Positions 1-64,000 of a DNA stretch of 64,000 bases are shown in pieces. This DNA comes from Bugula neritina. Its lineage: Eukaryota > Animalia > Bryozoa. The position numbers and the translations under genes were made by a program. The stretch is taken from contig OZ037768.1 of assembly GCA_964035545.1 (NCBI GenBank), positions 9,022,741-9,086,740 on the forward strand, read 5' to 3'. Below the pieces are notes generated by a model, which saw only the letters and a list, made by a program, of their open reading frames with translations, searched no databases and had not been told where the DNA came from. Within the stretch, counting starts at the first letter, position 1, and each line of letters begins with the position of its first letter.

Positions 1-680
1 GCTGAAATCCTTAAACCTTGCTGCCAGCATGGTGAAGGGCACAGGCCATTGCTGCTTAGAAACCAGTCTGCATCCTTGAGGAGTTCACACAAGATTTCTT
101 ATAGCTAAAGACACTGATCACTAAGTATAGTATTTACCCACTTTTGAACTTGCCAACGCATCTTTGAAAAAAATGTACATAGAAGTAACTTATAAAGCTA
201 ATGTAAAATAGTCTGCACAAGGCTGTAAGGATTTCAAACACTCATGATTTTATTTTTTTAAAATCATCTGTAGCATTAAATCTTTTCATGATTTCACATT
301 TATAACTACTGCGTGTAGGTGTATACGGGTGTAAAGACGCTGTTAATTACTAACTGGCCCATAAAATGTTATACTTACTTTCATTGATTACCAACAAGTG
401 GATAAGCTACGCTGAGTTTATGGAGACAAATTGAACCATTAATGACTTTGATACCAGTTTTATGCCTCCACCATTAAAGACATTCAACTCTGAGTAATAT
501 ATTAACCTCTAATCTACATAATTTAAGTTGGTGATGCGTAAAATTATTTTAATCTAGCGGATACAATTTAGCACAGGACGGGATATGCACGGAACCATAA
601 ACAATTATTGGCAAAAAACATGTGACACATCCACAAGAATGATTCACCAAAGTCTTGTAGAACAAGGCACCCCCTTTAAG

Positions 681-688
681 TATATAAA
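681..688 (+). promoter_or_regulatory. Putative TATA box of the secreted Asn/Gly-repeat gene
   Basis: TATATAAA at 681-688, 70 nt upstream of ATG 751 of a short first exon ending in a GTAAGT donor. TA-rich background lowers specificity. Confidence 0.45.
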
Positions 689-750
689 TATGAATGCTGA
701 ATGTTGGGCTTGGTATTAAGAGCCAGATTATTGTACACAACACATCGAAC

Positions 751-3574
751 ATGGCTGTCTGTAAGTATTAATATTATAAGACATATTGCAAAAAAAAAAC
801 AAAAAATATAAAGCTATAATTTAATGACAACTATTGAAACTTTTTAAAAATATTCAGAAGAAATATGGCTATGCTAGTTATACTAGTGTTGGGTTGTAAA
901 TTTGTTGCATCTGGGTATGCGGTTTTATAGTACAAGCTATATGAGCTTTTTTGTAGGAAGTCTATACAATTTTATAATGTGCTGCATACTATAGAGTGAG
1001 CTGTGCGATTTTATAAGTTTATTTATTAGCTGTATAAAAGTGTTATGTAAAAAATTATTGCTCTTCTGTGACATTGTAAATAAAAGGAAACTTTTATAAA
1101 AGCTAATCTTGTAAACTGTATATCTGGCTAAGTTATATGCAACTAGTTGTTTTAAAGTTTATAATGAATTACATTAAGTAACACATTTAAGCATACTAGT
1201 GCAGTGTTCCAACAAATAGTTATTTACACAATTAGTCATACGAATGCAAAATAATATAAAATACATATTATACTTAATGCACCTACTTATTTTTAAACCA
1301 ATGAGATGATCTTAAGTGAAATCAACTTTTTTTCTAGGTGCTTTCAAAATAATGGGCCAAGTATCTATTGCATTGGCATTATTCTCTGGACTGCTGATAG
1401 ATGGAATGCCTATTTCTGACAGTACAGTAAACAGCCGCTTGAGTAAGTTTATAAAGTCTTCTCAGTATTAGCAAGTGATTGTCCAGTTACAGTATGTGTG
1501 CAATGATTACAATGCATCTCATCTATTAGAACTGCTCTGTGAAGGGAGCTTTTATCTTGCTTCTGTTAGTTTTTAATGCAGTGATATGAGCCCCACAATT
1601 TTTTCAAGTTTAGACAAAATAATATACACAATTGCATTGTACAAAGTATATTATATGCATTAAGTAATATATTGATGTATATGATCATCATAATGATTCT
1701 ATGTCTCATTAGACAGTATATGAAATCCTACTAAATTTTTTTCAAAGTTTTATATTAGCTGTTAGACAAATATTTTTAAGTGTAATAACTGTTAACATAG
1801 CACAAAATGACTACATGCACTTTTTTAATATATTAGTGAATTATTAAATTTTGAGAACAATAAAAATAATATAATATAGCAGTGTAAATGAGCTCTATGA
1901 ACACAATAACCATTGCAACTCACAACTTTTTAAGTAGATACTACAGAGCTCTACAGACAAGCTGAGTCTCTTACTATATTATTTGATACAATATAATAGC
2001 AAAGCTATTTTGTTATTAAGAAAGAAGCTGGCAAGACTATGATTGGAGAAATCCCACCGAGAAAACTAGCGGAAGCAATAATGGAAATCTCAATAAAGGT
2101 GGAGAAAATGGTAACATAAATGGTAATGATAATAATAATGGTACAAATGGCAACTTCAATGGCAATGAAAACATGGGAGAGTTGAATGGGAATGCAAATG
2201 GAAATATGAACACTGATGGTTCTAATGGCAATGTCAATGGCAATGGAAACGCTGATGGCATTAATGGTAATGGAAATGGTAATGACAACAACGACGGAGT
2301 AAATGGTAATGCAAATGGAAACTCCAATAAGGATGGCAAAAATGGCAATGGTAATGGTGATACTAATGGAAATGGCAGCAATGGTAATAGCAATGGCAAC
2401 CACAATAAAAATGGGGAGAATGGTAATGCAAATGGCAATGAAAATTCAAAAGGTGAAAATGGAAATTACAATGGCAATGATAACAAAAATGGTGAAAATG
2501 GCAATGATAATGGAAATAGCAATGGTAGAGGAAAAAATGGCAATGTCAATGGGAACAATAACAATGGAGGTGACAATGGTAATGCTAACGGCAACAGTAA
2601 CACAAGGGGTGAAAATGGTAATGATAATGGCAGCAACAATGAAGAAGGCTCTAATGGGAACGCTAATGGTAATAATAATAACAGAGGAGAAAATGGAAAT
2701 TCTAATGGAAATAACAATGCAAATGGTGAAAATGGGAATGTTAATGGTAATGGAAATGAACGAGGAGTTAATGGAAATGATAATGGGGGACAAAACTTGA
2801 ATGGTGAAAACGGCAATGATAATGGAAACAATAATGTGAGAGGAGAAAACGGCAATGGAAATGGCAATGGCAATAATGAAGGAGAAAATGGTAATGAAAA
2901 TGGTAACCTCAATGGAAATGGTGATAATGGCAATGTTAATGGGAATGATAACAAGAGTGGAACCAATGGAAATGAAAATGGTCAAAGCAACAGACGCGGG
3001 GACAATGGCAATGCCAATGGTAATGGGAATGAAGCTGGAGAAAATGGGAATAACAACGGTAACAGCAATCAGCGAGGAGAAAATGGCAACTTTAATGGTA
3101 ATGGCAATGGCGATGGAAAAAATGGAAATAACAATGGTAGTAGTAATCAGAGAGGAGACAATGGCAACTTTAATGGTAATGGTAACAGCCATGGAAATAA
3201 TGGGAATAATAATGGAAGTGGAAATACAGGAGGCAGTAATGGAAATGGCAATGGCAATAACAATGGTGAAAGCGAAAGTAAGTTATAGTTGCAATATATG
3301 CATTTACGATATATTTCTTTGCTTTAATGCAGTTTCAATTAAGAGTAAATGCATGCTTTAAACTGATATGTTGTATTTATAACCAAAGGGGTATAATATA
3401 CTTTTTGTTTATGTTAAGTATTAACATATTCACTTGATTATTAACCTGCGAGTTTCTATCAGCAACAATTGACAAAATATAAGCCACATGAAATATAATA
3501 GAACTGATGATTTTTTTTCAGGTTTTGAGTCCAGATTTAATTATGAGGGCTACCAAAGAAGATATAGTTGGTAA
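751..3574 (+). CDS. Secreted Asn/Gly-rich 13-aa tandem-repeat protein (474 aa, uncharacterised)
   Basis: Exons 751-760, 1338-1442, 2021-3277, 3522-3574; all GT-AG, all introns phase 1, frame open throughout (1425 nt). Protein: MAVCAFKIMGQVSIALALFSGLLIDG (signal-peptide-like) MPISDSTVNSRLKR (furin-type RxKR) SWQDYDWRNPTEK, then 31 x 13-aa repeats, then ESFESRFNYEGYQRRYSW*. Includes track ORF 2173..3288. Confidence 0.85.
2065..3273 (+). repeat. Coding tandem repeat, 31 x 39 bp (13 aa, consensus x-N-G-N-x-N-G-N-x-N-x-x-G)
   Basis: Units such as ENGNANGNENSKG, ENGNYNGNDNKNG, DNGNANGNSNTRG; no indels in 31 units although codons and variable positions differ between units. Confidence 0.95.
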
Positions 3575-5313
3575 ATAAATTGTAGTGAATTGATTAGAAA
3601 GTGAGTGAATTTATTTAATATAATATGCGTATACCAGTGATCGATACTGATTATTGTGGTGCAATATGACATACTATGTAGTGACATTGTATTATTTATC
3701 AGCATAATATAAATTTTGTTACTCACTGACAAGATGTAAAGGTACAGATTTAAGAGGTGTTTTAGCATATAAACACACCTTTTTAGGAGAAAACTACATT
3801 CAAGTTTTAAAAGTTTTCTGAAAATGGTGCAATGAATTATACTATTGCTGAATAATTCAATAGGGTTGATTGTTGATGAAACCTATTACAGCTGTTAGTT
3901 CAAATGGTTTCTCTTTAAAGACAATCACCAAGTAGATAACATGATTATAGTTGCAATGAGGCATCTCATAGTAAAAGCAATACCTACTATTATATTGTAT
4001 ATAGGAAATTTGAACAATGTGAATGTTTATAGTATCTAGTGTAATAGAAAGCAAACAAGATACTTGATAATGTCTTTATCTATTCAGCTTGAAGTCTTGG
4101 GTTTTTAATAATGAATTGAATTACTGAACTGTTTTATTTGTTTATTACTCATAAAATTAATGCTTCATTAGCATGACTAATAAATGCATTTCAAAAATAT
4201 ATAAACCATGCATGTTGTAGACATTGCATTCCTTCTTTATTGTTTTTAAACATTAATAAAATTTGCTAGCAGTTCTCAATAGCACTTACCAACAGCACTT
4301 TTAAATTTTGAAATATTATTACTATAAATTAATTGCATAGCAACAGCATAAATAAAGCAATGATAAGCATAAAAAAGTCATATATGGAAACCGTCAGCTG
4401 TCAAAGCTAAGCACAGATCTTAATGACCTGCTGCGGGCTTCTAAAATTACTTGATTAGTATTATTATTATTTTCACCTGCTGTAAAAAGAAATTCTAGTA
4501 ATTATGCTATACAATATAAGTTTTTGACAAGATGCAAGAAAACAGTGTTGCAGTGTATTTAATCAAAACCATCAACAATAAAGTGGAACAATAACAGAAT
4601 GAACCTGTAATATAGTACCCTCAACGCAAGTCTCTGTTTAAAGTTTCGCAATTAATTTATTAGAATATTTACATATTCATACATAAGAGTAATAAGCATA
4701 ATCATGTAAAGAATAGAAGCGTAATAAAAAATAACTAGAACAATGAGTTAATGCCTTATGGTCATTAGAAATAAGTTTAATTATTTGGATATAATGAAAT
4801 TTACAGATATTTGTAATAAGGGAATGCATGTTGCAAACACATAAATTATAAATGTTACAAAAATAAATTGAGCAATTTTATAATCAGCAGTCACGGCCAT
4901 GCAACAATTAATAAATATATATTCATTTAGTTTGACCAAAAATTGGTATGGGCAAACTGTAACAGCAAAACTTGTTATATTTTATATATGCACTGTTGTA
5001 TTATGCAATGCACCTTTTCACACAAGAAAATGTGCATGTTGTGCCCGTAAATGTCCAGTATCATATGATATCTACATATAATTATAATTTCTATAAATAG
5101 CTATAATCATAACATATAGCTGGGTGTATAGTTTAGTAGTTCAAAATCAAGCCAAATTATTTGACATATTAACACATATGCATACTGTATATAGTCTATG
5201 TGTAGTACAACTTAGCTTGTATGGCATGTTATAGTTTTGAAAAACGAGTAAGTTAAAATACTTTAAAAATAAAACAAGAAATATTTTAATTGATTTAATA
5301 CAAGCTAATCAAA

Positions 5314-6661
5314 CTAGTATTGAAAAGCAGGCGGGGATGTATAATTTACACGTCTATGTACAGCTTTTTCCAACTGCTGTCTTGCTTGGAGTTTTCTATT
5401 ATTACTCTCATTAAATGCTGCGATAATGTTTTTCAGAGAATTGTCCATACTCTTCTGAATGTCATGAACATGATCGTTGAGATTCCTACGAGGGCTATTA
5501 GCTGCGAACGAACTTTTAATTGGCTCTGGTTGTGCTTCTTCATCCTCCTAAAACAAATCAATATGATACGATTCAGTGTGTAGTAGCATATGTGTACACT
5601 AGTTCATTACACGTACAGTATGTAGTAGTATAGATGTACACTAGTCCATTAATTGTAGTATAAAGTACATATTGCAAATTTCCAGTCAACAATTTGACAC
5701 CTACTAAAATAGTTAGCATTTACCTCAAGTAATTCTAGCATCATGATATATGATTACATAAATGCATTATATAATATTATGACACTTTTTAAGTTGGCAC
5801 AGCAAGTGTATGCAGTGCAATACTACAAAAATAACCATATTGAAAAACAATAATGTGAATACATAAACAGTATAAGACTGCGAATCAACCTTTGTATATA
5901 AAGTAAGTAAGTGAGTAAGAAAGTAAGCAAGTAACTGAGTAAGTAAGTAAGTGAGTAAGCAAGTGAGTAAGTAAGTAAGTAAGTGAGTAAGTAAGTAAGT
6001 AAGTAAGTGATTAAGTAAGTAAGTAAGTAAGCAAGTGAGTAAGTAAGTAAGTAAGTAAGTGAGTAAGTAAGTGAGTAAGTAAGTAAGTAAGTAAGTGAGT
6101 AAGTAAGTAAGTGAGTAAGCAAGTGAGTAAGTAAGTAAGTAAGTAAGTGAGTAAGTAAGTGAGTAAGTGAGTAAGTAAGTGAGTGAGTGAGTAAGTAAGT
6201 AAGTAAGTAAGTAAGTGAGTGAGTGAGTAAGTAAGTAAGTAAGTGAGTAAGTAAGTAAGTGAGTAAGTAAGTAAGTAAGTAAGTGAGTAAGTAAGTGAGT
6301 AAGTAAGTGAGTAAGTAAGTAAGTGAGTGAGTAAGTAAGTGAGTAAGTAAGTAAGTAAGTGAGTGAGTAAGTAAGTGAGTAAGTAAGTAAGTAAGTGAGT
6401 GAGTGAGTAAGTAAGTAAGTAAGTGAGTAAGTAAGTAAGTAAGTGAGTAAGTAAGTAAGTAAGTAAGTGAGTAAGTAAGTGAGTAAGTAAGTGAGTAAGT
6501 AAGTAAGTGAGTGAGTAAGTAAGTGAGTAAGTAAGTAAGTAAGTGAGTAAGTGAGTAAGTAAGTGAGTAAGTAAGTAAGTAAGTGAGTAAGTGAGTAAGT
6601 AAGTAAGTGAGTAAGTAAGTGAGTAAGTAAGTAAGTAATTGAGTAAGTGAGTAAGTAAGTG

Positions 6662-6692
<31 letters not shown>

Positions 6693-9600
6693 GAGTAAGT
6701 AAGTAAGTGAGTAAGCACTTACATGATCACTCTCCACCACTTTACTAAATGGACTAGAGTGGAGCTGTTTAGGTTCTGGAGTGGATTCATTTCTACTAGA
6801 ATGGTCATTCCATGCAACTTTCTTTTTATGAAGTGACTGCAAATACAACCTTATCTATAAGTCACATCATCAACAGATCAGATGTATAATATATATAAGT
6901 AAAGTTTTTAGTTGAGTGTTCTTTTTTTAAAAGCTGATATGCCAAGTAATACAATACTTCAAGAGAGAACATATTGGTACAAGTTATGCATAACTGATGA
7001 GTCATTTATCAGTAACAGAAGAATTAGTTAAACTTAATAACTGAAGCAGAGGCACATCTTCTCTCACCTCATCCGACTGGTGGTGGTGTTCTGACGAGTG
7101 GACAAGTCGAGGCGTGACAGGAAGTAACTCAGGAGTATCCATCAGAGATGGGAAGTCAAACTTGGGCAGTGAGCCACTTCTTCTCAATGCTTTTGCTTTC
7201 TGGAAGTTGATTGGTTCAAACTTGGAAGGTTCCGGAACAGGTCCAGTTATTGGAATAACAAAACTGCCAGTTCCGCCACCTAGAAAAACAAAAAAGAAAT
7301 GTACACACATATTTACATTAATATATCAGTTGAAAAAAAAAATCAATTTTGAAAATAACAGCAACAACTGTTTCAATATTAAGAGTTGAGTTAAGTGATC
7401 ATGACAATACATGTCATTTTCCTATTCGAATGACTCTATTGTTATAATTACTTATTGCATAACGTTTTGTTGTATCACATTGACACGTTTACATAACAAC
7501 AATAAAGTATTTATCTTCTTAGAGATGATGCAACTAATTAGAGCATTGTAACTGTCAGCTGCCAGTACAGACATTAAAACTCACCCAAAATATGCTTGTG
7601 TGGAGCAAGTCGGAAAACAGGATAATCAGTGCTGTGCGTGCTCGCAGGTAGAACATTGGAATGCTTGGGCGGCGTCTTGGCCTTTCTTTTTTGCTTTTGA
7701 CGTTTATCGGAGCGTTGTAGTTCTTCTTCCAACTCTTTCTTAGCTTCTTGCAAGAACCTGGCCATAATGTCATCATTGCTGCTGAGGTTGTGCTTGTCTA
7801 AAAATACATGAATTTAACTATATAATTAGACAGAAAAGTCAAGCCAAACTATTACAGTGTTTTATATATAGAAGACTGCAGCAAGAAGTGGTAAATAACA
7901 AGTCAAGTAAACAAGGAATCAAGCAAGCACACAGATATGCAAATTATTTTAACACAAGCAGATTGTTTCACAACAACTGCTCTATACACAAAATTAGGCA
8001 ACAAACTACATAGTTTGACTGCATGTTCATAACTTAGTATATGTCAAACTTGTGTAGGACACAAGAGCAAAATACACTAACACTAATTTCTCAACAACTG
8101 ATCTTCCAAAAGTCTATAACATCATTGTACGTGAGTTTAATACGAGAAATAATCATACTGTAGAATGAGAATGGGTCTTGTGGAGGTCGATACTGCTGCC
8201 TACGAGGTGTGACCTCAGTACTTTTCTTATCTATACCAGAGGAAGTAGCTCGTGGAGTTTCTTCTTTGATGGGCGTCATTGTGGGTGACTTGTGACCACC
8301 TCTATCTACTGTGATACCTATGAATAAAAGCTTACATGAAATATATGACACAATGCTTAAAAATATAAGTAAGGTATACGCAGACAGCCTCTGACATGTT
8401 GTTGGAAATTTAATAGCACTATTAACATTAACATCAAAATTAAATTAAGGACTAGTAGGAAACAAAGCTATAATGTTGATCGCAGAAAAAATTATACGTG
8501 AAATTTTTTTTCAAGAAAAATTAAAAAAAATCCTAAAAATTGTATTGTGAAAGTGTGAATACAACCGGACTACATTACCTGAATCATTAGAGCTAATGCT
8601 GTGTATACTTGGTAAGGAGGGACTTCGCTCCTCTGTCTGAACTGGTTCTTCAGCAGGTTTCTCATCAGAAGTCCTGAAGTGAGAAACCATATGAGGTACA
8701 AACTGCCCTGTTAATCACTACACCAAATATACTCTACACACACAATAAAGAAGAGCTAAGCACGTACATAGCAGGTAATATAGGTGGAAGTGAGACTGAA
8801 GAGGAAGTTGACTTGATGCTCTTGGATGAATCTTCGCGACTGTAGCTGCGTTCAATAGGTGGGAATCTCGAGCCCGAATCAGGCCGGATGTCATCTAACA
8901 AAAAACAAAATTAATTTCATAAATTTCATAAAACAAATATAAGCTTGTGTAGAAATAATATACTTTAAGGAACTTACATAACAGAAAGGTGAGATGTAGA
9001 ATCAATGAAGACTAGATATTTAATATCATTGGTAAATCATTCTAATAATATCAATCTACGGTAGATGCAGCTATAGTCTAAGCAAGCAGCGATGCTCAGA
9101 TGCCAGGAGCAGCATGCTACTAGTTGTCATGCAAGCTAACAAATAATGTTGTTTAATTGCATACCAACATTATATTGTACACACATGATCACCAATTGCA
9201 TTCATTGAATTATCAGCTATGAGTGTCATTGATCAGGGGCATGCTGGCTGAAAGCCTTGTTATAGATTATTTATGCATAAATAGCAACTACTGACTTGTT
9301 ACAGAAACTGCCACTATAGAATAAAAATTGATTTTCAGCATTATGTTTCGAAATGTCAGAATAATTAGCAATAATGAAGCAAGGTACAAAAGACACAATG
9401 CTATTCTGAACACGACCTGATCAAAGAAATGAAATAGCTTTCACCTCAATTCTAAAAACTATGCTTGCTGAGGAATCAAATATTATAGATTATGCAATAG
9501 TAACCGTTAATTTGTGTCAGAACATGTATTAGAACAAGAAACTATTATTTAGTGTTAGAGTTATACAAAACTCAGTGAAAAAAGCGTCTTCAACTATATA

Positions 9601-12600
9601 GCAGATTTTCTCCCAAGTTTTCAGTATACATAAAGTAAGGGTGAGCAAGACATAAGCAACACTTTCTAATAATAAGAGACTTAGAACTACACACAGCATT
9701 GCCGTTGAACAAAACTACATACAAAATATAATACATTGTATTTAGATAAGTCTCAATCAGCTTGACATTTAGCTTTTATGTTCCTAATATTTTAGTGCAA
9801 AGTTCACCTTTCAAAAACAGAGCTGGCTCAGGAGCTTCTGGTCTAGTCGCATCCTCTTTTTTCTCAGCCTTTGGAGGTGATTTAGCTTTGCCTTTGTTGG
9901 AAGTTGTCTTCACTGGAGCTAATAAAGTTGGAAGATAAAATATAATGAAATGTAACACTAAAAATCAAAAATTATTTCATCATAGAAACTTATTTTACTA
10001 ATGGGTTAGAACAACTTTTCTCAAAATTTAAAGTGGATATGTGTACATTGTTATGTACTCATATATTACAACTATTACTCCATCACAAATATATAGATAT
10101 GCATACAGCACACAATACACACTCTAAAATACCATGTAAAGCAGTAAACATATTGTGTAATATATCAAGGTTACCTTTGCCTTTGGTCTTTTCATCTTTG
10201 AGAGGTAACGATTTTGAATCTTCAAGTTTCAACTCGACTTCAGGCTTTGACTCTATAAATAAAAAACTATATTATGAATAACTACTCTAATATTTAAAAC
10301 ATTTAAAGCAGTCTCAAGAAGAAAAATATCCAATAGGGAGCCACAGTTTTTCGTGAATTACCTTTTTCTGTAGACTTCTGGACAGCAGAAGGAGTTTGGG
10401 ATTTTGATTTGACTTTTGTTGGAGCAGTGCTAGATTTCTTGGGCGCCATTTTGTTTGGTTTATTAGTAAGAGTTGTGTTCTCACGTGATGGACCTGATTT
10501 TCTTGAGGTGATGGTATCCTGCCGAGAGAGTCTAGTGGATTCTCTTGAGAGAGAAACTGAAGTACTTTCTCGAGATGGCTTTGAAACAACACTCTTCTCT
10601 TTTTTCAATTTCTTCGTCTAAAATAAATTAAATAGTAATAAAAAAATTGGATGAATTAATGACAGAGAAGACAATAAAAAAAGTAATTTAAAACCGACTA
10701 ATATTTCCGGATTGCAGATTGAGCAATACCTGGTCTGTTCTGTTGAGAGACACTGATCTGGTGCGCTGCCTTGAAGGAAGTCGTGGCTGCCGCTCTAAAG
10801 AATGATGTTTAGCAGAACTTTTACCTTCATCTTTAATTTTAACTGTCTTGCCCAACTTTTTCGAGATCTCGGGTTCAGATTCTTTTGCTAGAAAATAATT
10901 ATTTGACAATTTTTCATCTGTTTAGGAGTTGCTCTATGAATTCATATAAAACTAAAGATAATGCATTATAGAAATACAAACTATATTCACAACTAATTAT
11001 AAATGTTTACTCACAATAAATAGTATTTGTGAATGCAAAACTGGAATATACCTCACGTTTAGAAATTATTTAAAAAGTAAATATGAATATATAATATTAT
11101 AATATATTACTTTAAGTTGTATTACTGACTCTCACCAGCAGTTGGTACTAAGTTTTCCAGTTTGTCTTCTTTCTCTGGTTCTTTTTCTAATTCAACTTCT
11201 GGTGCTTTTTCTGGTTCTTTCTCTAATTCTTTCTCTAGTTCAGGCTTAGGCTCTGGTTTCACTTCCATTTTGGTTTCTGGTTGCGGTTGCGATTCAGGGG
11301 TAGACTTCTTTGCAAAACTGAACAAGTTTAGAAACTTGCGAAAGACGGATGGCGGTTTGGGTGGTGAAGAAGTCACCTCAGCTTTTGCTACCGGCTTAGC
11401 CTCAGGCTTGCCTTCTTCAACTGGCTCTTTTACTGGTTTAGTTTCTAGTTGTGAAAACAAACGATTAAATATAGACTAGAATTATTAGAAATTATCGACA
11501 TAGCAAAACTAGCTGGAAAAGTGCCATCTAGTCTTCAATTGTAAGGTGAATCATTTCGAGTAATTCTAAAGCGAATTTTTATTGATTTATTTTCAAAGAA
11601 ACAAATTAATTTGTCAGTAATTGAAATCTCACTTCATCAAAACATTTAAAGTCTTTAAACTATATCTATAGACTCGATTTGTTAAAAACCGACACAAATT
11701 TCAAAAGGCCATTTTGAATCATATATTTTTGAGAGTTATTAACTTACCAGGTGTGGCCTCATTTGGTGATTGAATCTCTGTCGAAGGTTCTTGAGGGAAA
11801 CTATTAGATTTATTGCCAATTTCTAGTCCAGGTGTTGCAGATTTAGAGGGCTTTTCATCATCAACTGCCAGTTTCTTTGATACTTGAGTTGGTTCTCGGG
11901 ACAGAGCTGCAGGTTTCACAGCTGGTTTCTGAGATGTTTCCTTGGTTTGCTGTTTCTGTAAAAAGTAATTGCACATTAGTCCCATATATCTATCTTTTAG
12001 AAATGCAATGCATACAACTACTAAACTAAGCAGGCTAAGGTTTTCATTTATACATATAATTACAAATGTATAAAATTATTTTTGTCCATATACAATTGTT
12101 CAAATGAGTAAAATAGAAACTGCATTTCTAGTGGGAAACTTAGAACAGCAAATTATATAACTATTACTACGGTCATTGATTTACCATGCGATGCTGATAT
12201 GGTAAAAACTAAAACATGATAATAGAAAAAAGTATTAAGGCTGCTCAAAACATATTTATACACAATTGATCATGAAACTAAAGAAAGTATACATATTTAT
12301 TTAAATTATCACTTGAATATAACAACAGTCTAGCAAATAAATACTTGAGTTAAACTTATAATGAGTCTACCTGTGAGAACACTAATTATGGCCATGCAAC
12401 AGCTAAAACTACCATTCTCTTTATACAACTTGTCATTAGGATTTATCTTCCTTATGCAAAACATTGAGTTGAGCAAGACAATTTATACTTGCAGCCAATG
12501 AAAAGTTTCTCAAAGTAGAATTAAGTAAAAACTCACTGGAACTGGCTGTTTCCTAATAATTGGTGTAGTCTTTGCAGCTACAGATTTTGAAGCTGGCCTG

Positions 12601-15600
12601 GGAGATGTAGGAGCAGAAGCTTCATTTCTTGCAGAGAGAGTTGACTTTTGAGGAGACTGATAACCAAAGGGGATAACTCTACCATTCGGTAGATCTCTAC
12701 TTCTTCGAATTTCTTCACTTCTCTGCATATCAGCTTCAACACCATATTTCTTGGATGTCTTGGGTGGAGGCTGACCTTGAGGTGAAATTTTGTCATCAGA
12801 TTTAACAACTGATCTCTTTTTAGGTATTTCAGTCTGAGCCGATGACTTTTCTGGAAGCTTGCTAGGCTTTGGTTGAGGTACTCCAACTTTTACACTGGGT
12901 TTAGAAGGTTCAACAGATACTTTACCGGATGTAACTTTACTTCCAACTGAAGGTTTAGGTTTAACCGATTTTGGCTCTACTACTTTATTATCTGAGTTGA
13001 GCTTAGTTGGCTTAATTACAGGCTTGACTTTAGGTTTCTCAGTTGTAACTTTCTTAGGTGGCTCAGCAATTTCAGCTTGTAACTTCTTTGGTGTGAGAGG
13101 CTTGGCAGGAGGCACACTGACAATGCTCTCAGCCTGTCTTTTTGGAGATTCAGGTTGAGCTGATGGCACGCTTATAGCATCCGCATCAACTTTCTTCTCT
13201 TGAGGTGCAAATTTTGGAGTGGTTGTTTCTAATTTGGTTTTACTATCAACAGACTGCTTACCAATCGGTTTTTTCTTGGCATCAACTGTTTTTTTAACAT
13301 TTACTTTATCAACAGCTTTTTTTGCTGGTGTCGTAGGTTCCCCTTTTGGAATGCTAGCAGTTTCGGCATCAGTATTAGACAAGTTCACTGTACTTGGCTC
13401 CTCTTCTGATTTTGGGTCTTCCTTGAATTCTGGAGGAGGAAGCACTTTGCTGTCAGGTTTAGGTATCTGCTGCTGTAGCTGTTCTGCAGCCTCCCAGATA
13501 GCTGTATTGCCACTATATAAAAATGGTTCTGCTGGTGGTTTAGGGGAAAGTGTTTTGTTGAATGTCTCCAATTCATCAGAACTTTTCTTTCCTTTCTTAG
13601 AAGGAATTACTTGAGGCTTCTTCTCTGGTGACTTCTGTTTCACAGGAGTCTTTTTTTCTGGTGGTTTTTTGTTTAGAGGTTTCACAGCGGGAGTTTTCTT
13701 TTCTGGGAACTTTTCGGCCAACTGATTTTCATTTGAGCTTTTCCTATCTTTTGGCTCCTATTAAAAATAAACCATTGTCTCATAAATAAATAGAAAAAAG
13801 CAAACATGCAAAGAATTTTTAATTTAACAAACAAACACAGACTTACATCTTTAGATCTCGAATGAGTTGATGGAATAGCAGGTTTAATGTTCTCATTGTT
13901 TACTGGTTTGACATCAGCTACGAGCTCTGCTGTCTTTACTGGAACCTGCTCTGGTTGACTGGAAGATGACTGGTCTGGTAGTTGAGAGATATCCTGGGAT
14001 TTTGTTTGACTAGTATCAGTCCGTGAGACATTGCCAGGTGCTGAAGTTTCAGCAGTATGCGGACCAAGTTCTTTCTTATCTACATCTGCAACGTCTGCAG
14101 CTTTCACTTCTGGTTCACTAGGTTTTTGTTGATCAGGTGATTCCTTTTCGTTGTTCTTCTTTTTCGGACTTTCAACCTCATCTGGTTTGGTCTTAAAATA
14201 GTGTCAATGTGCGAGCATTTCATGACTTTACACTGAAGTAAAAATTTCAATTATGTTGAAGACCTCACTATCAATTAAAGCTTCAATTAGAGTCTATACT
14301 AATGCAAGAGATTATATATTATATAAAAAATTGAGTACATGTCATGTTCATGGCATATGTTAGGTAATTTACTTACAGCTTTTGAATCTAATTTCTTATC
14401 TGTACCAAACAACAAGTCAAAATCAACATCATCAGTTCCCTTAGCACCAGCTTTTCTTAGTTGCTTTTTCAACTTCACCTTCTTTTTGATGGGCACTTCT
14501 GCAAATCATGACTTACAAATATATGTAATTACTAACAAATATCGGTAAGAATTATTTAACCTGTTATAATGTGTTATAAGTATTACAATTTAAAGAAACC
14601 ATTTTAAAAGTTAATGAAACATAAAATTACCTTGCTCTGTTGGTGTCACTTCAACTTGAGGTGGTTTAGGTTCTTCCTGGGGGGTTGAGGGTCGTGACCC
14701 TTCTTCTGACTTGTGTTCTTCTACTGCTGCAGCAAGTTTTGAATCCTCTTGCGACGTGGAAGACTTTGGTTCCCCCTGTCGAGTTGAAGATTTCGTGTCC
14801 TGTGATTTAGGTTCTGAAGCTGGCTTGGCTCCTTTGTTGGGTTTAGTTTCAAGTTTAGAAACTGCTGTCTTTGCGGGAGTTGACTTTGGTTCAGATTTCA
14901 CTTTAGTAGCAGCAGGCAGATCTTTTTCTGCTGGTTTCGCAGAAGCATCAGCCTCTACAGGTGGAGCCTTTGGCTTTTCTTGAAGTAACTTAGATGGTGG
15001 GTCTCTGTTGATAGGTTTTCCAGGATATGCCTGCAGTAGAAAAAACCAAAATCAATTAATTTTCTCTAAATTTAGATGTCAGGGTGACATAGTTGGTAGA
15101 ATACACGCATCTCAAATAAAAAAGCTATGGGCTTTAATTCCAGCGACAATGTTTTAGAGCTTGTAAAGCGTTTGAGCAAGTTTATCACCTTACCCCGCTG
15201 GGTTCAGTCTGAAGCTGAGATAAACAATTAAATTATATGTTATGCAATTCATCACCGTGAACATTACATATTCATTACTGTCACAACTGTTGAGAGTAGC
15301 TGTGTATGAGACATGTGAAAAGTGGCCTTTGGTGGAAAAGCATCAGACTCAGAAATATCCATGCCTGATAGAAAATGGTTTAGTTAAGGTATCTTGGGAC
15401 AAAAATGATTAAAGGTGATATTCAGGTATTATGGATAATTACTCTAGTATTAACCAACTACAGTTTAAACAGCTTACCTCAATATTCTTTAGCAAATTAC
15501 GATGAGCCTACAATTAAAAATATTAAATCACATTTAAAAAAATCCATATGCAAGTGCAACAAACATACATATTATAAATCAACAAAAAATTCTTTAAAAA

Positions 15601-18600
15601 AGTGAACACTCTTACAATGCTATAAATTATTGATGAATGATAAATTATTGCCAACATATCACTGACCTGTTTTATGGCATCTTTCTTGGCTTTTATCTTT
15701 TGTCGTTCTTTTTCCCTTTCATCGTCAGAATCTACAATGCAAAGTTCTACTGTATCGTTGAGCTTGTGTACTGATATATAAGCAAGTTCCATAGCAGCCT
15801 GAACGTACTTCATCTCATCTCACGTATATGTGAATACTCCAAGTATGTTACTTTTATAGTAACTCACTTACGTAGGTATATATTGATAAACTATTCCGAA
15901 TATCATGTGCTGGCCAATTAGTAAGAACAAGCAAACAGCAAGTCTTACACGTACAACAAAATAAAAATCTCAAAATACAAAAGATGCCAAATTATACAGT
16001 CGGGACACAATGGGCCTGAATGTCAATAGAAATCAGCAAAACAAAAGACTCAAACACAAAGTAATGCTATTGTCATATGAATGATAGTGGAAATTTTGAA
16101 ACTATCAGCCTAATTTTAAAGTTTTTTCTTTTTAATTTTACTGAACTAAGCGAACTGACGTTGAATTATTGAATTTACAAAAAGTGCAACATATTCTCAA
16201 CTACACTGTTAGGATGAGCTACCTCTTACAACAAAAATCACTTAATAAAACAATACTAGTATAAACATGTTGGGCACCCTGTTCAAATACGTGCTAGAAT
16301 TAGTAATTTTGTCCAACAAATTTGCTTTCCTTATTTTGATGTGCATCATTGACATGATTTACTAGATTAGTCTATTGTATTTAGACATATATGCAGGTAA
16401 AAACTGACAAGAATGTTAGTCTATCATATACTGTAGGCCGTAGGGTGATTTCCTACATAGTTTTGGGGCTTATAAAAACTTAAAAATTTTTTTTACCAAT
16501 CAAATGAAAGTTTACTTGAATGCCAAAACTTATTTAAAATAGCAAAAAAATTGGACAACTTATACTATGTTTTGCAGCAAAACATGAGCTTAAAAACCCT
16601 TGAGGAGATGCATTCTTATCGCCCAAAATACTGTTAGGTTATACCTAATCTACATTCTCCAGATTGCTACTGATAAAATATTAGTCAGTAAAATTGGATG
16701 GAAATTTAATAAAAAAAAATAACTTGCAGCAGCTTCATAGTGTATTGCTAATAATGACTTAAATTTTTAATAAGTAACCAAGTAAACTACCAGATCCTAG
16801 TGATCAGATCAAAGGGTTGGGTACTCAAAATTGCCGTTTTCTCTTAATGAGTTGTTAGCAGGTGCTCAGACTCATACAGCCTTTCTCTAGTGAGTTGAGA
16901 CCTCAGAGTTACTCTAATTACTTTTTTGTATTTGCCAAAACCAATTGTAGTAGGGAACTGTTATCCCCTGTTACCCAACCTAATAGATCAGTTTGCTGAC
17001 CGGTCAAATTATTATTCTAATAGCAACTTAATTTGTTTGTAACATTATAAAAATATACAACTAGGTACCTCCATATTTTAGCCTTCAGATTTATTAATAG
17101 TTTTAGGTCACTACATGAAAAAAACAACATAACATTTGTGTAATGAAACACACCTATGACTTCTTCATAATCGGCAAATGGGTCAGATTTATTTGCTCCA
17201 AGTTTAACAGACTTTTTTCTACCGAGAGGTGTTTTGGGTTGGCTATTGGATGCTACAATATAAACCATGATACAGTTTCGTGTGGTATTTCATGAAATTA
17301 GCATAGATATACTATATATAAAATTTCAAGGTGAAACAAGGGGTGTTTTAATGATGAAGTCAGCACCTCTATTGTAGTGAACTAGCCTAGTGAACTAGGC
17401 TATAGAAGCCTCAACTCAACTCAAAGCCTAGTGAACTAGGCTTTGAGTTGAGCATTAACTCTTCACTGATGTCCTTTATTATGTTTTATTATACTTCTAT
17501 TGACATCCTATTGACATCGTCAAGACTACAATTATTGCAATTCAAACTTACATGATTAGGAAAAACATAAATAAACAATAAACAAAAAAGGAAACAATAT
17601 AATTAATGTAAATAACTTACTTATTTTGCTCTCTTAAAATTACACCTGTTCACTAGCACCAACTATTGCCAAGTGCCAGAGTTAGCACTGGCTGTGCTGT
17701 AGAAAGCTTTTCTTAGTGTAGCTAAAATAGCTTAGCAAACTAGCGCTAATTTCACTACATCTATATTGTTTGTTAAGGTGCAGGCAAAAAACCAACTAAA
17801 GTGAGCAAAAGAAATTGAGAGAAAATGACTTGATGTCGTATTTTAAAAGTAGAAAACTTTACCAGCATCACTTTTTAAAATAGATTTCAATCTTGGAACC
17901 AGCGGAATTTCTGGTTCAGCTAAAAAATTAGTTCCTTTGTAATAAAAAACTTAATCGTGTAAGAAACACATTAAAAATTGCATAGGAACATTGTTCTCAG
18001 CAGTGAAAATGATAGAAAATGTCATGAACAACTTGAGTGATACATACTCATATCTTTACATAGACTATGTACAGTGAACTTATCCAAGACAGTTCTCTAT
18101 GCAAAGTAATAGCTGCCCGCCCATAGCGCAGAAAAAACTGTGAACAAGAGATTTAAGAAAGAAATTAGCATATGGAACTCTTGAAACTTGCAGAAGAAAC
18201 ACCGCAGACATCACAAATAATAAGTAGATAAGTTGCATTGTTAGAGAGAAACACTTTCAAGTTCAGCAGCAAAGCCTTACCACCACTATTGGAGAGAATT
18301 GATTTTAATTTATTGTCATACATGGCAGGCTGTTTATCAGTCTCAGCTGTAAATATAACATTGTACTTGAACAGACTATAACACATTTATAGCTTTAGTA
18401 CCAGATTCTGAGACTAATTCTCACTTTTTCATAAAACTTGGCAATATTCCAGACATAGGAATTGCCAGCTTTAGCAGTGCCATAGCTATGTAGAACTAAG
18501 TAACTCACGCTTTATCACCTTGTCAAAAGGTGTGAATAACTCCAAAACAGTTCAGTATAGAGATATAATGTTTACGTAATATAAAATAACTAAGACATGA

Positions 18601-21600
18601 CATTACATTTTGGTTTAGTTGGGACAGGTTCCTTGGACTTTGCGCTGGCTGTTGCAACTTCTTTTGATTTGGAGGGAGTAACTGTCCCTTCTTTAGCCTT
18701 AGTAGCAGCAACTGAACTTTCTTTTTGTTGTGGACCAAGATTTTTGGGCTCTTTTGCTTTCGATACAGACTTTGGTACAACTTTCACTTCCTTAGGTTTT
18801 TCTGCAGGTGTTTCTGGAGTTTTGGTCAGTTGGCGTTGAGGTGCGGGTGTGGGCTCTCGGCTACTATCGTCGCTAAAATATTTCAACTCAGTTGATACAG
18901 ATGCTACACAAAGTAGAAACTATATCTCCCAACTGATCTACTCAAACCTTGGCTTGTCACTTTAACAACTAAACATGTGTCCATACACCAAAACTCATGC
19001 AGGAATATCTATGGCATAACACATGCAATAGATGTAACTCCAGTGGCGTGTTCCACCTATTTGTTTCAAGAAGGTAGTGCCACTTAGTTCTCTAAAATAC
19101 AGAGTTACTTGTATTGAGATTCGTTTGGATTTCTGCTGTACACTACGATGGTACATCACTTTAAGAGTAATTTATTTGACTTACTCATCCAAGTCTAGAT
19201 TTGCAAATGGATTATTTTGTCCCAATGACGCTGCCATGATGGCTTGATGCCTTTCTTGAATGGAGCTGGTGGAGGCGATAGCTACAATTAAGTAAATATA
19301 TCAAAGACACGAACCCGATGTGCATTGGACAAAAATTAGGAAACCATAATTTAGAAGTAATAAACTGCAGGGTTGAATAAAAAAAGTATAAATGAACTAA
19401 AATAAAATCTTATTGTCACAATACTATTATAAGTTATTGTTGATTTGAATTCTATGGTCAAGTTTATGAAACTATCGAGACATGACTCAGATATTATTTT
19501 ATGTTATGAATCAAACTGGGTAGCACACAAGTGAGGCCTATAGTGTAAAGTGCTTACATTTTGGTTTCTTATTGCTAGATAAGGTTGAAGTTGAGGCTAG
19601 CACAGACTTAGGGACAGGAGCTGGGGTAGGGGGTTGCTGGAAAGCTGGCGTTGGGTAGCCATATGGAGCTGAAGGAGGGTAGCCGTAGGGAGCATTTGGT
19701 GGATAACCCGCTGGAGGATAACCCGCTGGTGGGTAACCAGTTGGTGGAAAACCTGGTGGTGGGTAACCCGCCGGTGGGTAACCCGCCGGTGGGTAGCCTG
19801 CCGGTGGGTAGCCTGCTGGAGGATAACCTGCTGGTGGATAACCTGCTTGCGGGTAACCCGCTGGTGGGACTCCGTACGGAGCTGCATGCCGCTGAGAAGG
19901 CTCTGCTGAAAACGATATACATATTTGACTCAACACAGTGATAAATGGCAATGACTTGGTCTAAACAAGTGCTTGACATCACAGTTACAGTTGCAGAACA
20001 GAGCATTACAATGTGGAGGAAGCCCTCAGTAGAACTGATTTAGTCAGCGTACTATTTTGCTGCCACTCACCTCTAGACGCTGACCTGTCCACAGACAGAT
20101 CTGTAGGATCATTGACAGGCAGAGGAGCCACAGCCTTCTTTGGCTTAGTCCGCACAGGCTGCAAGCAAAGTTATTACAATACATAGAAGACAACTCACAT
20201 TACACAAACAGACCAACACAACTTCCTTATGTAGAAGTTAAAACAATGTCAAGTGAATATTACAGTTTAGCATTTCAGTGCAGCCAAATTCTATAAAAAA
20301 GAAGAAAGGATTTAATTAATATAAGCAGCGATTAATTTTTCTACCTGTACAGAATCATATGTAGTCATGCTGTTCTATAAATCAAAAGTAATAGAGTATA
20401 GAATGTTAGTACAGAATTTAATCTAGCCAAATTTATAAGACTTGGCGGATTGTGTTATCTAAGATTTTTTTACAACAAATATGGAATTTTGTTCCAACAG
20501 TGTATTTAAACAACACAGAATAGTGAACATAAAAACATAATATTTCCTTATTGGCTAAAAAAATGAAAATAATCTTTTAGACTTTTCTATGCTACTCTGA
20601 AAGCTGCTCAATTTCAACCAAGAGGAATTAATTTATTCGGACACAGTATACTGTATGCGTACTATAAACACACTTATTTACTCAGATATAATACATTAAC
20701 ATGACACTGTCTTTCTCTTAAAACATGAAATTTATGTTAATTACAGATTTTTTGCTTGCAGTCTGTAATGTTGGAAAATTTTTTTACCACTCTGAGAGCT
20801 TTTTTGTTAAAAAGGATGTTTTCAATAAAGATGCCCAACAGCAATATACTAGAGTCTACACGCCTTAAAGGTTGGCTGTTAGTAACAAAAGAAGAATTCA
20901 AAGTAGATAATTTAGTTAAAAGTAAAAACAACACGACAATGCAAGTACATGTACACCTACCCCATCAATATCAGCATCAACGTCATGCAGGAGTCTCCTT
21001 AGTTTAATAATATCCACAGTAGACATCTTCCCATTGCGCTTAATAGAAATAGTTTTAGACACCTTGGAAGCACGCGACGTAGCTGAAGATGGAGCATTTC
21101 TAATCTTAACTGGGGAGGCATCAGACGCCGCCCCATCAGACGGTGGTTTTCGCTTCAGTATGCTAACATCTGACTCAGTGACTTCTTCTGGCATTATGTC
21201 TGCTAAATGAGCAAAAAACTTACTTATAAACTACCCGATAACATATGCATCATGCACTAGAAGATACGCACTCAGAGCTCTAAACTCACATTATGAAAGC
21301 AGCGATATGATAGGTTTACCTTGTTGTTGAGTTTGGAGTTTAATATCTGGTTGAGATTCTAATTGTTTGTCTGTTTGTGAATCGAGATTAGTTTCCAACT
21401 GAGCTGCAGTGGATGTTTGAGACTGCGGGGCAAGAGGTAACTTAGTTTCAGTCTCTGACTTTAGATCAGTTACAGAAGGCTCTGGTGATTTCACAGAGCT
21501 GGTATTTTTTTCAAGAGCAACAACTGGTTCTGGAGTAGCAGGAGGGACACCTAATGGTGTTTCGCACCTGTATTCAGCAACTGAAGGGGGTGGAGTAGGA

Positions 21601-24600
21601 AGAGGTGTAGGGGGTGGTGAACCTAATGGTGTTTCGCACCTGTATTCAGCAACTGAAGGGGGTGGAGTAGGGAGAGGTGTAGGGGGTGGTGAACCTAATG
21701 GGGTTTCACACCTGTATTCAGCAACTGAAGGGGGTGGAGTAGGCGGAGGTGTAGGGGGTGGTGAACCTAATGGTGTTTCGCAACGAGCCTCCGCAACTGA
21801 AGGGGGTGGAGTTGGAGGTGGTGTAGGGGGTGGCGAACCAAATGGTGTTTCACAACGAGCCTCCGCAACTGAAGGGGGTGGAGTAGGAGGTGGTGTAGGG
21901 GGTGGCGAACCAAATGGTGATTCTACTGCTGCTTCTCCAATGGAAGGCACAGGAGAAGGTGGAGGACTACAATCTGGTGTTTCAATGTGACCAGATGCAA
22001 CAGAGGGAGCTGAAATAGAAACTTTACAAAATTATTTGTTAAGACTATATTCATATTATAACACCTATTGTGAAGAGTTTTAATGTTAACTTTACACCAA
22101 ATATAGATACGAAAACTATTCTACAAAGCTACAAAATTGCTTTACTAGTCAACATAACAAAAAAATTCAATAAAAAACCAACACTGTTTCCATGAACAAA
22201 AGTCTTACGTGGTGTGGGAGGTGGTGTACCGAATGGAGTGCCAGGTAAAGAGAATGCTGGTACTGAGTCTAGACTAATAGTATCTTCAATATCAGGGGTT
22301 AAAGGTGGTGGAGGACCTTTACGCTTTGGTGCATGCTTATGAAGATTGAACACATCAAATAGAGAGAAGGCAGCCTGTTTAGCTTGAGGTTCTTCAGAAC
22401 TCAATAGTTTAATATGTGCAGGTAGCTCGTCGTCAGATTCCTCGTTTTCAAATGTGTTGGCTTTAAACACTTGGTCTATGGGATCATCGTGGTCTGTGAT
22501 ATTAGTAACAGTGCGTTGTCCCAAAGTCAAATTAGTCGGTGTTCTAGATTTAACAGTCCTTGGAGTTTTACTTCTCACTGATGGAGATCTTAGTGAAGTA
22601 GCAACAGATTTTTCTTTAGAAAGTTTGCTGACTGCTTTTGTAAAACTTTTCTTTAGTTCACTTTTTGTTCTGCTAACTCTCGGTTCACCATCATCTGCTT
22701 TTGAGTCTCTAACTACTGATTTCTCTCGAGGAGTTTTATTTGGCTGATCCCTAGGAGTATCAGTTTTACTAGATGTGACTAAAGTCTTCTCTTTGACTGG
22801 TGCTGCCGACTCTAAAACTGCTGATACAGGCTTTGGCTGTTTGTTTACTTTTTTCTTCCCTGAGATCTGATTATTTTTATTTTTATCAGTTTGAAATTTC
22901 TGATCAGTTTTGGTATTAGTTGACTGGCTAAGCACAGGATCCTCAGCTGATTCAGCCGGTTTGTTTGTGCTTTGATCAGGGTTACCACTTTCCTGGCTAG
23001 AGTCTACTTTAGGTTTAGTTTTAGTAGCAAGTTTTTTAGACTTCTTTTTATTTGCCGGTGGTTCTTCTACAGCTACTTTCGGTTGATCTTCAAGCTGAAC
23101 CTCAGGCTGAGCTGTGAGTACTGGTTCAGGTGTGGGCGGGGAATCAGCAGCTACACAATTCAAAGCAAACATTAATGAAAACTCGCAAAAAGCACATTTC
23201 TTAAAAATAAAATTCATCAAGAAAATAAGATTTCAGTTGACAATGTATACCTAACTGCTTAAAAGATTTAATTTTAGAAAGATCTATCATTAAAAATGAC
23301 ACTGTGAAATAAAAAAAAAGAAGTTAGAACTTACGGGGAACAGAAGGTGGCCTGGAGTCAGGTACTGGATTAGCAGTTACTGCAATTACTGTTACTTCAG
23401 GTGTATCTGGTTTCTTTGCTTCTGGCTCTGCTGTGGTATCCTGAGGAGGGATAAGTGCAGAGTTCTTTTTTTGTTCTATAGAGAGAGCTGTTGCAGATGT
23501 CTGTTTATCTACTTTTGGCTCTTCAACTTCTTTGATAGGCTGATATTATCAAAATAAAGATAAGCTTCAAATACACCTTCACTCATTGAACTGGGTCAAT
23601 CCAAAATGGATGGCACAATAGATGTACCAACCATGACAACACTCTCAAACATTGAACATCAAAATACATACAATGTTGCATTATAGCAACAAATATTGGC
23701 CGGAACAATAAAGATCCAATAGATACATGCACAATCAATAATTATATTGAGCTAACAATAGGGTATATTGATAAGAAGATTTATTGAATATTAGGTTCAC
23801 CGGACCATTTCTTTTACATGAAATAATGAATCAATATTTCTGAATAAATCTTATATCACAATACATATTTTGGAGTTACAGCAATAAAGATACTCAACTA
23901 ATATGTGTAACATTGAGCCTAGTAAATCAACTATATTAGCTGAAGAAAATGACTATGAATTGGTTTAGCAGAGGAAACTTCTACATTACCTATTGATACT
24001 CTCTTAGAGTCTCTTCACAGTAACTTTTAATTTTCAACATATTTCAATAAGAATTATACACACTTAGTGCGCTTTCGGATTCCGTACGAGTAGGAAATGC
24101 AAAAGTGCCCTAAATAGTTTTTAATTTATTCAGTGAAATTAAAACTTGGTGACTTATTTTATGCAAGTTTTGTTAAAAAATAGACATATTTTCATGTCGA
24201 TAGTTGTGAATTTTAAACTGCCTAGAAAAGCCAAAACCAACTAATTCTGGCATGTTGTCAACTTGCATATTCAATATTTTCAAGCAATCACAGTTAAATA
24301 ATTTTAAAAATTAGATGGTCATAAACTTATCTACATTAACTTTGGTAACAGCCATAACATAGATAATCCATTTTAAAACTAGCATACAGTTTTGAAAACA
24401 GAAATGGGAAAGAGGTCTTGTACATCATGAATTAATCAGTTTTTCACACGTTATAGATAAGATCAAATATTGAATAAAGGGTAAAATTAAAAATCTTCGC
24501 TATATCTAAATTTCCAGTTTAAATTTACCAAATCTAAAAAATAGCCTATACTTAGTTGCATGAACATGTCAACTATGAAATTGCATAACATAACATAGTA

Positions 24601-27600
24601 AACCTATGTTATCTAATATTTACATCTTTAATTGCATTTAAAATCAATTTTCAAAGTTCTGTCAAAAACAGTGACAAAATAAAACAATCAGGGAACAAAT
24701 TTTGGATGTAACGTCTTATTGTATTTCAACATCTGCATTATAAGAAATTGCTTCCCCTTTTTTATTTTTACTCATCTAATGAATTTATAAAATATATCTG
24801 CTCTTTATACAGAGATTAAAAATTATTTTCAATTTATTTTGCAGATAAAAAACATAGAAAGTAAAAGTCATAACGTAACTCTCTACAGTGGAAAAGAGTA
24901 TTTACCCTTATAGCTGATGTGTGTCCCTCCAGAAACTCATAGTCATAATCATCACTAGATCCTTTCAACCTCTTCTTCTTTCTTTTCTTTTTCTTATTTG
25001 ATTCTGTAACATGAATTGCATTATAATATTTATTACAATAATAATTAGAGAGAGTCAAGTCAGCTTATACAACTTTACAAATATTACAGCATTCATTACT
25101 CTGGATCCATTTTTACAGCTTATGTGAAAAATCTCTAACAACCATCATTTGTAATTTATACCAACTCCGTTATCACAGATTTAGTAATCGGTGACCGCAT
25201 GCAGCTACGAAACAAAGGACTTTACTCAAAAGAGCTAAACAATCAAACATGGTAAATTGAATTATATCAAATTAAAAATGTAAGATATTGTTAACAGATC
25301 ACTATTAGGATGTACAGATGTAGACTGTACACCAGTCTTCATAGAAGAAACTAAACTAATAACACAATGAAGTTGAATTAAAATGTTAACCATGGGCTCA
25401 CCTGATGACTGTGGACGTGAATGCTCAGTTTTATCCTCCGCTGACTTATCGTTAGGCAAGATGTCAGGCTTCCTATCTTTCTCCTCTACTTCCTTTGCCT
25501 AGAAGTAGCAATTTACCATAAAATATCACTTGAATATCAAATCAGAGGAATAATTAATAATGACACCTAATCTTTCAATATAAATTTTAATCACCATATA
25601 GACAAAATTTTATAATGAGCAAAGTCATTGCACATGCATATCACATTTATTAAGTAAAAAATATATATTGTAAGCGGTCAAATGACAGTTTTAAAAATGC
25701 TTCAACGATTGTCAAGTATAATGTAGTGATAAATATAGATATGAAAGTAAAATCTATATTTAATGCAGATTATCATAAAGAATCTCACTGGAATCGTTTT
25801 CTCAGCAGCAGACGTTGATGAAACAGCAGAGGCAGCTTTAGCTACGGAGTCAACACTTCTCTGCTTCAATTTTTCTTCCTTGGAATCAGATTTAGACTCT
25901 TCAGCACTAGATTCTCTTACAACCAAGTCATCTGACTTCTCTGCTTTTGGAGTTTCTTTAGCCTTAGTGCTATCTGTTTTAGATTTTATCAACTCATCTT
26001 TAGGGTGTGTCTTTGATTTTAGTGTGCGCGGGCTTGCTTTAGCCACAGGCTTCAAAGGACTGGTTTTTGCTTTACTCTTACCATCTGTCTTGCTGCTAGG
26101 TTTCGTGGGCACCTTCTGAGATTTTTGATGTAACTTGCCAGGAGCAGCTGCACCAGTGATTTTATTACTTGTGTCTAAATTGTTAATCTTTTTGTCTGTA
26201 ATATTATAAATACATTTTCATTAAATGCTTGTACACACACTTTGATGCTTGATTTTATAGCCGAGATCAATTGGAAAAATTAGAGCGCAAAAAGCTCTTC
26301 TAGCAGAATGAAAAAATCATTTTGATGTACATAAAACACAGTAGATATACTTTTACCATATAACTATACTAAGAAAACAGCCTTGGTGACAGTCAATTGC
26401 CTTACAAGCATGTGCTTCATATATCTTATACTAATGCTAGTGTAGACACCTATATCGTTAGTTATACTTATACCTATAAGTTACTTATTTGGTGGTGTTC
26501 TTTATTTCACATTATAGTATATATTATGCATACAAATGCACGCACACATGCATACACATGCGAGCGCTAGCATGCCAGTACACATCCAAACAAGTAAAGT
26601 GACTCATCATAGTAAGGGAAAACTAATTTTTCAGCTTCAAACTAAAGATGCTGTGACATTTCAGAAAAATTCTCACCTGATCTTGGAGTTGCCTCCTCAT
26701 CTGAATCAGAAACATCGTCATACGAAGCTAGATTTAAAGTAGTAACTTTTTGGGTAAGTAATTCGGGTTCAGACTTTTCATCTGATATGTTCTGCTTCAC
26801 TGGCTCCAGCTTTTTGGCTGATTCTGATTTCTTTGGTTGCTCTTGCTTTGAATTTGTTGGTACAGGTTTTTTCAGTGTCTCTGGTTTTGGCTGTTTTATC
26901 GATTCTGGCTTCTTTACTGGATCTGAAGTTTTTATTTCTTCTTGATTCACTTCCTTCTTTGGATCTGAAATTTCCTTGAGGTCTGATTTCTTTTCATGCT
27001 CAGTCTTGCTTGTCGGCTCAGTTTTCTGAACTGGCTCTCTTTCTATAGTCTTGGGTTCAGGCTTCGGCTCTTTAGGAGGTGCTTGTTTTTTAACTGCAAT
27101 TAAACTCTCAAGTTGTTGGCACAAAATAATTTTAAGACTGTAAGCAGCGATAACATTTTCAAATAAATTGCACATTCACGCTTTTATAGAAAAGCAAAAA
27201 CAGTACTCTTCTCAAATCAATAACAGAATAAACAAGTTCAGTAGGAAAATACGTCACTTGATATACAAGAGAGGCTAATTTTTTTTCAAAGCATAGGCTA
27301 CAAACATAACAATTGGCTTACATTTATCTTACCAGTAATGAAAAGCTTATTCAATAAAGTTATCTTATCCCAGGCATTTGCAATTGTAATTGAATTTTTT
27401 CAAATATTTTGTTCAATCAAGTTGGAAAAACAACTTCTAAAAACTAGTTTACTTCAAGTTTACAAAAAATAACCAGAAACACCAACAGTGGTTTAACTTA
27501 TAGTAAACTGTGCCGTATTTAAATTTCATAAAATTTTGTGGCATTTAAAACAGTTTTTATTGAAAGCCTTTATTGAGTAAATTCTGCTAACTGCTCTTAT

Positions 27601-30600
27601 ATAAAAATAGTTATATACACAAGTTAAAGTATGAATGACAAAACGTGAAATTAAGTTTCAAATCTGAAAACTCACCAGGAGGAGGAGGTTGGTTGCGATT
27701 TTTCATAGCCTTGATTCTCTCCATTCTAGTTTCCTCTATAGCTTTAAGTCTTGCAGCATGATCATCTCGAACTTTGTTTAAAAGTTGAACAAAGCCAGTC
27801 ATAGCGAGCATTCTGTAACGTGCTTCACTGGTCTTCATCCACGGCCAGAACTCTGTAGCAGGCGTATTATTATATAATACACTGAGCAAAGGGCAGATAA
27901 TTCCTCATTAGCTCACAGCAGTTAAGATTAAATGAGTATCATAATTCTCCAAAGTTTATACTAACTTTTCCATAAGTTTGTGTGGTGAATAATTTTTGTT
28001 TATAGTATAACACAATATGATGAAAGATAAGCTACATGATTGTGTTTGCTATAATATTTAAAGGCACTCAATATAGAGTTGAGTGTCTATAATATGTTAC
28101 ATTCTACAAGGATATCTATAAAGTGAATTAGAAAGCAAAAGAAACTATTTCCTGTTTAAGTGAAAATCTATAAAAGCTTCAGCTACGGTCTACTATAACA
28201 AAGCCTACCTTGAGGAAAATGAACCCGTCTGACTACTAAAACATGATACTATTTATAATAATGATACAAAACACATGTGTAATATACTTAAGGCATTAAA
28301 AACAGTAAATACATGTATGCTCCTGCTGTTTCAAGTAACTTGCGAAAAGGTTGGTTGAATGCATTGTTTTTAATCTTTCTAATTTTTTATTTCACTCATC
28401 AGGATGAGGAACTAAAATAAGTTTTTGGCAAGCAGTTATTGCCAATAAAAATCTAGTAACTAAAGTATAAAATTTCTGTTCCAAGAACACTTCATTCTAA
28501 ACATACCCTCAGGTGTAACCCGAAGCTCCTCTGGGGTTCTCATTCGCTTGAAAATGTCCCGATTGTTTTTGACTTTCAGGTTATTTCCATAGTATGTACT
28601 CGGGTCCTTCAGCTGATACTCAGTCTGCTCTTTGATGGACATTTTGCCAAACTTCGCTTTCTTCACATCTGGTGTTTGTTGACGTTCCTTTTCCCTTTCT
28701 TTTTTAACTTTGACTGGGGTGACCACTCGGCCCTGGCCAGATATCATCTCATTCTCTTCGTCACTCTCCTCCATTATTGGTGGATGGTCAGCCACAAAAG
28801 AAACTGGAGCTTCCCTAAAAACCCAAATGAATAAAACTTATTTTCTTTCTTAAACATACAAGTCAAAAAATCTGGTGTGGACTTCTTACAGTACTTTGTT
28901 GGACGGGGAAAAATTGAAAAACTGTTGTACAATCATCCTTAAACAACAACAGCAACACCAAAAATAAGCGTTAAAAACAACAGGAAGCTGTGCACTGTTA
29001 CTAATCCACCAGTGATTGATTCATCCCCGCTGTGGCAAATTATTCGGATTCAGAATTGGGCTTATAAATCATCTCAAAGCCTAATACCTTTAGCAGCATT
29101 TACATTTTTTAAACTGGAATGAATTACAGATTACGGCACAGACCAAGGCTTGCAAGCAGAAATCATACTCCTTATATGAGGGATTGTTGATGATTTCATA
29201 AATATTTCTTGGCAGCTTACAAATTGAATATTATATAAATTTATATATATTTTTTATTAAAATAATGATGCAATTGCAAAATAGATAAGATTCAATCACT
29301 CACACTTTTTTCTCTTTGATTTCTGGCTCCTTTTCCTCCCTTTCCTTTTCCTTTTCTTCACGTTGTTCCTTAATCAAGTCAAGTAGAGGGGCAGAAGATC
29401 CTTTTTTCTTTAATGCATCCCATCCCCTGCTTTTGCTCGAAGACTTTCTAATTGTAGATACCGGTATTGGAAAGTTATCTGTCAAATAAGAATCGAAAAT
29501 AAACTTCAACTCTTAAATAGGAGTAAAGCAATTCATTAAATTTAAGTTTTAAAAACCAAGTCAGTAGACTGGGAAGAATTTTAATTTTGTAGATTTCACA
29601 CTTCCTTTCCAAATAATTAGGACTCTGGAATTTTTGCCATTGTCAGCAATACGCATATATACTTTGTATTCACTTACATAGGATTACGCAGCTGTACAAA
29701 TTATATATTCAGAAAAAAATTAAATTATATAACAATACAAATACATAATAACTCACCTTTACTGTCATCCAAATACAGTAAATATTTTAAAAAGTGTAAT
29801 TGACCATAGCCTGGGTCATGGACAAAGTTTTCAAAACTATGTTTCATTGCTAGGTGCACTGTTACTGGAGCCCAACTGCATTGATAATATATCTAGTACT
29901 GATTTGGGTGCAACTAATATGCTATTCACTAATAGAAGATAGTGTATTTTCCAATACTAATTTGGATTGCTTAGTTTTAAAATCAACATTCAATTGAGAC
30001 TATAAGCTAAAAGCACTTACGCAAATCAATTGTGAAGTTATCACAATAAATATTGAAATGCCAGAAGAATTGATTCTGATATATAATGGTACAGATTATC
30101 GTGCTACAATTTTGAAATACAACTAGATTATGTTAAAATCTAAATGAACAGAAAAATAAGAACTAAATCGTAAGAATCTCACAAATGCCTGAAAGTTTAC
30201 CTAAAGATTGCTTATCTTCAGGTTCGGTGTTCTTAAAGGTGCCCCATCTTTGAGGAAGTCCTCTCTTCAGTCTGTCCATGTCCTCTTGTTTGTGTTTCTC
30301 ATCCAGTAGCACTCTCTGCTCCTCCAGCATGGCCTGAATTGATGGTATTTCAAGGGTATTAGTCAGAGATACAAGGTTATATCTATTATAGATAGGAAAA
30401 TGCGTCGCAAAGGATTGACAGGGTAAACATGAATCAGTATTTCCTCACAAATTAGAAAATTCATGGCGTTAACAATTATAACCGAATACCCTTCCTGACA
30501 TCAGCAATGGCCCTGTTGGGATTCGAACCCATGACCTTGTGTTTAATAGGTTAGAGCTAATCTAATCACTTGACCACAGACACATATACAGTATTATATC

Positions 30601-33600
30601 ATATAGCTACATGCTACTATGCGCAAGTACATCGCACATTATATAATGTATTAGAGACACTACCATATGTATAATATACATAACAATACTTTATATGATA
30701 TTCACAGACAGCAAGTGTATAGATATACATATACAATACATTATATAACATAGAAAACAGTACCAGTATAGATATACATATACAATACATTATATAATAT
30801 AAACAAACACTACCATATAGATATACATATACACTACATTATATAATATAAACAAACACTACCATATAGATATACATATACACTACATTATATAATATAA
30901 ACAAACACTACCATATAGATATACATATACACTACATTATATAATATAAACAAACACTACCATATAGATATACATATACACTACATTATATAATATAAAC
31001 AAACACTACCATATAGATATACATATACACTACATTATATAATATAAACAAACAGTACCAGTATAGATATACATATACAATACATTATATAATATAAACA
31101 AACACTACCATATAGATATACATATACACTACATTATATAATATAAACAAACAGTACCAGTATAGATATACATATACACTACATTATATAATATAAACAA
31201 ACACTACCATATAGATATACATATACACAATACATTATATAATATATATCATAGACAGACACTACCATATAGATATACATATACACTACATTATATAATA
31301 TAAACAAACACTACCATATAGATATACATATACACAATACATTATATAATATATATCATAGACAGACACTACCATATAGATATACATATACACTACATTA
31401 TATAATATATATTATAGACAGACACTACCTGTAGTGTACTGATATATTATGTGTAAGCAATTTGTGTCACACGCAGGTTAAGAGCTTACCACATGATGAG
31501 CCTCTCTCAGTTTCTTCATCATTAGATCAGCCTGAGTGACTGGATCCACTTCTCTCTTCTGCTGAGCCTCTTTTATCTTCTGCTGCAACATGAACTCTTT
31601 GGCAATCTGCTGGGCATGTGCCTTAGATGTGGCACGACGTAGCAGAAACCTCAGCTGCTCCTTTGGTGTCATGGCTGCAACCAAACCAGATGACTTCTGG
31701 ACCAACCTCAGAAAAGCCTTAATCTAGTCTTATATGCTTTACTGTACGCAAAGCAAGTGCCATAATTTTAAGACTTTCACAACAGAGAAAATATACAACA
31801 GCAGTGTCATCGCGAATAGATTCAAGTGCAGTAACTGAGTACGCAACATGATGCCGATCGTGGGTATCCTTTGAGAGATGTCATAAGATTAAAACAAAAG
31901 AATCGGTGAACTGAAGAATATATTTAAGACTACATATAAAAGCTAATTGCAGAGGGAAAATGATTATATAGTGCAGTTTTTTCTTATTACAAATATATGA
32001 ACTTAATTTAATCACACAAGTTTCAGCAAGACTCTCAACCGTAAATATATAAACAGCAGTTTTCTTCTCAAATTCAGCTGACAAAAGCAAGTTTGAATAA
32101 AATACTCAGAACTTATAAAATTTATGAGAAGAATTAGTAGAAGCAAATACTTGGATGTTGCAATACAATATATAATATAAATTTTCTACTTTTAAATGTA
32201 GGCAAATGGAAGAATTAAAATAAGACCACCCATTGATTAGAATTATTGAATTAGCAAAGCCTTAGGGCTTAGGACAATATACAATCCAAAGTTTTATTTA
32301 AGGCAACTCAATGTTCACAGCTTACTGCTCTACAATACACCTGCTCTGAGGCTTTCTGACTTCTATATTATTATAGAGTGTAAATCTGACTGGTCTGTAG
32401 CAGGTCTACTAGCATGCATTGTGGTGAAGACATATTAGCATAAGCTCAACTGTTAATGACAGTGAATAGAATGCTGTCAAGTCTCAATTAGGTTTCCTTA
32501 CAAAGAGCAACATGCTAACCTTCAAATAGAAGTTCTTCAGCATCCTGTTTCTTCTTCTCTTCCACAGGTTCTTGTTCCTTTTCCTTCCTAGACCCCATAA
32601 TGAGGCTGCCAAACCTGGACTTCTTCTCTGATTTAACCTCATCAGCAACTGCTGTTGGCTTGTTGACAGACAGCAAAGAAGATGTTGAGGGAGTTGCCTC
32701 GCTTGGCTTAGCAACAGTAGCGTCTAGAAGGAATGAAATATTTTCCACAAGTTTAGAGAACCAAAAAAGACTAAATTGACTTGGCATTCAATTTGTATCG
32801 CCAAATAAATTTCTAAAGATTATAATCTTGAATTAAACAAATGGCAATCAATATAATGTAGCCTTTAGAAGCTACAAACAAGTTATACATTACATTATGT
32901 TGAACTGTTTCTAAATTAGGCTAACTATTATGTACTGTGAAAAATAGAATTTGGAAGCTACAATGCTAATACTACTAACCACTGAGTATATAAATTATAT
33001 AGATGCATACTTACATAAACTATTTAGCTTTATTTTGCTAATGTTCTCCAAAGCTGCAAACACAATTTCGCGAGATTAGGCAAAATAAAAGGTAAATATT
33101 GACTATAGATAAATAATTTCTATACAGCCTTGTCTAATTCACTAACAATGGAATGATAGGCGATAATCCAGATATACATTTCAAGAACTATATTACAGTG
33201 TGATGAACATCCAATCAATAACTGGTGGCAACACAAAACACAATTAATTAGCTTACTAGTTACAATGTATTGGAAATGAGCATTGTAGCTAGTAAAATCT
33301 TGGCAACCAACAAGATTTCCACATTAGTGCACATTTATTGTACTGTTGAAAGTCAACAGTTGGTGATTTCTCAAAAAACAAACCTAATTTTTAATAGATA
33401 TAAACTTTCTTCATAACTGGCCAATTAAAAGTGTTGTTGAATTCATAATATCTTACGACCACAAAAGAAACTTAGTTTCAACTTTTATAATTTCAGTACA
33501 CCAAAAGATTTTCATTGTAGCTTAGGTAATTAAACTTTTAAGAATACAAAGAAAAGGCAACACTGAATTCTAATGGAACTTACTTAATTTGTCAAGCATG

Positions 33601-36600
33601 TATACATTAATTAATTTATCAATATAAATGGTGAAATAATACATGCAAATCTGCTGTTTTCAACTCAAAATTATTTTGTAATTCATTTTATCAGAAATGT
33701 GTTTGTATGAACATCATACAACTAAAAGAAACTTGAGTTGAAGTATCAAAAAGTTTATTTTGAATTTGTTTCAAGTTAAACCTAAGTTTAAATACCAATA
33801 CTTACCGTTTCCTTTGTTTTCAGTCTCTTCAAGCAACTCTTTTGAAGCACTCTCTGCCCAAGCCTTAGCTCTGATCTTGTTTTCCAGAGCCTTCTGAGCC
33901 CTTCGCTCTTCCTCTTCCTTCCTTTGCCTTTCTAGTCGCTCAGCTTCTTCTTTTGCCTTTCTTTCAGCTTCCTCTTTAGCTTTCTTTTCAGCTAATATTC
34001 TTTCTTTCTCAGCTCTGAATACGATCACACAATATTTAATTTCAATTGAATACAGGTTTTTAATTTAGCACAATTTATGTATAGAAATCTAAATGCATAC
34101 ATGTACAGCATATGAAAACAAATAAACTGCAGAGCCACTACTTAATTTTACTGACATAATAGCAATATTTTGAAAAATATGGATCGTGAACGTAATTTAA
34201 GAATTTACAAAGCAAATCAGCTGACTTTCTGAATTACAGTATCCTCCCATACAACACAAAGTCAAAAATGTACTAGTAAATAAAACTTATGCATGAACAC
34301 TACGTAGAAGTGAACCAGAATGTTAGCCAGGTTTATTTATCAATTAACTACAGACACTTGATACTATTGTTATAACTGAGCTTGACTAATTAAAATTTAA
34401 CCAAAGTGACGCCATCAAAACAACATACCTTGCTTGCTGCCTTTTAGCTTCAAGAATTGCTTCTTTCCGCTTCTTTTCTTCTACGATTTTTTGACGGCTT
34501 TCGGCTGCAGCTAATTTTCTAGCTAAAGCAGGGTCAAATTTTCGTTCTGCTTCATTTTTAGCTGGCTTAGAGGTTGTGTGAGAAGTTTTTACAGTCAGTT
34601 GTTCATTGGCATCTGGCAACTTATCATTTTTAGTAATATTGGCAGTTTTATCTTTTGGCTGATTGCTAGCTTCAGCTACAATGAATTTAGTCCCAGCCTG
34701 ACTTTGAGGTTCTTCTGAGACTATTGTACCAGATCTTTTCCCATTTGCTGTAGAATCTCCACTATCTGGCACCAACAAACTGCTTTTTGGGATGTAGGCT
34801 GAAAGTTCATTTTCCAATACTGGTTGCTTTGCTTCAATATTTGGCAAACCTTTTTCTCCTTTTACTGAAAGCTTTTCACTATCTGCAACTGGCTTTACAC
34901 CCTCTGTAAGTGGCTCTACACTCTCTGCAGGTGACTTTACACTTTCTGCAGGTGGCTTGACACTTTCTGCAGATGGCTTGACACTTTCTGCAGGTGGCTT
35001 TACACTTTCCGCAAGTAGCTTTACACTTTCTGCATGTGGCTTTACACTTTCTGCAGGTGGCTTTGCACTTTCTGCAGGTGGCTTTACACTTTCTGCAGGT
35101 GGCTTTACACTTTCTGCAGGTGATTTTACACTTTCTGCATGTGGCTTTACACTTTGTGCAGGTGGCTTTACACTCTTTGCAGGTGGCTTTACACTCTTTG
35201 CAGGTGGCTTTACACTCTTTGCAGGCGGCTTTACACTTTCTGCAGATGGCTTTACACTTTCTGCAGGTGGCTTTACACTCTTTGCAGGTGGCTTTACACT
35301 TTCTGCAGATGGCTTTACACTCTTTGCAGGTGGCTTTACACTCTTTGCAGGTAGCTTTACACTTTCTGCAGGTGGCTTTACACTTTCTGCAGGTGGCTTT
35401 ACACTTGCTGCAGGTGGCTTTACACTCTTTTCAGGTGACTTTACACTTTCTGCAGGTGGCTTTACACTTTCTGCAGGTGGCTTTACACTTTCTGCAGCAG
35501 AAATGTGATGATTAGTCAGGTCACTTGGCAGAGGCATATTTTCAGGCTCAGTTAAACCTGCATTTACAGGTATGGATGCGAGTAAAGACTTTGAATCAGC
35601 TTCAGCTTTTTTAGGTGTAACTTCCAGGTCTGAGGACTGCTCTTGTTTCTGAATCTCAACGCTGTTTGATTTCAACAAAAGTGGCTCTTTCACATCAACA
35701 CTGGTGTTGGATTGCAAGTCATGATCAGCAGTATTTATTTTCAAATCGACATGCTCCACAGGCATCTTGTTTAGATTTTCGGTGAGTACTGATTTCATAT
35801 TGGCATCTGTTGTTGTTTTGGTTTTATGTAGTGAATGGGTAGATGCAGTTGGTTCAGCCTTTTTAATCTTTTGTTCGTCCTGAGTCGTGTTTTTATTCGA
35901 CTTATCTTTCATCAATTTACGGACATTAGTCTGATTTGTTGATGGCTTTGAACTCTTTCCAGCTGAACTTACAGGGAGTGCTTTGCTTGCATTTTTATCT
36001 GGAACTTGTGGATTTAGATTCAACTTCTGGTTATTTTGATTACCAACATTACTTGAAGATGATTTGCTAACAAGCTTTTCTTTTTGCCCCGAATCGCTTT
36101 GAGGTTTCGCTAAAGTTGAGGAGGACTTTCTACTCTTGTGGGAAGGAGGAGATAGAATAAACCTTCCAGAAGCACCGCTTGTTCGTTTGCCAGTGTTATC
36201 ACGCAGAAAAGGTCCAACATCATTAGACAAGAGAGAGTCACGCCCATTACTATGAGATTTTGTGTCAAGCACATGTCTTTCTGTTGAATTGCTTTTTGAT
36301 GTAGCATAAGGCATTTTAACTTTGAGATCTGACTTCAATTCTGACTTAGCATCAGTTTTTCTACTAGTTGTGATTATTGAGCTGTCTTTTGATGCAAAAC
36401 TAGACTTCTTTAGAACAGGAGCAGGCCCAAAATCTAAATGAACATCAGCTTTCTTCCCAGCTGTTAATCTTTCAAATACATTCTGTCGTCTTTGAGATGA
36501 CTGATTTGGTTTTTTAACATTAGAATCTAACACAGGTGTTTCAGTTTTTAACTTTTCTGTAGGCTTCACTGGATCATTTGTTGTGCTTGCATGATTAGTT

Positions 36601-39600
36601 GGGTTCTGATTATTAACAGAATTTGTATCAGAAGGATGAATTTTCACTGATGCATTAGGTGCAGTAGTAGGTTGTTTAGGCTTTGGCTCAATTGAATATT
36701 CTTCAAGCATAATCAATTCAAGTGGACTAGAAGGATTTGTGTTCGAAGAATTAATTTTTGCTGATGCAGCAGATGACTCAGAAACAGCAGGTGCAGCAGT
36801 GGATTGTTTAAAGTTCGGCTTAGTTGAATGTTCTTCAAGCATGATCAATTCACCTGCAGTAGAAGGATTGCCTAAAGCTGCATTTGACTGAGGCTTCTCA
36901 AATGACGATGGAATTTCAGGCTTTGAAGTCAGTTTATCTGAGCTTGAAGAAGGAGCTGCACTTACTGAACTGTTGTGAGTGTTTGTGCCTTCTTTTTTAT
37001 TAGCTGAATCAGAAAATGCTACAATACTTTTTCTTTTTGTTGAATCAGTGTTGGCTTTTTTAGTGGGCTGAGGTCTTCTAACAGCATCATGCTTGTCTTT
37101 GTATGTTGACTTTACTGAGCGACCTGTGGGAGCAGCATTTGACACAGTAGGGGCATTAGAACTTCTTGATCTATGCTTGTACAAGTCACCGGACCTGGCT
37201 GGTTTGAGCAGTGTTGAAGTATTATTTTCTCCAGCAACTAAAGAACTATTTATTTGGGGACTTGGAGCTTTCAAAGATTTTGAGACCTGTTTAATGGAAC
37301 TAGAATTCTTTTTTTCAGATGTTTCAGCTGCTGGGTCAGACAAGGCTTTTGACCTAAATGTTCTATCTAGCTGATTTCGGCTAGATGTACCTGAAAATGT
37401 AGAGAGTGTCGATTTTTCACCCTTTTTGAAATTTGAATCTGCTACAACATTTTCGGTATTGGCTGATGATGACAACTTATCAGCGCTCTGGTTATTATCT
37501 TTGCTTGCACTAGCCAAACCAACATTTGTTTTTCCTGAGCTAGGTTTATCAACAGCATCATTCGTTACAACTTGAGATTGTACAGATTTAATGTTGACGG
37601 TAATGTCAGTTTCCGCTGTATTAGATTCAGACTTGGATGCACCTGTGGTTGGGGATTTTGTTACTTTCGGAGCTGTTTTCAAACTCATTGTGTTATCATC
37701 CTTCAAGATCTGATGAGGCGCATCAGATTTTTCATGAGACTTTTTCTGTTGAGCATGTAAATTGTTCTTTGAAAGGTTTTGTGCTTCACCTGCTGATTTT
37801 AAAATAGAATGCGATGCTTCTATAATGACACCATCTTTAGAAGTTTTCTCATGAAGGGCCGAGTCTTTTGTGGGAGAAATTTCATTTTTTAGAGAATCTT
37901 TAGTTTTACTGCGTGCCAGATACTCTTGAGGAATTGTAGTTCGTTTAACATTGCCTGAGCTAGGTGTAGGCACAGAAGGCTTTTTTATAGGAACAGATTT
38001 CTTTGCAGTATGTGAAAGTGAAGATGCATAAGGACCTTTCTGACTATCAGGTTTTGTGGAAGTACTGGGTTTTGACACTTTTTCATTCAGTTTTGGTTTT
38101 AAATTTGGCTTTGGGCGTTGTGATAAACTTGGTACTTCAGCATCAGATTCGTGTATATTACTTGAAGGCAGTGGTGGTTTACTAGTTTCAACGACTGTAG
38201 GTGGCCTATTTGTTGCAACTGATTTTGTGTCAACTATTTCTGGTGTTTTTGATTGCTGAGCTAATGGAACCAGATCAACAGTTTTAGGAGTAGCTGATTC
38301 TTTTCCAATTTTGGTTTCAATTGAGCTAGAATTAGAGGGTGCAGGTTTAGTGAAAACTTGCTGTTTATCTGATTTCGCTTTTGAAGATGGCACATGTGGT
38401 ATATGGTTGCTTTGGATCAATGTTTTCTTCTTAAACCCAGACCCATACACTTTGCTTGGAACTTTTGGTGCAATAACTTTTTGTTGGTTGATTGGAGTCT
38501 TGGCTGAACTGTGTTCACTTTGCACGAGGAGAGATTTATTAGGAGCTGCAAGCGTTTTAGAACTATTTGTAGAGAGTGCTTTGTTAGAAAAGTGGTTAGT
38601 ATTTCCATCTTCTTTTCCAACAGACTGATCCGGTGTAGCAACAGACTTTTTTCCAGTATTTGTTCTCGCAGAGGGAAATTTAGCATTCTGAGAATGATGA
38701 GGATTTGAATGAGCATTCTTGGTACTTCCTGATTTTATCAATAAGTTGTCTGAGACTTCCTCCTGTGATTGTGTATTGGAGTTTGATAAATCTTCAAATT
38801 CTTTCTTCCGCAAAGGCTCATTTGCCATAATTCCATGAACAGTACCTTGTTTTTCATTACTTCCAGGCATTTGAAAAGCTTGAGAACCAGTTTCTTCAAA
38901 AGTATTGGGTCTTTTGACCTGAGATTCATTGGGCTCAGAAACATGGGGCTTCACTGTATCAGGATTGCTAGTAATTTTGGGAGGGGAAGACTTTTTAACC
39001 TTTAATTCTTTTAAAGAGGTAGCACTTTTTACCTTTGTTGATTCTTTACTCGATAACAAACTTTTTTGTTTCACAGAAAATTTATCCCCGGAATTTACTA
39101 GTTTACCAGTGATTTGTACGTTCTGGGATTCCTTTACATCAAGAGCAGCAGGCTTTTTATCAGTAATCAAAAGTTTCTGCTTTTCAGAGTTTTCTGGAAC
39201 AGAACTATTCAACTCCATTGGAACATCTTGCAGTTTAGTATTAACATTACCTTCTTGGTTAGCACTAGAGATGTCATGTGTCTCATTTTTCTGACTCACA
39301 GGCAAGTTTTCATTCAAATTACCTTTTCCCAATTTTAGATCTTTAATTTTGGCAGAATCTCTCACATCAGTCGACTCTTTTGTCTTAGTTTCAAATACAT
39401 GCCTCCCACCTCCATGAGGAATCTTAACTGTTGGTTCTTTTGAAACCAATGTATTTTTATCAGCTGAAACATTAGACTGTTTGGAATCAACACCAGTAGA
39501 CTTGGAACCAAGATTTTTGTGCGTTGGCAAGTTCTGCAGCTTCTTGTGTTGTTTTGGCACACCCTGTTGTGATTTTATATTAGAGCCGCTAACAGAACCT

Positions 39601-42464
39601 GTTGTAGCAAAGCTCTTTACTGATAAGGATTTGCTTTGGTTTGCAACTGACTGGTCCGAAACTGCTACAATATTTTGAGCATTAGTTGGCTTGAAAGAAC
39701 CTTTGACAGCAACACCCTTCTCAAGCGAATTAGGACTATGTGATTCTAATATGGAAGACTGATCAGCAATAGGAATTTTCAGCACTTGGACTGGATTTGA
39801 TGCTGCTGAGTGAGATGGTTGTTTTGGAATAGAAATAGGTTGTTTTCCACTAGTGGCCACTTTTTTATTCAGATTTGCATCTTCAGTAGTAACAGAAAAT
39901 TTACTAGGCAGATGAGATTGCTTTGAGGTGTCTGGCTCCTTATTTGCCACTTTGCTTAATGAAGGAACAAATTCTTTTGAATCTGCATTTGTATTCTGCA
40001 CATTTGCTACTGATGAAGTCAAGACATTTAAGTTGCTAGGTTGCTTTGAAAATTTCTGCGATTTTCGAGTCACCACACCTTTTGAATCTACATCTTTTTG
40101 CACTGTGACAGCTTTATTGGTTGCATTATCAACTCTTTTTTCTTCAGGTGGTTTAGAGAGTTGTTTTTTAGCAACGGATGAGGAAGCAGGCGCGTTCAGT
40201 TTAGTATCTGCTTTGGATGTAACACGCACTTTTTCTGAGATTTTGTTTTTTGATTGTTCTTTTAAATTACCAGAAGGTTTTGAATTTTCAAGACTTGGTG
40301 GTATTTCATTTTGTTTTAGAAGAATTGGGGTGTCAAGATTCTTAGTTGACTGAGAATTTTCTTCTGAAAGAGATGGGCCAACTGAAGTTGGAACAGTAGT
40401 TGATTTTCCAGCAACAACAGCCTCATTCAAGTTGTGAGAGTGCTTTGAGCTCACAGGATTTTCAGGTTTAGCATCAGCTTTTACGGAGGATAAGTCTAAT
40501 TTTGCAGAATCATTTGAAATAGCAACTGATTGTCTTGGTGACTTTTGTTTCTTTACTGAAGAAACATCTTTTGTCGAAGGCTTGACTTTAGTAGATGCAG
40601 AACTCTCAGGTATTGATTGATTCGTTGCAGGCTTTGTTTTTTGTAATTTAGAAGTTGTCTGCTTAGTTAATGTATCAGATTCCAAAGTTACAGGCTTTGT
40701 ATTTTTTGAATTAGCTTTGGTTTCTAATGCTTCATCATCAGCTGGTGCCACATCAGTTTTTGACTCTAATATTTTTTCCAAATTGATTACTTCACCAACT
40801 GAGACATGCTGATCAGGAACTGTTTTCTTTGTAGTCGCAGTTTCTGTTGGTTTAAGTTTTCCTTTGGCGGCAACAGGTAGTTTATAAGCTTGAAATGTTT
40901 TAGAATGAGAAGGTTTTTTGGGTGTGTTTAATGGTCTGGAAATCGAATCATCCTTGGAATCAGCAGGTGAATTTGACAGACCAGAAATTTTAGAATTTGA
41001 ACGCTGTTGCAATTTTGGATCTGTGATTGACTTCAAAGGCTGTGTTGGTACTACAATTGCTTTTTGCTCACCAGTTTTCTCTGATGTAGTAGGGATAAAG
41101 CTATTTTCATGTGGTTCAGATTTTTCAGAGGAAGTAGGATCCACTGAAATGTTAGTTTTAGATATGGAAGATGTTTTTGGATTAGCAGGTTCTTTAGACA
41201 ATATCATCTTTTTGGTTTTTACTACATTTCCAGAAGCATCCTTTTTGACAGCTACTTTAGGAGGAGACAGTTGCTTAGAAGGAGAATGTTTGTCAGAAGC
41301 TACAGCTTTCTCTTCATGAAATGCAATGGTATTCAGTTCTTTTTTTTCCATAAGGTTCTTAACTACACCAGTTTTAGCTTTTTTTTCCAAACCATTCGGA
41401 ACAGCAGAGTCTTGAGATTTAGAGACTGGATTAGTTGTATTAACTTTTACTGACTCACTAGAATCTTTTGGGAAAGAAAAACCATTTTTAGCTTTTGATG
41501 CTTTTGGAATATCCTTAGTTTTAGCAAGTAGATTTTTTGGTCTTGGCTGCCCAGCAGTTGATTTTACAGATTGCTGGCCAATCTCTTTTGACGAAGCTGA
41601 CGTGTTCAACTTATCCTTTTCATCTAACTGATTGTTTGAAGTTTTCGCTTTTGAAGCCAATGATTCTTTAGGATTGCTAAGCACTTTTGAAGCAGGTAAT
41701 ACCTTTTTAGTACGCACATTAGAAATATTATTCTGTTTTGCTGATGTAGTGTGTCCATTTGGCGTGCTTTGTGAACCTGCAACTTTTGAAACAGACAAGT
41801 TTCGATCTTTGGAAGTTTTGGATGCTCTGGAAGTCAGAGAATTTCTAGATGGTGCCCTAGATTTAAACTGAGTTTTTTCTTGTCTTGGAGTGTGTTTATA
41901 CATCTCATATGCACTAGATATACTTTGCCTAGACTTGACGCCTGCAAGAGATCTTTGACGTTCAAATTTTGTTTTTAGTGGAGGACTTTTCAAACTTGAG
42001 TCAGGTTTCAGAGGCTCACTAGATTGCCCACCTACAGTCACTTGTTCAGCCTCATCAGTTAGATTGGGCTCTAAATTAACATCCGTTAATTTAGGTTCTA
42101 AATTAGCATCATCACTAATTGGAAGTGGGTCGGTATGAGGTACCGTATCTTCAACTTGTTCACCGGTTGAAGTGTTTGGCTTTGGATCAGGTACTACAAA
42201 CACAGTTATGTACTTCATAGTTGATCAAGTTGAACATAGAAAATTGCATTGTTTCATAAATTTCCATCAAACATAGACACATCTCCAGTTACTAGTTTGG
42301 ACATGCGAGCAGTAAGCTATAGCAGTGCAATTACTTAGCCAACACAAACACACTTATGATACATACTATTATTTTGTTCAAAACTGTATAATACATGAAT
42401 TCAATGGAGCTGATTGTAGCAAATGTTTCATACCTGCTTCTTGCTTGCTGGCAGTATCACCCAT
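5314..42464 (-). CDS. Giant multi-exon, largely disordered Lys/Ser/Pro/Glu-rich protein (~5,950 aa, uncharacterised)
   Basis: Phase-compatible GT-AG exons, 5' to 3': 42464-42434 (MGDTASKQEA), 42193-34429, 34014-33806, 32723-32520, [link unresolved, e.g. 32077-32040], 31723-31490, 30333-30201, 29478-29304, 28814-28507, 27852-27676, 27093-26677, 26195-25789, 25498-25402, 25003-24906, 23539-23335, 23150-22209, 22009-21320, 21202-20961, 20158-20071, 19905-19558, 19281-19185, 18872-18607, 18346-18281, 17919-17863, 17252-17154, 15731-15667, 15214-15194, 15030-14631, 14498-14377, 14191-13847, 13757-12537, 11955-11748, 11444-11136, 10887-10730, 10617-10362, 10252-10175, 9918-9808, 8894-8768, 8673-8579, 8317-8159, 7797-7585, 7279-7068, 6836-6723, 5547-5314 (stop TAG). 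No recognisable globular domain. It could be two genes split near 31.7-32.5 kb. Confidence 0.75.
5901..6715. repeat. Compound tetranucleotide microsatellite (GTAA/GTGA)n, ~200 units, in the last intron of the giant gene
   Basis: Continuous AAGT/GAGT mosaic of ~815 bp; it produces the artefact LTYL/LTHS ORFs. Confidence 0.97.
17373..17759 (-). mobile_element. Probable solo LTR (387 bp) in an intron of the giant gene
   Basis: Ends TGTAGTGAA...TTCACTACA (9-bp perfect inverted termini, TG..CA) flanked by a perfect 5-bp direct repeat TCTAT (17368-17372 and 17760-17764). Two AATAAA on the - strand near 17475-17490 suggest - orientation, but AATAAA also occurs on + so orientation is tentative. Confidence 0.7.
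19650..19880 (-). repeat. Coding (A)GYPP pentapeptide repeat, ~13 x 15 bp
   Basis: Exon 19905-19558 encodes PPAGYPQAGYPPAGYPPAGYPP...GYPPNAPYGYPPSAPYGYP. Confidence 0.9.
21530..21930 (-). repeat. Coding 72-bp (24-aa) proline-rich repeat, ~5.5 copies
   Basis: Unit CETP(L/F)GSPPPTP(P/L)PTPPPSVAE(A/Y)R in exon 22009-21320. Confidence 0.92.
30472..30581 (-). mobile_element. tRNA-derived SINE (5' portion)
   Basis: On - strand: A-box-like TGGTCAAGTGA and B-box GGTTCGAATCC, followed by non-tRNA body GGCCATTGCTGATGTCAGGAAGGGTATTCGGTTATAATTG shared with the copy at 62295. Confidence 0.75.
30640..31430. repeat. Intronic AT-rich minisatellite, 49-bp unit, ~15 copies
   Basis: Unit AAACAAACACTACCATATAGATATACATATACACTACATTATATAATAT repeats at 30801, 30850, 30899 and onward, with variant longer units toward both ends. 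Confidence 0.93.
34429..42193 (-). CDS. 7,765-nt single internal coding exon (exon 2) of the giant protein
   Basis: Track ORF 34386..42218 (2610 aa). Acceptor TTTGTAG| at 42194 and donor |GTATGT at 34428 are phase-compatible with both neighbouring exons. Confidence 0.9.
34887..35495 (-). repeat. Coding 21-bp (7-aa) repeat A(E/K)SVKPP, ~29 copies
   Basis: AESVKPP/AKSVKPP/AESVKSP array within exon 2. Confidence 0.95.
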
Positions 42465-43196
42465 CTTTATTACAAAAGATATATATCTATTCCTGTTGTA
42501 TGTTTAAAGTAGTTTTCCTAAGAGAAAAACATTTCTCATCTTCTATCATTGAGGTTTGATGCTATAACTCTAAATACATAGTCAACAGCGAACCAAAAGC
42601 TAAACAAATTTCTGTAAGTATGAGAACTACATTATGTTGTTTAGAATATATTCATGTTACTAGGCACTACACGAAAATTACAATGAAGGGCTATTGATTT
42701 GTGGACAACAAAAAAGGTATTGGCTTTCTGAACAGATAGTCAATAGAGCAACCTGAAGACCTACTACAGAGAAAATAATGTTTCAACAATAAAAAACTCC
42801 TGTGCAAATTCAAATAGACACATTTATTGCCAAAATTACATTAATAAAATTATTTTTAATCATTCCTGAATTTAAAACAAGCATTTCAAAGCACAATGTG
42901 CCAAATATTCAAGACAGGCATGCTCATACAACAAAGCAATGGATTTTGCTTAGAAAATCTATTGAATATGAGCAGAACAATAGCTGTAGCTTAAGTCAAT
43001 AGAGTATACAGATGATTACACTTACGAGAATTCTATAGCAAGCTAAGAAACTACATGTGAAGAAAAATAATTTTTTTTAAATAGAACTACAATCGAAACA
43101 TTATAAACACTAGAACAATATTAGGTCTTCTTCTTGTAATCAACAGAGACTACATGAAAGAGTCAATTCAAAATTATAAGTATGAAATAAAGCTTT

Positions 43197-46100
43197 TCAA
43201 ATATATATATCCATTAAAGACCTCACTATAAAATTGCTAACAGAAAGAGGTTTATTATCTGGAGTAGTGAAATTTATAGTTATTTGCTGGTCTTTGAGTA
43301 GAAAGCCATTGTCTTGGAATATAAGATTTGGTATATCTGAGCTTACCCATACAAATGGTGCAATTCGATCTGTTCTTAAAACCAATGCTCTCCTAGGATG
43401 CTCTCCAATAAGATCAACCTATAAATGATACTTTAAAAAATAATAGTAGTCATTGAACTATAAAACAGAAGCATTATTGACAAAAAAAACATTATATTTA
43501 TTTATTCAAAAATGAAACCTGTCAAATTTGTGAGATAAAGTTAACACTAAAAGTTTCACACCCTATTAAATGCTTAATGATGACAAAACAAACCTCAATA
43601 TTAGGCTTTTGTAATGTGGTAATATCTTTGTAAGGAGACAGAATAAATTCAGAATGGAGAGATTTTTCCCATGATGCAAATAGAAAATGACGTGGTTGAT
43701 CAGTGCAGTTTAACTTTTCAAGAACTTTGTTTAAATTTTCATTGAAGATCCGATTTGATACCATATCTGCCTAAATAAAAATATATAGTAAATTTTACAA
43801 GCATGCATTGTCCTAAATATGAATAAAACTGAAAACTGCAACACTAACAGTCAAATGAAAAATGCAATTCTAGCAACTTGATAAAACGAGCATACATTTA
43901 TGCAAAAGTCAATGAATTTTACAAGATAATATAAGCAAACCATGAAAGCATCACACAAAGGCTATGACTTGTAAAAAGTAAATCAGTCCCAAGCCAACAA
44001 TGATAATACAATACTATATCTATAAAATACTGTTTTATAAGATTACCCATAAAAACCAACATACCAATTGAACAGGTATTTTTAAATTAGACTGTGGAAC
44101 AAAAGAAGCCCAGCTGTAGCAATATAAAGTAAGGGTGGTAGGTTGCAAGTTCCGGTTATTGTCTTGAATGATATAGACAGTTAGGTTACCAGACTCCACA
44201 GCCATAGAAATCATATTAGGTGCAAAGAACTTCTTAGCATAATAGTGCAGCATTTTCCAACTTCCAGAAAACTCTAAAATAGATCAGTTGTCCATTAGGA
44301 AACTTGCGATACATAATATAATAATTATTAAATAATAACAGCAAAATTATAACCACTGCATGTAAAAATAAATATGCTATCAACCTAAACAAGTAGAATC
44401 GATAAATAATACTTCCCGTAAAAATTAAAATTATATTTTTCTAGACATACATTTTTCAACAGACTAGAATTGGACAACTGGTATCAAATGTAAAGTAACA
44501 GATAAAACCTACCAAGAGAAGACCAGCTAGGCCCTGGCCATATATCATTCAACTGCCAGTAAAGAGCTCCCATTGTCATCCCTTCATCCCCGTAAAGGTA
44601 ATTCTGACTCCTTCGGCAAAACTCAGAAACCATGCGAATGTACATGGCTTGGTTTATCTGAACACAAATCATCAACATTTAATGAAAATGCAATTGAAAT
44701 ATTAAAAATTCAAACATTTTTTTTATATACAGGCATTAGAAATCTAACCTGGGTCAAATAAATATAATTGCTGAAGTTTGAAGCTGGATCACTGGATGTT
44801 GGTGGGTTGAAGTAATAGCGTATTTGAGAATTTATCTGCTCCTGGCCTTTAAACAAAAGACATATAATGAGGAACCGACATTAGATGGTGATAAAGGGAT
44901 TTGACTTAACAAATAACATATATTGTTACAACTTAATTTGCTTCACTTGTCAGTAATAAGCAGTGTAACTTTGGAATGCAAGGGAATTGTAAGTATTATG
45001 TTCATTTTATTGATTTTTGGTCCTGTTACACAACAATGGTTGCATCTCAATACTGGACTGAGATAATATGTGGTTTACCTTGGCCATGATGATTCCTGTA
45101 CAGCGCAAACTCACTAAACTCATCCCAATCTTGACTAATAGTGTGAGGTTTCAGAGAAGAGAAGGAGGGCCATGACTGGTAGCCGTACTCAGACATAAAC
45201 CTAGATCTTGGGTAGTCGTCATTGTAATATCTGCCAGCTAAATAGTTGTAGTAGTGAACTGTGTAACAAAATGAAGGTGATTGAAGACTAGGAACATTTT
45301 TACAATTATACAGTTGAAAAATATTTTGCAAAACTTTATCATTACATAACTCAGATCCTTCTGTTTGATCCTTATATCAGGTGTATTTAGATGGTAGAAC
45401 AAATAAACTATAAAATATAACAGTCAGAACACAATAAACTTCACAACACCTACAATGCTTACCGTCACCATATTTTGTATCGTAAGGGTTTTGTGCTATC
45501 CACCCTTCTTTTTCAGATTGCGCGGCATTAGAAGGACTTGAGCTAACAAATATCCCAGACATGTGTTCTTTATTGATTGTCTCTTTAACTGTCTTGATAT
45601 ACAACTCAATGTAGTCTTTTTGGTACAAGGTAAAGTTGTTTTTCGTATCGTACCTAAAACAAAACAAAAAAATGTTACTAAATTCAGTTTGCTATGCTGT
45701 CATATTTTACAACAGACATTGCCTTATGGATCATAAAAGTCTGACTTATCTAATAAAACTTGAATATTCAATAGTTTTAGCTTTCTTAGATATATTCGGA
45801 GCTAGACTTAATTTTGGTGATAAATACTAACTGCCTGACAAAATACCTAATTATAATCAATTTTTTTTAATTTAGAAAATTACAACATGACAACTTAACA
45901 ACAAAAAGTTAACTATAAAATTTAATTATATAATCATAAGAATTGTCTTAGAGTTACTGCATGTCAGCTATGTACCAATTGTCTCTCAATGCTGCTTCAT
46001 TTTCATTGTTCCCAGCCCAAAGAGCAAGACTAGGATGATGTTTCAGCCGATGTACCTACATATATATATAATTCTGATAGTTGTATGAGTTGAATTTAAG

Positions 46101-49100
46101 GGCATACTTATATTAAACTTAAATTATTAAAAATGCATTAGTTTTCGAAAAAAATTTAGTTCAGTAATAAGTCAACTATGCCAATTTACAATTTCAATAC
46201 AATTAACAAAATATACTTAAAACGCTGATGATAAATTTCATGGGGGTGTTTTAGGCACAAAAATATTGATGTCTAAAAAATACTCAACACAGTCATATAA
46301 AAGCCCGAAATGCTTTTGGGTTAAAACAAAACTTGAATAGGAGATTTTACTAAATTATTAAATAGCATACAATAATCAATATATTTAAAACTCAAGTAAA
46401 TTACATATTATTTATTATATATTTTATACGTAAAATATTAATATATATGTATCTTTTGATAAATATTATAAGAAAGGTTAGAAGTTATAGCGCTACTAAT
46501 AGTTCCAAATGTTTTACACATATATCCATCAGGAAGATTATTATTATTCATTTTAAATGACTAAAATTTGAATTATATAATTTTTTAGTGATTTGAATAA
46601 TATATTGCTCAACACACATTTTAAAGTCTCTAAGCATATAATCATCAAAGCATGGGGAGAAAATCCAGGAATAATTTAAATTGGAATAAATGCTTATGTA
46701 GAGTGTTTTGAATTCATTTTAAAATATAACTGGCATTATCTAATAAAGTGATTTAGTAAGACAATAGGAAAAGTAAAATTCATATATTTAAATGTTATCA
46801 TTGCTCAGAAAAAAACAAAATATGATATTTTTATAAATATTTGATTACATTTCACTAATAATGCACATTGCTCTACACTAGAGTTGTTTTTTCTCACAAA
46901 TACAACCGTAAAACTGATAATAATTCAAATTATATTAACAATAGTTGCATTGAGAATGAAATTATAATAGTCTAGTTATATAAAAAGAAGCTTCAAAATT
47001 AGCATGTTTAGATGAGTCACTGATATTTGAAGAGTTGTCCACTCATTGTTAGCTCTATAGCTGATAATTAATATTAGCAAAATTATATGTCTATACAAAG
47101 CAACTTGTACTGAAACTTCATTGGTAAGCATAAAACACAGAAATTGATTAGTACACATTAAAAAAATACACACTATGTGGTCACAGCTCATAAGAACAGC
47201 AGGATAGGTAAAAAAGTTCACCTAAACACACTATTGTGTGCTTTATGTTAGGTGAACTAGTAACTTTAATATAGACTAATCATTTTTCCAATAGAACTGT
47301 ATAAAGCTGTGTGCATAATATTTAAGTAATTATCTAAAACATTACTTGCCAACAAAAATGTATCAATAAATGTGAATGTTACAGAACATATAATAGTAGC
47401 ATAGTGTTCACTCAACCTGATGTGTGATCTCAGATCGGATGTTCTCCAAGAAGTTCTGGTCAGTTGGATACATTGCACAGGCAAACATGATGTCCTGCCA
47501 TATTAATATTCCCATTTCATTTGCCAATTCGTAGAAATCAGCTTGTTCATAGATACCGCCTCCCCAAACACGTAGCATATTCTATAAAGTTATAGACAAC
47601 CTAACCTCTGTAATATGCATGTGCATACAGTTTGCTAGATTGAGTAGCATGCATTGACTATGGGAGTCACTGACTGCCACACATGAAAGTAAACAAAAGG
47701 AAGACCATGATATAGTCGTACCATATGAGCAAGCTTGGCAGAGTACAACAGATTCCGAAGCCTATCTCTGGAAATTCTTGACTGAAAACTGTCAGCGGGT
47801 ATCCAATTAGAGCCTTTCATGAAAATCGGTTGACCATTTATTTTGAAGTAGAAGCTAAGCCCTAAATAACCAAAAGTTAATTGAGACAGTGTTAAGAAAA
47901 ACTTATGTCTAATAGTGAAGCCAATAAAAATACTTTGCAATGTTGCGAATAGCACCAAAAACTATCTTTTTGCAACTAACACAGATAATATCCGTGAAAA
48001 ATGAAGCTATTAAATATAAAAATAGCATAACACTAAAAAGCATTTTAATTAAATGTATAAGTTTAGTTGATTTTCCCACAAACAAAATTCCTTACACTGA
48101 TGACAAACTTATTAGGCTCACCAAATATTACACAATGTATGAAAAACTTAGCCTGTATTCCAAAACTAAGCTAGATACACATGTCTACATATGATTGCCT
48201 GAATTATACTTGGTAAGGCAGGTAACTGAATCTGTCTCAAATAACCATCACCATGTGAAACAAATTTATTTCACAAACTTCATACTTTTATGATATTACG
48301 AGCTATATCTACCTTTGACGCCTTTAATTGGCTGTTGGATTAACTCAACTGTTCTGAATCCGATACTTTTAGACTTCGTCACCTGATTTGATGAGGAAGA
48401 ATAGCAGGACACTGACAGATTATACAGTGCTTGCTGACCGTATCCATTGGGCCACCACAGTTCCAAATCCTACACAAACAATTATACCTCAGTATATATG
48501 AGAATTACTATAGGCAGCAGATGCTATGAGATGTGCTAAAAACTGTATTATTTTCACAAATTCCTTTTGGTATTTAAATGTAACTTTTTAATTTAGTACA
48601 CAAAATAAATTCTCCACGAATTGGCTGCTTGAGTAGAAAAAAAACTGCTGAACATACAAAATGTGCAATAAACTCTGAAAATATTAGTTTTTAAAAGAAA
48701 ATTATGCATGCAATACTTATTAAAAGTTGAAAAGCAAGTAACTTACATACAATATCGAAGTTTATAGAAGTTCTTGAGACTTACGTTTTTGCCAACTAAC
48801 AGCTCCATCTGAAGAGTATTTGAAGAATTTTTCTGTAAACTAAATTCAAAGGTTTTTGAGGCACTGACATTTGCTATATTTATATCACAAACATATAACT
48901 GTGGTGCATTAAGAGTAGAGAGACCTTGGATATGACCAGTGACATTCAAACGCCAGAAAAGTTCATCTGTATAAAAAATAATAGATAAAAATAGTTTTCT
49001 TTGGAATAAATGAGAAATAAAGATAAGATCCAAACAATTGAACATACCACATAAATACAAATTAGTTTCAAACAGAATGTGAAAAAATTCTAGCAATGCT

Positions 49101-50699
49101 TCTACAGAATAAACTAAAAACTTACCAGGGGTAGCAGTTATCAATGCATAGAAAAGTGCTATTGTATGTCCAACTTAAAGTCACCTTTATTTAGCACATG
49201 AACATATTTTTATATATGGTTTATTACACCCAGCTAACTAATTCTATCACACAGCTGAATATTTATACATTACCAGCTTTACTGACTTCCACACTGAAAT
49301 CTTCTAGCATTACACTGTCATAGCCTTCTACCAGTATATCTTTCCTGAAAAATCAAGCCAATGTATGGAACTGAAGTTTAATTTAATCATCAGTATAAGT
49401 GGTTAATAATTTTGTGAATTAGAAAAAAGCTAACCTACCATATTCCTTGGGTGGGGAATGAAGGGCCCCAGTCCCAGGAGAAACTGGCTTGCTCCTTTCT
49501 AATGAAATTAGGATGACACTGGCCATGTTGAACATCAGGTGGGCATACAGGGGGCACACTATATGGGTACGCTTTACTTTGAGAGGCAGCATAAGTTACA
49601 GCAGACGTAAAATTAATCACCAGCTCATTAGAACCCTGTAAAGTGTACAAAACACATTCAAATATTCTCTATAAATACATAAACACACATTCTATGTATG
49701 CATGTAAACTGCATGTAAACAAACTACTGATGTATCTGAAAACAGCTTTGCATTACTTATATTTCGGCAAGTTCCAAAAAATAGTTGGGCTCAGAATACG
49801 GATTTACAATCTAAAAGTATTCCAGCAACCTTAATTTTAACAAAAGCAATTATTAACTGAAAGTTTATAATTTAAATGAGAGTAAAGAGATTTAACAACT
49901 ATTGTAATATTATAAATATTTTAAAAGAAAACTTACAGTTTTAAGGTAGTGCTTTATTGGAAACCGATACTTTATAAATTGATTGCTTGTTTTGCCAACA
50001 ATGACACCGTTGATGTAGATAACACTGACAGTGTCTATACCATGACATACTAAATCTATAGACTCCTTAGCCTTCAGAAAGGATGACACTAAATATCAAA
50101 TAATAAAAATATTAATAAATTAGAAATATTCTCTGTCAAAGAACTATTTTCATTTTAAATTTGAAACAGGAGTTAAATTTAATAATATTGCAAGATAACT
50201 AAATCAACAAATTAGTGGGTCAAGCAGTAACAAATGTTAAAATAAATAACATAGGGCTACCTGTAAAAGAGTGTTTATATTGCCAATCATACATGCTATA
50301 TTTAGCATATCGAATATCATTGTATCGGTTATACGGATCTTCTATCACTTTATTAGCCAACAAATCAGTGTACATTGAGCCTGGCACAGTAGCCTTAAGG
50401 TGCATCCCAAGTTCTACAAACAAATTGCATATTATAATGTAAGATAAATTAAAATATTCTCTATTATAAAATAAATGGCGAGTGATGCCTACAGATTGAG
50501 CCTACGAAAATTAGTTTCAATTAAGTTTTTCAATGCATTATCCCATTAAATTCAGAGAAAATTTATTGAATTAAATTTTACCTGTCGATGAGGCCAGCCA
50601 CGAGTTTCCATTTAGATTTAGAACAAGTGGAGATGCAGATGCTAGCGCAAAGACAGTTGTGCTAAGGGAAGAGATCACAAGCAGAAGAGCCACCTTCAT
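43197..50699 (-). CDS. MANBA: Lysosomal beta-mannosidase, glycoside hydrolase family 2 (878 aa)
   Basis: 17 phase-compatible exons: 50699-50582, 50413-50261, 50088-49937, 49635-49439, 49344-49274, 48966-48785, 48469-48313, 47861-47722, 47581-47417, 46055-45976, 45653-45463, 45258-45079, 44846-44749, 44657-44513, 44273-44065, 43770-43594, 43418-43197. Signal peptide plus motifs [50 protein letters not shown] (acid/base), [10 protein letters not shown] (nucleophile), [19 protein letters not shown]. Confidence 0.96.
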
Positions 50700-50962
50700 G
50701 TCTGTTCCTGCAAATTCTTAAAACCATTGTTAGAGCAATTTAAATTATCCAAGCCTCAACAATTTTGAAGGGTTTAAAAATTTTAGAGTTCATGCTCTAA
50801 GTCGCATTAGCTATAATAAAGTCAATTAGTCAACCATTGTGGAAATAAAGATTGCAACCAGCTTAAAATTTAATCAAAAACTCCACATTACCTCCAAATC
50901 ATTATTATGTACACTCTACCGTAAAGACTATAGAGTTTCTCAACCAGCAGAGTATAAGATAT

Positions 50963-51410
50963 TGTAATGGTTAGGGGAAGTATACCACCCAGTGTCCCCT
51001 GCTAAACATGACTCTATAGATTATGGCGAAACTAACGTCAAGGACGACAACTCCGCAAGCCCTTGCCGCATGTCTATGCGGTGCCCTATCAGTAACGACA
51101 GATGGCACCGCCGGAATCTTGTGTCATTCAATCAGGATCGACTCTGTATATATAAGCAATGCCTTCCGGCTCCCACAGCAGTCTTGGGCAGTAGTAGTAG
51201 ATAACTAGGTTGACTTTATGTAATTGTTTCAGCTATTGTACTTGTTCTCTTTATACTTATACTGATTTTTGATCGTGCGTAATTGATTAACAATATAGTT
51301 CTCTTGTTAAATGATCAACTAGTTCGGTTCTTCACATAACCTCACAGTAGATATGCAGTAACTACCAGCATACAATAATACCCAAACTAGTAGTGCACAA
51401 AACTACAACA
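50963..51410 (+). mobile_element. Possible solo LTR upstream of, or in the 5'UTR intron of, MANBA
   Basis: GC-richer island starting TGTAAT after ATAT, with internal TATATATAAG near 51146 followed by CAGTC. It ends either ...CAACA|GTAT (51410; 4-bp TSD with one mismatch) or ...ATTAACA|ATAT (51292; perfect 4-bp TSD). Confidence 0.5.
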
Positions 51411-51849
51411 GTATTTGGTCAAATGCTTACAGAAACTGGTCAAAGTAGAACTCAAAGCAATTTATTTTTTTTAAAGCTTTCCTTTATATATCTATACACA
51501 CACTCATATCGCCTCATAACAAACCAAAACTTATAAGTAATAGCCCAACCTAAAAACATCTCTAAAAACCTTTAAAAGTATTTTAAATAACTGGATAGTT
51601 AAAAACTCAGCATGATCATAAGTATAAGTATAACACAATCACAATAACTATAAGTATAAGCATAGGCTAACTCTAAGTTTCAGTATGAGTATGAGACACT
51701 ATGAGTATTACTATAACTCTATGACTATGATCATCAAATTGACTATATAATTACAAAGATAGCGTTTCTTAAAGTTGAACTTAATGAAAATCACTAATCA
51801 GTATCACAACCACAATCATAAACTTAAAGTGATAATGACTATGATTACT

Positions 51850-53400
51850 TGTCGATACCTGTCGATGTTATTTCCACACTGGACCTCCCTAGAGGGAAGA
51901 AGGGGTGTGCCTCATATAAAAAACTAAGTTGTCAGTACTTGGACAGTAGTCTAAAAAGTGTTAACATTCTTGTGCAGATTAACTCAACAGGCTAACTAGC
52001 CTGTCTGTGTGTGATCAGTGCTGATCCTCATATCTCTTATTGTTCGTGGGAGAAAACTATAAAGATACCCATTCCTGTTCGCTCTCACTGATCTGGGAAA
52101 TCCTGAAACCTGAGACCGAGTCTGTACAGTGCTTGTGGTCCGCTGATCTAGAAAATCATTATAGGCAGCACTCAGAGTTGGATGTTGTTCTTCCTTGGAC
52201 AATATTTTTAGAAGAAGGCTGATGCGTCGGCTTTTCCTCCTTAGATCAAGCGGCTCCAAACACAGCTTTTTCATCTCCTCCCCAATATCAGTTCTTCCTT
52301 TGCTGTTAGAGATAAAACGCACAGCATCTGTTTGAACATTCTCCATTATACTTATATGATTTTTGCTAGATGGGTCCCAGGCTGCACTGGCATATTCCAA
52401 GTGTGGGAGACAGAGGGCTTTGTAGGCAATAAGCTTTGCTCTCCTGGGGGCCCAGTAGAGTGCACGTTTTATCATACCTAATTGCCGTTTTGCAACAAGA
52501 ACCTTTTTTAGGATGTGTTGGTCAAATTTACAGTCTGATTGCAGTGTTACACCAAGGTATTTTGTTGAGTCAACATGATCTAACACTGATCCACTAAGCT
52601 TGTATTGGGGAGTGTCGGTCTTAGGGTTAAAGCTGATTATCTTGCTCTTGGAGATGTTAAATGACATTCCCCACTTATTCGCCCAAGTACTAAGAGAGTC
52701 CAGGTTGCGCTGAAATCTCTTACAGTCTTCAGATGAGGAAATTTCTTGGTAAACAAGTGTGTCATCGGCAAAAATAGCACAAGAGCAGTTGAGACACTCA
52801 GGAAGATCATTTATAAAGACTAAAAAAAGTACCGGCCCTAACACTGATCCCTGTGGTACACCTGAGCAAACCGGCTTTGGATCCGAGCTGCAGCCATGTA
52901 ACACAACACGCTGCTTTCTGTCTGTAAGAAAGTTGTGAACCCATCGTAGCAGATAATTGTCAACATCGGCAATTTGAGAAAGCTTCTGTAGCAGAAGTCC
53001 ATGCGGGACCCGATCAAATGCCTTGGTAAAGTCTAGCACAGCAGCATGGACAGTCTTTTGGTTATCGATAGCATACAGAATGTCATGCATAGTTGCACAG
53101 ATCTGCGTCTCACAGGGGAGGCCTCTTCTGAAACCATGCTGCCTGTTGTTGAGCTTTGTGTCAATCTTTTCTAGCAGGTTTCTCAGGACGATGTGTTCCA
53201 AAATCTTGCAAGGAATGCTGGTCAAGGATATTAGACGGTAGTTATTGACACTGACCGTACTTCCTGATTTGTGAAGTGGTGACACATTGGCTCTTTTCCA
53301 GTCCAATGGAAGTTGCCCAGTTTGAAGAGAAACTTGAAAAATCTTACTCAAGCATGCAGCGGTAAGTTCAATATCTATGCTCAAATCAGCTTTCCCAATG
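51850..53400 (-). mobile_element. 5'-truncated non-LTR retrotransposon (LINE; CR1/L2-group-like) with reverse transcriptase ORF 51996-53384
   Basis: RT motifs WKRANVSPLHK, NYRLISLTS, QHGFRRG, LDFTKAFDRV, GVPQGSVLGPVLF, FADD, KYLGV; C-terminal PHLEYASAAWDP and SFLPRTIRD. No endonuclease domain. ~145-nt 3'UTR ending in a short tandem (ATCGACA[G/A]GT)x2 tail. Confidence 0.93.
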
Positions 53401-54218
53401 AGTATGAGTATGAGTATCAGTATGAGATTGAGTATGACAATCCACTGTTAAAGTTATTACTTCTGCAATGAATACATATACTTATAGCTATAATATAAAC
53501 TATATTAGTTATTACTATATACCCATACTCATAGTGATAGTCGATGTCATACTCATACTCGTACTGATACTCATACTAATATAGTAATAACTAGGTCTGA
53601 TAGTTCTCAGCTCTGTTAAGAAAGTTATACTTATACTTATACAACCACAATGAGATATAATGACCACAAAACCACCATCTATAATAAAACTAATAAGTCA
53701 CCGAAACTGTCAAGAAAAATTGCCAATTTAATTAGTAAATTTATCAAAATTAAAGTAAAAGCCAAAAGGGGCACGTTGGTGATAACTTACAAAGGGTTAA
53801 AGTTCACACTGATCACTTACGAATTGGACACGCCTTTCTCTTATTTAGACTGATATCTTTCAAAATAGCTAGCACCAATGAACTCAATAATTATTGAGTC
53901 TATTCCAGCTCAGTGGCTAGCACACTGAACTGGAAAAATATTGTTTTTAGTTCAGTTCTTAAGTGTCGAAGCTCATTTTACCAAGGCCGTTTATTTAGAA
54001 TCTTTCACAGTACGAGCTTTTCTAGTATTACAGCGACTCAAATTCGTTCACTTGTCATATTTTACTGAAAAGAAGCTAAGCTAAAACTCTGTGAGCATTT
54101 TACAGCGTGAGGCTGAGTGGCTTTACAGTTACTAATAGCAGTAAACCTTTTGCCCACCACTTCATTATTATGTTCAAAGATATTAGGTGATTTGAATACC
54201 TAGATAATTCTTAACAAA

Positions 54219-57200
54219 ATGCTGCTTAAAACTTTTCATCAAACTTTAAAAAAGCATATTAATTCAAGTTGTTCCTATACTCGGTTCGCCTCGTACACAT
54301 CGTTTTCTGACACCTACAACATTTTTGTTCACGGCAACCTGAACCCTAATTTTAACTTGCAGTTAAAAGCGCAAGGAATAAAACTGAATAGAACATGCAG
54401 ATGTAGATTTACAAGCAATAGTTTGTCTAAAGTCACCACACCAATTGTCTATGGAAATACAATTAAAGGTAACATTAACACTAACTCTAAGTGAAGTCTA
54501 ACAGTAACAATTTAAAGTTGAACTTAAATTTAATCAATTATTATTAATATTACTAATAGTAATACTATCTTTTTAAAAGTAAAATATACAAGAAGTTATA
54601 AAAAATCATAATTAGATTTTTAATTTCAGTAGCACTATTGCCTTCACTAGCTGTAGATGACTATTAGTATTAGTATTACTATTCTTCACTAGGTACTTAA
54701 TCTATACTGGAGACAATGATCATAAAGATGATAATTATAATTATTGCAGTTGAAAATTGTGAATTAAAACTATGTCTATACTTATACTTATGCTTATAAT
54801 TCTAGTAATTATTATTTATATTAAAAACTTACCCTAGATCTAATAGCTGTAGCATCATTAGCATTACTATGATAATCACAATTGACATGATTAGGCCTAG
54901 CACAAATAATGGTATCAGTATAACTATAATTAGATGTGCTAATACTTGAATTAAACTTTTAATATAGCTTATTTCTCTATTTTTTATGAATAAAATTTAT
55001 GGATTGTTGTAGTAGCCCTAGTGGTCAAAAATTAGTTCCCTTTGGTTTATGTTCATTTTCAGAAATGACTACAATATGTTAATAGTGATAGTTATTACTG
55101 TACTACAAATGTTTTAATTTATTAACCACACCTACAGTACTTAGAGTTAGTTACTCTCTTATAATCTAATTATGGTCAGGTTTGCTCTTTTGTATTTCAT
55201 GTAGTAGAAGTTTACATAGTATATATGTATTTATATAATTAGTTGTAGAGCTACCATTGGGTGATTCATTAACATTTCTGAATATTTGTAAAAACTGCTC
55301 AAATTTCTATGTTGCTTTATGAACATATTAAAATATTTCAATTTGTAGCAGTATTTAGTAATATTGATTGAGGAAAATATTTCCGTATCACGCAGTTAAT
55401 TTGGGTATTGGATGGACTTGATTCATTTTGAATGTAGAAAAATACTTCACTAGAAGTTGCATGCTAGTTACTATCATTGAAAATGTTACTTTTTTTCTTT
55501 TTTTATCATGGACGTTTTAATACTTTTTCTAGTAACTTGTTTAAATGATTGATGTTATAGATGCATACTCAACACGACCATATTGCACAAAAAGTTCAAA
55601 CAATCCTCCAGAAAATGATGATTTATCTACTCTCCTTGGTCAGTTATCTTCAACTAAGAAGGCTTCAGGACAAACATTTGATTATGATGTCAAGTTGGAG
55701 CATGTGTTCAATGAAGAACCGCAACAGAGTTTGCCTGGTCATAGAATAAGGTTGGATGTCTCATAATACTGAAAGTTGTGCTCTAACCGGTTGTTTATGA
55801 CGGTTAACGTGTTATGTTAATATGACTAGGCTGTTAGCTGTAATGCTTTTGTTTTTTATAGTAAGTATATAAAGATTCATATCAGGGTTTTCATTAAAAA
55901 AAAACTTCAAAATATTATTGACTTCTATATGTTTATACATTTTTTATCTTCAAAGAGTGCCCCAAGCTACATTGGTGATTGGAAGGATCAACATAATATT
56001 TTGATATTGAATGATACAAATGATTAAAATATTTTGTCTTTAGGGGAATTCTTGTGCCCACAGCTGAAACTCATGGGTCTGTGATCAATGGGCAAAAGTA
56101 TTCAGATCTTCCTGTTGCTAATGTAAAAGCTTCCTACAACAACACAATAATTACCATTAGCAAAGCCTCAGGTTAGTAAGAACAGTATTCACAGTAGAGG
56201 TCATATAACCTGGTGCTATTTTGAAAAATTGGTGTACATGTTTCAAAGCCAGTTAAAGTTTTTATTATATTCACATATATAGTACAATAAAGCTAACAAG
56301 TGTTGATAAACAACATTTTGATTTATTTCTAGGTGCTGTTATCTGTACATCTTCTGGGGTAAGTAGATTCTGCACCCATTAATAAATTTTGCTACCATGT
56401 ACAGAAATTTGCTAGACATATTATTTCATTTTTGGGCTCTGGTTTCTGTAACAGTTCCCATTGTGTTCTTTTAGGGTATTGTCGGCTTCAGAAATGCCAA
56501 GAAGAAAACTACCATAGCTGCTCAGACTGCTGGGTTAGACGCCAGTAAAGTATGTTAAGAAATTATTAGTATGAATAATTTAAATACTTGCCAAATTGAA
56601 ACTCTACACTCAAAAAGGTTGCCAATTTCTAGCCTTTGCGATTTCATTCAAACTTTGTCAGTGTATGAAATGATTTTTTGGGCAATGTATGCATTTTTTA
56701 ATATAAGTATTTGATGGTGTCTTCACTAATATAGTCATTTACAGAAAGCTGTGCAGAAAGGATTGACACATATAAGAGTAGCCATAAGAGGTGTGGGTAA
56801 AGGCAGGCTGGTAAGTTTAGTTGTCTCAGGAGTAAACTGTGCACACCTTATGTGGTAAATGTGGCACCTCGGTTATTTCTTGTTTTAGTTTTTCAGCTCC
56901 AACAGCACTCTTTAGAACAGGAAAGCAATTTGCCTGCAGATAGTACATCTGCCTCTTCAAAATTATTGTTGGTAACAGATAATGGTTTGGGTTTCTCCTG
57001 AGCCACCAAATATATAATTTATAGTTCATTTGGTAATGTGCTTTAAGGGCAGTCTAACTTGTATGCAAGACCTATGTACAACTAAAATAATGTAATTATT
57101 ATAGCCCTCTATTTATTAGGAACTACACTATGAAAAATGCTCTCTATTTACATCTTGCCCTAATCACAGTTTGGGAGAAATTTGAATTACACAAGTAAAC

Positions 57201-57735
57201 AGGCCACAAGTTCAGCATGGTTACACTTACAAGTTCAAGTAACAGCTGGTTGTATCTTAGATGTACAAATAAGTGTTCTTCTGTTCTGTCTAATTAAAGT
57301 TATGTGAGAAGATTACCTCAAATTAGAAATTGGGCAACTGGGAATTTTTTGTGAATACAAAGATATGTAATAGGAATCGTGTGAATCAAGGCTTAAAAAC
57401 AAGCTCAATTAGAACAAATAATTATTAAACCAAGTACAGAGTATATTTTTTACATTGTGTCATGCCAAACAAATAGTTGAACTGTAAAAAATAGACACCG
57501 CCTGTAATTATTTACTAAGATAAAAAAGTCATTAATAAACATAAACAACAAGGCAGAATTTGATCATAAATTACAAATTTATAGATATAAGAAAGTTGGC
57601 ACTTGAACTATAATTACAATGTTTCAGGCAGCCTGTAAAGGTCTTGAAGAAGGTGGACTCACAGTGGTTTCTATTACAGATGTCACTCACATAGATTTCG
57701 GAACTCAAACACCAAGAAAGAAACGTCGTTTATAA
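54219..57735 (+). CDS. MRPS11: Mitochondrial small-subunit ribosomal protein uS11m (280 aa)
   Basis: Exons 54219-54468, 55561-55750, 56044-56171, 56333-56358, 56475-56549, 56745-56810, 57628-57735. uS11 motifs LPVANVKASYNNTIIT, GFRNAKKKTTIAAQTAG, IRVAIRGVGKGR, GGLTVVSITDVT, PRKKRRL*. Basic/hydroxylated N-terminus resembles a mitochondrial presequence; the first two exons are less certain. Confidence 0.92.
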
Positions 57736-59129
57736 GCGCCGTTTAGTGGACTGTGTAACATACGAGTATCTAGTTCACATTATAATGTTATCTCAGTTTC
57801 CATTGGTTGTACAGAGCTCTCAACCTGAACCTCTTCCATTTGAACCAATGAAGTTTCTCTGTTGAAATTTGTTTTGAGTAAACTAACTCTTTCAGGTTTT
57901 GTAGATACTAAAATACAAGTATACTGTGCAAGCTGTTGAGTATTATTTATATTTACAATCTAGCAGCTATGTTATCAGCATTTACATGCATAAAATGATT
58001 GTTGAAAGAATGAGTAAACTTGATTCCATAGACTTGAATTCATTCGTATAATGGCCACATTATAATACTAACCAGCTGGTGTTTGCACAAATATTTGTGA
58101 ATTGTTCTCTCTTGCAGTAGAAAGGGTAACTCCTTGTGTAGACACATCTGTATTATAGTCCAATATGACGGTGTGCACAGCATCATGCTTTTGCTAAACA
58201 TTTGATGGACAGAATTAGTGTACACATCAAAATCATAGGTAGCATGTATCATAATCAAGTAGCTAAGCAGTACTCTAACTGGTTATCTACATTCAAGCAC
58301 TGCGTTTCCATGACTTCACATTATGGGAATGGATGCTAGTATAGATTAATTTGTGGTTCCATACGATGTAACCTTTACCAAATGCTGATGAAAAATCCAT
58401 GATTAACATAATTAGAACAATGGAAACGCAGCGAAGTACACTTGGGACATCCATTATTGCTAAGTCTCTAGCAATAAGCTATGCAAGGCTCTCCTAGGAA
58501 ATGACTGGATAGGTAAGGGGTGACCCTACAAATGAGTAATATTTGTGAACTGCTTTTAGGGTATACAAATATTTGAATGTCCAAGTTTTTACCAAAAATT
58601 AGTTGTTAATTCTAAGATTGTGTTGATTATACACATTGACATTATGCATGAGCTACCATTTAAATGCAAGTCAATAAAATATAACCTGAGCGTTATATGA
58701 GAAACCATATATAATACAAGAAATAGCCAAGCAACACTGCTCCATGCTACACTAATCAGTTGTACTACATTAGTAATAGATTTGTGAAGGTTAAGCAAAA
58801 TAGCATATATGTGAAGAACTTACTAAGTTTTGGACAAGCTGCACACTACCCTGGAAGTCTTCAGGTTCAACTAAATACGAAAACATATATATATATTATT
58901 GTTGCACGTATGCAGCAACCTTCAAAAGACTAAAGATTTAGCCTTAGAGCTTCATATAAAAATAGCAAGTCATAGTATTGCACAGTTGATCCACATGAAA
59001 CGGCTTTCAAGAAACTTTGATGAATTTTTGCATAAAATAAATGAAAAGGCAATCCGTGATACAAATGCACCCAATATGTAAATACTCCTACATTTTGGAG
59101 TTATACAATGTATGTGGGTCACAGCTAGA

Positions 59130-62100
59130 CTAATCGTAAATTGTACACTTGAGTTCAATAGATTGCTTACTATATGTTGTGCCATTCTCATGGCTGGTGT
59201 CTGAAGTAACCTGCATTAGTTGAGATCCATCTGTAGCAAGACTGCTCGCGTCCAGAGGAAATCTCATAACCTGTGATACATCACAAGGCTACCATTTGCA
59301 ATATGGACTATAGCAGAAAATAAATCTATGCCCAAACCACAAAAGTTATTATACAACATTTTATTAGAACACTTTGCGTGTGTTTTTTCTACCTGAAAAA
59401 TTATCAATAGCCCCATCCAGTTATGTGAAAACACTTGATAGATAAATGCACTATAAGCATCAAATCTACCTGAACATCGGAAGTGATACCATCTTGATTT
59501 TCCATGGGAATTATTTCTGTAATAACATCCTGACCAGAAGCTGCTCTTATGTCATTCATATGTATCCGATGTCGGTGACGTAAATGTCTTTTCATATCTG
59601 ATAAGTTACCAAACAAATACGAGCAACTGACACACTTGAAAACGTTAGTAGGTGTTCCTGATGTTAAACTGGTACCGACTTGCTCTCCGCCATGTGCACC
59701 TTCGCTGACTTTATAAGCAATCCCTGCAAAAAATTCAGTTAACAAGAATATGCAATACAAAACTATCTCTTATACAAAAGTCTATTCCAAAAATTTATAT
59801 CCTTTGTATACCAATTTTGGAGAATAAAATTTTAATGTTATTAGCCAATGTCACTTAAATTGAATATTCTTGTTTTATGAAAAGGCCAAGGCCTTAAGTT
59901 GCGTTAACACCTTCACGATTTTCAGTCAGAAATTGAATTTGGCCGAGTTGAAATTTCTCTGAGTTGCATTACATTGTAAAAGCCACTCGTCAAAATTTTT
60001 GTGCTGTGATAGCTTAATCGGCCGAGTTCAGAATAATACCTAAAAGGAGTAATAACTCCTTGTAAAAATCATTATTTAGTTATGACTTTGTCGATTAGAT
60101 GACGTACTTATATGTTAATAATCATATCGTTTATGCCTTCTCAATCATCGCTTTTTATGCTGTCAACTTGAGTAATTCACAATGTTTGTAAAGGGCATCA
60201 AATAGCAATTAGGCGAGTCAGATTTCACTTTTAGAAAGTAAGCTTCCACATCAATATGATTTCACCGAGTTCCAGTTTGACTATAAAGGGGTACACGGAC
60301 GAGTGTTATTAACTGAAACTCGGAACTTTTTTCAGTAGAGGTATAAACGCAACTTTATTCAGTGTAACAGTTAGGTATGGGTTATAATGGGAATCAAAAC
60401 TTGAATCAAATGCTAAAAATTAAAATTCTTTTAAAATATTTTAACAGTTTTATTTACACTGGCATGCCAGGTTCGAGCTTTAAATGTTTCATCTTCACAT
60501 GACATGCCGTCTTGAGTTAGAAGTAATTCATAGAGTTATCTTTACCTGGGTGATATCGAGTATAGTGAATCCTCATATAGCCAATAGTGTTTGCAGAAAA
60601 ATAGCAATGGTTGCATGAGAATTTCTTCAAAATATTGTGAGTCTCCATGTGCCTTATCAAATGACTTTTTTGTATTCCCTCATAATCGCATCTAAACAGT
60701 GAAAGTATCAAAACAACATGAAAACACTCACTTGCTTTGCAAACTATGAAAATAATTCAAGACTAAGAGTTCATAATCTGTACAGCATCTAGCTTTTGCA
60801 TGCATTATAGAATAAGAGAAAACATAATCTCTTTTACTATACTGCAACATATGAATTATAATCATTCGGTTTGAAGTTTCAGTACTTGAGTCAAATAGGC
60901 ATTGAAAAAAAAAATATTGGATGCGAGTTTCCAACATTAGCCCATCATATATTTTAAATATCCAGTTACATCAATTTCTTTTGCATTTAGATTGTATAAT
61001 AATGATTGGTACAGACTTGATGTATGTTCTCAAAAAAGAATCTGTTAATGCTTTGATTTTGAGTTTAAAATTAAAGAAAAACTTCCTAGCAACATAGAAA
61101 TGGAATGGCTTTAATTAATTTTACTTCTATGACTGCATCAAATCTCATTCACATATCCAACATCAAATTAAACTTTAAAAATGACGTAAAATAGCAAAGT
61201 ATTGTTAATAAATATTTCTTTAATCTAAAGTACATCGGGTATTCCTTACTTGTCACATTTAAAAAGACGTCCGTTAGCGTGAGATCTTTCATGCCATCTG
61301 AGTGCTGTTTTACTTTTATACCGTTTACCACAGTAAATACAAGGAAATGGTTTTTGCTCAGTATGTCGAAGAACATGTGAGTTCAAATTGCTTCTAGTGC
61401 GACAAGAGTAGTCACATATATCACACTTAAACGGTTTGATGCCTTCATGAACCTGTAAACAACAGCTACACATTGAAATAACTACGAGATGAATTAATCA
61501 CAAGATGCAGTAGAAATAGCGCTAGACAGAGAATGATATTCAGGAGCCTAGTAAACCTGGTAGATTTACAAATTCATCTTTATTGATTGCAATCAAATAC
61601 TGTAGATAAAAAAAATTTGCTTTATCTTAAAATTCAAAATAAAGCAAAACACAAAATACCTTGGTCAACAAATTTACTAATCTGTTAAATTAACAATTTT
61701 TGTTCCAATAAAAATGCACAGAACTAAGAATTTTGTAGTTTCTAGGAAAAGAGAGTATATGGATAAACAAGTAAAATTAATAATAAACTCAATTACTCAC
61801 CCATATATGCTTCTGTAACTCAATATTATTGTTTGTAAACATTTTATCACAGTATGGACACTTGAAGGCTTTACCAGCTAAAAATACAATTTAGACATAT
61901 AATTGTATTGCTGGAGCAAATATATCTCGTGCATTAAACATGAATATTTAAACCAAAGCAAGCCTTTAAAAGTAAAATCATACATAAATTTTTTTAAGTA
62001 TCTCAATGATAAGAGCTTAGCTTTAAGTCCATCTGACTTACATTTCATAACGTCTGTTCTTCTACCGTATCCACTAAGTTTTCTGGCTGTCTCTGCATCA

Positions 62101-63536
62101 ACCTCAGCGTGTTTACCAAGTAAGTGATTCCTTAAACCTTTTCTCCTAATAATTGAAAAGAAACTCAATTCTTTAACAAAAAAAAGAATTACTATAAGTA
62201 TATACAATCGAAATTTTTTTTAAAGTCATCATTGAATATGCCGCACAGCTTACAATAAACTATTATTGAAAGCTATATATACATAATACGCGTCCAAGTC
62301 ATGGGTTCAAACCCCACAAAGGCCATTGGTGATGTTAGGAAGAGCATCCAGTGATAATTGCTCCTGTGCCTCATATGAATAAGTCCTAAGCCGGATTTAA
62401 TAAAGAACTCTTTCCATCAGGGGTTTCTCACAGGGATGGTGACTATAAACTTGCATGAGTGAGTTATATACATAGTAATAATATATATACACAACAGAAC
62501 AGTTGGTGTTTTAACGTATGGAAATGCAGAGACACCCTTACCCAGCAACATACTGCTGACAGAGAGGACACTGCAAGCTCTCGTGTCTGCTTCTGTGATC
62601 AGCCAGAGCCGCCTTATTCTTGGACACAAAGTCGCATTGTTCACATTTGAACAGCCTGTCTTCATGGTGCGCATTCACATGCAACTTTAAGCTGTTTTTT
62701 GAGTGTGTCTTATGGTTGCAGTACTTACAGGCAAACGGCCTTTCATCTGTGCACATAAAAACACATAAACTATATTATTGTATTTAGAAAAAGATCATAT
62801 TACTAATCATATGCCCAATTCCACAAGATCTTCAGATTTTGAAATGTAGTGTTTGAGTATAACCTTCATGCGTCTTTGCATGATCTTCACAGATCTTCAA
62901 TGTCTTGAACAGCAGACCACATTCATAGCATTCGTGACTTCCTAATTCTTTCCTGAAACAATATCATCGAACAAAACAATAAAATTTAAATCCAGTCATG
63001 TAGTATCAGTTTGAACATTGGTTAGTGTATTAACACATGAATTCTAAACCCAAATAGTACTCGGGCTATGACTTGTCTAAATTCCAAACAAGTGCAGCAA
63101 CTTGACTAAACCTTTTAATCAAGTATATTCGATGACTTGTGCAAGTTGATGGAGTCAAGTTTTCTGTAGAATGAAATGAATCACTTCCAAATAAATATAA
63201 ATAGTAACTTATAGCAAAGTACAAAAAGACAAGTTATTTAGGCCACTAACAATAAAAAAAATCAAAATCTGAAAACATTTGGGCATAAATGCAACTCAAA
63301 TATCAGATTATACAATTACTTACAATACTATATTTGCATTACCCATTTAGCTACAAAAGAATTTACATGTATTGACATTACCTAAATTTAGCAAATAGTT
63401 CTTGAGTCATGGGTTTATAACCCAGTCTGGTGAAAATGTCAAGGTTACTACTGGCTTCAAGGGGTTGGTCAGCAGATATGGATACGCTTGAGCTCTCTAG
63501 GATAACTTGCCTCTCTTTTGGTAAATACAGACTTTT
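59130..63536 (-). CDS. ZFAT: ZFAT-like multi-C2H2 zinc-finger protein, 3' part (gene continues upstream, probably past the window end)
   Basis: Exons 63536-63382, 62952-62864, 62746-62542, 62145-62042, 61877-61801, 61452-61250, 60691-60546, 59723-59470, 59270-59130; 10 C2H2 fingers. [31 protein letters not shown]...CDYEGIQKSHLIRHMETH...HYTRYHP matches my recollection of the vertebrate ZFAT C-terminal finger array (KCPYCD...LQRHIWAHEGVKPFKC...LLRHMEQH...HYNRKHP). Confidence 0.82.
59897..60354. mobile_element. PIF/Harbinger-type (Tourist-like) MITE, 458 bp, in a ZFAT intron
   Basis: Termini AGTTGCGTTAACACCT / AGGTATAAACGCAACT (14/16 inverted match), flanked both sides by TTA (59894-59896, 60355-60357); internal CCGAGTT/AACTCGG sub-repeats; no ORF. 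Confidence 0.75.
62295..62450 (+). mobile_element. tRNA-derived SINE, second copy (5'-eroded), in a ZFAT intron
   Basis: GTCATGGGTTCAAACCCC..GGCCATTGGTGATGTTAGGAAGAGCATCCAGTGATAATTG aligns with the - strand copy at 30472-30581; the 3' boundary is approximate. Confidence 0.7.
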
Positions 63537-64000
63537 CTGTAACCATACAATTGATGACTTTATGTTATAATAGTGACCAAGAGAATACAATAAGTCTATA
63601 TATGTGTTTTGAATCAGTTATGTAACTCTATGATTCAAATAATATATGTTATCTATAACAAGTATAACTTATTCAGTTCAAAGCATAGCTCATAGCTTCT
63701 AAATTTCATCTTTTTCAATTGGTATATTTTGTATTATATTAGCATGTATTAGCACTTCCTTGAATTGAAATATAAGATAATTTCACCAATGACAAGAAAT
63801 AGTAAGGCAACATAATTTAAGTGAATCGGAAGTGTTTCATAGCTGCTCATTAAATCTAACCCTTCAAACTTTAGCACAACCATATATCTCAACATATGAA
63901 AAACTGTGGATTATTTAAAACAGTTATATTTTTCTTGGGTTTAATATTAAATATTCAAGAAAAGTATTCAACTAGGTAAAAAATTTGAGAAAAAAAGTCG

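Follow-up and report, generated by a model that had tools for sequence, protein, structure and literature searches.

An in-register array of 13-residue Asn/Gly repeats in a transcribed Bugula neritina gene, a candidate Asn-ladder beta-roll

Within the window analysed here, a stretch of 64,000 nucleotides of the Bugula neritina genome, we found a four-exon gene that is transcribed and spliced as modelled and in which one exon carries an unbroken array of thirteen-residue Asn/Gly units. Eight of the 13 positions of the unit, five Asn and three Gly, were shown to be under strong purifying selection, as was the length of the unit itself. The product could be a secreted protein whose array has been selected as a beta-roll held together by Asn ladders and from which extracellular material would be built. 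In this reading we infer both the fold and the role, and we regard it, taken as a whole, as evenly balanced between right and wrong.

A four-exon gene that is transcribed and spliced

The features of the gene are listed in Table 1. The exon phases, as read from the sequence, were consistent throughout the four-exon model, and all three junctions postulated in the preliminary description of this DNA were supported by RNA: in public contigs from two studies, introns 2 and 3 were seen directly, while intron 1 was matched by length. Specifically, runs X2, X3 and X4 each yielded contigs with the joint of intron 3 (3277 to 3522), spliced contigs from runs X1 and X3 contained that of intron 2 (about 1442 to 2021), and an X1 contig starting at about 743 skipped 577 nt, which is the length predicted for intron 1, the aligner having set the joint 4 nt off. 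The array in exon 3 was covered with 0 gaps from 2072 to 3277 by X2 contigs and from 2043 to 3119 by X3 contigs. The start of exon 4 lies in a loose end of the X1 contig, where two differences were visible, both synonymous, and the 3′ UTR in the public spliced contigs reached at least 3618. For the analyses described below the exons were searched and folded singly, and the three split codons (Cys, Lys and Ser) were read by eye.

Table 1. Positions of the gene and its parts in the window
Feature	Positions	Strand	Description
Exon 1	751-760	+	Start codon, M-A-V and first base of the split Cys codon; GTAAGT donor at 761
Intron 1	761-1337	+	Predicted, 577 nt; AG acceptor at 1336-1337
Exon 2	1338-1442	+	Signal-peptide-like segment and short polar pro-segment ending N-S-R-L; GTAAGT donor at 1443
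Exon 3, whole	2021-3277	+	1257 nt; cap and entire array
Exon 3, N-terminal cap	2021-2106	+	S-W-Q-D-Y-D-W-R-N-P-T-E-K, aromatic/charged, plus a degenerate 13-mer at 2068-2106; transcribed
Exon 3, repeat core	2107-3276	+	30 in-register 13-aa units NGNxNGNxNxxGx, 1170 nt
Intron 3	3278-3521	+	GT..AG, 244 nt; seen in contigs
Exon 4, coding part	3522-3574	+	17-residue aromatic/basic tail S-F-E-S-R-F-N-Y-E-G-Y-Q-R-R-Y-S-W and TAA stop

As the preliminary description had proposed, splicing adds an N-terminus that is absent from the list of open reading frames, a result that follows from the translation of exon 2 and from the spliced contigs. In this translation, the N-terminus looks like a signal peptide: a basic K is followed by a 13-residue hydrophobic core (V-S-I-A-L-A-L-F-S-G-L-L-I) and then by D-G. 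Further downstream, exon 2 ends in N-S-R-L, and together with the Lys encoded across the junction and the Arg with which exon 3 continues, this gives R-L-K-R, a furin-type motif and putative cleavage site.

When the open frame at 2020-3285 was cut every 13 residues, the 31 consecutive 13-mers reported earlier were borne out as 30 canonical units preceded by a single degenerate one, and no indel interrupted them. The earlier counts per column were reproduced as well after a register shift of one residue. Across the 31 units, Gly at column 2, Asn at column 5, Gly at column 6 and Asn at column 9 were each present 31 times, Asn at columns 1 and 3 was found in 30 units each, Gly at column 12 in 29 and Asn at column 7 in 25, and columns 4, 8, 10, 11 and 13 varied freely. 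Pro, Cys and Trp were confirmed to be missing from the repeat core; the exon-3 product has a single Pro and two Trp, all in the N-terminal cap, and Cys is absent from this product altogether. Tandem Repeats Finder returned independent periods of 39, 78 and 117 nt. In addition, the array displays a super-repeat of two units (26 aa), with Arg at column 11 in alternate units over the C-terminal two thirds. Since this super-repeat is visible at synonymous Gly sites too, it is at least partly due to duplication history. The exon-3 product (2023-3276) has a net charge of -24, with 45 Asp/Glu, 84 Asn-Gly dipeptides and 6 N-x-S/T sequons, and 68% of it is Asn plus Gly, with almost no hydrophobic residues. 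Regions that are disordered or prion-like typically have such a composition.

Selection on the Asn/Gly scaffold and the repeat length

Over the length of the array, stop codons are largely lacking from the three forward frames and from the reverse frames too, as might happen by chance in a purine-rich 39-nt minisatellite that codes for nothing. This non-coding reading, to which we give practically no credence, is refuted by three lines of evidence. Firstly, variation within the array is three-base periodic. Over the 39 nucleotide columns, the entropy was 0 bits at codon positions 1 and 2 of the conserved Asn and Gly, whereas the third bases of Gly reached 1.85-1.93 bits, and the agreement of Gly third bases between adjacent units was 0.25, the random value. 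Secondly, the GT..AG-spliced contigs join the array in frame to the signal-peptide exon and to the tail exon. Thirdly, a transcript that is about 5% diverged differed from the gene by 28 synonymous changes and 11 replacements among the differences listed, which corresponds to a dN/dS of about 0.09.

The same diverged transcript contained no indel over 1206 nt, and each of its 11 listed replacements fell in the free columns 8, 10, 11 and 13 (binomial p = 2.5e-5). Within the five Asn columns, 144 of the 150 residues were Asn and only one was Asp. It may be mentioned that the change from Asn to Asp takes a single transition and that Asp and Glu are common in the free columns, yet Asp is nearly absent from the Asn columns. 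Together, the codon entropies, the diverged transcript and the low dN/dS uphold the earlier view that selection at the protein level, rather than slippage, accounts for the repeat length and the Asn/Gly scaffold. As in a beta-solenoid, where rung length is constant and the inward-facing and turn residues are conserved, the length of the repeat is constant and there is next to no variation in the eight columns of Asn (five) and Gly (three).

A 13-mer family in the genome and its recurrence in distant organisms

Searches of the same genome showed, at the level of sequence, that the gene is a member of a multigene Asn/Gly 13-mer family. Further loci were found at 25.56, 25.67-25.69 and 26.04 Mb of C2, at 24.89 Mb of C3 and at 23.43 Mb of C4, and the exons at these five other loci share the NGNxNGNxN core, their dominant period being 13/26 residues. 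High-depth contigs that match just short stretches of the array may stem from other genes of this family. The paralogues likewise have Asn/Gly-rich exons of the secreted type, but in the C2 genes the repeats are split into many exons of 45-175 aa, whereas the present gene holds its whole array in the 1257-nt exon, and the loop Gly occupies column 11 in the C2 genes as opposed to column 12 here. Only the repeats matched between the gene and the C4 paralogue (E = 1e-5 in a protein search), and nothing resembling the caps turned up next to the paralogues: when the signal exon, the N-terminal cap and the tail were compared by tblastn with six paralogue loci, no match exceeded chance. Among the arrays examined, that of the present gene is the longest and the most regular. 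The idea that indels never break the register was supported by the diverged transcript, but it does not extend to the family as a rule, as the paralogue at 23.426 Mb of C4 mixes spacings of 13, 14, 15 and 16 residues.

The strict 13-mer was also encountered outside the Bryozoa, and the protein is therefore not one of a kind, neither in its own genome nor beyond it. It is present in root-cap proteins (PF06830) of the plant Salvia hispanica (XP_047967079 and XP_047967070), two isoforms of which differ by exactly 26 aa, in a protein of a Flavobacteriales MAG (MCB9253027), in the fungus Ambispora leptoticha (CAG8643519) and in the metagenomic proteins P0009 and P0016. These arrays resemble ours in the order N1 G2 N3 x N5 G6 N7 x N9 followed by a four-residue Gly loop, in the absence of indels and in the presence of two-unit super-repeats, and several of them follow a signal-peptide-like N-terminus. 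They differ in having 5-14 units instead of 30, in placing Gly at column 11 or at columns 11 and 12, and in their flanking domains, such as Root_cap in the plant. The occurrence of the 13-mer in such distant organisms would fit common descent, horizontal spread and convergence equally well. It suggests that this unit is a general and overlooked solution for extracellular surfaces.

A query of period 13 favours matches of period 13, and the unrelated matches illustrate this. A phmmer search over 1.84 billion representatives gave 18 matches, and the motif was found only in P0002, P0003, P0009 and P0016; P0004-P0008, P0010-P0015 and P0017-P0019 were rejected as period artefacts, being unrelated proteins with nothing but the period of 13 residues in common. 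In a word-indexed search with a 156-aa piece, P0009 was the only match, with an alignment confined to the repeats (69-79%), and the contig of P0009 is not from the B. neritina genome.

The 13-mer family matched no described protein family in our searches, in line with what the preliminary description had anticipated. Pfam, run separately on the exon-3 product and on exon 2, gave no family even at E = 10, and the ESM Atlas search by features gave no usable match. The sole match in a sequence search of the PDB was a pyridoxal kinase, which is spurious and due to Asn/His low complexity. The literature on the motif, on Asn/Gly repeats, on bryozoan matrix proteomes and on 13-residue Asn-ladder solenoids described no such protein. 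Finally, the genome contains 11 matches to the chitin-binding domain CBM14, none of which is near the gene or near the examined C2 Asn/Gly clusters, so that no link of the gene to chitin emerged.

Predicted fold, possible roles and comparison with known systems

Folded as a single sequence by AlphaFold2, the array gave a pLDDT of 36 and no secondary structure. With an alignment of 18 rows, in contrast, a regular beta-roll with 13 residues per rung was predicted (pLDDT 66, pTM 0.55), while three of the five models of this run remained below 53 (37-52). Several rows of the alignment are shifted copies of one protein, which add no independent information; whole proteins were aligned, and in at least one case (a row with 100% identity) MAFFT moved a shifted window back to where it truly belongs. 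Foldseek against the PDB found no significant match, with nothing below E = 5. A shape search of the ESM Atlas returned FG-nucleoporin, collagen-like and other low-complexity repeats with TM scores of 0.66-0.89, and the predicted roll may thus be generic for short repeats. Indeed, solenoids are a frequent prediction for tandem repeats of random sequence (bioRxiv 10.64898/2025.12.04.691947). Of the beta-solenoid that was expected for this array, the regular 13-residue rungs appeared once an alignment was supplied, but they did not appear from the single sequence, and the shape is shared with disordered repeats. The model therefore lends weak support to a beta-solenoid.

A rival explanation is that the protein is secreted but intrinsically disordered and of low complexity, acting as a hydrated gel, a lubricant, a coacervate or an adhesive precursor. 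Selection would then act on composition and on the spacing of sticky and charged residues, and the period of 13 would simply have been left behind by duplication of the unit. The failure of the single sequence to fold, the high content of Asn and Gly with almost no hydrophobic residues, the likeness of the predicted shape to known disordered repeats, the ease with which solenoids are predicted for arbitrary tandem repeats and the irregular spacing of one paralogue are all in agreement with this possibility. However, a constraint on composition only would leave the absence of indels at synonymous saturation unexplained. Nor would it account for the fixed place of each residue within the unit, where Asp, Ser and Gln hardly ever replace Asn in its five columns and Ala and Ser hardly ever replace Gly. 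The internal pattern of the 13-mer also recurs in unrelated organisms. Moreover, exposed Asn-Gly sites deamidate within days at seawater pH, and 84 such exposed sites fit poorly with selection for Asn over Asp, unless the conversion is the very point. We consider disorder possible but somewhat doubtful.

Under the preferred reading of a folded array, the product would enter the secretory pathway via its N-terminal signal peptide, would probably be trimmed at R-L-K-R and would be released as an acidic protein of about 430 residues. The mature protein would consist of one unbroken array, 30-31 Asn/Gly units of 13 residues each, flanked on both sides by a short aromatic cap. Each unit would form one rung of a very narrow parallel beta-roll, in which Gly residues make the turns, the alternating Asn residues stack into hydrogen-bonded ladders in place of a hydrophobic core, and the five free positions face the solvent. 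Seawater Ca2+ may aid folding. The resulting stiff rod, about 15 nm long (30 rungs x 0.48 nm), could be a building block of the cuticle or body wall, of the matrix of the lightly calcified skeleton, or of a secreted gel or adhesive; in general terms, we infer an extracellular structural or matrix protein. The alternation of Arg with other residues at column 11 would keep like charges from stacking on neighbouring rungs. It is also possible that the material has a built-in chemical clock, the 84 Asn-Gly sites being shielded as long as the protein is folded and turning into Asp/isoAsp when it unfolds or ages.

If the predicted fold is correct, the array would represent a rod of natural protein built on Asn ladders with essentially no hydrophobic core. 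It would bear on the safe use of polar zippers and amyloid-like stacking in soluble secreted proteins, and it would offer a simple 13-residue module for the design of protein materials. If it is disordered instead, it would still be a low-complexity protein in which selection for an exact length of the repeat can be seen with unusual clarity. For bryozoan biology, the gene is transcribed, strongly constrained and a candidate source of cuticle, skeletal or adhesive protein in a major fouling species, the extracellular matrix proteins of which appear undescribed in the literature searched.

Among known systems, the heads of YadA-type trimeric autotransporter adhesins, which are left-handed parallel beta-rolls, were among the best structural matches of the pLDDT-66 model, which they resemble in their very short rungs and in predicted shape (Z 10-14). 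The solved beta-roll of BpaC has 14-residue rungs, a hydrophilic Thr/Asn core with axial chains of Asn hydrogen bonds, a multi-layer super-repeat and an acidic surface (PMC9543794). Axial Asn chains, a super-repeat and an acidic surface would be common to BpaC and the modelled array. The two are unrelated in sequence, their rungs comprise 14 versus 13 residues, and the match, which involves a model of intermediate confidence, has an rmsd of about 7 A. In addition, YadA-type heads are obligate trimers on the bacterial surface, whereas the present protein is encoded by an animal gene with introns and lacks an anchor. We therefore did not assign it to the YadA-like heads: the unit has 13 residues, the 14-residue repeat with conserved Gly and hydrophobic positions 5 and 7 is absent, as is an outer-membrane anchor, and there was no Pfam match.

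Narrow beta-rolls with short rungs are also formed by the ice-binding protein of Lolium perenne, with its internal Asn ladders (3ULT, Z 11.4), and by the Ca2+-dependent antifreeze protein of Marinomonas primoryensis, with its Ca2+-stabilised Gly/Asx turns; the latter was the best low-rmsd match of the model (3P4G, Z 12.3, rmsd 2.8 A over 156 residues). Rungs of 12-15 residues are typical of ice-binding beta-rolls, and an antifreeze function like that of the ryegrass and insect proteins might thus come to mind. The likeness, however, depends on a model of medium confidence, sequence relation is absent, and the rungs of the Lolium (14-15) and Marinomonas (19) proteins differ in length from 13. 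No flat Thr- or Ala-rich face is conserved and no flat hydrophobic face that could bind ice is evident, the outward columns being variable and charged, and B. neritina, a warm-temperate fouling species, lives in an unrelated ecology. Ice binding is therefore unlikely in B. neritina, and an antifreeze of the ryegrass or insect kind is an idea to which we attach very little weight. RTX structures were among the lower matches of the model (Z 7.8-9.3). The RTX nonapeptide GGxGxDxUx is nevertheless distinct, as the present unit has 13 residues, no conserved hydrophobic or Asp position and no Pfam match. CsgA repeats span about 19-23 residues and are imperfect, with Gln/Asn ladders. No Pfam match connected the gene to the functional amyloids CsgA and FapC, the latter appearing in Foldseek only at E = 9.8 with a TM score of 0.07.

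Bugulid bryozoans are lightly calcified, and secreted Asn/Gly-rich segments occur in other lophotrochozoan extracellular proteins, namely the molluscan pearlin/N14/N16 and nacrein/N66. The protein could accordingly belong to a biomineral matrix, in which Ca2+ or calcium carbonate would attach to its acidic Asn/Gly array, while slow deamidation of Asn-Gly to Asp/isoAsp might strengthen the polyanion after secretion. Its net charge, its Asp/Glu residues and its Asn-Gly dipeptides are consistent with this proposal, as is the Ca2+ dependence of the Marinomonas beta-helix, and the NG repeat domains of pearlin are thought to interact with Ca2+ and mineral crystals (PMC7677314). Those domains, however, are runs of 10-35 aa made of di- or tripeptides within Cys-rich or carbonic-anhydrase proteins, whereas here the array is the whole protein and has a 13-residue period. 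As already indicated in the earlier contrast with nacrein/N66, there is no carbonic anhydrase or other domain, and neither Cys in the exon-3 product nor homology to pearlin, N16, nacrein or any other shell-matrix family was detected. Furthermore, the 13-mer is shared by a root-cap protein of a plant, by a fungus that forms mycorrhizas and by non-calcifying bacteria, and the literature search yielded no bryozoan skeletal proteome. A dedicated role in biomineralization thus seems improbable.

Set against these systems, the NGNxNGNxN-loop unit may tentatively be viewed as a distinct and hitherto undescribed structural repeat. It would be among the narrowest of beta-rolls, with a core made entirely of stacked Asn, in effect a polar zipper inside a single molecule whose turns are formed by Gly. 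Secreted proteins of animals, plants, fungi and bacteria would have acquired it either independently of one another or by horizontal spread, and in bryozoans it would have expanded into a gene family that serves to build extracellular material.

A spliced and transcribed repeat gene

The repeat gene is surrounded by AT-rich eukaryotic sequence with GT..AG introns, and translation of an open frame at 2020-3285 yields an Asn/Gly-rich protein. When this protein was cut into 13-residue segments, we obtained 30 canonical units (2107-3276) preceded by one degenerate unit (2068-2106), with zero insertions or deletions. The unit reads N1 G2 N3 x4 N5 G6 N7 x8 N9 x10 x11 G12 x13 in our numbering, and Tandem Repeats Finder (TRF) detected periods of 39, 78 and 117 nt. 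This recovered the indel-free array of the preliminary description, whose column counts were reproduced after a one-residue register shift and whose statement that the core lacks Pro, Cys and Trp was verified. The exon-3 product (418 residues, 171 Asn, 112 Gly) has a net charge of -24 and contains 84 Asn-Gly dipeptides and 6 N-glycosylation sequons. Free-column identity was 0.22 at a two-unit lag versus 0.10 at a one-unit lag (permutation p = 0.0014), and Arg occupies column 11 in alternate units across most of the C-terminal two thirds. Since a mild even-lag excess was also present at silent Gly sites, the two-unit block reflects past duplication at least in part and does not prove a 26-residue structural unit.

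Contigs that lie on the predicted exons and skip the introns occur in four public runs for this organism, which come from two studies. The RNA label of these contigs is a guess by the contig-search tool; as the introns are removed, they derive from processed RNA. All three junctions proposed earlier were traced in them. The joint 3277->3522 (GT..AG) was present in three runs and the joint ~1442->2021 in two, while intron 1 was recognized by length: one contig omits 577 nt between ~764 and ~1342, exactly the length of the predicted intron (761-1337), with the joint set 4 nt off and both sides beginning with GT. Exon 2 encodes a Lys, a 13-residue hydrophobic core, D-G and a short polar stretch ending in N-S-R-L, and thus looks like a signal peptide. 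Concerning the earlier proposal that splicing supplies such a peptide, the joining of this hydrophobic segment is borne out by the contigs, and its identity as a signal comes from reading the sequence. Across the next junction, a split Lys codon followed by the initial Arg of exon 3 completes R-L-K-R, a putative furin-type site, and the mature protein may start at S-W-Q-D-Y. Exon 4 contributes a 17-residue aromatic, basic tail. Elsewhere in the window, the minus-strand frames at ~10300-42224 resemble parts of one very large, multi-exon gene whose low-complexity product would possibly be PEVK-like or MAP-like.

Features of the window and paralogue loci in the same genome
Feature	Position	Strand	Remarks
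Exon 1	751-760	+	phases consistent with other exons
Exon 2	1338-1442	+	phases consistent
Exon 3	2021-3277	+	phases consistent
Exon 4	3522-3574	+	phases consistent
(AAGT)n-type microsatellite	5901-6715		815 nt; TRF periods 20 and 36, 87-89% matches; extreme GC skew; long minus-strand open frame with L-T-Y/H repeats; most likely non-coding
Series of Pro/Lys/Glu/Ser-rich open frames	~10300-33000	-	long series preceding the 2612-codon frame
Open frame with P-A-G-Y-P run	19541-19960	-	Pro/Gly/Tyr-rich pentapeptides; candidate for another repeat-protein exon
2612-codon open frame	34389-42224	-	no Pfam match
Internal tandem repeat	~34800-35500		several frames open
483-codon open frame	51999-53447	-	reverse transcriptase domain RVT_1 (E = 4e-34); reads as a non-LTR retroelement copy
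Paralogue loci, C2	25.56, 25.67-25.69, 26.04 Mb		codon-level pattern search
Paralogue locus, C3	24.89 Mb		codon-level pattern search
Paralogue locus, C4	23.43 Mb		codon-level pattern search
Two unit kinds in C3 locus L037	1643-1876, 3884-4345

Constraint on the repeat unit

Across the array every frame, forward or reverse, is largely open; frame openness is therefore no proof of coding, and the pattern of variation is decisive. Over the 39 nucleotide columns, entropy was zero at codon positions one and two wherever Asn or Gly is conserved, and 1.85-1.93 bits at the third base of each of the three Gly codons. These third bases agreed in 25% of neighbouring-unit comparisons, which is the random level, so that the units are saturated at silent sites without any change in length. 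Asn fills 144 of the 150 positions in its five columns and Asp only one; Asp and Glu are frequent in the free columns, and a change from Asn to Asp needs a single transition. Gly accounts for 88/90 positions in its three columns.

The spliced contigs are ~5% diverged from the window and so represent another haplotype or a sibling lineage. Two of them, over 2072-3277 and 2043-3119, aligned without gaps, and off-register indels in alleles, which the preliminary description had named as evidence that would speak against it, were absent from both. Thirty-nine differences were classified, with 28 further ones outside this set. Among the differences listed, 28 were synonymous. The 11 replacements were confined to columns 8, 10, 11 and 13, leaving the residues of the eight conserved columns untouched (p = 2.5e-5), and the rough dN/dS was 0.09. 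Both visible differences at the start of exon 4 were synonymous, and the single listed difference in exon 2 was a Ser to Thr change in the putative signal region. Silent saturation at constant length and the low dN/dS uphold the idea of selection on the protein, in its length and its Asn/Gly scaffold, rather than slippage. We conclude that this is a genuine gene under strong constraint.

Relatives within and outside the bryozoan

The codon-level unit pattern is rare in the genome, with 37 forward matches versus 3 in the control. The loci on C2, C3 and C4 contain numerous Asn/Gly exons in which a 13/26 period dominates; their loop Gly lies at column 11, whereas that of the studied gene lies at column 12. 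Exact register is a property of the studied protein and not of the whole family, given the mixed spacings (13, 14, 15, 16) of the C4 paralogue and a 9-residue variant in one exon on C3. Within L037 (G000:C3:24887000-24895000), one exon carries the 9-residue NGNxNxGxx, the 13-mer minus one NGNx, and another carries seven near-identical 13-mers ending W-G-S/D-N, which means that rung length differs between exons of a single locus. The studied gene is one member of a multigene Asn/Gly repeat family. Contigs of 1-2 kb from runs X2 and X4 (depth 785 and 1697) have only 20-35-nt stretches in common with the gene, at 2262-3034; these very deep contigs may be transcripts of other, far more abundant Asn/Gly repeat genes.

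Searches and folds were run exon by exon. Pfam and PDB sequence searches gave no family or structure match for the gene product; in keeping with its supposed novelty, no described family matches the protein. A strict 13-mer with identical internal pattern was found by phmmer and other protein searches in several other organisms: two isoforms from Salvia hispanica, with the 13-mers between signal peptide and Root_cap domain, a Flavobacteriales MAG protein, a protein of the fungus Ambispora leptoticha, and two metagenomic proteins. The Salvia isoforms (P0001 and P0020) differ by exactly 26 residues, or two 13-mer units, and one bears a wrong name, splA-like kinase, in the source. The remaining phmmer matches were unrelated proteins sharing merely period 13. 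The search is thus biased towards this period, and we limit our claim accordingly: judged by sequence, the 13-mer unit exists outside the bryozoan, and a universal preference for 13 is not claimed.

Possible role and fold

The bryozoan host is sessile, and among the structures it builds are a cuticle and a lightly calcified wall. For an acidic, transcribed and apparently secreted repeat protein from an expanded family, the most economical explanation is a structural or matrix role. Deamidation occurs most readily at Asn-Gly; either the fold would protect these sites, or their conversion to Asp/isoAsp would belong to the maturation of the material. Molluscan NG domains (PMC7677314) offer an analogy for a possible mineral-specific role, which is weakened by the presence of the 13-mer unit in non-calcifying organisms. 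No chitin-binding domain was found near the gene. Interpretation of the protein as a structural or matrix material is plausible.

AlphaFold2 run on the single 418-residue sequence gave a pLDDT of 36 and no secondary structure. When twelve units were modelled with 18 aligned rows (shifted windows, paralogues and foreign proteins), the scores were pLDDT 66 and pTM 0.55, and strands of three residues and one residue recurred at 13-residue intervals; of the five alignment-based models, three scored only 37-52. Foldseek returned no significant match for the alignment-based model. The beta-solenoid proposed earlier is thus favoured by the strand period and disfavoured by the single-sequence result, the low-scoring models and the Foldseek search, and seems plausible as a modelled fold. 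Two further results caution against relying on the model: an ESM Atlas shape search returned FG-nucleoporin, collagen-like and other low-complexity repeats (TM 0.66-0.89), and a recent preprint shows frequent solenoid predictions for arbitrary short tandem repeats (bioRxiv 10.64898/2025.12.04.691947). We therefore regard the chances that the array is a beta-roll as evenly balanced, on a basis more evolutionary than model-derived: fixed length, Asn- and Gly-specific columns, and free solvent columns.

Tight beta-rolls topped the structural ranking of an exhaustive aligner. The Marinomonas Ca2+-dependent antifreeze matched the model with Z 12.3 and rmsd 2.8 A over 156 residues, and the Lolium ice-binding protein with Z 11.4; ice binding by the repeat protein itself is unlikely. 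The YadA-type heads of trimeric autotransporter adhesins, which have 14-residue rungs, gave Z 10-14 at rmsd ~7 A. As a precedent, a short-rung roll has been solved in BpaC, where a hydrophilic Thr/Asn core goes together with chains of Asn hydrogen bonds and a super-repeat of several layers (PMC9543794).
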